Positions 1 through 64,000 of a stretch of 64,000 nucleotides of DNA are shown here, in pieces. The notes below the pieces were generated by a model. It saw only the letters and a program-made list of their open reading frames with translations, searched no databases and was not told the origin of the DNA. How positions within the stretch are numbered: position 1 is the stretch's first letter; the number at the start of each line of letters is the position of its first letter. The stretch lies in assembly GCA_946965045.2 (NCBI GenBank), contig OX337230.1, forward strand, positions 930,001 to 994,000, given 5' to 3'. This stretch comes from Epithemia pelagica. Taxonomy: Eukaryota; Protista; Bacillariophyta. The position numbers were made by a program, and so were the translations under genes.

Positions 1-619
1 GAGTTACCAAGGCCGTGAATTGTGCGCGCGTGGGGAGTGGCAGAAGTTTGGGCACGGGATCGCAGATGACATCACTTCCCATCACGACTCTCCATAAACC
101 TGATTTATTATAGGAATTTATGTAGGTACTGCCTCTGAGAACGCTGGGAAAGTAAATTCTCCCCCATCACGCGGAACTACTCGTGGCTTGACTCGGAAAC
201 GATATAAACAGCTACTCCTGCCTACTCCAAATTATCCATTCAATCTAACCAGCCCCAAACAAGCAACGAAGAGCAGCGAGACGTCAACCAAACCTTAGTA
301 GCCTTGGAGGCTCCGAGGCATTGTATCTTATTCAGTGTGAGAGGTGAGAGATTCCACTCAATATCGGAGTCATTTTCATCTATTCGAAATACACCTAGTT
401 GCGTACAAGTCGGTATATTGAGCGCCGCGAACTTCCTAGGTAGTCCAATTCCAAAACTTAAGTCTTTTTCGGATCGCATGGGTCGAGCTACATCAGAGAA
501 GGTGCGCTTTCTTGACGTGAACTGGCGTCTACGAAGATCAGATGTCCTGTGGCCAGTTCCATGCGATCCTAGCACTCCTGTTATGCTACAGATGTGCGTG
601 AACAAAAGTTAAGACTCGC

Positions 620-2719
620 TTACATGTCATTTTCTTGATTGTTCTGCTGATTCTGTGAAGGGTCAGAACGCATGGGCGAAAGTTGATTCATACCATTACC
701 CATAAAGGCGGCATTGAACATTTGTTGAAACGCTTGTGGGGTTGGTGCCATGTTCGGCATGACCATTCCGCCCGTATTTGCAGCGGCCATGCTTGCCAGA
801 AATGCCGGGTTTGGCGCAAACATTGCCGGATTCATAAAAGCCGTCGGCATTGGAACCCCCATCCCCATAACATTAGGATTCGCCATGCCCATCCCCATGA
901 ACATTTGCTGCTGTTGTCGAAATTGTTCTTCAGCAGGGTTTGCTACCGTTTCCGGTTTTGGTTTCTGATCAGCATCAAACAACAATTTTCGCATCTCTGG
1001 CGCCCGTTGTCGAAGTGCTTGGCTTGTCTTTTCACGAGCTGCATCATCCCCAATTTCCAACCACATGCCTGACTTTTCATCTTTCTTCAAGAACCTTCCA
1101 TTTGCTTCTCGAATCGACCGGACGATGGCACGAGAAATGGCGGGTTTGTCATTTTTTCGTGCCTTCAAGTAGGCACGACGATTCTTGTTTATTAGCTCAC
1201 GAAAGTTTCGGTTCCCTGGGTGTACATTTGTCCCTCCACCGCGGCCACTCAAGACATCATTTTCCCCAAACGTTGTGATTCCTTCGTCTCCCGGCGGAAT
1301 GGTGGGCAAATCTTTGTTTTCAGAGTTGCTGGATCCATACATTGCAGTGCCCTGTTGCGGCGCCAGTTGAGGCGATCCTGCTTGAGCAAACGCTTCAGTC
1401 GAGGTTTGGTCCACGGCAGGAACTTCCGTCGTATTCATACCATCAGCCATTGGGTTTAGTGCAACATCGGAAACTGCGGTTGTCGTGCCAGCACCCGTGA
1501 AGGCAGGTGGTGTCATTTCTTCCGACCCATTTGGAGCAGCTGCTTCGTTATTCTCAATCGAAGGAAGCCTGGCGAAAGTGCTTTCCTCTTTCGGCAAAAA
1601 TGTAGCTGGACTTTGCTCGCTGCCCTGCTGGTTCATACCATCAAATGCATCCACGTTATCGGTGGAAACAGCGTTTACCGCATTCGTCAGTGGTCGTGTT
1701 GTGTGGTCGGTAACTTGGTTCTCTGTAGCCGAATGCAGAAGTTCTTGATCATTCCCCTTTCCTTGAACATATTCGGTGGGACACTCTGCGAGTTCATGCT
1801 TGACGACAGGTTCTTGCTGATCCGTGCCTACTAGAGGCACGGGGATTGCGGTGTTAGGAACTGGAGGAATTTCTGGATTGGCTGTTGTTGTCACCGGAGC
1901 AGAGGCGTCAATCTTGACAGTATCTTGAGTGGGGGAAAGAATGGGTGTTTCATCCGGTATGCCATGTGGTACAGGAACAACCAGTTCCGTGTCAATTTTG
2001 CTGTCACCAGGAACCTCTGCCGCAGTGACTTTCTGGTCCTCGGCGGGATGATTCTCTTCTGCTTTTGGCTTCTTCACATCTCTCTCCTCAGTCGAAGACT
2101 CGAGAACGCTTTCAATGGCCCGTTTCCCCAAGCTTTCGTCTCTTGTTGTACCCTCAAGCAGATTTAGTTGCGGATTGGATTGAATAGGTGGGTCCTCGGA
2201 TGCGTGTGCCTCGACGACAGACATGGCTTCACCTATCGAAGGCATCACATCAGTCTCCTTGGAAGTGGAAGCGGCGACCCCCGTCTCTTCTTTCGAGTTA
2301 TCCATTGTACTTGGCTGAGGATCCGATTGACCTGGAGGGACCACTTGTTTTTGTTCCACATTCATAGACTCACTACTACTAGGAGGCACTGCAGCGTTAT
2401 CCTTTGAATCGGAAGCGGCTCCCATTATGTCCTCTTTTGAACCATCTATTGTACTTGGTTGCGAACCAGATTGACCTTCCGCTTGAAACTGAGCCGTCGT
2501 TGTGGCCACGGGAGCACCATCTTTAGGCTCGGAGGCATCTGCCATTGTCTCGGTTTTTAAGTCACCTTGTACTTCCGCGGCAAGTGTCGACGCATTGGAC
2601 TCAATATGCCCATTTGCATTTTCTTGGCTTGTTGCCAAGACATGGTTTGTCAGTGACACTCCTCCAGGATTTTCAGTTCCAGTGCCATCTTCTGACTTGG
2701 TGGACTCGTTCATTGACAT
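620..2719 (-). CDS. DUF6824-domain protein with long acidic/low-complexity N-terminus and Met/Pro/Gln-rich C-terminus
   Basis: 699-aa ATG-started ORF. The segment DVLSGRGGGTNVHPGNRNFRELI...IVRSIREANGRFLK...W.EIGDDAAREKTSQALR matches the diatom-expanded DUF6824 consensus (by eye). Confidence 0.8.
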   Translation of the reverse strand: MSMNESTKSEDGTGTENPGGVSLTNHVLATSQENANGHIESNASTLAAEVQGDLKTETMADASEPKDGAPVATTTAQFQAEGQSGSQPSTIDGSKEDIMGAASDSKDNAAVPPSSSESMNVEQKQVVPPGQSDPQPSTMDNSKEETGVAASTSKETDVMPSIGEAMSVVEAHASEDPPIQSNPQLNLLEGTTRDESLGKRAIESVLESSTEERDVKKPKAEENHPAEDQKVTAAEVPGDSKIDTELVVPVPHGIPDETPILSPTQDTVKIDASAPVTTTANPEIPPVPNTAIPVPLVGTDQQEPVVKHELAECPTEYVQGKGNDQELLHSATENQVTDHTTRPLTNAVNAVSTDNVDAFDGMNQQGSEQSPATFLPKEESTFARLPSIENNEAAAPNGSEEMTPPAFTGAGTTTAVSDVALNPMADGMNTTEVPAVDQTSTEAFAQAGSPQLAPQQGTAMYGSSNSENKDLPTIPPGDEGITTFGENDVLSGRGGGTNVHPGNRNFRELINKNRRAYLKARKNDKPAISRAIVRSIREANGRFLKKDEKSGMWLEIGDDAAREKTSQALRQRAPEMRKLLFDADQKPKPETVANPAEEQFRQQQQMFMGMGMANPNVMGMGVPMPTAFMNPAMFAPNPAFLASMAAANTGGMVMPNMAPTPQAFQQMFNAAFMGNGMNQLSPMRSDPSQNQQNNQENDM

Positions 2720-3280
2720 TGGTCAGTGGGTTGGTGCCAAAGCTAAGGCTCTTCCGAGATTAAATGTATAATAGTGATATGCTCTGTACCTTGATGTCTG
2801 GGACTGGGTGTGATTGTTTGTCTTTCCGAGTTTGTTTTGGGTGTTCTCGATTGCACCCCAGTTCTCAAAGACTTCGCTTTCGTTGGAATAGCTTTACCCA
2901 GTAAATGCCGGACACAACTCTCTGTGTTTCTGTCGTTTGTTTGCTCGACGGCGGAACTTTGAGACCGGGCCCTGAACCTCTGCCCTCGTACAAACGTACG
3001 GAGATGTTACGAGGAGAGCCTCCCAACCACCACTCCCACGGCATTCAAGGCGCATCAAGAGCACCGAAAGAGACACTCGCCGTGGGTGCCGGAAGAGTGC
3101 CGGGAAAATGTTGGAAGTTTAAATCGACGCGAACTCTTCGCTTGAACTTTTCCCGAGCGAGGATACCAGATGAACGTCCTCAATGCTATTATTTTTATTG
3201 ATTCTAAAACACGTTGAGGAGTATTTAGAACACGCCTTGGTCGCGATTCACACATTTTCGTGACGACACAATGATGAATT

Positions 3281-5005
3281 ATGGCAAGCCAAGAGGACGA
3301 GAAAGATGCAAAACATAACCACGAAACTCAGCGGAAAAGACCATTGCCTAATGATGACGACGACATAGATGTCAAAGGCTCAAGAGAGAGGATCGGACGC
3401 ATCAAGCGCAACAGCACAAGTGGAAAAAGTCTCCCCTGTCACATCAAATTGTTCGCGACCACCCAGGATCTAAATGTTCGGGAACAGAATAAAGGGATCC
3501 GTAATGACAACACTCTACATTGGAGCTTTTCCCAGTGCGAAACGCTCCGCGAAGTGCTTGGGATTGATGCGCCTGACGCACAATGCGCCCCATCGTCGGC
3601 AGCAGAAGCAGATACACCGACTGTTGGTGGGAAAACAATTGATTGGCTCATCATATCCAACTACATGATTGATTTCCATTACCTCCTCGATGAAGTACCG
3701 GAATTGGTATCCATTCCACGCGTGGTTGTCTTTTATGGCTGCGCGGAAACGGAACCACCGCCGATATGGAAACAAAACAATGCGGTCGATCTCCGTCGTC
3801 TGGATCCAACGGAGGCCCCTCGGACGGTTGTCAATCCAACGTCTCAGCGCATTCCATACGGAGTGCATCATTCCAAATTCTTTCTGATCGGGTACAACGA
3901 TGAAACCATGCGTGTCGTAATTCATACAGCCAATTTGCGTAACTCCGATTTGCACCTCAAGGCACAAGCGTTGTATCGTCAAGACTTTCCCTTCAAAACA
4001 CTCGACAGCTCCTCCGAGTCCAGTCAATCCTCTTCTGCCAATACTTCTCCCTTTGAAGAAACGCTACTGGACTATCTCGATACCTACAAATTCCAAGAAC
4101 CTAGAATATGGTGCCCTGGAGAATCTCGGCAGTTTTTGCGGCAGGTAATTCAGCGATACGATTTCAGCGCCGCAGGTGTTGTCCTGATACCTTCCACACC
4201 TGGGTATCACAGGTTGGATGAAAAGGAGAGTAGAGGGCATTTGAAAGTTCGGGAGACTCTTAACAATCAACAAGCAACTGTTTCAAACAAAAAGACACGT
4301 CACGCATCGGTCAGGTCGGAAGTAAGTGGCCAGACGTCCGCCTCTGACCAAGGACCCATTATATGCCAGTTTTCCAGCATGGGATCACTCACCGAAAAGT
4401 ACTTGCGAGAAGAGTTTCAAACTTCATTCAATGCTTCCAAATCTAGGACCTCGTCCAACCTCGTGCTCAAAATCGTTTATCCCACTGTGCAAGAGATACG
4501 AGAATCCGTGGAGGGGTACCGAGGTGGGGCATCGGTTCCTGGACCGGCTCGCAATGTTCAAAAACCATTTTTGCGACCCTTATTTCATCGTTGGACGACT
4601 CCTCCCATCTGCTCGGTAAACCCAATTCGTAAGGGCAACAATGTGCCTCATATCAAGACATACTATCAGCTGAAACCTCGTGGCGACGAAATGGCCATGG
4701 AGTACTTCATTGTAACGTCTCACAATCTGTCAAAGGCAGCCTGGGGTGAAATCCAAAATTCCGCGCGACATGGAGGACGACGCTTGTTTGTACGACACTG
4801 GGAGCTTGGTGTGCTAATGACTCCCGATCTCGTCGGTTGTGCAAGACTTGTTCCGTGGGACGAACAGCCCAGAACCGGAGACTTTGCTATTCCGGTACCA
4901 TTTTGTCTTGACCCAACTCCGTACGATCCCAGTGATCAGCCGTGGGCAGTTGACATACCAAACAAGATAAAGGATAGATTCGGGCGATACTCTTGTCTTA
5001 GTTGA
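3281..5005 (+). CDS. TDP1: Tyrosyl-DNA phosphodiesterase 1
   Basis: 574-aa ORF with both HxK catalytic motifs (YGVHHSKFFLIGY...IHTANL and VPHIKTY), plus QFSSMGSL, SHNLSKAAWG and WELGVL. Divergently oriented from the DUF6824 gene. Confidence 0.92.
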   Translation: MASQEDEKDAKHNHETQRKRPLPNDDDDIDVKGSRERIGRIKRNSTSGKSLPCHIKLFATTQDLNVREQNKGIRNDNTLHWSFSQCETLREVLGIDAPDAQCAPSSAAEADTPTVGGKTIDWLIISNYMIDFHYLLDEVPELVSIPRVVVFYGCAETEPPPIWKQNNAVDLRRLDPTEAPRTVVNPTSQRIPYGVHHSKFFLIGYNDETMRVVIHTANLRNSDLHLKAQALYRQDFPFKTLDSSSESSQSSSANTSPFEETLLDYLDTYKFQEPRIWCPGESRQFLRQVIQRYDFSAAGVVLIPSTPGYHRLDEKESRGHLKVRETLNNQQATVSNKKTRHASVRSEVSGQTSASDQGPIICQFSSMGSLTEKYLREEFQTSFNASKSRTSSNLVLKIVYPTVQEIRESVEGYRGGASVPGPARNVQKPFLRPLFHRWTTPPICSVNPIRKGNNVPHIKTYYQLKPRGDEMAMEYFIVTSHNLSKAAWGEIQNSARHGGRRLFVRHWELGVLMTPDLVGCARLVPWDEQPRTGDFAIPVPFCLDPTPYDPSDQPWAVDIPNKIKDRFGRYSCLS

Positions 5006-6127
5006 TAACACAAGACCTCACTGGTGCAAGGGGCATGGTTTTCTGTGGACGAGACATCACATATCTGATCTCAAGCGACCTACTGATGGAAGAAAAGGTA
5101 ACAAGAAAAAGATTGATACATTCCCTTTGAGAATGAGAGCAGGTTCTTGCTTTCCGCTTCACCTATTGAGAGTGTAGGCCTTCCAATTCCAATCCGCGGT
5201 ACCCTCGATTCGTAAGCTATGGCAATAGTATATGGTGCTCTTAGTCCTTTTAGGTTGTGGAAAGTCCCTAGGTCGAAAGTCAAGGTTAGAGGAACTCCTA
5301 CCTAGTTCCACTTGTCACAGTTATTTGTTCCGAAGTAGGGAGAGGAGGCAAGATAAACAAAGCTGAGATTGCTACCTAGTGTCAGTTGTTCAAGAGGAGC
5401 TAGGCCAGAACCCAGAAGTAGTGAGTAGTCCTACCGAGTGCATACAGTACGTAGTAAGTAGTACGTATGTTTGGTGTTTGGCAATTGGCAATGGCAAGTG
5501 GGTGTCTGGATCTGGCGTAGAATAATAATATTGCACATCATTTCACAACTTGTAATTAACATATCATCATCATTCATCTACTCGTAATATACAATGATCA
5601 ATCATGTGTGGACATTCCGGATATCTCTAGTCTCTATCTCGAGAGTCGAGAGTTCATGAGTAACGAGTACTGCGAGATTATCGGTCTAAAGGCCTCTAGG
5701 TAGAAGACTGGAAGTCCGGTCATGACGATTGGCGGGCATCTGGCATTTGAGAAAGAGATGGGATCATAATATTGAATGAAAGGTAGTCTACGTGTGGTTT
5801 GCGTGTTTCCGCTCGTACATGCTAGACTGCACACCCGTCGTGTGGTTGCATGTCCCTCTAGCTAGGGTCTACTGGCATGGCCCAACGCCTTCTTCCCAAG
5901 AGCTGAAACAAGAACCCACGGGCACCACCTCTCCTCCATCTCCATCGACTATGATAATATGAGCTCCGTAACTTGTGCTCTCTAGGTCGAAAGAAAACAA
6001 TAGGGCGCACTGGCCGTAGGGGTACTCGGTTTCATGATGATCAGTCAGTGAGGCGCTTTGTTAGTTGGGTTCTGATTTCTGATCTCTTTTTTTCTTTTCG
6101 TGATTTGTGGGACGATTTTCAATCCTA

Positions 6128-6314
6128 CTAGAGGTTGGACCCGCACCGCGGTGCTGCGGATCGGATCCGCGAATCCGCGGTGCGGATCCCTGGCACCGCA
6201 ACGAAAGAGACTGGCTGATCCGACCCGCACTACCCGCACCTAAGCAAAGTAAAGGCGACGTCTATGCCATTATTTGCTTACCCCCAGCGGGGGTGAGTTT
6301 TTAGGATGCTAGAG
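6128..6314. repeat. GC-rich cluster of three inverted repeats flanked by CTAG; possible non-autonomous element
   Basis: Inverted repeat ccgcaccgcgg (6141-6151) / ccgcggtgcgg (6175-6185) encloses gcggatc-g-gatccgc. Further pairs: taagcaaa (6241-48) / tttgctta (6273-80) and accccc-agc-gggggt (6280-94). CTAGAG occurs at 6128 and 6309. Confidence 0.55.
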
Positions 6315-6932
6315 AGTGAATGCACAAAGTGCATTCTCAAAATCTCTGCTGGAGATTATTCAGCGCTGGAGCTCCTGCGCTAGAGCTGCGTGATCGCTTA
6401 CCGCTGGACCGACCTACAATAACCTTCTGTCTTCTGTCGTATTTCGTTATTTATTTCTCAATCATGCATCATACACAACTTCTTATTACACTGTCCTCCG
6501 TAATCCCTATCGGAAGGACTTCAGAATAGTAAAGACTATTACAGTGAAGAGTGAAGAGAGAATGGAGAATGAAAGTTGAAAGTTACTATGCATACGAGTT
6601 ACGAGTATGCACACAGAAACATGGTTGTCTCAATCTGTCTCAATCTTCAATCATGCGAGTTCATCTCTCTTCTCTCTTCCTTTCTGCTCCGGATGTCTTG
6701 GAACTTGGAACGAAAAGAATGAGAAGCCTCGCTCCTCGCTACGGATACTGGATACTCGCTACTCGCTATATCATCTTCCACGCTCTACTTTTTCTGTTTG
6801 GTGATCGGCGTCATCTTCAGCTTCAGCACACAAACCAGTCTCCTCCAGTTTGCTTCAACACCAACACAAATAATAGCATCCCTCTAGCCTTGCGCATTGC
6901 AGCCAAAGAAGAAGAGGACAAAGAGAGCAACC

Positions 6933-9407
6933 ATGGCGCCTCCAAGTGTCACCGCTTCTCTGGAAGATGCGTTGCATTGGGAGGTGGTAGTGGAGAGTGA
7001 GGAACAAAAGAAACTGTGTTTGGGCAATCGATACCATGGAACCTGCAGTGCCAATCTGCTCCTGGAACAAGAGTATGACTCATCATCTCCCTCATCACCA
7101 ACGATTTGGCCGACCAAGCTCTACAATGGACTGTTATGGAGACATGCCTCCTTGGTGGTACAACCACCACCCACTTCTTGCTCGTCGGTTCCTTTCTCCA
7201 CTGCATCGACGACGACGACGACGACTTTCTCAACTACCAGCACTCCTTCGACGACTCCTGTCGTGGTGATTTTGGGAGGTTGCAACCCCCGCAATGAGGA
7301 ACGATTATCCGCAGTGTACTTGTAGCAAGTGGATTCTTGTACGTCCAAGGGTTCCTGGCGACCGGGTCCCTCCATGAAGGAACGAAGGGCTGGTTTGTGT
7401 GCCGTCGTTTGTGGAGACTACGTGTATGCCCTGGGGGGAGCCAATGGATATTATCGACTCGATACCATCGAACGTATTTCCGTCGCGGATCTTGTGGCGG
7501 AGCCACCGGCGGACGAGGTGCCGTCCCCACCCAGCCGATCCTATTTTAGCAAACCTCCGCCCCGACCCGCACCTCCACCAATGACACAACCAGTGCCTAC
7601 CACGGCCCGAAGACAACCGGCCCAATGGACCACCTTGCCATGTCGCTTGTCGGCCACCCGAGAAGGAGGTGCGGCTGTCGTGGTCCGAGATCGATTCATT
7701 GTCGCTCAGGGAGGATGCCAACAAGCCGAATTCCATAGCTTCACCACCATTGATATTATTGATACCAAGGCTATCGATCACTATTATCGTCGCCAGCAGC
7801 AAAGCAGCAGCATGTCGTCTCCCGAGGAGGAACAGCCCCCACTACCCCAGCCTCCCATGGTGGTACGAGGTCCCCGCTTTGTCTACCCTCGATGGCATTG
7901 TGGAGCCGAGGTCGTGGGCAATGAAATCTTTGTGATTGGAGGATGTAGCCGAGGAATGTCGGGCCAAACAGTGGAATCTCTTCAATTTTACCCGCCTGAA
8001 AACGACGAAAACGATTCTACTATTGATACAGAGAATGCTTCCTCGATAGTTGAGTCCATCTTTGGTTCCAGTGTCTGGAGAGAACGCAAGGATTTGGAAC
8101 TACCCTCGACGGAAACATGGGGCCATGCCTCATGTTGTGTCGGATCTTGTATTGTTGTGATTGGGGGCTGCAGCAGTGACGAGTTTGAACGACCCAATAG
8201 TTATCTCAAGTCGGTTCATGTCTTGGATCCCCTTTACAATCGAAACAACAATACACGGAACGTCCACCAGGACAGTCGCCGTCAAGGCAAAGTATGGCGC
8301 TTGCCCAGTGTGTCCTTGCCACGCAGTGCCTCCACGGTCGTTCATGTGCCTTATCATTGTGTGTTGATCCTCAGTGGCTTTTGTGGATCGACCACGCCCC
8401 TGCATTTAATGGAACGCTTGGACTTGATGCCCGTTTCCGTTCCCGGCGTGACGAAACGACTGCATGACTTGCAGCACAGTCAATGGACCATTTTTCTGTG
8501 TCGGGTCGTGGTACAACTCAAATTTCAAGCCACGACATCCAAAGATCCGTGTGGATTGGATGTGGACGAAAAACTGTACCGTCATAATTACGAACGGTAT
8601 CAAGCCTTGGAACGGCGGTATCGACAACGATTCAATACCGCCGTCTTTCATGAACTTTCTCAAACACAGCAACAACAAGGAACGGAAAGCCAAAGAGGAG
8701 ACGACGACATGTTGTTTGTCGATGAGAAAAAGCAAAGTGGGAGTCTGGAAGAAATATCGCAAGATGCGAAAGAAGAAAAAATGGAAGATGTCATGCCCTT
8801 GCAGGATAGTACGCAATCCGCGGGTGTAGCGTCGAACCCCACAGTTGCTTCTCCAACAGAGGAACCGCGACTCTTTGTCTTGTCCAAAGTCGTGTTGTCG
8901 GGATCGTCGCGTTTCCGTGCCATGTTTCAAAGCAAACAAAAGTATATGCTTCACATTTTCGATTCCCACACGCTGCAGGTTACCAAAAAGGTCCCGGTGG
9001 AACAAGATTCCCATTGGCTCGAGGCAGTGGCACCCGCCTTGGCCACATCCATGCTATTGATTCGTTTGCATTACATGGTCCGTCACGTCTCACTGGAAGC
9101 ACGTGGGTGTATTATTCCCAGTCGAACCGAGTTTGAGGAATGGTTGTCCGATGCATTGGGCGGTATTGGCATGCGAACCATTTTGGATGGACGAGAGTGT
9201 TGTGGATCCGACAATCCCTTTATCTGGTGGATTCATCATTTGGATTCCATCCAATACCATGTCATGCCCTATTTCAAATCCAGGGAGCTGGATACGAAAG
9301 AAATGAATTGGGCCGCCGTGGAACAACAGGCCGCACTCCTGAACAAATACGCATTTCGCCACATTGCCGCAGTCGTTCACGAGGCAGAGACGGAAGCAAG
9401 CGAATAA
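6933..9407 (+). pseudogene. Kelch-repeat protein paralog 1 with uncharacterised C-terminal domain; in-frame TAG at 7323-7325
   Basis: ORFs 6897-7325 and 7329-9407 are in the same frame, separated by one TAG that falls inside a Kelch repeat (VVILGG...*...WRPGPSMKERRAGLCAVVCGDYVYALGG). Further GG-type Kelch motifs follow. The C-terminus has WLEAVAPALATSMLLIRL. Confidence 0.72.
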
Positions 9408-9916
9408 CAACCACGGAATCGTCGAGAGAACGCAACAACAACAGTATGGCGACGGCAGTTGAGCACAGTCACCAATCTGTGATGGAAACACCGCCAGGTT
9501 CTTGTATTACCTATCGGAGATTGATTTGGACCATTTCATGAACATGCCACACCGCCCGTTCGTGGACCCAGACGACGATTTCAATGATTAACACTGAATT
9601 CATTGCAAGATGTATGGATGAATGACTCATCATAGTTGACATACTACTGTAGAATGGGGAACGCTATCAGCAAATAGTGCTACAATAATAGGAGTAATTC
9701 ATAGTTCAATGGAAATGTCCTCCTCAAAGTCTTGCTCGAGGGACAATTGCGAAGGTTTTATGGTGCACCATGCAACTGAAACGTTCAGGGATGTACAGAA
9801 TGACTCGTCAAAGAGAAGATAAAGATTCAATGTGCTCATTACTGTTACAGGCGGCAAGAAAGGGGAGCCAGCATGCCTTCTCTTATTTATACACATGCTG
9901 TTGTCAACATGATGCT

Positions 9917-12457
9917 CTAATGCTCCATTTGGTGAAGCAGCAGTTTGGCTCGATGTTGCATGTTTGTTTGGAGCCGCCATGCCTCCACATGTTCATTCTT
10001 GACCCACACTCCAATGGCGCTTCCATCACCTTGCGTTGTGATAGGATGCGAAAGCCTACTGTGGTGCAACAGGGGATCATGACACAAAACCATTTGCGTC
10101 TTCCATACCATGCTGTTTTCTCGAGCAAGGCTTGCTAGTTCGCGAAATGCATCTGGAGTTGCTCGGACTGCTTGCTCTTCGATAGTATTCCATACACCAG
10201 AGCATTGTTCTGTACGAGACCCTTCGGAATCTAAATTGCTGTAAAGCAAAAGCAGAGGTTGCAATTTGGCTTGCAGTGATTCCAGGTGTGATTCCCACAT
10301 GGATTTGGATTTCTTCTCGTCTCCTTGTGAAAGCTGGTCGTGACTGGCATTGTTGTAGTGAACCTTGGTTAGAATGGGACCCAAGGCGACAAAATCCGAA
10401 ATTAGATCGTCCTTTTCAACACCCTGAGTATTCGAGATCCATTCGGTAAAACAAACCGCGGTTCCGTACTTGAGATACAACCGCAAACGAAGCTAAAAGA
10501 GAGATGTGGCCAAGGCGGGAGCAACCTTTTTCAGCCACTGCGAATTGCGTTCCAGATGAATACCAGAGCGAATCCGTTCCAATGAATGGGCACAAAAGAA
10601 ATACAGCACGTACGGAGTGGTGTGCGTAAAGGAGGCCAAGACTCGTTTCGACTTGGATTTGACCAAAACAAAGAAACGGGGAAACGATGCGTGGGACTGC
10701 ATCTCCGCTTCATTGGTTCGACTGTCTGGGAAAACATCGTGAATGTCCAAGACGATGCGCGGTTTCGACTGAATCGGAGATCGTTTGGGAGATAGTGTTC
10801 CCTCTTCTTGCTTTTGTCAACAACGCTCCCACTGAATCAGCAAGTGAGCAACGGCCTTTTTCCGTGCCATAAGATAAAAGACATATGTGTCTAGTAGCCT
10901 CTTGATTCGGTCTCGCTCAGACGATTGTTGTTGACATTTTTGTTTGAAGGCATTAGTTCGATCATGACCCTGGCTCTTTACTTTCATATCCTCAAAGACA
11001 AGTTGCATCAGAGTCGGATTGTAAGATTCTTCCAAACCATGAATTTGTTGTTTCATGCCTGGTAATGTCAGCTGTACAAGTGTGGTAGATTCCATAAATG
11101 GAAGCAAAGGAGTCGTCGTTTTGTCTCCATCATGGATGTTGTCGGATTGTCCTCCCAGAACCAGTATCTGCCAGTTGCGTGAGCGGAGAGATTGACAAGT
11201 TCTTGTCGCAAACGTGACCACAGAGTAGAATTGTCGCGAGTGCACAAGCTTTGGAAGGCTGCAAGACGACCTGCACTGAACATCGTAAACTCGGAGGAAT
11301 GCAGACTGTGGTTGCCCGTCTTGGTTCGAACGTGGTGAACTGACAATGAGCAATGGGTTATTTCCGATTTTCACCAGAGCTGGACCGTGCCATTCAGTCT
11401 CTGTATCGTGTTGGAATTCGCGAAACTCATTGTCGCATGTGTGCCAGGAAGATGCAAAGGAGACAGTACCGTTCCTGTCGTGGTCGATCTCGAACGCTAG
11501 CTTTTCGACTTGAATGCCAGACGAGGTTGCATCCGAAGTCGTTCTACCCATGGCCCATACCTCGTTCTCGACTGTTGTCACTCCCAATGGAACCCGTATA
11601 TAATTGAGAGAGACTCCAACCATGACGGCCAAGCAAGTCTGCTCCAATCCATGATACAATGTTGTCGATTGTGTGTCCACAATCTCAGCCGCACCGGACC
11701 CACCTCGCGCCAGGACGACAATGTACCGATCCTGTACGGTCACCGCAACGCATCCATGTCCACAACAGGACAAGCGACAGGGGAGGGTCGTCCATTGGTC
11801 AAGTGATTTGGTGTAGCGGTTAAAATAGTGTGGCTGTGCCAAGACCGAAATGGGAATGCGTTCCATCGTATCCAATCCCACTCCACCAATGGCATAGACA
11901 TGACCGTTGCAAGCCACAGCAGCCAAATCCAGGCGAGAGTCGTTCAACGCTGGGCCTTCACGCCAGGAAATTGGATCTTGTTGTCGTAAGGTCCGCGACG
12001 GTGGACCATCCATGGGATTGGCAGAAGGAGCAGGAGGCAGCCAACCAAGAGAAGCCGACGTTGGAACCTCTCCGACCAACACAGACGAGACATTGGGGGT
12101 GTGTAGTCCACCCAACACAAGGATTAGATCTCTTGGTTTCACAATGTTCGTGTCTTCGTGAGCTTGACTGTTCTCGGTGGAAGTCGTCACGACAATCGAA
12201 GCGTGATGAGACCGTTCATCACATTCGCTCTCATTCGATAACGGGGATACATTCCATGTCGTGTGCGGTGACCACGTCCACCCAGATTTCAAATGACTGT
12301 TTATTTCGTGACTGTGTGAAATTGTTTGTGCTTCACATGGTTCGTCGTCTGGAACAAGACATGAATCTTCCTCCCGATCGATGTGCATGCGCATATGTTG
12401 TGGTTGGTCCGGTTGAATGATTGAATTTTGGTTGTTTCGAGATTGATCTTCCATCAC
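9917..12457 (-). pseudogene. Kelch-repeat protein paralog 2; in-frame stops at 10817-10819 (TGA) and 10493-10495 (TAG)
   Basis: ORFs 10817-12457, 10493-10750 and 9917-10486 are all in one frame. Kelch motifs: WREGPALNDSRLDLAAVACNGHVYAIGG and WTTLPCRLS...VTVQDRYIVVL. The C-terminal WLKKVAPALATSLF*LRL matches paralogs 1 and 3. Confidence 0.7.
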
Positions 12458-13009
12458 TCGAATAGTCTAGGACACGCGTTGAGTCCTCATGAATGGTTCA
12501 TTTCAATGGCAACGAGAGAAGAATTAATAAAGGATTACAGATAGATACCCAGAGAGAGTTGCCTCGTTGGTCGTTGCCTCTTGTTTGTTTTGTCTGAAAC
12601 TGGAAACACAATCCGTGACAAATTTCAGGTTTTGATGTGTGCTCGGCCTGCGCGATTCGTTAAGCCTCGGTTCTTTTTAGGAGTGGGACAAAATTCAAGA
12701 GTGACAGGAAGAATTGCTTTTAACGGTCGACACGTGTGTGACATGGGACGCTTGGCGTCCTCTTGCTATTGTATACTTGCTACTACGATAGCTAGTAGCG
12801 GCACTATCATGCCATTGCTAATGCGTGCTGACCGATATCGAGGAAATATAGGCTATACAATTCTCGCTTGGTCGACAAATCTAGAAAGCTCATTCCATTG
12901 GAGCAACAACCTTATCTCAGCTATCATACGTTACTTTTTACTTATCAACACGTTTCCACTTGATTTCTGGTCCGGATCTTTGAAACACTCTCTAAATGTA
13001 GTGAGTTTC

Positions 13010-13855
13010 TTAGGCAGTCCTCGCGGCTGCGGCTTCCTGCGTTTGGCGAATCCAGGCCGCCACGGCGGGAATGGCGGAAAAGGCTTGATACAAGGCCCAC
13101 AAGCGATCGTAGGCTTGCAACTCTGTTACTGTCATGTACTGGAATTGAATATGATCGTACAAAATGGTAAAGAGGGCCACGTCGCCCCACAAGGGGACCG
13201 TCGCGGACGTGAGGTAGGGATCGTCCTTGTTGGTTTGAAATTTGTGATACAAGGCATTGAATTTGGCCAATTGGTGAGGGACCGTCGTGGCCTGGTACTC
13301 GGCCTTTTTGTCGGCATCTTGGGAATAAAAGGAATGATGGGCCCACTGCGCTCTCAAGTCTTGATATTCTTCGGCAATCAAATCTTGCAAGTATTCCTGG
13401 TACGAGGCATTCTTGTTGTGGGCGACGACCATCGTCCCCTCGATCTCATGCATGTGGGCCAAGTAGCGACAGGTACTGACGTGTTGCGACAAGTGGTGAC
13501 AAATCATTGTCTTGTTGTCCTTTTCGTTGTCGTTGGCCGTAGTCGTCGTGGTTGTCACGAGAGTGACGGGGACACTGCCACAGGGATTTTCCTGGGTCTC
13601 CAACAAGCGTTGTTTTTCCGTCGCCCACGATCCACCGGCATAGTCAAACAATTGTTCGTCAAACGGAATGTCGTGAGCCAACAAGAAGAATCGAACCACT
13701 CCTCCCTGACCCGCCACGGGTCCCAACTCCAAGTATTTGAGCGTAATCGTAGTCGTAGTACTGTTGCTGCTCTTGTTGGAAGTAGTGTCGGTTTCCTTCT
13801 TTGGAGTCGAAGCCGTCGAAGTCATGATTTTGGAAATCCAGCTCATTGTTCCCAT
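13010..13855 (-). CDS. Glutathione S-transferase family protein
   Basis: 281-aa ORF. N-terminal thioredoxin-like pattern LKY...GQGGVVRFFLLAHDIPFDEQ...NPCGSVP...LSQHVSTCRYLA. C-terminal helical domain ending WGDVALF...LWALYQAFSAIPAVAAW. Confidence 0.75.
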   Translation of the reverse strand: MGTMSWISKIMTSTASTPKKETDTTSNKSSNSTTTTITLKYLELGPVAGQGGVVRFFLLAHDIPFDEQLFDYAGGSWATEKQRLLETQENPCGSVPVTLVTTTTTTANDNEKDNKTMICHHLSQHVSTCRYLAHMHEIEGTMVVAHNKNASYQEYLQDLIAEEYQDLRAQWAHHSFYSQDADKKAEYQATTVPHQLAKFNALYHKFQTNKDDPYLTSATVPLWGDVALFTILYDHIQFQYMTVTELQAYDRLWALYQAFSAIPAVAAWIRQTQEAAAARTA

Positions 13856-14895
13856 GGTTACAAACGGTCCGATTTGGTGGCGGAGAAAGAATCACACAAT
13901 ACACTTGCTGCTTGGAGAGAGGAGTTCCAACTGGTCGAGTTTGCGTTTTATGAGCAGTGCAAGACAATGAGTCAACTCAATGTTTCACGACGACGAACCA
14001 AATGGATGTGCAATCTTTTCGAATGACGAACGATACAACGACAACCTACACACATCCCGTACTTCTGCAAGGTCTTAAGAAAGAAGAAGAAAAGCAAAAA
14101 GCAACCCCTACTGCAATCTGGGTGTAGAATTCGATCGAACTTGTCACTACTTCTGGAGTTCTGTCTTTGGTCCACCGTATCCTGGCTTTCACACCAATCG
14201 CTCGTCTGCCAATTGTCAATTGTCCATGCGTGATGCTCTCTTTCTCTCTCTTCTCCTGTTGTTGTGCTCTCGTCATCCCAACTGCTTTATGGATCTGGAT
14301 CTTGTTCCAATGCTCCTTGCTCCAAGAAGATATACGAAGATTATCGTCGATCTTCCACGAAAACCCAAAATTCCGTCGGACAGATGGCCACTGTACCGTT
14401 CTTGGAGCAACATCGAAGGCCATCCTTCGACTTCTTTCGAATTCGAAAAAGGTGCATGTTCCGGATGGATTTCGTTCGATCGAACTCGATGGATTTCCAA
14501 GCTGGAGCATCATGAATCGCACAGTAGGTCACTTTTGGGTCACTATTTATGTGATGGAGTCGCATTTATGCTTTCTGTCTGACGTCCGCTGGTTCCGAGG
14601 GTGACGTACTCATCGAACAGCCGAAAAAGAACTGCCTTTCCCTCGGATTCTCGATAAATGTGCCAAGTGCCAAACAAAAGACAACGACGACAACGAGATA
14701 CAACTTGATGCTTTTTTTTTTCTTTGGTGTGTTGTTCGGGACGGAACGCTCCTCTTTCTCATTGTTGACAGGCTCATTCCCTACCTAGATCCCCACACAA
14801 GAACGACGTGTCTCGTAAGAACGAATCGCAACCACGACACAAAAAAGTCGGTGTTCACCAGTTGTGTGTGTGCTGGATAATTGCCCAACCAAACA

Positions 14896-16665
14896 ATGGC
14901 TTTCGTTTTGTGCGCTAAGACTAATGTCCCAACAACAACAATAACAACGACATCACTGTACAGTCGTCCTCGCGTTGGCAATACTCGCAGTAGAACAATC
15001 GGTCCCAATGTGTGGCGGATACTGCTGCTTGGTACCATGATGATTTACACACTTTTTGTCACGGACGCCTTTTTGCTCCGAGGCTCGCCCGTGACAACAA
15101 TAACACCAACAAGACGGACCACGACAAAACCTCCGTTTCATCCAGTGTCGCAATCGCCAATGGTTCTTCCCAGAATGAATGTTCACGAGGCAACTCCATG
15201 GCCAGGAAACTGGGGACCGCCACCCAACCGTCTACGAAGCATTTTCAAAAGACGAACGAGACCAACCTCGGTCGTCGTGTCCTTGTCATCGTCCAATCCA
15301 TCGGCATCGTCCGATCCCCCGACATCCGACGACCCACAAAACAACAAGAACCATCCGTTCCGGTGGTTGCGGACGTTGGTGGCCAAATCTCGTGCCTGGA
15401 CTCTGGTTGTGGCGGCCTGGTTGCAACTCGTATGGACCAAACGACGGCCACGACGACCATTTCGACAGTGGTTGGGCCAATGGATTCCGTGGCGTCGCAA
15501 TGCAAAACAACAAGACTCTGCTGCCACAACCCCCGAGGACGCTCGTCGTCGGGGACGACGCACCTGGCGTCGTCGAATGGTCTTGGTGGTCCTCTTGTGG
15601 ATGCTGGGACGATCGGTCGGACCCTGGTCCTCGTCGTCGTCCGCGACCAAAATGGCGGTGGATGGATGGATGCCCTCACGAGGATTGCCACCTCCTGTGG
15701 AATTATCCTACAGTCGCTTTTTGGCCCTCCTCGAACAACAACAACAAACACAACAACCACAAGTGCAACCCCACTCGTGGACCTCTTCCACCTCTCCCTC
15801 GATCCAATGGTACAAAACTAAATCATCCTCAAAAGCCTCCTCGTCTTGGAAACGACTGTCGACCGCACCATCGGCCGCAGATCCCTCCCCATCCACGAGT
15901 AGCAGCAACGGCAAGACTGCCGTGTCGTCGTCCTCGTCTCGAGGCGTGCGGGTCGCGGGGACGTGGACCCGTCCTCCCGTGTGGCACAGTCAGTTGACTC
16001 CTGGCATTCCACGAGTCGGGCAAGTGGGTATTGGTCGGGATCGCTTGTATTTTCACATTTATCAAACGCCCCCGACAACCAACGAGATGACAACGACAAT
16101 GACAACAACCGCACCAGTTGCTCCACAATTTGCCATTGCGGTACCATCCTCAGAGGGAGAAACGACCAACCACAACAAGAAACCAGACATCATGGTGGAC
16201 CAGAAGGATTCTCCCGTGGTTTATGTGACACGCGCTTATACACACAAGGTGGCAGCCGCTCCCGAATTGGTGGACTTGATGCAATCGCGCGGCATTTCCT
16301 TTTCCGCCTTGATTCCACCACCCAGCAAAAAGTTACCAGTCGGAACCATTGTCCTCGGTGTCTACCTCTTGTTTTTGTATCGCTTTTACCGACTCGTGAC
16401 CAATCAATTTCGCGACACCAATGGCAGTAGTGGCAGTGAGGGTCCCGGAAAACAATGGGGACGATCCAAATCAACGACGACCCGCGATGCCAAACCAGAA
16501 GTCTCCTTTGAAGAGATTCAAGGGATTGATCAAGCCAAGGTCGAAGTCATGGAATTGGTTGATACACTTAAGAATCCACAAAAATATGCCATTTTGGGAG
16601 CACGGGCACCCACTGGCTTGTTGCTCGAAGGACCTCCGGGGACGGGCAAAACGGTACGTACATTG

Positions 16666-16712
<47 letters not shown>

Positions 16713-17715
16713 AAGCAAAAGGATCCTTGTTGTTGTCGTGGTCCATGCGTGAGAAAGAGGATGTGAAATAGATGGAGTAGACTGTTTGAAGCACTCATTT
16801 CTTATCATTTCTAATTCATTGCTGTTTGTTTTCCTTCTTGTTGGGCAGATGCTCGCCAAAGCCACTGCAGCTTCTGCCGGTGTCCCTCTCTTGTATTGCA
16901 GTGGAAGTGACTTTGTTGAGGTCTTTGTGGGACGAGGAGCCGCCCGGGTACGCAACTTGTTTGAACGAGCCTCCAAAATGGCACCCTGCATTATTTTTGT
17001 GGACGAATTAGATGCCTTGGGCAAATCACGAGATTTTGGCAACTTCTTTTCCTCCCGGGGTGGTGGTGGTGGCAATGACGAGGCCGAACAAACACTCAAT
17101 CAATTGTTGGCCTGTATGGATGGTCTCGATAGTTCGCGACGTATTTGTGTCATGGCCGCAACCAATCGAAAAAATGTCCTGGATCCAGCCTTGATTCGAC
17201 CAGGACGCTTTGATCGGATCGTGACCTTGACGCTTCCCGATGCGGCCGGGCGAGAAAAGATTTTGCGAGTCCATTGCCAAAAACTACCAGGCTTTGTCGA
17301 ACAATCTCCCGGTACTACTGTAACAAGCGGCACCAACAAGAAGGATGCTCCCGTCGATTTACGGGTTGTGGCATTGTTGACGGATGGCTTTAGTGGCGCG
17401 GAATTGGAATCGTTGGTCAATGAAGCGGCCATTCGAGCCGTCCGACGAGTCAGTGTGGCAGTGGAACAACGAGTCGAATTGGAATTGCAACAACAACAAC
17501 AACAAGGACAACAAGACACAGCGTCCGTGACTTCCATCCAGGAGGACAGTATCGTCCCCCAAGTATTGGCAGTTGATTTTGATGCCAGCATTGACAATTT
17601 CTATGCTAGTCGAGGACGTGGCCGACGACGATGGGGAATCTCCACAGCCGGGGCCGCTGCAACCGGAGGTAGTGGCGGCGGTCTCTTTCCACCTCTGGGA
17701 GGAGGCACCAATTGA
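14896..17715 (+). CDS. FtsH-like membrane AAA+ ATPase lacking the M41 protease domain; two exons (14896-16653, 16849-17715)
   Basis: FtsH-type LSYSRFL motif and hydrophobic segments. Walker A GPPGTGKT|MLAKA is joined by GT-AG intron 16654-16848 in phase 0. Walker [38 protein letters not shown] and lid [15 protein letters not shown] are present. The stop follows with no HExxH. The start codon is uncertain; TDAF resembles a diatom plastid-targeting cleavage site. Confidence 0.85.
16671..16708. repeat. (AG)19 microsatellite in the FtsH-like intron
   Basis: Read directly from the sequence. Confidence 0.95.
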
Positions 17716-17876
17716 CGCGACTTTTCCAAGATGCAGTTTTCAAGGCAAACGGTCTCCTTCCCTTTCCCCGCACATGGCTGTATCCATAACACTCAATAGA
17801 AATGTCCAATACAGTGTACATTCCGTAATCCCTCTTGATTGACTCTCTGTGCGGAACTGAAACGGAGTCTTGGACA

Positions 17877-18800
17877 GATCATTGTCTGGAGGTTCATAAT
17901 TTTGCTAGAGATACGATCGCTACGAAATGAAGTCTTTGCCTATCCAAAAAGAGCTTTCCTATGTGGACGGTATGACAGAATTGGAAAAGCAGCTTTTTTC
18001 TCAAGAACAAAGACAAACGGTATGACAATCGGAAAAGCAGCTTTTTTCTCACGAACAAAGACAATACTTGGTTGCTTTTCTTGACTGGTGGTCTTGGATG
18101 AACTGAGATGACACGGCGTCATGTGGTCTCTCTACCCGGCATGTGTGGTGGCCAGACGTGACAGGACACGATAGGCCTCTCGACCACCCTCCAAACTCAT
18201 GGTCACATGTTCCAGTGTATCCCAATTCACCAACCATTGCTGCGTTTCGTGGTATTTCCGACGCATTTTTCGGAACTCTCGATGCAAGGCCGCCACGTGC
18301 ATGCGACAATGCGATTTGACCTGCAGGAGTCCCTTGGTTTCGGTGGGTCTCTTGTTGTTGATGCGCCGAACTGTGCACTGCAATGCACCTCGAAACGTTA
18401 CGGCAGGCAGCATCGTGGATTTGGGAGCCTCGTTGGGAACAATCTCAACGCTGGTTGGCAGTGTTGGCGACTGCGGCTCTCAAAAATTGTCCGTCTTGGG
18501 AGCCACAAACAGGAGCCCATCCTGGTCGCCCTTTGTGCGATGGGAGTCATGGTCGCTATTCTTGTCAGCATTATTCTTGTTGTAGTCTTGAGGGAAGCTG
18601 CGCCAATGGATGAACACACGAGGGAATATGGCGGGAGCATGGCGGGGTTGATGGAGGAGCCGGCGCAACCATTTGGGCACTTTGCGCTTGGTCTTCCATG
18701 GCCGAGGGTATTGCATCGGCATCATCATGGGCGGCCCCTGCCATGCGAGTTTTCTACCGTGGCCCCAGAACGCCACCTTTGTCGTTTGGAATCAATTTGA
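17877..18800 (-). pseudogene. Truncated, decayed copy of the 3' end of Kelch paralog 3
   Basis: 17877-18370 aligns by eye with 22202-22825 at high identity (KRPTETK.LLQVKSHCRMHVAALHRE...WDTLEHVTMSLEG). It has TAG at 18132-18134 where paralog 3 has TGG, a ~170-nt gap and a ~48-nt tandem duplication at ~17967-18063. The 5' boundary is approximate. Confidence 0.75.
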
Positions 18801-19945
18801 CACCAAGCAAGGGATATTCCCGTAGGCATTGCGCCCATGCATTGTGGAGGAGTGGTTGTAGCCATTCGATGGCCATGGCGGTTCTCCTTGGATCCGGCAC
18901 TGTCTTGCGCGGTTGTTGTTACTTGTGCCGTCAAATCGACCGTTTTGTCTTGTCGTACTCGATAGAATCGTAACTCGACATTGCAAGTGGATGTCACAAT
19001 GTGACCAGAAAGCATCGCAGGAAGATGCTCGGTTGCTGTTGCCGCTGCTGTCCCATCGCCGTGCTTTACACGTGGAATTTCAACCACGACACTAGCTCGA
19101 GAATGAATAATACCCTGACACTAATTTGACCATGGCGGATTTTTTTGGACTATTTTCATCTCTCCATTTCTACTAGAACGGTAGATCTAGGTTAGTCACT
19201 AGTGACATTGGTGCTCGGGACTCGGTTGGCTTGTTGCGCTCTTCTTGAAAATTCCAGAAATGCAACAGTGAGACATTTCTTGGAGTGTTTTGTCAACTTT
19301 CATGGCATCCATAAACAGGGTCCAATAGTCGTGTCCCTCCTTATCAAACGCCTTGGTCACAAAGGCTTGACCATTCAACAGTTTCGGTAGGACGGCTAAA
19401 CGAGCAACGATGAGGGGACCTTCCACGATCAGGCTTTGTGCCAGAAGGACAAGGAGTTTTTCTTATCCCTCGTAGCAATCAACCAAGTAGAACACGAATA
19501 GAACGGATCTCTGCGAGGGGTAAGACAACGAAGATAGTTACGGACCATACCAGGTTGTCGGAAGGCATGCCATGGTGAAGCCACGATGCACCACGACAAA
19601 AAACTTGATGCCAAACGTGACGTCATGTACTAGAAAAATTTACGTACAATACAAGTAACCTTAGTAGGCGTTGGGACTTGGGACCCACTCTATTAGCTGC
19701 TGCTCGCGCATGCACAGTAGGAGTTGTTGCTGTTGTTGCTATCACATCAGTCGGTGACGATCGTTTCTAGATATCGTTGTGTCCATCAAAGAAGATCTTC
19801 TTATTTCGTTTCTGTCAGATTGTGTTTGATGGATTTGGACTGATTCCCGGACCGATTCCATAAAATTTCTGCTCTGCGAATTTCAAGTGAACCTGTTTGT
19901 TGCGGAGGATCGAAGACGTGAAAATTCTCGTGAAACCCCACCAAA

Positions 19946-21508
19946 ATGACACCGCATCAGCTTGCTAGCATCGACTCTCAGAGCAACGCCAGTACAAGTG
20001 ATGACTCAAGCAAATATTATGATGATCACGGATCATCTGCCGCTGGATCAATACCAGAAATAGAAACATCAACTCGAGAAAGTCCATGGGTTTTTGGCGG
20101 TAGGTCTATTTGCCTTCGATTTGCCTGCACCGCACCGTCACCTGCTCCAGTCGGTGGCATGGCCAGCCTTGCTCGCTCGCACAATCAGTTTCCTCACATC
20201 TCAGTTTCCTCAGTTTCCTCACACAACATCTCACTCACAAGAAGGAAAAGACGAAGCAGAGCATCCCCAGATCAAACGCACTCTACTTCTGCTTGCACCC
20301 AGCCTCCGATAATCATGGATTCTCCTGGTTCCAGCAAAAAGAGACAACGGGAATCCCCAACAGGGACCATTGCACGAGAGACAGGTACAGAAGAACATGA
20401 GTCCCAGCTCCCGCAACAGACCGCTCCGTTAAGTCAAAAGCTGGATCTATTGATTCAGAAAGTTGATAGATTGACTACATCAACGAACGATCAAGTTGCT
20501 GAATTGCATAAAGTGACTACATCGACGAACAATCAAGTTGCTGAAACGAACAATGAAGTTGCTCGATTGCGTGAATCAACGAACCATGGATTGCGTGAAG
20601 TGACTGCCAAGCTTGATTTGCTGGTTGAATGCAACCCATCGGCATTGGTTCGAGAAATCAATCCCGCCATTGTGGCGTCACGTGATCAAGTTGCAAATGC
20701 CAGCCGGGACGGTTCCATAACCACGTGGACCGTCACGCAGAGAACGGATTCGGAGACGTTCCTCGCGCTCACTGCGAAGCACTGTGGATTGTTCAAGAGA
20801 ACAGTTCGCCCAGAAAATGACATTTCATTTGTGGAAATCCCACAGCTTATCATCGATGCTGGTATTTTACGCATTGGGTACGTTGGGGAACCATCGTCAA
20901 ATCATAACAAGGACGATTTTCTTTGTGTAGAAGTCAATTCGCGTCCCCGGGTCGACGGGCAAATCTTGACTTACGAGCCTGCGCCAAACGAGCTTATTTC
21001 GAGCCGCTTTGTTGGTGGGCAAGGAGTTGCCTGCTCTGTGCGAGGGGAAAATGCTTCAAGAAGGGATGGTGATTGCTTCTATTTTGTGGAGCACGCAAGT
21101 GAGGATGGAACGTCGGGAACACTGATGTTCAATGAACACAAAAAAATGTTGGGGGTATTCGTCAGCTCAGTCTCCCGTTCTGGATTGCTCGACCGTGGTA
21201 TCATTGCACCACTACCTGACATCACAAATATTCAGTGGGTATCACAATCCGACGTACTGTTTGAGCGGGTCGAGCTGTCCTCTCGACTGCGCCCTACACG
21301 ACGAGTCAAGCAGTATACTGTGCAGACAAGGACGACCGAAAGTGGTCATCGCTACCAGGAACTCAGCCGAAATGAAAAATTCTTCACTGGTGTATTTGTC
21401 AATCAATACTTCGCCTACGCCGGTGGTCGCGGTCACAGACGACCAACAAGTCACCTAAATGGTTCCTCGAATGGACGGCGCACAACTCGACGGTTGTGCT
21501 TTTTCTGA
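19946..21508 (+). CDS. Coiled-coil plus trypsin-like (PA clan) serine protease, no obvious signal peptide; alternative start ATG 20315
   Basis: Triad-like motifs in order: TAKHC (His 20780), KDDF (Asp ~20915) and DGTSGTLMFN...MLGVFV (Ser 21113). An upstream heptad-rich segment contains a 42-nt tandem repeat (TTSTN[DN]QVAE). Confidence 0.68.
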   Translation: MTPHQLASIDSQSNASTSDDSSKYYDDHGSSAAGSIPEIETSTRESPWVFGGRSICLRFACTAPSPAPVGGMASLARSHNQFPHISVSSVSSHNISLTRRKRRSRASPDQTHSTSACTQPPIIMDSPGSSKKRQRESPTGTIARETGTEEHESQLPQQTAPLSQKLDLLIQKVDRLTTSTNDQVAELHKVTTSTNNQVAETNNEVARLRESTNHGLREVTAKLDLLVECNPSALVREINPAIVASRDQVANASRDGSITTWTVTQRTDSETFLALTAKHCGLFKRTVRPENDISFVEIPQLIIDAGILRIGYVGEPSSNHNKDDFLCVEVNSRPRVDGQILTYEPAPNELISSRFVGGQGVACSVRGENASRRDGDCFYFVEHASEDGTSGTLMFNEHKKMLGVFVSSVSRSGLLDRGIIAPLPDITNIQWVSQSDVLFERVELSSRLRPTRRVKQYTVQTRTTESGHRYQELSRNEKFFTGVFVNQYFAYAGGRGHRRPTSHLNGSSNGRRTTRRLCFF

Positions 21509-22451
21509 AGAAACACAGGTATTGATGTTTCTGTATTTGGAAACAAGGAAGAAACAACACCATATGTAGTCAGTAATATGGTTTCTACTTTAGCGTCCAT
21601 ATTCTTTGTTTGATCTCTGTCGTTGATACTACTCATATAGACCAGAATCAATCCATACATCCCCATCATGCCCACAACAAAGGGTGGCAATTGCCGCTCA
21701 CTGTCCAATCCACAAAAGTAATCAAACAGAATGCAGTTGCCGATCCACAAAAAAGTAATCAAACAGAATGATACACAACTGTACTTGGTTTGTGCGATGC
21801 AACCAGCTTGCTTCGGTTTCTTGCCATGTTTCCGTACCGAACAGCACACAATGTGTGGTCCCGCCAAGCAATGGGCGAAGATGTTGTAACTTTGGCGCTA
21901 TACTGGTTTGCCCAAGTATTTCTTTTGTGTGTGCGGGTGGCGGTGGTGCATGTCGTGGTGAATCATTCTTCATTTGTCGTGGAAACCAACTTGGAAAATC
22001 CAATGGCATCAGAAGGCACAAAATCAGGTTGAAAAGAACGAGAAAACATCTGATCGAGCACGGACATCAGGCTGCAGGAGTAAAACACGAAGTAGGCTTC
22101 ACTTGTGTGCTGGGAATCCCTTGAAGCCATTTGCTTAATTGTGTCCATGAACTTTCTGAATTTTATGATCGAAGCTTCGACCAATGCTCGGTGATTGTAC
22201 TGATCATTGTCTGGAGGTTCATAATTTGTTAGAGATACGATCGCTTACGAAATGAAGTCTTTGCCTACCCATATGGAGCTTTTCTATGTGGAAACGGTAT
22301 GACAGAACCGGAAAAGCAGTTTTTTCCTCAAGAACAAAGACAATGTTTAACTTCTGTCATGGCTCCGCAGCTTCGACCTCGACACCAAACGGTTCCAACC
22401 AAGAGATTATTGGTTTTGCCTTGAATGTATTCCGACACAAAAGATTCCGAA

Positions 22452-25018
22452 TTACCGGTTTGGAAAGGTTGCATTCCCTCCCACAGTTGCTTGTTTCCGG
22501 AGCCATTTTGTTTTGTTGCTTTTCTCGACCCAAGTAGTGGCCTTGGATGACCTGGAATGACACGGCGTCATTTGGTCTCTCCAACCGGCGTGTATGTTGG
22601 CCAGACGTGACAGGGCACGATAGGCCTCTCGAACACCCTCCAAACTCATGGTCACATGTTCCAGTGTGTCCCAATCCACCAACCGTTGTTGCCTTTCGTG
22701 GCAGTCCCGAAGCATTGTTTGGATCTCTCGATGCAAGGCCGCCACGTGCATGCGACAATGCGATTTGACCTGCAGGAGTTCCTTGGTTTCGGTGGGTCTC
22801 TTGTTCTTCTTGTGGTTGATGCGGTCGACTCTTGTCGGAGAAGAACTCAAGAAAATGTGTTCGTCAATCAACGTCTGTGTATGTTTCCCCGTGTACCGAT
22901 AGAGTTGCAGCGAGGACGTGGATCCAACTTGTCGGGATCGGAGACGAATGAACAAGAGAGACGAAACCAAGGCGGGTGCCAAGGTTTGAATCACCAAGGC
23001 GGGTGCCAAGGTTTGAATCCACGAGGACCAATCGCTGCGTTTCGTCTCTTCCAGGACAATGGAAGGTGCGACGGGAGACAGATCGTAGGGGCACAAAAAG
23101 TGAAGCTCCCAGGTGGTTTCTCGAGGTGTCGTCGCCAAGAATGCCGAGAACAGAAATTGGGAAACGGAGGAGGAGGGGGCGTTGGGTCGTGTTCGTGTCA
23201 CCACAAACAATCGTGGAAAACTCCAATCCAGTTCCGGTCGGTACTCCACAGCAAGACGATGCATCGGTACGTTTCTTGGTGGTGACGGTGGTCGTGATGA
23301 TGGAATGCTGGTGACTGGTTGGCTGTCAGTGGATTTGTCAGGTGCCGCAATTGGGGAGGAGGATTGTTCCTGCGGGTGGTTGCTCCGAATGGTTGGATTT
23401 GAGCGGCGGACCAAAACGTCAGTGGTGGTAAAGAGCGCATAGACAAGGTTGTAACAACGCGATTGTCTCTGTACGGTATACTTGGAGGTCTTTTGTTGCT
23501 TGGTAAAGATGGACGTCTCACCACAACCACCACTCGTGGGGAAAAAGTATCCTTCACCTTGGAGTTCCGCCAGGGTACATTCCAAGCTATACCGTTGATG
23601 TTGCTGTCGGACCGTGCCCAGTCGAGTCACGAGTTCGGAAAGACTCAAGGAGGCAATGGGCAAGGCTTCGACATGATTCAAGAGGGTCGCATAGTCGGCC
23701 GTTGTGGGTGCCATTCCTCCCACCACCAGGATGCGACGGTAAAAAGGGAGCGGTACCATGGAAAACAAGCAGCGTGGCATCCTTAAGGTCCAGGTCGGAT
23801 CCAAGCTGTACACCACGTTACGATCCAAATCGACAATTTCAATAGTCTGGACATAGTTGGCAGCATCGCTGTCGTCACCCAGTGCGGGTCCATAGTGTCG
23901 TCCTCCCACCACCACCAAGCACGATCCAACTTGGGCCAAATCATGTCCCCAACGACCCTGAGACAATTCCAGATTCGCATGCAGCGTCCACGACGGCGAC
24001 AGTTGCAATCCGGATGATTGGTTGTTGTTGCTGTCGTTGTCACAAATTCCTCCTTGGTCCAGAACTCAAGTGATTCAATCTTTCGGGAGCCATGGGTGGA
24101 ATACCCTCCCACGACCCAAATGCAATTGTCATAGACACTGGCCGCAAAGACGCATCGTGGAAGGTTCATGGAGGGGCCTCGAGTGACAGTTTCGGTCACC
24201 ACGTCGACAAGCTCCACGGTTGGAATGGCCAAGTCGTCCCTTCGGAGACCACCCAATACCACAATATAGCGGTCGTAGAGGGTCACGGCTTGAACTACTT
24301 TTTTGCAACTGGACAAACGACACGACAAGGTCGTCCAACCAGCTCTCGTTGTAGTTGTTTCATGTTGTGGTGTTGGTGTTCCTTTCGAGCCGTTCTTGTT
24401 CGTTGGGAGCAACTCAGCAACCGAGATTCGTTCGATAGTATCCCAGTAGTTGAGCGTTCCATCATTGTCACCACCTCCTCCAAGTGCATAGACCGCGTCT
24501 CGACAGACGACCGCCGCAACGCCGTCACGAGGGACCAAGAGAGGAGGTCCTTGCTGCCATTTCCAGGTCCGCAACTCTAGAATCCACACTTGATGACTGG
24601 CTTGACCCCGTGCCTGATTCCGGATGTCGTGTGGTGTTGCGACGGTCCCTCCCACTACCACCACAAAACTGTCGTGGGGCAAACAACAACAAGACGACTC
24701 GTTCGAGGCATCCTTTTCTGTCTCATTATGGGTCGTTGCTGTTGTGGTTCTTATTGTTCTTGTTCGATCAATTACTACCGAAGCATGAGCCCGTCGTCCA
24801 TTGCCACTCAAGGGGGGAGGAAAACTAGAATAGGAGGACACGGAAGATTGTCGGTAGGGTCCCACCTCCAACCCAGACCAAATGGTTTGACACAAGTGGT
24901 CCTTTGGCTGTTGTTGCTGTGTTGGACCATGAGTATACTTTGATGGCTCGTCATTGTGGGCGCCGCCGTTCCGTCTTGTTGCGGTGGACGACAGAGATGC
25001 CATGGTCTGACGTGCCAA
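22452..25018 (-). pseudogene. Kelch-repeat protein paralog 3; frameshift near 24010
   Basis: ORF 23783-25018 carries Kelch repeats (WQQGPPLLVPRDGVAAVVCRDAVYALGG; GPSMNLPRCVFAASVYDNCIWVVGG). These continue in the other frame in ORF 22452-24008 (GRWGHDLAQVGSCLVVVGG). The C-terminal domain has WIQTLAPALV duplicated by an exact 27-nt repeat at 22966-23019. Confidence 0.75.
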
Positions 25019-28000
25019 CCATACGACTCGGCACTTTATGCGTACGGAAATTCTACAATCAAAGATCGCACCAGTCGCGCAGTGGATCCACGACTCAAAA
25101 CAGCAGGACTCAGGACTGTCTGTCGCATCGCATGTCCGTCGTCCGAAATTGAAGTGACAGTCTCCACGTGTAGACCTTCTCCTCGGATTGCTATCCTACC
25201 TATGTCGGCCGTGAAAGGTCCATCGATCTCCATCGAGTCCCTCACTCCTAGGTAACCTGTTACAAGTCCTTCCGTCTTCAGCACCCCTATCATGGCCAAT
25301 GGCCAGTGTCATGGATCCTTTCTTGTTTCGGAGCATCGTACCTGCTCTCACAATCAATAATAAACGATTTCCAACGACACGTTGGAGTGAGACGGACGAG
25401 GAGTGTTACCTACCGACTTAGATGGAGACTTCTGTTTCCTCAGACGGGATACGTACCAGGAGGGTTGACCGAACGCAGGCGTACTTGTCCTTCACTCTTT
25501 TGCATTGACTGGGCTTTCGTAGAGCAACGACCATGAATGCAACTCTCTATCTGCTCACAGAATTCCCATCGATAGTGCATCCTCTCTAGAGGGGTAGTTT
25601 GAATGACGATATGTTTCGTATTCTCTCTTGGATTGCCAGGTCCGTGCGTTTGACCTATACACCAAACAAGAAAAAGAAGACGGCTTCTTCTCGACTGTTT
25701 CGGTTTAATCAAGTGTTCGTCCACTGTTCCTGTTTAATCAAGTGTTCGTCCATGATCTTGGTGGTAACACTTTGACACAGTAGTTGGTGAAACTCACCAA
25801 CATTTCGTATTCTCATCAAGCTTGGAGGAGGCTTTATTCTTTACTCTCGATTCAACTGTACTATGCTTGGTGGAGCCTTTCTTTTAGTACAGAAATACAC
25901 GCAAGTCGAAAGTGTTTGGGCCATGGACCATGGACTTCACGGTTTGACATGATGTAGTACTCTCTTCCCGCCAGCGGCATTTGTGGGACAGTCCTGCCCT
26001 TCGTGCCAGCCCCTTGGTAACCGGAGAATGTAGTCTATTGCTGTGGTCCTTGCCGCGATGATCCATGTGGTGCAGTAGGTACCAATGGTTGTAGTCTACT
26101 AAATACAAGAGGCCTTCCGTATCCATCCCCCCTTGAATGGGACCGCCATTCATGTATGGCGAGTCCAATCACCAGCCATCAACAACATGAGTCATCGCTT
26201 GCAGCGAGTTAAAACGGCGTTCGGGATGAGAAAGTCTACGACTAGCCAGAGAAAGTATCATGCACAACCCACAGTGGCACGTTCTTCGATACCAGGATAG
26301 GATGATGATTCATGATTGATCCTTCTAGCTGTGGACATGGCCCTGTTCTTGTCCTTGAAACCGGTTTTGAAAATACTGGGATTGATCCTTGTCTTTCCTT
26401 TCTTTCTGCATCGCTGTCCCCATCTGTCTCATCCTTCATAAAATATTGTGAAGAGCTTCGCTTGGTTTCTCGGTTTCATGGATTTGTCATGCACTTTTCC
26501 ACAATGTCGCGGTGCGATTGAAAACTGCAAGAAACCTTGGATCAGAGGTTCGCGACACTGGTCGTCGTACAATGTACATTACAATAAGAAGTATAAGTAC
26601 AACATAATTCAGCAGCGACTGCATCTGAACTTTCGCTTCCGAGCGCGAGGCGGCATGATCCTATTCATCCACACAAACTATTCAACGTGAAAGTAACGTG
26701 CTTTCCTATTTCTGATTTCTGTATCTACCAAAGTCACAGAGAACAAAAAGAAGTAGCAAAAGAGTTGAAGCTAGAAGCTTATGAGTTATCTACAAACTGC
26801 GTGTGAAACCAGACTTGTTGCTCACGTTGGTAGATGAATCTTATGTAAATCATAAACGCAAAGAAATGGTTCAAGTTTTGTTGTTGTCGTAGAGCGTCTA
26901 GAGACATACAATGTTGATATGAAAGAGCTCCAGAGCATGATGATCCGATTTGTTCGCAAGCTCATTCGAGTCTTCGGTGCATGGAGGGGACAGAAAACCC
27001 AAAGCCACAAATCTGATACACACCTCAAGTAGTATTCATTACAATTACACAACAGTGACAGTGGATCCCTCTTGCTACTAAAGTTGGAAAGACAAAGCGC
27101 TTCGTGGTGTAATTCAAGAGGGCCATTAGGCCCAGGCAGACATGCTGAACTGCGGAGGACGGATACGTGGAGGAGGTCGCTCCATAGTTGCGATCTGGTC
27201 CATGAACAATACAAATGTACTATATCTTTCACGAATAGTACAACACATACAGATCTCACTGAGTCTTCGCGACCTCCGTGTCATTTCATGCAGTACAGAC
27301 ATTGAGCATCGGAACCTAATTGCATATCCAATGCGCACAGTCGGAGATAACGACGACAAACTGATTCTGCAGAGTCGAGAGAAAAAGGAAAACTCAGCTT
27401 GGCGATTTCCAAGCACAAACCATCTTTGTACAGACGCAGAAGTCTGATGGCACCAGTATCAATGTATGAAGAGCGTCGGAGTGAGTTGAAACGGTTATGG
27501 ATGCTCAATGACTCGAGACTTACCTTCTTTCTGATCTTTGGCCATGGCGGGATGGCAGTGAGTTGAGAATCGGTTATGAATATGATCGGTCGCGAATATT
27601 GTCCTTTCATCTTGAGAGGTCTTTGTTTTTATCCTGGGTTTTCACGGGTCGAAATTCCCGAAATTGGGTGCGCCTTGGCCTTGGCCCTTGACCCTTGACA
27701 GTTGTTGGTTTCAAAGGGTTTTCGTCGCGTTGTTTGGTTCATGCAATTTTCTCGACCTCCAAAACGGCGTGAGCGATTGAAAATTCCGATAGAGGGTTCT
27801 TATCCCCGCGACTGTCAAATAATAAATAATAATAGTAGTGCTACTCGTACTCGTACCTTTGTTGTATTCTTCGCCGCCCTACCATTACTCGTATTTTAAG
27901 TGTTACCAATGAAGTCTGAGTTAATGTACTTGAAGAAAAAAGTGGCAGAAAAGTGATGGGCAATTCTTGAACTATGGTAGTGGTAGGGAACATCATGCAT

Positions 28001-28724
28001 GAAGGTCACCTTTCCCCGACGGTCACTTAGTTTCGAATCACTCATACCTATAGGTACTCATTCTTCAGATAACACAGCGTCACGCCGAGGAGGATACAAA
28101 TACGAGTAGGAGTAATGAAAGATGGCAAGGACTTCGGAACATATTATTCGCTACCAATTCCGATTCATCAGTTCTGATCTCGCGAAACACTTTGGGTAGT
28201 GGTCTGACAATGAATTAACAATATTAATTAAATAACATTTTCTGATTACGAGGGCCTTTGGTTCCTTCCCAAGCTCCCACCTCCTTGCCCCGTTAGGCGA
28301 GGATATTCTCCTTTGGCAATTTTGTCAACGATTTGACCAAGAGAGTAAACTTAGAATGTAGACGAGGTTGAATTAATATAAGATTCCATCAATCCACAGA
28401 GATACTCTGCTTCATGTCGTGGGGGGAAGTGGGGTCACCCTCCTTCCACACGGAGGTCGCAGTCTTTATGTCCAAAGAAAGCGGAGACCGCCTTCAAATG
28501 ATCCGATTCCAAGAACGTATACGGGATTCCCGTTGTTCCTCCCTTGATTCCCCCCTGGCCTGATCAGGTAGCACCATACAATCAGCCCATGGAGGGAAGG
28601 AGGCGGTCAACTCACATAGAACTAGAAACCAGAGTCACTGAAGCAGGAGTTTGAGCCTTGCCCTGTCGGCATCAAAGTATCCTGTTGGTCTCTGTACCCC
28701 CCACTAAGAATCTCGCTCGTTCTT

Positions 28725-30323
28725 TCACATCTTCTGAGTGTAGCGTAGGAAAGGGGCGAGCAGCAACGTTGGGTCCTTGTATGTCTGGTCCATCGTTCCT
28801 CCCTCTTTCCTGGTGCCTGACGATTCTTTGACCCGCCAACGATTCACTATTTCTGTGTCCGGAATAGATACATTCATTTCCTTGGCTCGGGTATTGGAAC
28901 CTCTTCGGAAGGACCTGAAGTTCGCGTACTTGTTGACAATGTCTTCCTCGTCCCCTATTGCATGCGATGGAAAGAGGAGGGGGCTTTGGTTCCACACTCT
29001 CACAAGATGATGATGGAAGATTTCATCTAGTTCTCGTGACGAAATCTTGTTTCCATCTCGATGAACCATTAATGGACCTTTGTGTTTCCCGCTGTCTTGA
29101 GCTAAGGCAACAGCTCGTCGTATCCATTTTCGAACTGGAAGCCCGCTTCCCGTAACATCGCAGCAAGGTAGCAAGTGGGATCGTTCAGCATAATCCCCTT
29201 TGAACTGGCCCCACAAAGCTATCACCACACAGCTTGCCCGATGCCTCAGTGAGTCGCCGTGTTTCAGCAGGCCCCCGAGGTCCAATAGAAATCCTTCAGG
29301 TCCCCGTAAGGATAGGGCGAAAGCCACCACGAAGAAAGTGGCTGCCATGACTTGGGTATATTGCCACTCCAAAGACTGAGTTTCCACAATGGATTCTTCA
29401 ATTGATCGTAGGACGGCTATCAATAGATCGGGAGTGATTGCCTGGTCAGGCCTCCAATCCTGGCCCATTCGTCTTTTCAGGCCTTCTGCAAACCTCGAAA
29501 ACCATAGAGATCCGCTCTCGTCACATCCAATCCTGTTGGCGGTTTTCCCATTATTGTCGACAAGAACCAGTTATGCAGATCCTGCCAATGTAGAGGGAGT
29601 TGTCCTTACAAAATTGGAGTAAGCAGCCCGCATGCGTCTGACAGAGTCAAATTGTTTGTGGCTCTTGTGATATTTGCCTGGATCCCGAGAATCATCCAGC
29701 ATCAAAAAGGCGATGTGATATCCGCAGTGGTCATGGGCGGGAAAAGGACTTTGTCGGACGAATGGTCCATCCGGAATTCCCACCTTGGCAGACCTTTCCA
29801 TCATCCTTTTTACCAAGTTGTTGTTTTGTTTTACCGTACTAGGAGCTCTGCTCCAGAAGGCGTCCAAGTTCATTCTGCGTATACAGAGCATCAAATAGTT
29901 GTCTTTCACATTCGCGTCGTCAGGATTCTGTCCTCGAAGCTTCCGAAAAATGCAATAGTCACACTCAAATGGAGTAATTAGGTGGTCCCCTTTTCTTGCT
30001 CGCATGAAATCGTCGGCTCTGTCTCTTGACTGTTGTTTCCAGCTCTCGGCAACTAAACGGTCCTCATCATCCTGTCCATACCTCGAATTCTGACTGGCGA
30101 CATAAAATCCATCATCTTCTTTCAAAAAATAACACTCTGGACACCATGCTTTCTGACATGGTGGCCAGCTTCCAACACTGAATACAAAGTTTCCGCAAAA
30201 GATCCTGTCCACCCACTTCGTCGTTTTTCCACACTGGTCGCAATTTCCTTTCCATTGCGAACATTTTAGGGGTTCCCCTGAGTTGCCAGGGTTTCGATCT
30301 GAGAAACGGAAAAGCAAAACCAA
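28725..30323 (-). pseudogene. Tyrosine recombinase ORF of the retrotransposon; in-frame TAA at 29571-29573
   Basis: ORFs 29571-30323 and 28725-29468 are in frame. Catalytic-like motifs: LRGPEG (first Arg), RSFRRG (HxxR-like) and C-terminal MDQTY (Tyr). The Cys-rich N-terminus overlaps the RNase H/MT ORF at 30112-30323, as is typical of DIRS elements. Confidence 0.8.
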
Positions 30324-31330
30324 CGATTAGAGGTTCATAGTTCTCACGTGGCCAAAACGACGTTCCCGCGGGTATTTCAATCACGAGGTCACAGGCCTTG
30401 TGAATCAATCGGTACCATCGCGGCGTCATCAAACGATGACACAATAATATGTGAGTTGACTTTTGTCGCTTGTATCTAACTTTCCGAAGCTCCTCTAAGG
30501 CGGCATCCGCTGCGCCTGCTGGAGGGCTCCAAACAAAGTGTCCTGGCCTCAAGATCGGCAGGGACAGTTTGTTGTATTCTGAGGGCATAGACCAGCCCCG
30601 AATATCATGTGCCGTGGTGTACCAGTCCATGGGGGTGAGCCATTCCGTCTTCGGCCCCAGCCAGGACTTAACCCATCCTATAAGGGAATCCGACATTTGA
30701 ATGGGAGTTTTGTACAAGGGGATAAATGACAACATGGGTTGGCCTGCCATGACTCCCTCATTTAGCTGCCCTCTTGAGATGCCGTCCACGCCCCAAGCGA
30801 TCATCCTTTTTCCGGATACGTGGGAGATGTGGAGTCTTAAAGCATAAGACATCTCCAGCCTTCTTAACCGAATCACCAGTTCTAGGAGTTTCGGGCTTGA
30901 CGATGACCCTTTATAGAAGCAACGTTCTACCGTCGAGTTGTCTGTAAAGAAGAAAACTTCGGAAGACTTGAGAGTCCCTTTCCTGGCCTCTTCTTCCAAT
31001 GCTTCCACACAATTGGTGAATTCTCGCCAATTCGAGGATTCACCAACCACAACGTCTGCATCCCAGACACCAATCCTGTACGACAGGCCCTTTTGAGGCA
31101 ACTGGATCGCTGACCCAAACCCCGCTCCGGATGCATCTCCCGAGCCATATAAAGCGATGAATATCGTTTCGCATCGCACCTTGATGTTGGGAGGGGAATC
31201 AGAGTCAAACAAAGCCATTAAGGCTGCTACATCGGACTTGAGTCTCGGCACACCTCTTATTTGAGCAGGAGGTTTTTGATCCGCACGAGCAAGAGTCTTC
31301 TTTCCCTTGTCCTCACATCGTCGTCCTCTT
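30112..31330 (-). pseudogene. RNase H plus DIRS-type N6-adenine-methyltransferase-like domain
   Basis: RNase H acidic residues in GDASGAGFG, SNWRE, FTDNS and GVDGISRG. Downstream FVWSPPAGAADAALEELRK...THILLC.RLMTPRW resembles the xPP motif region of the DIRS MT domain. Confidence 0.75.
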
Positions 31331-32650
31331 CAAAGCCGCATAGAGTGTCGTATTCTCGAGCATCAAGCTTGTGTTGTAGCTCCGTCACCCATTCCCTAGC
31401 GGATAGCTTCCAACCTTCTTTATTCCGTCCTCCTCTCCAAAGATTCATGGACAGATAGAATCCTTTGAGGAACGGCATCATACAAGAGTAGGTCATGGCC
31501 AAGTGCACCAAGAAACCAACGTCCCGCTGCATTTGCTTGTGAGAAAAGGACGGTGACTCCGAGTGAAGGTATGCATCTTGGTAGGCTTTGATGATGGATT
31601 TTCCCTTGTCCCACTTGGCTTGAGTTACCGTCTTCGACACCGCTGTTTCCGAAATGTGTTGGACGGAACCAGCCCATGCTCCTGGCGTCTTAGAGGGCAG
31701 GCGTCGTTTTCTAGGGGCATCTTGAAATCCGAAATATTGTTATCTAGAAGCCAGACGACGTCCCACTTGCCACGTATTCTCTGCCGTAGAGCCAACAATC
31801 CGTATATCGTCCATGTACGTTACCGAGTCGCCTGCTATTGCGTTGGTTCGGGTGTTCCACTTCATCACCCAAGGCCTAACGGGCGAATAGTCAGGTGATC
31901 CTGGAATATTGAATCGGACTTCGTCAAATCCGCACGGGCTCAATAGATCATGAGGAGAACCACGAGCGACCTCTTCCGCCAAGTAAAATTGTTCGACCGC
32001 GTGAAATGGGCTAGGTAGCATACCCATGAACAAGCGATTCCATCGCACCTTATCCGAAGAACAAGAAGCTAACACGTCGATGGGGAAGAGGTCTTGGATT
32101 GGGCGTAGATCCACTCCAGCGTAGGGACGGAGGTTGTGGTCCATGGGGAAGTCGAGAAACATTTCCCCCAGGTCCATATCTCCACAGTACGAAGCCGTAG
32201 TGAGCAAACGAAGCGAAGTTTCTGCAGTTGGGAGCCAGAAGCTAGGGGCCCAAAGGGAGTCGTTTAGCCCGGAACTGGTCCCATTATAGACCATTCGTAT
32301 GTCCGTGTCCCCTTTGGGGACGTCAAAATAGTCAGTGAGACTAAGAATGGAGGCATCAGTGTCGAAGTATCCCCGCGAAAGAACTTTGGCCAGTTTGGCC
32401 GCTACCCGTGGGCGCGAGTCCGCCGCGGGTACTCGTTGCGGGCGATTGTTGTGAGGCAATGGAGCGGTCACATGAATGGGTGTGCCGTACCAGGCCTCCC
32501 GTTGTTGCTGGAGGCCATTCCACCGCCAAAAGATAAGGGATGAGCCGTGATCCCAGTCCCACCAGGAGGCCGCCAGAAGCTGAGAAAGCACGGAGCGGCC
32601 CGCAACACAAACCTCCGAGAGAGAAAAAGAATCTCCCCCCCCCCCCCCCC
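31330..32650 (-). pseudogene. Reverse transcriptase domain; in-frame TAA at 31740-31742
   Basis: YFDVPKG..IRMVYNGT, DMDLGEMFLDFP, FMGMLPSP and YMDD (31806-31817). The frame continues past the stop as QYFGFQDAPRKRR...GAWAG into ORF 31257-31640. Confidence 0.85.
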
Positions 32651-33084
32651 CCCTCTGTGCTGCCGCGCCTGAGGAAGGAGCGACAGCCAATTAGACCCAA
32701 ACCGACTACAAAGATAACCAATGAAGCTCCGGTACAAAGAACGACGCCACCAGCGCAACCCTAGGGCTCGAAATCCAGCAAGGGCTCCATCGGTCATCCA
32801 TGGAAAAAGCCCCCGAATCCGACCGTCCCACAGGGAATAGGGAGCTTCTGCGTCGTCGGCCTTGGTTGCCTTGGCAGCAATGAGAGAGTCATCTAACCAG
32901 GCCGAGTGCGGAAGGAAAGCCTGCAACGCCGCAAACCAAGTGCCCAATTTGCCGTCCCGGGTGGCCGCAGCGACTGGTGGAGACGGTCGCGGTCGTTTAG
33001 GCGACGGCGGAGAGTGTGGAGGAGGGCCCTCTCGTTTTTCACCCGCACGATCAGAATGGTGCACATACACCGGCTCCAGATGAG

Positions 33085-33830
33085 GGAGAGCGCTGCTCAA
33101 CACCGCCGACGGAATCTTGATGGGGACAAAACGTGCTCCCAACACGTGTTCACGCCACCACAAGTGGGCGGGCGACCCCGGCGTCAACCCCAACGGGAGA
33201 TCAAACGCCGAACCCAATTTGCCATCAGTGAGACATCGATAGCCCCAACCAGTCTTGAAAAAGGTGGTAGGGACCAGCACAGGACGTTGCAGATCGCGAA
33301 CGTACAACGAAGCATGTTGAGGGTAACAGGGCTTGGATGGTCCACTAGCCGAACAAGCACGAGGTTTCACTGAATGGTCAAGTACCGCAGCCAAAGTCCG
33401 GCGAACTTCGACAGTGAAATGCAAGGGTGGAAGTTTGCAGCGCCCGACATTGACACGCGCCGTGGTGACACCTCCACAGCTGCTGTGACCCACAGTAAGC
33501 CATTGCACGTCGTGGAGCATGGGACGTGTCTAGCCAGCCGGCAAGAGAAGCAGCACCGGCCAATCGGCAGGAATGGACGGCAGCATAGATCCCATGTAGC
33601 TCGGGTCACCTTCCAAAAGGACAAGGGAAATCAGACCACGGCCCAAGATAAAGCTGACGCTCGGCACCAAATGAAGCCTGGGTTCCAGACGTCGAGCAAC
33701 CGAATGCCAGAAAGGATTGCTCCGACACGCCTCGTAGTCGCTAGCCAACATGTAAATCCCACTCCAGTCCCCGCTGTTAAGGGCCAGTCCCCAATACCAA
33801 GTGCTTTGTCCCAGTAGTAGACAAGACACA
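33085..33830 (-). other. Degenerate C5 cytosine DNA methyltransferase-like domain in the pre-RT part of pol; in-frame TAG at 33530-33532
   Basis: ORFs 33530-33874 and 32468-33520 are one frame. By-eye matches in canonical order: I (LLGQSTWYWGLALNSG), IV (LVLLEGDPSY), VI position (WPVLLL), VIII (WLTVGHSSCGGVTTARVNVG), IX (RCLTDGKLGSAFDLP) and X (FVPIKIPSAVLSSAL). Confidence 0.5.
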
Positions 33831-34030
33831 TCAGCACGAAACGTTTTAGTGCCGCGGTCAACCATGCGGCGCACGCAACGGCGGACAGAGACTTCACAAG
33901 GAGGGTGAGGGCGACATCGTGGTTTCGATCGAACCTCATCAGAACTAAGAGTAGAAACCTCGCTATGAGCATCTAAATCAGAGTTGACAGAATCAGAAAT
34001 TGTCGTGTCTAATTTAGATGCTCCAGGATG

Positions 34031-36483
34031 TCAATCGGTGTTGTTGTTGTTGTTTCCACGACGCTTCGCCTTCTTTCGTTCATTCACGTCTTTCTTCACC
34101 GAATCGACCGTGCTATTGGCAGTATCAGCTGCCTTCTTTGCAGCTTGGCAATCCTTGGCCGTGGACTGCATTGAATGCTTCAAGGAATCGACCTTATCCT
34201 CCAACGTTTTCAAAGACTCGAAACCCGAGTTAGTCGAGAGAAACCTGATGTACTCGCTTGAGACGGATGGGTGGTTCTTGAACCGAGCCGTCGAATATTC
34301 CGCCATCACGTCATGGGTTTGTAGAACTCAATAAAGTATCCAAGCACATTGCGCACCTTGGTCGGACGTAGAGATCGAAGAATACACTTGAGCCCTGACT
34401 TTGTAGAGGTCGGCCAGAAAACGACGGATCACCTGGGTTACCAAACTGAATGCTTTGCGCGTTGTGAACTTTGATTTCATGGTCAGCTCATTCATAGTTT
34501 CGTCAAAATAATTGATGAGCTCGCGACAACACCCCAAGGAGACGGACAACATAGACATAGCAAGGGACCGTGCTTCAGGTTCTCCAGCCATGGTGATGGC
34601 AATTTGCTCGCCGAACATGGATTGCATGTTCCCCATCTTGTTGATAATTCTATCCCTGACTCCAGTTTCAGGGGTTTCCCATTCCTCATGGTCTTTCATG
34701 GCCGTAAGGAAAGAGGGGTCACGACCTGTCCCAGGGAGATCTTTATATAGGATCTGTGGGAACTCCAATTTCATTGCGTATAGTGCACGTGCTTTGTTAG
34801 TCGTAGCAATTTGCATTTTGTGACGCTTTTCCATGGACGTCAACATCGACAGCATGTCCCCGTGTTCCTGGGCGGCACACCATTCCAGAACCAAAGGCAA
34901 ATCAAATAACAGACCGTAGGCACGAGAGCCAAATTTCATAGATACCCAAGCCTTGCAATCATCGACCGTGGCCAAGCCAAGGTTTCCAAACTTGATCACC
35001 GTGGTGTCCATCTTGGATTTCAAACGCTGAAGTTCAACTTGACTGATCTGCAGAAGCCCCTTGAGTGCTTGAATTTCTGATTCCATTCTTGCCGTTTTAG
35101 CCAACAGATCCATCTGTTGTTGATGCGACAAACTGGAGGTCTGACTCGGCCCAGATAGTCCGAAGGTACTGTTGGTGCTTGGGTTTTGCCTGATGGAGGA
35201 GACCGATTGCTCCACAAAGGAGACACGAGAAATGAGACCTTGAAGTCCCTTTACAAGGTTTGAACGTAAAGAATCAATCGCAGTCTTCGAATCCGTGGCC
35301 AACGTTTGCACCTTTGCAGATGATTCCAGATGGAGAGCCTTGAAATGCGAAGTCATGTTGTTGATTTGCATCTCCAAATCATTTACCTTCGACTTGGTGA
35401 AAGATTCTAAGACCTGATAGGAACGCGCCCCAGAATCTTTAGCATTCGGCGGATCATTTCCCGTGATTGCGTTCGTGATGGCTTGCAGTACTCCCCAGAT
35501 GGTAGGTGCTTGAAAATCGTCTCCAATGTGTTCCCTCGGACCGATTTCCATATGAAGTTTTTCAATCTGCAATCCCAGGGCTTCCACGTTGTCAACTACT
35601 TCTTGTTTGGCTTTAGACTGATCGGATGAGATGGCACGAATCAGTTCTCCAGCTTCCATCATAGAGTCTTCTATTTCCCGTAGGACCATGGGAACCATAC
35701 TTGGATCTTCACAGATTTTGACCGTGACTTCTTGCAAATTTCCCCCCAAGATTTTTCTATGGGGTGGAAAGTTTTCGACCACAAAAGAAGGGTTGGTAGC
35801 CGTGAACCGTTTCGAAACCGTGTAAGGCGTAGTGGTTCCAGTAATCTCGGTTACTCGGGCTTCCGATTCTTCAAAGTTTGTGGATGCTCCCCCACCTTCC
35901 TTCTTGATGACAGCAAGGCGTTTAAGAGCTAGGAATTTCTGCATCCAGTCGTCAACCGTGTGTTTTTCTTGAAGTAGCTTACTCTTGAGGTCTGTAGGAA
36001 CAGAGTCAAGCGGAATGACGGGGGAGCAAAAGGCGGATGCGGAGTTCTTCATAATGAAGACTCCACCTGTCTGGGACAGTTCGAAGGGGGGCAAACCTGT
36101 TCCATGGTCCCCGGCTTTGGAGCACTAGGGGTCAATGCAAAAGGTGTTGCCCCCCCCCGCTTGATTCCCAAACAAAGGAACTTTTCCTGGGCAATCTCCT
36201 CGGACAAAACGGTGATTCCAAACTTACTTGTAGAAGCAAAGTCACCAAAACCCGAAAGATCCGTGCTTGTTTTCTTTGGAGTAGATGTCGATGTCGAAAG
36301 AGCCAAAGTGTCAGACGTGGTAGGCATGAATGAGATCTGACCAGTGTCCCCCCCTGGAGCCCCGGTGGAAAGAACCGGGGCCCCGGCCATTGCCGGAGTA
36401 GCGATGGACGCAGAAGCAACGAGAGAGGAGAGGAGAGAGTCCTCGTCCTCCGGAGGAGGAGGCTTGGAAGGAACAAACGACAT
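34031..36483 (-). pseudogene. Gag-like ORF1 of the retrotransposon
   Basis: The reading frame can be rebuilt across the G9 run (36150-36158) and the stops at 36125 and 34328. It has an N-terminal C-x-G...FC-x4-C-x4-H motif, coiled-coil segments and a C-terminal H.VM...F.NHPSVSSEYIRFL. It lies upstream of RT on the same strand. Confidence 0.65.
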
Positions 36484-37250
36484 GGTGAAAGAAGAAGAAC
36501 GAAAAGGAGAAGGAAAAGCCCAAAATACTCTCTTGAGATGGTGGAACGGTGCCAAAGGAGATCAGACCTTTGCCAAACGAACGCTTTAGTCTCAGAAGAG
36601 TGAGCTTGTTGCATCGTGGAATGAGGTGCAGCTTTGGCGGCGTGGATGGTGGAGATGGTACCTCTAGCTAGCTAGCGCAAATATATAGTATCGAATAAGA
36701 ATGAATGTGATCAAGTCTTGAATTATCCAGATTAGTGGTTTTGTCATGATCGCAGGGTATCTATGGGTGGTAGTGCATCAATGATCATGATAGCTTTTGC
36801 GTTCGTCCAGAAGCATCTTTGTTCTCGGCATCATTGCGCTAAAGGATCATCGAGGCCAAGCTCTCAAGGGACCATTACAAGCTACCTTACGAGCTACGAA
36901 TCATCGGGGTCGGAGTTCGGAGTCGGACCACTGCCAGCTGTCGGTTGCATCTTGCATCTTCTCTTCGCAAAGTGTGGGCGCTGGATGTAGTACAGTTTAC
37001 ACGACAGTCAACAATCAAGAAAACAGGACCATCACGATGCACAAGAATTCATACAGCTCCTTGAGTCTTGACTCTTGGCAGTTCGCAATTCGACTATTCA
37101 TTATTCAGTATTCGGAATGGTACTTTATAGTGATACAGTGACTATGAGGCTTATCAAAAACTCCTTGTCCCGATTTTACAACTTCTTCATGATGTTGCGG
37201 TGACTGTTTGCGTCAATTTCGTTGTTTTGTAGTTGGGCGTGGTCCTGCCA

Positions 37251-37365
37251 CCACCTTTTGTCTACAGTCCCGCCACTGACCGTGACCTGACTGAAATATA
37301 CTCACAGTTGCCACTTTTTGTCTACAGTCCCGCCACTGACCGTGACCTGACTGAAGTATGTTCCC
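37251..37365. repeat. Tandem 60-nt duplication with a third partial copy at 37593-37613
   Basis: The 40-nt core ttttgtctacagtcccgccactgaccgtgacctgactgaa is identical at 37256 and 37316. cactgaccatgacctgactga occurs at 37593. Confidence 0.9.
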
Positions 37366-37705
37366 ACAAATCAGACCGGCCTAGTGATTCCCCTTCTAGG
37401 CAAGAGATTTTTCTCTGTGCTGTTGGCGTTTGGCGTGCCAGAGAAGTGTGAGAGAGATGACAATTGACAATGGAGTTTGTTTGTAGCTTGATAGCAAACA
37501 GGATGGAGCATGAGAAATGAGAATGCAGAGGCTTCGTCGACAGCGTTGATGAGACTTTTTTTACAACTGCCCTCAACCCTCAAGCTCTCGCGCACTGACC
37601 ATGACCTGACTGAGCTACCTACCCTCCCACTTCTCTACTAGAGGAGTAGGAGTAGCTTTCCTCCTCGACAATGGAGTCTGTTTGAAGAGGTTTTAGAGCA
37701 AAAGG

Positions 37706-40056
37706 ATGGATCATCCACCACAGAAAAAAGGAGATACCGCTGGTCGTCGACGGCGTCGAAAAGATCCCTTGTTTCTACCGTCATCGGCTCAAGCCACCAC
37801 TGGTAAGGGAGACAACAACCACAAGACGAAGAACAACAAGACCAGGCAAGAAGGAGGCAATAACAAGCGACGCAATCGTCAGACGCATCGATCTTGGTGT
37901 GGCACTGTATCATGTGTAGTGTTCATCTTCTTCTTGATCGTTTTGGTGGTGGTTTGGTGGCGTGGCCTTGTGGTGATTCAAGTGATAACCGTACCTCCGC
38001 CTCGGACACCTCGGCAACACCATTCGGACTGGCTCTCACAGTCAACCTTTTCGTCCCTTTCGCGACAACAGTATCAGAAACTTGGAGGTCCACCAAAGCG
38101 GCGGCACAATACATCGAGGACCAGCCCGCAAAATTTCACAGATTACGTGTTGGATCCAGACTTGTATCAACAATGGCGAACAGAATTGATGACTTCGATT
38201 TCTAGCTTTTACCCTCAACTACCACCCACCATATCTAGTGAAGCAGATTTAGGATGGCAGGTGTATACTTGGTGTCTCCGTTGGAGGAAATCTTCGGGAC
38301 AATCAACACGAAAACGAAATCAAATTCATGTCCTGCCACCACAAGCTGCATCGGAGGAGTTGGAACCTGGTTTGTGGTTGGCCAAAACCTTCAAAACCGC
38401 ATCCACAACAGCTGCGGCAATTACCCTTCGACTTGCGCATCGTGTGGCACAACGACAAGTCTTGGCACACAACCGACCACAACAAGAAGAACAATCACAA
38501 GCCATTTCGGATCCCGAATGGACCTGTCCTCATGCTTTTTATCATGAACAATCGCTGGAAAATATCTTTGCCGCATCGCGTCCCAAGAATTCCACCAAAG
38601 GTCCCCAACTACAATCTACATCGTCCAAGACAGTAGCAGAACTCCCTTTTTGTGGACCATTGTACGTCGTCCAGACCAACGAGCCTTATCGGCCTATGAG
38701 TATTACATGTTGCAAATCTTGCGACTGGGTAATGTGTCCGAAAACGGTCAACCTACTACCCAATTCAATCAGTTTCACATCTTTTCGGCATACATGGAAT
38801 TGACCAAGGATCAATTGGTTCAACAATTGCGTCCGGATCGAGATGCCTTGTACGAAACCTTTGGTATCTTATTGCAGCATCGGCGGTACACACCGCCGCA
38901 ACCCAAAGTGTCATGGTCGGAACGACGCTGGGTCCGTCAATGGAAAAATGAAGAAAACAACCGTACCAACAGCAGCAACAAGACTATGGATGCGTTTGAC
39001 GAACTTCATCACCACCAACATCATCATACTCTCAACGACCCCAACGTTATGGTGGACAATTACGAAGTGGCCATGCTGGATGAAATTCCAGCTCAGGCCG
39101 TTGGAAAACTTTTGGACTATCGTCGCCGACCATCACCACAATCATCAAAGGCTGTGACCTCCATACAGAACGATACAGCGTCGTCGTCGTTGAAGGTGCC
39201 GTCATCTCCGGTGTCCTTTATTCGAGATACGGTGGCTCATTACGATTTCGTTGCCGTCAGTGAACGAATGGACGAATCGGTCTTGGTTCTCTTGGTCTTG
39301 CTGGGCATTTTACCACATCGACGGGGAACACAAGACATTGTGGATGGGACAGCCGACTCGTCTCGTACGATATGGTTAGGGCTGGAGGAAACAGAATTTG
39401 ATGCCCGCTTGTCCGATGCCATTGTCTTGTCGTCCAAAACACGTCGTAGTAGTCCCTTTTTGCACAATTGGGTGACACAAGTTCAATCCAAGGAACGAAC
39501 GACACGGTTGAAAACATTGGTGGATGTCGGTATTTTGAACGAACGAGATCGTAACCGGATTCGGTTGTCACATGACAATTGTATTCCACGAAATACAAGG
39601 CAAGGATCCAAACAATCCGCAGGGACATCCAAGCAGTGGATCAGTGATTGGTTGCATCCAAAGAACAACAAGGATCCAAACAGTGCACATATTGTCAACC
39701 GACAAGAGCAGTACATGAAAAGCAATTATGTACCCGACAATTTGGATTTTTTGCTCTACGACTATGTCAATGCTACTTTGGATCGTACCATTGATAGCTT
39801 GGTGGGACAACGTCGCATGTCACTTTGGCTGCAACGATATCGAACCCTACAAGCCGAGGCAGTCTCACGCTGCCAAGCCACGGCCCAATTTCCCTGTGCC
39901 TTTTACCAACCCAATTCGTCGTCATCATCGTCCTTGGGGGATGGAGGCCTCAAGAAAACCAACAACAGCAACAAGAAAGGAGCAAAGAAGGATTGTTATT
40001 TTCGAGACATGGGTTGTGGGTATCCATGTTTGGACAAATTGTTTCCCATTGGATGA
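37706..40056 (+). CDS. Type II membrane sulfotransferase-like protein (Gal-3-O-sulfotransferase-like); apparent frameshift at T5 run 38647-38651
   Basis: N-terminal TM helix (VVFIFFLIVLVVVWW) and PAPS 5'-PSB-like motif AKTFKTASTT in ORF 37706-38803. The 3'-PB-like motif WTIVRRPDQRALSAYEY and YDFVAVSERMDESV lie in ORF 38650-40056. One extra T fuses the two. Confidence 0.7.
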
Positions 40057-40181
40057 GATGATAGTAAAGGAGACGTTATCCCGAAACTGGTCTTCTCGCT
40101 AGGCAGGCTGTGAAGACAAGTTTCGAAAGGGCGAGCCCAGAGCCAATGGTTCTGTGGTTATTTGTCACAGGTTGGATTTCT

Positions 40182-42416
40182 TCACCATACACAGGTATCG
40201 TTGTACCACAGTTTCCATGGAAATGGTGTTCTGGAACGAAAGAGTTGACATGGAACAGAGTCCAGGACGTTGTTACTGGTGCTGTCCGAAAAGGACTCGG
40301 TGATTGCACTCTTATTGGTGTGAATCCTTGTCATCTCCTGGGTGATTGTGCGGATTCTCAAGGGACAATCTTGATACACAAGTTCATGGAGGGCGTGACA
40401 CTTTTCCGTGTCATTTAAATTGACTGCTTGGACAATCAAGCTAGTATAGGCTTGTAATTCGTCAAACACGAGACAACATATGGCACGTCGACCACGAATG
40501 GTAGAAATGCCGGATTTCACTTGATAATGTTCACTCTGGTGCGTGACATGGACGTTGGTGATTTCCTTTCCCAACAAAGGAATCGCACTCGGAGGAGAAG
40601 TAATATTCCAACTAGGACCATGGTTGGATGAATTTGTTACATTATTGCGCTTGCGATGAACGTCGGGTGCAAGAGTTCCAGTGTCGTTTGTCGTCGTAGC
40701 AGCAGATGGAGTGAGTGGTGACTTGGTTGTGGAAACCGGGTCGAATGGGCCTACGATCCGGTTGCGTTGTTGCTCGTACTGACGCAGAGCCGTTTGAATC
40801 CGTTCCACGTCGTGCCACAAGTGCGACATGCGTAGGACCACAATGGTTGGAGGGTTGGATCGTTTCTTTTTCCACAACCACAAGGTTGTTTGCAGATACC
40901 ATTGATAATTGTGATAAAAATGTTGCAAGGCAATCTGATTGTCTCCATCCGGTCCTTGACCCGTCAAAATGGTACGAGCCAAACGGGTACACTCGGCCGA
41001 AACCGGGGGAAATGAAAAGCCGTGTTGTTGTTGCTGACTAAAAGATGGACTTTGGTCCAGTGCCTGCTGTTCCAGTTGCCACCGCCAAAGGGCTTCGGCC
41101 ACATGGTCCATGTTTTGAAAGCATTCCAACAAGAATTGTTCATCGATTGGAATCGTCGATTTGGTGGTGGTGGTTTTCGCTGTGATGGCTTGTTTGCCAT
41201 TTGCTCCGTGTTCTTCTTGGTGTTGTTGTTCTTTCTTCCGTCTTTGCCAGACCTTGTGTCGATGATAATTAAAGGCCGACACAAGTCGTGCCAGGGGACT
41301 TCGGACCGTCCACAAGAGAGTATTGATTCGAATGGGCGTGGTGCTGGGTCCACTCCACAAAAAGGCTTCGGCCACGGCGGCTGGATGACGAGGTGTGCGT
41401 GGCAGTGTGGTATGCTTGTGCCACACGACGGCACGTCCCAAGGGATTGTCGTCCCAGGAATGGGAGATTGGACGAGATCCTGCTCGTAGTACACTCGTGG
41501 ACGACAAGGAATTTGCCGTGTGGTTTCGCATATCTTGTGCATTCCTCTTTTGTTGTCCATGTCCAACCGTGGCATTGTACAAACACTCGGCCCAGACATG
41601 TTCGAACGAAGAGGAGGAGAAGGTGAATGGTGGTGCGGTGGTATTCGTGTGGATAAACTGGTGGTTGTGCTTATTGTATCCCGACTCGGTCGTCTCGTTG
41701 TGGTCAGCGTAGTACTGTTGCAAACAGGGCACGGCGCGTGTGTGTTTGGCCACTTTCTGGGTCAAGAGGGCGGATTCCAAGGAGGTGCCACCCGATTTGC
41801 CCACATGCACGTACAGGATGCGAGGTGGATCGGGAACGACAACCGTAGGCTCCATGATTCTTTGTTGTTGTTGTGGATCCGTGGTCCAGGACAGTTGGGA
41901 AAATTCCCACCAATCCATGTCGCGTGTTTGGTGGGTGACGTTCTCCTGCCTCGACGGCATGCGAGGTGAAGTCCATTCGGTGTTGTTGTTGGTTGTCCGC
42001 TTGTTTGTAGGAATAGTTTTGAATGTTGGTGGAAAATAAGACTCTTCTTCCATGAGGCGGTCCAGCAGTAGTCGTTGTTCTACGAGTGTTGCTTGTGGTT
42101 GCTCCAGTTTGAGCGTTCGAGAGAGTTGAAATCCAGTCAGGGTCAAGGACAGCAAAAATGCCACAACAAGGGTTACCACCAGTGTCCAGGATGTCAGGTT
42201 TCGTGGACCCTCGGGGACACTACAGGTTTGACAACACAGCCTGTTTCTCCTTGTTGCTGTCAGGTTGTTTGTTTGTAGGGAGGGACTGCTCCTGCTCATT
42301 CCGGGGAGTGGATCCTTGGAGTGTGAAGGCAAACGTCGCCTCGAAAAGGACGAATCGGACGGAATGGCATTCTTGTCGAGTCCACGGGTGGTGCTTGTAG
42401 CACGGAGGGACGACAT
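40182..42416 (-). CDS. Type II membrane sulfotransferase-like protein
   Basis: 744-aa ORF with a TM helix (LVVTLVVAFLLSLTL), 5'-PSB-like YVHVGKSGGTS and 3'-PB-like WTVRSPLARLVSAFNY. Confidence 0.72.
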   Translation of the reverse strand: MSSLRATSTTRGLDKNAIPSDSSFSRRRLPSHSKDPLPGMSRSSPSLQTNNLTATRRNRLCCQTCSVPEGPRNLTSWTLVVTLVVAFLLSLTLTGFQLSRTLKLEQPQATLVEQRLLLDRLMEEESYFPPTFKTIPTNKRTTNNNTEWTSPRMPSRQENVTHQTRDMDWWEFSQLSWTTDPQQQQRIMEPTVVVPDPPRILYVHVGKSGGTSLESALLTQKVAKHTRAVPCLQQYYADHNETTESGYNKHNHQFIHTNTTAPPFTFSSSSFEHVWAECLYNATVGHGQQKRNAQDMRNHTANSLSSTSVLRAGSRPISHSWDDNPLGRAVVWHKHTTLPRTPRHPAAVAEAFLWSGPSTTPIRINTLLWTVRSPLARLVSAFNYHRHKVWQRRKKEQQHQEEHGANGKQAITAKTTTTKSTIPIDEQFLLECFQNMDHVAEALWRWQLEQQALDQSPSFSQQQQHGFSFPPVSAECTRLARTILTGQGPDGDNQIALQHFYHNYQWYLQTTLWLWKKKRSNPPTIVVLRMSHLWHDVERIQTALRQYEQQRNRIVGPFDPVSTTKSPLTPSAATTTNDTGTLAPDVHRKRNNVTNSSNHGPSWNITSPPSAIPLLGKEITNVHVTHQSEHYQVKSGISTIRGRRAICCLVFDELQAYTSLIVQAVNLNDTEKCHALHELVYQDCPLRIRTITQEMTRIHTNKSAITESFSDSTSNNVLDSVPCQLFRSRTPFPWKLWYNDTCVW

Positions 42417-43161
42417 TTTGCTGTCTGAGTTTGGCGTAGAGTGTCTTGGTTTGTTGCTGTGGTCGTTCTACTGGCTGGGACCTTGTGCGAAACGGGAAAC
42501 AGCAACGAGGGCGACCATACAACAGGAAAGCGTCTTTTGGTAAGCTTATACGGGTCCGCTTGGTCCGTCCATGATGGTCTTTTCTTTTTTTGGTTCCAAC
42601 GCATACAAACGGATTTCAGATTTGGCGGTGAGCGTTATTGGTGCGACCCCAAAAGAGCTACCTATATGCGACTAAGATTCGGAAGACGTACGGACATCTC
42701 ATATCGGGCGGCAGACGGACGTTGAGCGAACACCGCAAAGTTCAACCATTGCTGTCGCAATTCCCTCGCTGGACACCAAAAACCACGCAGCGACGAAGAT
42801 CCACCAAAGAACAAATAGACTATTACTTTGAAGTCGTTGTCTTTTGCGTAGACCTTCAATTGACTTGCCACCAGAACGACCCTGCGAAGCTCAGGAAATC
42901 AGAGCGATTCCCACCCAAACGCGGAAAAAGACAACTTTGGGATCCTTCACAGTCCGTCTATTGTTCGCTCTCGGCTTGGTGTACCATGAGTGGGACGCTC
43001 TGGCGATAAAAAAAGGATCTCGAGGTATAATATATTGTTGCTCGAACTGTCGCATAAAGCCAGACCCACGACCGCCAATCACAGCCAATATCCAAAGAAT
43101 TGAGAGACGACATCAACCAGACTGGAAAACAAAAACGATCCATATCATCATCATCATCATC

Positions 43162-47160
<3,999 letters not shown>

Positions 47161-47900
47161 TAAGTGCGACAGTCAGTCTTTGCTCGTGCTCTATAAGTCT
47201 GGGTCTCGTTTTTGTTCTCGTTGGTGACATATAATATATTTCTCAATGACGTTGCCTCCAGAAGCAGTATATTACGGAACCAAACTTGGTGGACCACAAA
47301 GCGAAAGACTGAACAACATCCGGGTGGACCAAAGCAAAAGACCCGAGTTATGAGAGGATGGTCGTGACTTGTTCATTGCACTCGTGTGGAACATGAATTA
47401 TTGTGCACTGTGCCAGGGAGATCTTTGGGTCTCATTCTGTATCTTCTCTTGAAGCTCAATAGACTATATATTCTATTGGACCGACGATCGCATCCAATAC
47501 ATCCAGGCATCCGATCCTTTCTCCCCCTTTGTTGCGATGGTGGAGTCGCCCGGCGTGGAGAGAAACCACGTCCATAAAACCCCTCGCGTCTTCGACAAAA
47601 GATTAGAAGAATGAACATACACTGACGCGCAAAACGCCGAGAATTTTCCGAAAAGATCCATCGTTCGATCCAACGTAACATCCACCGCGTCGTCGCTTTC
47701 AACAGAAGCAGTCTAAATTCAACGTATACGACGTAAAGTTGAACAACAAAACCAACAAGAACAACAACAACGACAAGAGAAAAGTATCACTGTTTATTTC
47801 TAATAGAAGAAAGAAGGGTTACTAGCTAGTACACTGGTTTCTGCAGCGCAGATCACACACACTAGACCACAAGACAAACACCACTACCACCACGACAACA

Positions 47901-49283
47901 ATGACAGCGTTGTGGGGCGAGCGAGGATTGGTGACCACGACGAGCAGCAGCAGCAGCAGCCGGGAGGAATCGGCCACTGTATCCTTGTTGTGGTGGACCG
48001 CCACGGCTGTGATCACCACGAGTTGTTCGACCGCACTGGCCTTGGCCGTCTATTCCTGGTCTTCGTCGTCCTCCTCTTTAAATGAGGACTCAAACACTCC
48101 GGACCATTCTCCCAACAAAACAGAAACAGCACAGCCCGGATGCATTCCACTGTCGCCCATTCAAGCCTATTTTCAAGAGACACACCACAAGGGTGCCAAT
48201 CATATCGTGGCCAGTGTCCTCCTTCAACCGTCGACACCGGCACACTTGTTGACGCAAGACCATTTGGAATTGGTCGTTCAAGCCTTGCAAGCACGATACC
48301 AATCCTTGCAAGCGGTACTCACCTACGATCCTCCAAGTCGGTACGACACAAATGACCCAACCAAAAACAACAACAACAAGAAACGACAGCCTACCAAATT
48401 TGTTCTCACCACTCCACCGTCATCAATACGTTCAGGTACCATTGCCATATACCATGACCAATCATGGAATCAAGTGGCCGAAGACGAATTGAATACCACT
48501 CCCTTTCCCAATCCCACCTGGGAACAACCGGTTCAACCCCTGTGGAAGGTGGCACTTGTTCATCCTCCTATTACTCAAGACCACAACCACAATCACCAGG
48601 ACGACCACGACCCAACGAACAATAATCCAGCCACCAATACCATTGCAGCGGCACCCGCCTTGATTTTTACCCTCAGTCATGTCTTGTTTGATGGAACGTC
48701 TCGGAATCGATTGATTCGAGAATTTCTCAAATGCTTATTCTTGCCACCCTCCTTTTATGCCCAGGCTCTGTTGGATACACCCACACCCCGTCCCATGCTA
48801 CGTGCGCAAGATGTCATGGAACAACTCTATCAACATTCGGAACAACAACAACAACAACAACAACAACAAGCCGAACAGGAGCAACTTGCAACGGGGAGTA
48901 GTAGCAGCCGTAACCGTACGACAATGGGCTTTCACTGGATTCTGCAACAGTCGAGCTGGCTTCAAACGTGCCGGCGTATAGTCCAATACAATTTGATTCC
49001 CATATTTCACGTCGAATGGTTCAAGGCGCGGCACAAGGGACACGTGGCCTTGACCTTGGAACAGGCACCGGGGTACCAAGACCAGAACCAACGTGCCCAA
49101 ACGCGTCAACGGACATTCAGTTTGTCGGTACCGGAAACGACCGCCCTGCAAGACGCCTGTCGGAGTCAACACACCACGGTTCATGGAGCCTTGACGGCCG
49201 CCGCCGTCTTGGCCTTGTCGGCCCTCTCGCGTGACGAACGAGAACAGCAACCGCAACAAGAGACCGACAAGCGTCGGAGTGGC

Positions 49284-49360
<77 letters not shown>

Positions 49361-50261
49361 GACTGTGGGAGGATATTACTATACCACAGTGTTGCATTTA
49401 ATTTCGCTGTGGAAATACTTGCCCGAGTCGTGTCGAAGAACAACCGATCAAGATGTCGCCGGCGTATTTTTTGCCAGCCATTACGCTCATGTACCACTGG
49501 TGTCGGCCGATACCTTGGACCTCCTCCCGCCGTCGTCGTCTCCTCCGGAACAGGACGACGCCGACGACATGGCGTCGTCGTCGCCAAGTCACAAAGAATT
49601 TGCCACGCGTGCCTGGTCCTTGGCTCGATCCATGCGACAGGAGGTGCAACAATTTTCCCTCCATGGCTTGGTACGAACCCTTCCGGAATTTTTGATCCTA
49701 GTCTTGTTCCAATCCGTGCTTTTGCCGGCGCTCGGTATCTGTGGAAGTCGTTCCAAGGCCCACAAACAACTCTTTGTCTCCAATCCTCTCTTGACACAGG
49801 ATCCCGGAATTTTTATTTCCAACAATGGTCGGGTCGACTTGTCGTGGTCCTCGTCAGTATCGTCCAACAACGACACTCAAAAACAAATTAACGGCAGTAC
49901 TACTACTACCGATAACAACAAGAACGACGACCACGACGACGATGAAGAAGAAGACTATGGACGTTTTGTCCAAGCCATTTATGCCTCGATATCGTCGCAC
50001 AAGAATTTGTTTGCCTATGGAGGATGGAATGTGCAAACCGTTCAGGGACGGTTGCATTTGGGATGGACTTATTATACCACCGTGTGGTCGCCCGAAACGG
50101 CCCACACCTATGTCTCATATTTTCACCACTACCTTCACGGTATGATCCAGCATCAGCATCATCATGACAGCATCGGCAAGACGACGACAACAACAACGAC
50201 TCTTGCGTCTGTACCCGGCACGCATGGCACTACCACGACATCTACCAATGGACATTCGTAG
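47901..50261 (+). CDS. CoA-dependent acyltransferase (alcohol acetyltransferase / condensation-domain-like), N-terminal hydrophobic anchor
   Basis: HxxxD motif LSHVLFDG (His 48678) and CRSQHTTVHGALTAAAVLAL. The C-terminal ISNNG...VQTVQGRLHLGW.YY segment is paralogous to 55150-56901. Confidence 0.72.
49284..49358 (+). repeat. Pure (AAC)25 polyasparagine tract
   Basis: Read directly from the sequence; in frame within the acyltransferase. Confidence 0.95.
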
Positions 50262-51007
50262 TAAAAGACGAGATACTCTTCAAACTTATTTGTGGCTCTC
50301 GATCCATGAAATGTCGGTCATGTTTGTACATTCTGGATTACACAGCGGAGAGTGATCACGAACGGATGGAGAACCATATATACAAGAACAACCACGCCCT
50401 TGCAATCTCACAGTTTTGTCCGCCAAAAAAGCTACAACAGAGATGTCCCGACCAAAGCGACTGTGTAGTCCTTTAGTTGGTCCTATTGTTGATTGGAAAA
50501 TGCACAATGTCCTCCAATACATGCCTCACATGGACTTGCACTTGGTAGAAGTACCTACTAGCTAGTAGGTGTATAGGCCAATGCCTACTAGAAAACGAAG
50601 CACAGTGGGTATTGGACATGTCTGATCCATCTTCGGTCGACAATGAATGATAGAAGATCATTGGAGAGTGTGCCGCATTCTGTTCCACTGGCGCGCTTGT
50701 GCTTCTCGAGAATATTATTTGTGGCTTTGTTCCGGCTGAGGAGAAACATATCCGTATGGACATTGCCATCATGGCGATTGTCGTGGCAGCCATCCCGTCC
50801 TACAAATAGAGTGGATGATTCTGGGTTTGTCGAGTTCGTGTTGTGCGACTGCAGCGGTTCCGAGAAGCGACCGAAATAAACTTCCAAGCGGCTGAGACGC
50901 ATTGTATTTATCTCTTGGTCTAATAACTTTTGGGAGATACATCTTGGTTGTAGAAATAATGGACACCAGCGCCGGCAGTCCTATTATTGATGGCTGGCGG
51001 GAGCGCC

Positions 51008-51065
51008 GATCCCCGATCCCCAAGACAAAACACAACGATCCCCAATCCCCAAGACAAAACACAAC
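51008..51065. repeat. 29-nt tandem duplication
   Basis: gatcccc[g/a]atccccaagacaaaacacaac occurs twice with one mismatch. Confidence 0.9.
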
Positions 51066-51489
51066 GCATCGCAAATCGCAAGAAGACGACTCTCATTCTC
51101 AGGGGATGATAGAGGACAGCAGAAGCACAACGACAAACAATAGCGTTGACAACAACAAGAGAGATGATGATCCTTCGACATCCATTTCGATCGTTTTCTG
51201 CTTCATGGTCGGCCAGTCCCCTCGTCAGTTGTGGTCGTCTCACATCTCACCAACGCATGGCGGGAGACAGCCTGCGCGCCCGCTATCGTTCCCTGGATTG
51301 CGACGGGTTGCGGTTGCGACGATCTTCCGTGGATTCTTCGTCCCTCTCTTATCCCCGTCGAGGATTTCCTTACTCTGTAGTATATTCATTATATCAGGAC
51401 GGACCATTGACCGCTCAGGAGTTTGAACGCCCCCCCAACAACAGCGGCGTCTGAAACAATCGCAGTAGTATTGCGTCTGATGATCGGCC

Positions 51490-54480
51490 ATGGATGAGCA
51501 TCAAGCAAACAATAACACACGCAATGTTGCGGCGACCATTGCCACGGATGTCTCGGAATCCGAGACACTGCAGCTGCTTGCGATGGACAATCGGCAATTC
51601 TTGGATGGGTTGGTCCATCCATTGAAGTGGCCCAATTCAGGGACACATTGTACCTTCCCGCACTGTGCTGCCTTTACTTGGGTGCGGAACTACATTCGTA
51701 ACGACTGTTCGCATATTCGTGCACAACAACCCTGTCACTACGCCTTGTGTTTACGAGCCCGCGGATTGTGTGGGGGCTATCAGGGAACTTTGCTCCGCAT
51801 GGATCAGGTTCCATTCTTGCAACTGTGGGAGCATTCATCCAAGTGTTCCACTCCGGCAGGTCACCAATGTGCCACTCGTCACTGCGCAGTCTTTACACGG
51901 TTGCGGCATCACATGCATCACCACTGTCTACACAGTCCTCAGACACCCTGCAATAATCCCTTGTGTCGTCGAGTTCGTGAATTGCAACCCGAATCTTGCA
52001 CCGTTCATTCTGTAGTCCGATTTGACAGAAAATGCCGCCGCCGAAACAAGACCAACAAGAACCTCCAGGATCCACTCAAATCCATCTTCCATTCTGTAGT
52101 CCGATTCGACAGAAAATGCCGCCGCCGAAAAAAGACCAACAAGAACCTCCAGGATCCACTCGAATCCAACTTCCATTCTGTAGTCCGGTTCGACAGAAAA
52201 AGCCGCCGAAACAAGACCAACAACAATCTCCAGGATCCACTCGAATCCATCTTCCAATCTGTAGTCCGATTCAGCAAGGTGGAGATCCACCAAGAAAGGG
52301 AGAGAGATCTTTTTTCTCCAACGTTGCAGCAACAAATAATTCAAGTATTGTCACCCCAGATCAAAAGAGGATACGAGTCAAAGCTCCTCTTGATAATCCG
52401 GATCTGACAAACCCACCCATTGCGAAAAAGGCAAAACAAACGGCCCGCAATCGCATTCCTACAAACTTTCCAAAATCGCCATGTAATGTTCTGCAGAGTT
52501 TATCTCTTTCCGAGCTGGTAACTCACGTTGCTCTAGTGAAACAAGAAAACTTTCGGCCGGTTCTCGATCTTCTCATGAATGACGAGCAAGGTAAAAAGTT
52601 TTCTTCTGCTCTAGGGATGGTGTCTGAAAAGTTGGATAGGGGATTGTACCATAGTGTTCAAGAATTCAAGTCCGATGTGGACTTGACCTTTGTCCATGCC
52701 ATGACCCATAACAACCCAGGGTCGGTTAAACACGAGGCTGCGAAGAGGCTTCGGACCCTGTTTGAAGATACCATGAAGACTCCGTGCATCCTTTGTGGCA
52801 TCGGAAAGCGTGAGTTTCGATCCCCCTTGTGTAAATGGTGTGACAAGCCGATCACCGGTCCATTTTACAGAGGTGGTGGAATGAACAGTCGTTCTTTCGC
52901 GTGTCCTAAATGCTATCATCGTTTTATCAAAGGGAAGGAAAATGACGATTCGAACCATGACTGGGTGAAACTCACATCCAATCCGGAAGAAGAATCCTGG
53001 GTTCAATGTGGAAAATGCCACGGCTGGCTGCATCAAATTTGTGGACTCTATAATGACCGCCAAGACAAGAACGATTGTAAATATTGCTGTCCCAAATGTC
53101 TTGTCAATGAAAAGAAAGCGATGCAACTGCAGAATTCTGTCGAGCCGACAGTGTCTACCAAGCCTCCAGGTGCCAAAGAGCTACCAGTCACGGAACTGTC
53201 TAATTTCCTCGAGGAACAAATCAAGGCTCGCTTAATTGAGCGAAAACAAGAGCTGGTGAAGGAAATTTCAACGTCTCATGTGAGTGTGAAACTGTAGCTG
53301 ACTTTTGCCAATCCATTGCGTACTCATTGGTTTGTTCATTTGCAATCATTCTTTCTAAATCTAGGACTTGTCTTTGGAGGAGGCCCGTCGTCGTGTTGAA
53401 AGTGCTGGTGACATTTTGGTTCGTCAGGTCAGCTCCCTGGAGAAAACTCTCCTTGTGGAAGAGAAAATGAAATCGACGTATCCAGACTACCCTCCTTCAT
53501 TTCCGTATCGTTCTAATGGCATTGCCGTATTCCAGAAACTGGATGGTCTGGATGTCCTCTTGTTTGTGCTCTATGTTCACGAATACGACGACAGAGCTCC
53601 ACCCGCCAACCAAAATCCACCCGCCAACCAAAATCCACCCGCCAACCAAAATGTGGTGTACATTTCGTACTTGGATAATGTGCATTTCATGAGACCCAAG
53701 CAAGTGCGCACCTTTGTGTATCATCACATCTTGATCGCGTATCTGGACTATGCACGTCACAACGGCTATACCAAGGCGCTTCTTTGGGCCTGCCCGCCTT
53801 TGGGCGACCAGGACTACATTTTGCATTCCAAACCGCAAAGGCAGAGAACTCCCAACGTCGAAAGGTCTATAGAGTGGTATCAGCAAATGCTTCATGAGGC
53901 TAAGAAGCGAAACATTGTTCAGCGCACGACAAATATGTACGATATGTACTTCTCCCCGGAAGGAAACAACTTCAGCGGGACAGCTGTCCCGTATATGTAT
54001 GGTGATTACTTTCCTCAAGCAATGGAGGAAAAACTTGGAAATCCCTCCATGACAGGTAAGAAAGCAATGAAAGCGATTGGAAGAAAAATCAAGTCCATCA
54101 AAGAGCATTTTTTTGTGGCCTTGTTGAATCGAGGCGATGGCAAAGCAGCAAAGAATCAAACAGCAACCCAGTCTCGCGGGCTTAAACGCGACTTTCGTGG
54201 TCAAGAGTGCCAGGATCAGTCCCGGAAATGTATCTCCAACAACGTGGAGGAGGATGGTAGTGGTCAAGAGTGCCAGGATCAGTCCCCAGAACATATCTCT
54301 GGTACTTTTTGGGATGATCGTCACGATGTGTTGAACTTGTGTCGGGGGAACAATTATGAATTTGACCAACTCCGTCGAGCCAAGCACAGCAGTATGATGT
54401 CATTGTGGCATTGGCATAATCCCACGGAACCCTTGTTTGATTCAAACGAAAACCACAAACACCGGGCGAAAGAATCCTAG
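51490..54480 (+). CDS. CBP/p300-like (KAT11) histone acetyltransferase: TAZ-like Zn finger, truncated bromodomain, RING-like/PHD, HAT; intron 53280-53364; apparent frameshift between 52026 and 52407
   Basis: TAZ-like LWEHSSKC...C...C...HH...C....C..PLC. PHD WVQCGKCHGWLHQICGLYN...CPKC. HAT motifs YISYLDN, WACPP, DYILH, EWYQQML and LRRAKHSSMM. The GT-AG intron joins TSH|DLS in frame. Confidence 0.8.
52004..52272 (+). repeat. About three copies of an 84-nt (third copy 81-nt) coding repeat
   Basis: The unit cattctgtagtccgattcgacagaaaatgccgccgccgaaacaagaccaacaagaacctccaggatccactcgaatccatcttc recurs. It reads MPPPKQDQQEPPGSTQIHLPFCSPIRQK in one frame and HSVVRFDRKCRRRNKTNKNLQDPLKSIF in another. 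Confidence 0.9.
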
Positions 54481-55149
54481 CTGCTCGTTTCATTTCTATT
54501 CTCGTTGTGAAGCAAATCAGAAACTACCTTGACAGTCGTCCTTTGGCCACCCGAGCAAGAGAACTGCAACCCCTGTGCCGTCCCGCTCGTTTTGTCCATC
54601 GCAACAGTCTTTGTAGTGAACCACAGATTGGAGGTTGGAGGATCTATCAGAGGATCCTATGGTGTAAAACATGTATATTGTAGTTCGATTGAGTTAGTAC
54701 GTTTGCATCTCTCTTGTCCTAAAAATTTGTGTCTCAAGAAAAGCGAAAGGTCGAGGAAGTGCTCCTGTGGCCGATGTAGTCCCGCCAATGGTTATCCAAA
54801 GAAACACTACGATTCAGGCACAGCTGGACGATTCTCAAGCATGTTTCAATTCCATGGTGTAGACTCTTCTATAAAACTTTTGGTTTTTGGTCTCCTCTCT
54901 CGTGTTCCAAGCTTCATAGGAGTACTCCTAGGAGTAGTTCAGATGAGGGTAACAGAGGTGCTAGAGTAGAGCGGGTAGCGTATTGCTTTTGCGCGAGTGC
55001 ATTTGGCCAGCATATATTCCGCGACCGAATTGATTTCAGCGAGGGGCGATCATCTGCACCTCTTGCACCTCGATGTGTGCTGTTACTGCTACTCCTACTA
55101 CTTTGCAATCGAACGGTGAGCAAAAGGATAGGGAGATAACCATCTAACC

Positions 55150-56901
55150 ATGAGCGGCTCCTTGCGCTCCAACCGTGGTTCGACCGTTGTGGCGGTGGCT
55201 GCCACGGCAGTGGTGGCACTGACGGCTGTTGCTGCGAGTGTGACAAGAAGACGACGACGAACCAAGCTTCAACCACCGTACGACAAGGAGGACGAGACAT
55301 CCAGTCCACTCGAAACGCAGAATGGTGTGGATTTGAATCCATCCCAAATGGCAGTGCAAAGTATTCATAACCAAGGAGGCGAGCACATTGTGTGCGTGAT
55401 CGTTTTGAAAGATGCCCTCCAGCAACTGCAGCCTTCACACATTCAAAACGTGATTGAAGTATTGCAAGCACGAGATCCCACGCTCAATTCTGTCTTGGCT
55501 GTATCTCCTTCGGCTGCTTCGTCCGACGCTGACACGAAATTTCAGCAACGTCTTCAATTGGCAGGAGAATCCTACTCGGGTGCTTTGACAGTCCATCTCA
55601 ATGAGGACTGGAACAAGGTTTTTCATGAGTACACCAACATGGTTCAATTTCCCAATCCGACCATAGACACTCCAACACCCTTGTGGAAGGTGGTACTCGT
55701 ACATCCTGGCTTGACGAATACGGATGGATCAGAAGGAGATTCGGCGTTGATTTTCATCTTGCATCATGGCTTTTTTGATGGCACATCTCGCAATCGCTTA
55801 ATCCGAGAATTTCTCCACTGTCTATGGTCCGACACCTATTGTCGCAAAGTGTGGGAACAAACGCAAGTGTCTTTGTCGTCGCTATTGGGACTGATCAACC
55901 ATGCTGCCATTCAAGAGCGTCTGGTTCCTTTATCGTGGCCACGACAAGTCCTGGCATCCATCTCAATCGTTTGGACTCACCTGCTCAAATCTCTTTCGGC
56001 CCGACCTGAATTTGGTTTGTCCTTGGCCAAGGCTCCAGGAATTGTCGATCCAACGACAGTTGCCGAAACGCGATTGAAAACATTTTCGCTTTCTCGACAA
56101 GACACGCAAGCCTTGAAAGAACGATGTCAACAAGAAGGAACCACCATGCATGGAGCTCTTACGGCGGCCGGGCATTTGGCGCTCGTTGAGTTGGCCCAAA
56201 AGCAACAACAAGGCAACCTCCCCAAAAATGCCTATTTTGCGAGTTTTCATTTGGTGTCCTTGTGGAAGTACTTGTCTCGATTTCTTCCCACCCATGCCTT
56301 GACGGGGCGTCATTTTTCATTTGTTTGCATCGAATTGCCCGTACAACGAGACTGCCACAACCATGCCTGGACCATGGCGCGACAGATTCGTCAACACGTG
56401 GTACGATTTCGTCCCATGCCCATGTACCAACGCCGTCGTCAATTTCAATGGGAATATAAATGTCGTTCATGGTTTCCTCGTTCGTCACCACAAACGCCAC
56501 CCGAATACACCGCCTTGAATCTACTCTTGCCGGGCTTTTCCATTTCCAACAATGGAGTCCTCGATCTGTCCTTTTTACCACCCGCAAATGACAATGACGA
56601 CGACAACTACACCAATGCAAGGTTCCTCACAACAGCAACAACATCAACATCTTTCAAGAATACACCCACAATGGAGGAGGGAATCGATGCCGTTGACCCA
56701 TCCTGGCGTGTCCAAGCCTTGTATGCGTGTTCGGCACGACACTACCAACCCGGTGGTTATGGCGTATTCAACGTGCAAACCATTCATGGCCAATTGCATG
56801 TCGGATGGAGCTATTATTCTCGGGTCTGGTCCGACGCCCAATCCGATGTCTTTTTACACTTGTTTCAAGATCAACTCTTTCGCATGACGATACTTCCCTA
56901 G
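55150..56901 (+). CDS. CoA-dependent acyltransferase, paralog of 47901-50261
   Basis: 583-aa ORF with N-terminal hydrophobic helix, LHHGFFDGTSRNRLIREFL (HHxxxDG), CQQEGTTMHGALTAA, and ISNNG...VQTIHGQLHVGWSYY. Confidence 0.75.
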   Translation: MSGSLRSNRGSTVVAVAATAVVALTAVAASVTRRRRRTKLQPPYDKEDETSSPLETQNGVDLNPSQMAVQSIHNQGGEHIVCVIVLKDALQQLQPSHIQNVIEVLQARDPTLNSVLAVSPSAASSDADTKFQQRLQLAGESYSGALTVHLNEDWNKVFHEYTNMVQFPNPTIDTPTPLWKVVLVHPGLTNTDGSEGDSALIFILHHGFFDGTSRNRLIREFLHCLWSDTYCRKVWEQTQVSLSSLLGLINHAAIQERLVPLSWPRQVLASISIVWTHLLKSLSARPEFGLSLAKAPGIVDPTTVAETRLKTFSLSRQDTQALKERCQQEGTTMHGALTAAGHLALVELAQKQQQGNLPKNAYFASFHLVSLWKYLSRFLPTHALTGRHFSFVCIELPVQRDCHNHAWTMARQIRQHVVRFRPMPMYQRRRQFQWEYKCRSWFPRSSPQTPPEYTALNLLLPGFSISNNGVLDLSFLPPANDNDDDNYTNARFLTTATTSTSFKNTPTMEEGIDAVDPSWRVQALYACSARHYQPGGYGVFNVQTIHGQLHVGWSYYSRVWSDAQSDVFLHLFQDQLFRMTILP

Positions 56902-57498
56902 AACGAAAAAGAGCTGAGAATGGAGATCAGCAATGGCGGTCTGGCAAGGCGCTGCGGTGCTTCTAATGTTGGCCGTAACCTGCGGTACAATAAACTTGAG
57001 AACGCGAAACGTGACATCACCAGAGTACGATCCACATCAGACAATGGCCATGGCAAGTGCACAAGACGGTGGAAAATCGATCATAGCTGGTCAAGACTGT
57101 GCTACACGAAATCATCGTCCACTGACCTCTTTTGCCTTGGATGTTCATTCTGTGCATGGCCGTATGCTGGGCTCGGGTCGTTCGTCACGAGGGCTAGGAC
57201 TTATTGAACTTTTTCAACACAGCCAAAACGATATCCCAGTGTCACTACGAGGGGTTCGACAGACTTCTTGTTCCCTCTGACATAAAAAAGACATCGAATG
57301 ACCGCACGCCGCTGTTCCATTTATGGGGATCTTTCGTTGTGCACACCTAAGTTTCCGTGACAAAAGAATCACAAACAGGTGCTAGTTTCAGATGAATTTT
57401 CTACGACTACTTTCGTTGTTTCAAGGCCTCAAGTTCCTTCTGCGCTAAATCAATACAATACACGTTTTCTTCGACACTGTTCCCCTTGACAAAACAGT

Positions 57499-60400
57499 TT
57501 AGCACTCCATCACCACAGATCCGTCATAGTTGGTGGGGCTCCTTTCTTCCAATGCGATTTTTTCCACCATTTCGGCCACCACCTGTTGCCGACGCAACTC
57601 CCACTCCTTTCGATTGGCAATCGCATCGTTCAAAAACTCGTCACTCGACTTGCCAAACACACCACAATCCTTCAGTTTACGAGTCAGAGGAATAATGTCA
57701 AAGAAACCCATCTCGCCCTTGTACCAATTGTCTGCCGGATATTCTCGGCCCGGCCAGCTTTGAAGGCAGCATAACACTCACGGAAAAAGGACTCGTTCCA
57801 TTTACGGTACACATGCCAATGTTGCATGGTGTGCGATACATCACTGGCTTGGATAAGATGCTCAATGACAATGGTAGCCTTACGATTGACAGAGTTTCGA
57901 TCTTCTTCAGGGGCTTGCTCGGGGCTGGCTTCAGTTTCCTCCTGTTTGGCAAAAGCTTTGTCCCAACGCTGGTTACGAAGATTCTTGAGTTCCTTATCAA
58001 CAATATCAGTGGCCATGACACCATTCACCAGCAATTGACGGAAATGGGCCAGTTCGCGATTGTCGACACATATGGTTTTTCGCAACGTATCATACTTGGG
58101 ATCCAGGAACATTTCCCACGCGAGGGCGAGGGAGTTTTGCTCCAAAACGCTTCTACCTCCATACACGGCTACCAATGGATCTTCTTCCTGCATGAGCTGA
58201 GCATTAGACACACCTACGTGGTCGACATCATGGATCAAAGCAGTCACGGCACAGGCAAGTTGGGTCAAAGGATCAGATGTGATACCATATGTGTGGTCGT
58301 GCAGACTTTTGACCTTTTGTTCACCATCCCCGAGGTCAATATCTGAAGGAGCAACGACACGTGATAATATTTTGATCACTGACATTGTCACATGCTATGG
58401 AAAGAAAGCAGAGTAAAGGGAGAATGAGTGAGAGATATCTCTACACCTTGTCTAGTCACGAGACACAAAGGTAAAGTCATTCAGATCTTACCGAAGCATG
58501 TTCAAAGTTGTGAAATGCATTTGCACGATACATTTGGGCAATACCTGTGACCCACATCCGGAGTTCTTTCACTGCCTCCCCTGAAACATGCACATCGTCC
58601 GTGTTCTTATTGGCTCCTGAGATCGACGTTTGGTTGAACTCCGGCAAGGTGATGATATCCTTCACTTCCTCCAAGGGATGATTCATTGTCGCAATCATAG
58701 CTTCGGATGTTGTGTTTCCATGAGCAAACTGCCCAGAAGAAGACGCGGCGGTGGAAGCAACGAGTTCACGTCGAGCAACCACTTGCTTGATCAATCGCAG
58801 CAGTGTCTTAACATTCCAGTCAATCAAACGATCTTGACGATCAGCGGCAACCAGGTTGTAGTCCACCGCTTCGTCATCGTCTCCATTAGACGTCGCCATG
58901 CCGGTATCTGACTCATCGTCTTCCTCCATCGACATTCCGGCTGCATCGGTATCTTTAAGCACCCAGTATGTCTGCATATCTGGTTTGCCTTTGGCTTGGA
59001 TGATATCTTGCCTTTTCACTAGCCAGTGTGATTTTCCGGCTTTAACTACCAAATCTGCAGTTTCCTGAGAAATATGAATTCGTCCGGATTTTCCGCCACT
59101 TTCAATTCGCGCTGTTGTGTTCATTGTGTCCCCAAACAACTGGAACCGTGCACGATCTCCCCGCAAGACACCAGCTGTTACTGGCCCACTACGGATACCA
59201 ACCCGCAAAGACAAGTCTCCAGTATCTGGTCCCAACGTCACTTCCAGTTCGCGAGTTAGCGTATACATGCGATGCATAATGGCCCGCGCAAATCGAATCA
59301 TCGCGACTGCATGGTCGTCTCGTGGGTCGGGGAGACCGCATACAGCGACATAGCAATCACCGACGGTTTCAACCTTGAAGACTTGTCGTTTGCGAGCGAT
59401 ACGGTCAAAGGCAGCATATACTGTTTCCAGCAACGTAAAGACCTGGGTAGGCTCCCGAACAGAGGACCACGCAGTAAAGCCGACAATATCCGCAAACAAA
59501 ACCGTTGTCTCCAGAAACAAGTCTGCCATGGGTTTGGAGCCTGGTTTCGCAAAGTCACCAGGGTTGTTCCTCCTCTTGAGCAAGGTACTCTTAAGATTCT
59601 TTTCATCCTCGAGTTGGGCGTTGGGACCAATGAATTGATCACGGATATGCCCGGGGAAAAACGAGGACACAATGGCATTCGATCGGGCTGCATTGGTCAC
59701 CAATTTTCGGTTTCTCACTTGAACAAACATATCGTAAATGAAAAATACTGATGCCATGAGGACAAAGGAAATCGCTACAACAATTGCGAAGATCAAGGGC
59801 GTATTGCTCTTGTAGTCATCCTCAAAACGAGAAGATGGGTAGACCGTCTGTCAAGGAAAAGTGGGAATCGAAGACAATGAAATAAGAAACAGTCTCACCG
59901 ATGTCGTTTCGACACAAGAACTAAACCACAAAGAACAGGAAAAGTATGAACTTACCATGTTGTACATGCAGTGACCAGGAGTAACTGCCCAGAGAGGATC
60001 GTCAGAGGAGGACAAAGGAACATGAACCGCCATACTGTCGTATTTTGAATCATGCTGGTCCCCATTTCCCAAGAAGAAAGCATCTTTTCCTTCAATTTCA
60101 TACGTAAAGGTATCGTTGCAGTTGTTACGAATAATAACGCGGATACCCTTGACACCTTCGGGCAAGACATTACGCAAAGAGGCATCCCAAGCTACCGGTC
60201 CGCTGATGACACCCACAACAGGTGAGTCCAAATCATGGGGATCTTCTCGAATCAAGAGCGAATTAAAGGAATGAGGATGATCCAAATTCTGGTTCGGCAA
60301 CTGACTGTGGATCAGAGCATGATCACGAACCGAGGATGAGGCAAAGGGGCGGACTTTGGTGGTCAACACTTGTCCCTTGAGAATACGACCAGCATCATAG

Positions 60401-61385
60401 TACGCCTTGTAATCAGGTACACTGTACGCATTGAAGTTGAGCGTATTGTAACTGGTCGGAGGTGGAGAACGTTGAGTCAAGACGTCGTAAAAGGGTGCTT
60501 TGTCTTCAGGAATCAAAGATCGATCAGGAGCCCGCTTCTCGACGAAGTTGTTTTATCCAGTGGGCTCAAATTTGTCGGCCACGACCGGATTTAAGGTGTG
60601 ACTCGTTAACCCAGTCTTCGTATCGTGTCGAGATAAAGTCAACGTACTCGTCACGATCATCATCTTCGACGTAAGTAACAAAGACTACCGTCTCGATCGT
60701 ACTGTACTCGCGAATGATGTTGCCAAAGGTTTCAAACTTGGGAATGATGACAAAGGGCCAAGTCATGTTGTGTGCTTTGGCTTGTGTGGCCACAAACTCA
60801 GCACTTGCGCGATACCCGGACTTGATGTTCTTTTGCACCGTCCGTGCCGACAGAGACACAGCCGATGCAAATTGCTCGTACTGCGACAAGAAGCAGAACA
60901 TGTAGCACCGAATGTCGAAAGGGTTTCAACACCATTGTTGGAGCAATCGTCGAAAAGGCGAATTTCGACAACCCATAAGAGAAAAAGAAGCGAAAATGAA
61001 TGAGTGAACATGAACACTTATTGAAGCCTCAAGTTTTGTCAATACATGGAATTAAACAGAGCAGAAAGCTATCGCAAGGGCATCTCGATGCCATTGGACC
61101 AAGGATAGAAAGAAACCAAGGACGTACCGCAGCTTCAAAGCTATCATCCTCATCTTCTGTCAAGAGTGCATAAGTCGATAGGGTCACGGCAAAACCGACA
61201 CACAAAATGACCAAGGTAACAACAATTCGCCACAATCGAATACGATTTGTATCGGCCTTGGCCATGAGTTGGACTTCCTTGACTTCATCACGTTCGCCTC
61301 CAGAGTCATCCTTGGAGGACGAAGTATCATTGACCGTGTCACGTTCGTCGTCGTGAGACTTATCGTCAACGAACAACTCGGCCAT
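57499..61385 (-). pseudogene. Receptor-type guanylate/adenylate cyclase fused to an HD-type cyclic-nucleotide phosphodiesterase; exons 61385-61128, 60880-59956, 59847-58492, 58394-57499; disrupted
   Basis: Two TM helices. Class III cyclase motifs LFADIVGFT, KVETVGDCY and RFQLFGDTMNTTAR. PDE motifs FHNFEHAS|HVTMS, LIHDVDH and QASDVSH. All three GT-AG introns join in phase 0. Lesions: frameshift ~60570, TAA at 60553-60555, frameshift ~57740. Confidence 0.8.
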
Positions 61386-61810
61386 TGTTCTTATGATATC
61401 AGGCAAGGCGTTTGGTTTTTTGGTCACTCTGAACTGTGTTCTTTTCGGCTTTATGTCGCGAAAAAGTATTTTGTGGTGGTCCCAACAGATTCTCTCTTTT
61501 GTGAGCAGACTGAGCCCGAATTGAGTGACTCTCTTGACGTCGAAATCCGTACATTGAAATTGGAATATTCCCAACCAAGTTTTATTCAGTCGCGTAGGTC
61601 ATTACGAGTACCCAGTACCCAGTGTGCTACAATAGAACACGAATATTAAATAATAGTCATAATTGTATACAATAATTAATAATTATTGTTCCTAATCCTA
61701 AACAAAAAAATTTGCTCCTACTTCCCTATTATCCCCTACTCCTATATCTTTTTTGCCGAGCTACCTGATTCTGACTAGGTAGAGAGATCAGGTAATATAT
61801 TTCGGGTTGA

Positions 61811-61899
61811 CTCTGGAGAGCTATGCTAGCTAGAGGAGTATAAGGTATGTTCTTGCAAGACATAGCACTCCTCTACTAGGAGTACTTCTAGCTCCAGAG
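61811..61899. repeat. ~90-nt nested imperfect palindrome
   Basis: Pairs ctctggagagcta / tagctccagag, tagaggagt (61831-39) / actcctcta (61868-76) and tatgttctt / aagacata, centred on TTGCAA (61853-58). Confidence 0.7.
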
Positions 61900-61978
61900 G
61901 AGTTGTCAATAGGCATCGGTAGCTCAAGTCAGAAAAGGGCAACTGAGAAGAATGAAGCTCCTTCTCTTTTTCCTCTAG

Positions 61979-63983
61979 CTAGAGAAGAAACAACAGTGAA
62001 GAAAAGCAGGCTGTCACTACTTGGAAAACTGAAATGGAATAGTTGGCGGCCAAAGGCAAGGATGTAGCTTCGAGGCTCGAATCAAAGGCAGGACAAATTT
62101 TGAAAGACGGGCAATTGACGCATTCCCACATGAGTCCCCCTCGCATCTTCTGAGGAGATCTGCAGTGGTCACACATAACGTCAACCAGGGAATAACCATC
62201 AGCTTGTCCAGGATGGTTCCAAGCCTCGTTGAGAAAATCGACCTCAAGAGGTGTCGTCTTTCCAACGCTTGGCTCATATGGTTTCGCATCCTTCCAATTA
62301 AACTTTTTATCACATCCAGATTGGCGATTTCGTCCACCATCTGCATCTCGGCCACAATGCATTGCGTCACATCCGTCCATTTTTCCACCAAGCGATTGCA
62401 GTGAGGACAATGACGACAGGTTCTAGCCTTATAGGTTTCATCGCTTCGTTCAATGGCATCCAACCGTTCCAAACGGATGCGTTCATCTTTCGCGTTGTCT
62501 CCATCCCTTGTTGTTCGTAGCCAGCACCGCCACTCCCTCTGAATCCGTTGCGCATCGGAACAAGTGGTGCGATAGTGATATATTCCACTGCAGCTAGAAC
62601 AAGAAACAGTATTGCACAGGGGACATTCTATTTTCTCTTGAGCATCCATGCTGCTTCTGGCCACCAGCCATGGGCAATGTGCAGACGGACATTGTGCATA
62701 GTTCCGGGGCTCACGGATAATGGTGGCAAATTGGCACGCTGAAGCTCATCAATTTCAGTATATGTGGGATTCTGGAATCCCACTTCCATATCACCACGTC
62801 CCAGAATTAGCGCAATCTCCTGAGGCAAAAGTTCGTGATTACAACCTTGCATGAAACATGGGATTCGACATGCGCTTTGTTTGTTAGCGTCCAAGTAGTT
62901 CACTGCGCAATCACGACACAACGTATGAGGATACAGAGGCGCTGTAATATCATGTTCTTGGTCGATGTTGCAAAAGAATGAAAAAGTTTCACGTTCAGGA
63001 AAGACTTCCATGCACACTGGGCAATCAATAACTCGTTCCAGTTCAAAGTCATCCCCTTTCCGCTCCGTATCTTCAGTACCTTGTTCCGTATCCTTGAACG
63101 GCGAGTGGGAACAGGCAGTTGCTGCTTTTGATCCTCCTTCGCCGCGTTTATTTCCATCTGTATGCGTAGACACGCGACATTTCGTCCTCTTCTGATCATT
63201 ATCACTCTTTCTTATCACGCAATCGTGATGATGACCATTCATCGTCTGATTTTTGCAGCTAGAAGCATTGCTTGATACAGAACCATCGCCTTCATGGAAC
63301 TCTTCCAGTGATCCAGACAAGGCAGACTCATCGTTTTTAGCAGTCGACGTTCCCTCGTTTATGGAAGACATGAGAAGGATTCTTTGAATTTGGTCCACCA
63401 CATCAAACGAATCATAGCTTTTCAAAATGTCATGTATGGATTCCGCAGACAAGTTCCTCTGGAAGACCGAGCGTGTTTGCCTTGGAAGGTTTCTGTTCAT
63501 TCTGAGCCCCATCAGTTCATGGAGTTTCTTGGACAGGAAGACTGCTTGCAAATCAGACGCATTATATATTTGAACTGCCGAAGCATAAAGGGTCAACAAC
63601 ACATCACGTCGGACGCTTGGTTTGGTCGGAGTATCAGCCTCCTCTGTGGATGGTGGGGGAGTCTTTGAATATACGAAACTTGCACTGTCGTCCTTGATAG
63701 TTTTTGTAGACTTGTTGGGAACTTCCTTCGTTTTTTCTTGTCGAGGTGGACCATGGCATGCCACATTGACAGTCGCTAGTCCCATTTCATTGATTGCGGT
63801 CGATATATATTGTACCTGATCCGTCACCGTACTACACCCCTCGAGAGACGAAGCAAAGATACAGACCAAAATGTCTCTCTCAACTGAAGCATGAAACACC
63901 AACAGCTTCAGAATTTCGTCAACGACTTGAAAGGACTCGCATGTTTCCAATATGCGAAGAATAGCCGAAGAGTCAAGAAACAT
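61979..63983 (-). CDS. RBR (RING1-IBR-RING2) E3 ubiquitin ligase with C-terminal ZZ-like finger; two apparent frameshifts (~62740, ~62382); may start beyond the window edge
   Basis: RING1 CPVC...HTLCRDC...CFMQGC. IBR QCPSAHC...CPLC...CSSCSGIYH...C. RING2 CPHC..LVEK|MDGCDAMHC...GCDKKFNW with the catalytic Cys. ZZ-like CDHC...WECVNCPSFKICP. The frame is open to the window end and the 3' end is uncertain. Confidence 0.75.
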
Positions 63984-64000
63984 CGAGTTGACGAGTCCTG

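Follow-up and report, generated by a model that had tools for sequence, protein, structure and literature searches.

A predicted cytosine-methyltransferase-like domain without catalytic motifs at the N-terminus of Pol in DIRS-like diatom retrotransposons

Introduction

To our knowledge, the DNMTs of retrotransposons have so far been described as intact enzymes, and they are thought to methylate the cDNA of their own element. De Mendoza et al. reported the captures SymbioDIRS-Dnmt3, SymbioLINE-Dnmt and KnitGypsy-Dnmt3 in 2018, and the main text of that study describes de novo CG methylation as shown for retrotransposon DNMTs (PMC5890265). Moreover, the main text of a preprint presents EpiLTRs, retrotransposons with a DNMT and a DAM domain (bioRxiv 10.64898/2026.05.21.726589). 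The word 'diatom' is absent from the main text of the former, and both 'diatom' and 'inactive' are absent from that of the latter. A Pfam survey of diatom DNMTs mentions no TE-borne one in the sections examined, and it does not use the term 'DIRS' (PMC9998398).

Here we analysed a window, by which we mean a whole stretch of 64,000 nucleotides from the diatom Epithemia pelagica (contig OX337230.1, positions 930,001 to 994,000), and describe a decayed DIRS-like element whose Pol begins with a domain resembling C5-cytosine methyltransferases (C5-MTases) in its predicted fold. The element is similar to SymbioDIRS-Dnmt3 in that a C5-MTase-like domain of DNMT3-like size lies in the Pol of a YR element and is inherited with the reverse transcriptase (RT). 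According to the main text on SymbioDIRS-Dnmt3, however, its key residues are conserved and Pfam detects the domain, whereas in the family of the Epithemia element Pfam fails, and the catalytic motifs and the catalytic loop are absent from the best 150 of 339 clusters; the repeats are arranged A-coding-B-A-B in a dinoflagellate host there, and as short imperfect inverted arms in a diatom here (PMC5890265). The capture of a cytosine methyltransferase by a retrotransposon is shared with KnitGypsy-Dnmt3, SymbioLINE-Dnmt and EpiLTRs (PMC5890265; 10.64898/2026.05.21.726589), but these belong to other TE classes and hosts, and the main texts describe their domains as recognisable DNMTs. DIRS1-like elements have the gag-like ORF, the RT-RH-(MT) Pol, the YR and the inverted ends in common with our element. 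In the sections that give their layout no N-terminal C5-MTase-fold domain is described and their length is under 6 kb, whereas here such a domain is present in 8.3 kb, no internal complementary region (ICR) was found and the YR follows Pol (PMC3266345, PMC6681497).

The capture of DNMTs by retrotransposons is thus known. What is likely new is a fold kept as a non-catalytic part, which we did not find in the literature searched. Likewise, the full texts searched, chiefly of open-access papers, contained no account of diatom YR elements that carry a C5-MTase or pseudo-MTase domain.

Results

Organisation of the element

The following features were assigned in the window.

28285..36585, minus strand: decayed DIRS-like (YR) retrotransposon of about 8.3 kb, from the ORF map and the imperfect inverted arms; we infer its ends
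36526..36579, minus strand: short, imperfect inverted terminal repeat, 5' arm, from local alignment with 28291-28347
34031..36483, minus strand: gag-like ORF1, labelled by position; Pfam gave weak coiled-coil matches only
33963..34026, minus strand: stable RNA hairpin (RNA fold) just past the gag stop (UGA then C), likely a read-through signal
33071..33853, minus strand: predicted C5-cytosine-methyltransferase-fold pseudo-enzyme domain at the N-terminus of Pol, from an AlphaFold model, Foldseek, VIA-align and family counts
33596..33625, minus strand: LVLLEGDPSY at the place of motif IV, without the catalytic Cys, helix directly after, catalytic loop missing
33530..33532, minus strand: premature TAG, private to the Epithemia pelagica window copy; Trp in relatives
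33194..33505, minus strand: motif VIII, TRD-like region and motif IX; conservation is highest here (HxxxGGxT; R160, H164, R/K171, W211, R214, E220, P228)
32654..33000, minus strand: conserved linker from the pseudo-MTase domain to RT with a K[AS]DDA motif, in 57/58 long matches
31299..32633, minus strand: RT, with YMDD at 31817, a stop at 31740-31742 and frameshifts at both ends
30085..31275, minus strand: RNase H and C-terminal region where the Dam-like MT of DIRS would be; 76% identity to the relative P0007, WSPP at 30531
28725..30326, minus strand: tyrosine recombinase ORF with one in-frame stop at 29571-29573
28291..28347, plus strand: imperfect inverted terminal repeat, 3' arm, from local alignment with 36526-36579

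The inverted arms of about 55 bp gave a local alignment score of 41, compared with 33 or less in 331 random windows. Contigs of other copies stop at 36585 and 28524, and therefore the element's 3' end is uncertain by about 240 bp. Comparison of the end regions and blastn of 27.5-38 kb revealed no ICR in the element, and the same blastn search no split direct repeats (A1...B1 A2 B2) of the PAT-like, Ngaro-like or SymbioDIRS-Dnmt3 type. Between the two end regions of this one decayed copy, direct matches do not exceed 10 bases. In contigs from public runs the depth is several-fold higher at 28524-28640 and 36377-36585, where the contigs also stop, which suggests that the end sequences are common to several related copies.

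With regard to the order DIRS, an RT/RNase H ORF and a tyrosine recombinase are present and there is no DDE integrase. Pfam RVT_1 matched the RT of the window copy at an E-value of only 0.063, and it was also weak in four of five intact relatives (E 0.0045-0.086); the RT is 73% identical to that of the intact P0007. RNase H was assigned from DASG, ESSNWRE, FTDNS and GVDGISR, which we take to be its motifs. For the YR ORF, the top Atlas cluster (0.99) is labelled Bacillariophyta from one member, while clusters at 0.97 and 0.95 carry PF00589 in 44% and 98% of their members, respectively. The motifs R, RxxR, W and Y presumably lie at 29312, 28919, 28844 and 28784. The YR call is based on these PF00589 clusters and motifs; the ORF gave no match in Pfam and no useful one in a PDB sequence search. 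At the place of the Dam-like MT (30300-30560, minus strand) the window has WSPP instead of NPP, and P0007 is the one of five intact relatives with WNPP. This region had no match in Pfam, PHROG or NCBIfam, and its AlphaFold model was poor (pLDDT 42.5). Pol may carry two methyltransferase-derived domains, and it may in this way combine both types as the EpiLTRs do with DNMT and DAM in the main text of that preprint (10.64898/2026.05.21.726589).

The window copy of the element is dead, its three ORFs being broken by stops and frameshifts. In the gag-like ORF1 the frame shifts near 36150 and is interrupted by a TGA at 34328-34330; the terminal TGA of this ORF lies at 34031-34033. A C19 run at 32635-32653 (a G run on the coding strand) forms the boundary between linker and RT and is the site of the frameshift into RT. 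P0002, P0004 and P0006 also end or change frame near this Gly-rich spot, which points to either a site where breakage recurs or an assembly error at the homopolymer. In two of the three public runs one contig links 32654 to 36377, perhaps a deletion derivative without gag and the pseudo-MTase domain or an artefact of the C runs. A contig in two of three runs omits 1029 bases of RT (31719-32749) and represents an internally deleted allele or copy.

Outside the element, a stretch of 60 bases is duplicated in tandem and partly present a third time (37251-37366 and 37586-37624), and the public runs show indels at 37291-37482. The window also contains several Kelch-repeat genes (7326-12466 and 22455-25195) and a duplicated stretch in which the ORFs 18162-18797 and 22611-23282 start alike. 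A guanylate/adenylate cyclase domain and a cyclic-nucleotide phosphodiesterase domain lie side by side (57687-60552, minus strand) and likely belong to one intron-split gene. A DUF6824 domain is present as well; this domain and adjoining cyclase and phosphodiesterase domains are typical of diatoms.

The domain forms the N-terminus of Pol and is inherited with RT

The preliminary description had quoted five segments resembling C5-MTase motifs, and these indeed lie in one minus-strand frame in the order given, spanning the TAG at 33530-33532 (I 33782-33826, IV 33596-33625, VIII 33440-33505, IX 33194-33241, X 33086-33127). The frame of about 450 amino acids that it had placed between gag and RT exists across the TAG; its length, however, is 520 residues from stop to stop (34030-32468). 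A separate ORF between gag and RT was rejected, as the stretch corresponds to the first ~400 residues of Pol, with RT following after the frameshift at the C19 run.

By word-seeded searches we obtained 10 proteins in two length classes of five, among them P0003, which is the window's own fragment. In five relatives (P0007-P0011, 1160-1268 aa) a single uninterrupted ORF has the domain at its N-terminus and also encodes RT, RNase H and the C-terminal region. P0007 maps on the window in three frames with one stop per segment, the last near the C-terminus, and with 57%, 73% and 76% identity. Therefore, the stretch is the first Pol domain in a dead copy.

A profile of nine close domains matched 339 clusters (50% identity, E<=0.001), of which the best 150 were examined. 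Each match was extended to the full domain length before alignment. The motif counts are based on 154 rows, namely 156 proteins minus the window fragment P0003 and the near-duplicate P0006; P0015, an N-terminal fragment of the window, was kept. Among these best 150 of 339 clusters, the same linker follows the domain in 57 of the 58 matches that reach at least 100 residues past it, and the RT core is reached by 17 of 154 rows. For 15 proteins the distances of domain and RT were correlated (rho 0.76, 0/5000 permutations) and all five starred branches of the domain tree recurred in the RT tree, which shows that domain and RT are co-inherited. In the same 15 proteins the domain evolves faster than RT, with a mean identity of 0.32 vs 0.51. 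Searches with the domain alignment gave 119 pattern matches in metagenome contigs and 6 in viral contigs, none of them a confirmed relative. A homologue search restricted to proteins of 1634-4665 residues found no relative and is not informative on active ones.

The stop codon and the serine codon of the window copy

At the position of the TAG, nine of nine close relatives covering it have Trp, and T>C at 33531 restores TGG in three of three public runs (at most two samples of one study). Therefore, the TAG belongs to the window copy alone. The TGG allele has a 1-base deletion of its own at 33280 in two of the three runs, and in each run the domain is spanned by one near-identical allele. The Ser codon AGC (33599-33601), noted previously at the position of the catalytic Cys, is present and is kept in the same three runs that read TGG. 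Its distance of one base from a Cys codon had been taken as a hint; this turned out to be a coincidence, since close relatives have Asp (8/9) or Thr (1/9). A mutated catalytic Cys was accordingly rejected: in the best 150 of 339 clusters Cys occupies the column in 1 of 122 rows and never as PC. Besides, the window copy no longer has the family-conserved residues H164, E220 and F23 (H164A, E220K, F23G).

Predicted fold of the domain

A template-free AlphaFold2 model built from an alignment of 143 family rows only had a pLDDT of 94.0 (93.4-94.0 in five models) and a pTM of 0.90. In Foldseek against the PDB, DNMT2, DNMT3A and M.HhaI were the top rows (E 1e-5 to 1e-4, TM 0.47-0.54), and against a viral model library five of the top seven rows were named cytosine MTases. 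VIA-align, which is independent of Foldseek, was run against 48,161 chains; the 19 chains with Z>=8 were all C5-MTases and the first unrelated fold followed at Z 7.3. M.HhaI (10mh) was the best chain with Z 13.5, an rmsd of 4.7 and 239 aligned residues, and DNMT3A reached Z 13.1, an rmsd of 4.1 and 230 residues in the same search. In the predicted model the match spans residues 9-269 and motifs I-X of a two-domain fold in the order I-VIII, TRD, IX, X. Since the small domain and motif X at the C-terminus are part of the match, the likeness goes beyond a Rossmann core. The proposed resemblance to C5-MTases was thus borne out by AlphaFold and Foldseek, and chance sequence likeness was rejected, given that a confident template-free family model matches C5-MTases over residues 9-269.

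On the sequence level, Pfam, PDB profiles and HHalign revealed no bridge to real DNMTs. The profile PF00145, which had been suggested as a check, matched none of 11 proteins at E<=1 and none of 94 at E<=0.1, and Pfam gave no match for either half of the window frame. PHROGs and NCBIfam contained no methyltransferase match, and profile searches of the PDB gave four chance matches with a shallow and none with a deep profile, with nothing relevant among them. HHalign against nine active C5-MTases paired only motif IX with a probability of 2%, and against Dcm alone the probability was 0.1-0.4%; 42 viral Dcm loci were left out of the comparison for being too alike. An Atlas feature search with the relative P0037 yielded a decarboxylase N-terminal cluster and unnamed clusters (0.92-0.93) and no methyltransferases. 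We nevertheless consider it almost certain that the domain is of C5-MTase ancestry.

With respect to the donor clade, M.HhaI had the higher Z (13.8-14.5, rmsd 4.3-4.8 against the model), while DNMT3A/B (Z 12.3-13.5) had the lower rmsd of 3.8-4.5 and the higher identity of 11-14%. Residues 14-269 of the model span 631-911 of DNMT3A, about 25 residues more, and the spacing from motif VIII to IX is 73 vs 77-187 residues in nine prokaryotic and phage enzymes. Because of the DNMT3A-like span and this short spacing, the comparison leans to DNMT3. The F-E/D at motif I presumably resembles the F-D-G of DNMT3.

C5-MTase-fold pseudo-enzymes are also represented by DNMT3L and DNMT3B3, two DNMT3 relatives without catalytic activity. 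DNMT3L lacks the TRD and the C-terminal motifs, which accounts for its short match to the model (only 135 residues, Z 6.6). Unlike DNMT3L, the Epithemia domain keeps the TRD and the C-terminal motifs, has lost the catalytic loop and is TE-encoded.

Loss of the catalytic motifs

The roles of the PC, ENV and RxR motifs in C5-MTases are outlined in sections of PMC4802922. In the best 150 of 339 clusters the SAM-binding FxGxG of motif I was found in none of 75 covering rows; F is kept in 42/78 and followed by E/D in 56/80, and the glycine columns hold Pro (60/80) and Trp (79/84). In these best 150 clusters PC is absent from motif IV in all 122 rows, with Cys in the column once. ENV is likewise absent from all 129 rows at motif VI, located by strand order in the model and not by residue-level superposition, and two rows have an EN out of register. 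The absence of a visible ENV from the window copy, as described before, was confirmed. At motif VIII, RxR occurs in 3/144 rows and R/K at the second position in 72/148, again among the best 150 of 339 clusters.

Moreover, about 20 residues are missing from the catalytic loop, and the model runs from the strand straight into the helix. From the motif IV Gly to the point where the next strand ends there are 20-26 residues (median 22, 120 rows of the best 150 of 339 clusters); from the corresponding Gly to the Glu of ENV there are 42-51 and 75 residues in nine active enzymes. Five relatives with an unbroken Pol of 1160-1268 aa have G-D-P-D-F/Y at motif IV. As these five unbroken proteins are without the catalytic motifs, the loss is not the decay of one copy. 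Intact copies with PC and ENV, which the preliminary description had envisaged, were not found among the best 150 of 339 clusters. Judged from these alignments, canonical 5mC catalysis by the domain of this family is very improbable.

Conservation of the remaining residues

The conserved positions cluster in motif VIII, the TRD-like region and motif IX. Among the best 150 of 339 clusters, those of HxxxGGxT are H131 (137/144), G135 (142/147) and G136 (143/147), and those of the TRD-like part R160 (141/152), H164 (112/152) and R/K171 (125/148). Motifs IX and X of C5-MTases are present in the family, with R214 (140/148), E220 (136/147) and P228 (129/142) in IX and P252 (127/131) in X, counted in the same best 150 of 339 clusters; these conserved residues may be structural. 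H131, which is 95% conserved there, has no fixed counterpart in nine active controls.

In 57 non-redundant full-length rows from the best 150 of 339 clusters, the identity was 0.215 for motifs I-III, 0.228 for IV-VI, 0.35 for VIII, 0.29 for the TRD, 0.41 for IX and 0.24 for X, a contrast that is possibly inflated for VIII-IX because an HMM search favours matches conserved in the region that drives the search. In the nine active enzymes, by comparison, the identity was lowest in the TRD (0.226) and was 0.469 in IV-VI. The net charge was +2.8 for VIII-X and -0.1 for I-VI, a small bias.

Junction of Gag and Pol

Among the known contexts of read-through is a UGA stop codon with C as the next base and a stem downstream. 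The gag-like ORF ends with UGA (34033-34031) in frame with Pol; the next base is C, and the hairpin follows. The hairpin has a folding energy of -30.1 kcal/mol (z -4.40, 0/200 shuffles) and is the most stable of 291 70-nt windows of the element with the same GC content and the 39th of all 1647. In P0002 and P0004 the conservation of the frame extends upstream of the first Met, and in many relatives the domain starts without a Met. No protein resembling the gag of the window was present among the matches. In view of the UGA-C context with its stem, the gag UGA is likely read through and Pol thereby produced as Gag-Pol, as predicted from the one copy examined.

Discussion

In our study the fold of a C5-MTase was predicted for the N-terminal Pol domain of a diatom YR family whose examined members are without the catalytic motifs. 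We propose that this domain may act as a non-catalytic nucleic-acid clamp for the RNA or cDNA of the element, a model that we regard as moderately probable. Nucleic-acid binding as the retained role seems to us somewhat likely as well. An ancestral element would have captured a DNMT of DNMT3 size, and catalysis would have been lost before the family radiated while the DNA-binding face was kept. As a part of Gag-Pol, made when the gag UGA is read through, the domain would lie between Gag and RT and could retain the nucleic-acid intermediate up to its integration by the recombinase; it may also cover CpG sites against host methylation. In its widest form the proposal describes an old and large YR family of diatoms, in which a dead captured DNMT would be a conserved DNA clamp at the Gag-Pol read-through junction and would shield the cDNA from host cytosine methylation or sense methylation at insertion. 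This wider form is tentative, and we consider it possible but rather doubtful.

DNMT3L and DNMT3B3 bind DNMT3A, and the domain could also be an anti-silencing decoy that binds the host DNMT, or a reader of methylated or unmethylated CpG that steers integration. Its fold and size are closest to DNMT3 by rmsd (3.8-4.1 Å) and identity (11-14%), diatoms have DNMT3 and DNMT5 and methylate their TEs (sections of PMC9998398), and the capture of a methyl-CpG reader by a retrotransposon has been reported (PMC6673714). The CpG o/e of the element is nominally lower, 0.83 compared with 0.93-0.94 in the flanks; such a depletion is expected of any methylated TE, however, and CpG o/e does not separate the candidate mechanisms. 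The fusion to RT in cis and the agreement with the RT tree are more in keeping with a role in the replication particle than with an arms race directed at the host, and a decoy or reader is unlikely in our opinion. In LTR elements the place between Gag and RT is taken by a protease, and a purely structural spacer or assembly module without nucleic-acid binding would suit the position of the domain at the gag-pol junction, its faster divergence compared with RT and the many Gly, Pro, Trp and Leu among its conserved residues. This explanation appears still less probable, as it does not fit the conserved R160, H164, R/K171 and H131 in or near the TRD-like part, the TRD being the DNA-recognising region of active C5-MTases (sections of PMC4802922).

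Two further explanations assume an enzyme. A remodelled site, made up of the invariant HxxxGGxT, W29 and the S-G at motif IV, might catalyse another nucleic-acid reaction, and in the best 150 of 339 clusters H131 is 95% conserved while lacking a fixed counterpart in the nine active controls. The fold has been repurposed before, as with the carboxymethyltransferase 8yf3 among the Foldseek matches. In the same best 150 of 339 clusters, however, the SAM-binding glycine motif is gone (0/75), the catalytic half is the least conserved and no invariant nucleophile was seen, so that new chemistry is very unlikely. The preliminary description had left open whether the domain was retained in a catalytically dead form or was a dead copy of a family with active members. 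The window element is indeed dead, and active DNMTs exist in the DIRS Pol of Symbiodinium according to the main text of PMC5890265. Nevertheless, the five unbroken relatives have G-D-P-D-F/Y at motif IV, and in the best 150 of 339 clusters PC (0/122) and ENV (0/129) are absent and the loop is deleted; a dead copy of an active family is hence barely credible. The retention of a catalytically dead domain across the family is supported by the absent PC and ENV together with the 339 related clusters.

If a clamp without catalysis is the right reading, several consequences follow for TE biology. The persistence of the fold without catalysis in a family of hundreds of clusters implies that a capture can pay off without methyl transfer. 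Binding would be separated from catalysis in the arms race of TEs and hosts over methylation, which is testable in a diatom with DNMT knockouts. Furthermore, surveys with profiles such as Pfam PF00145 undercount captures of this kind, and a previously unannotated Pol domain of about 260 residues gains a name. Should the domain act as a cDNA shield or methylation sensor, it would represent a TE-encoded pseudo-DNMT module for counter-silencing that is invisible to domain libraries.
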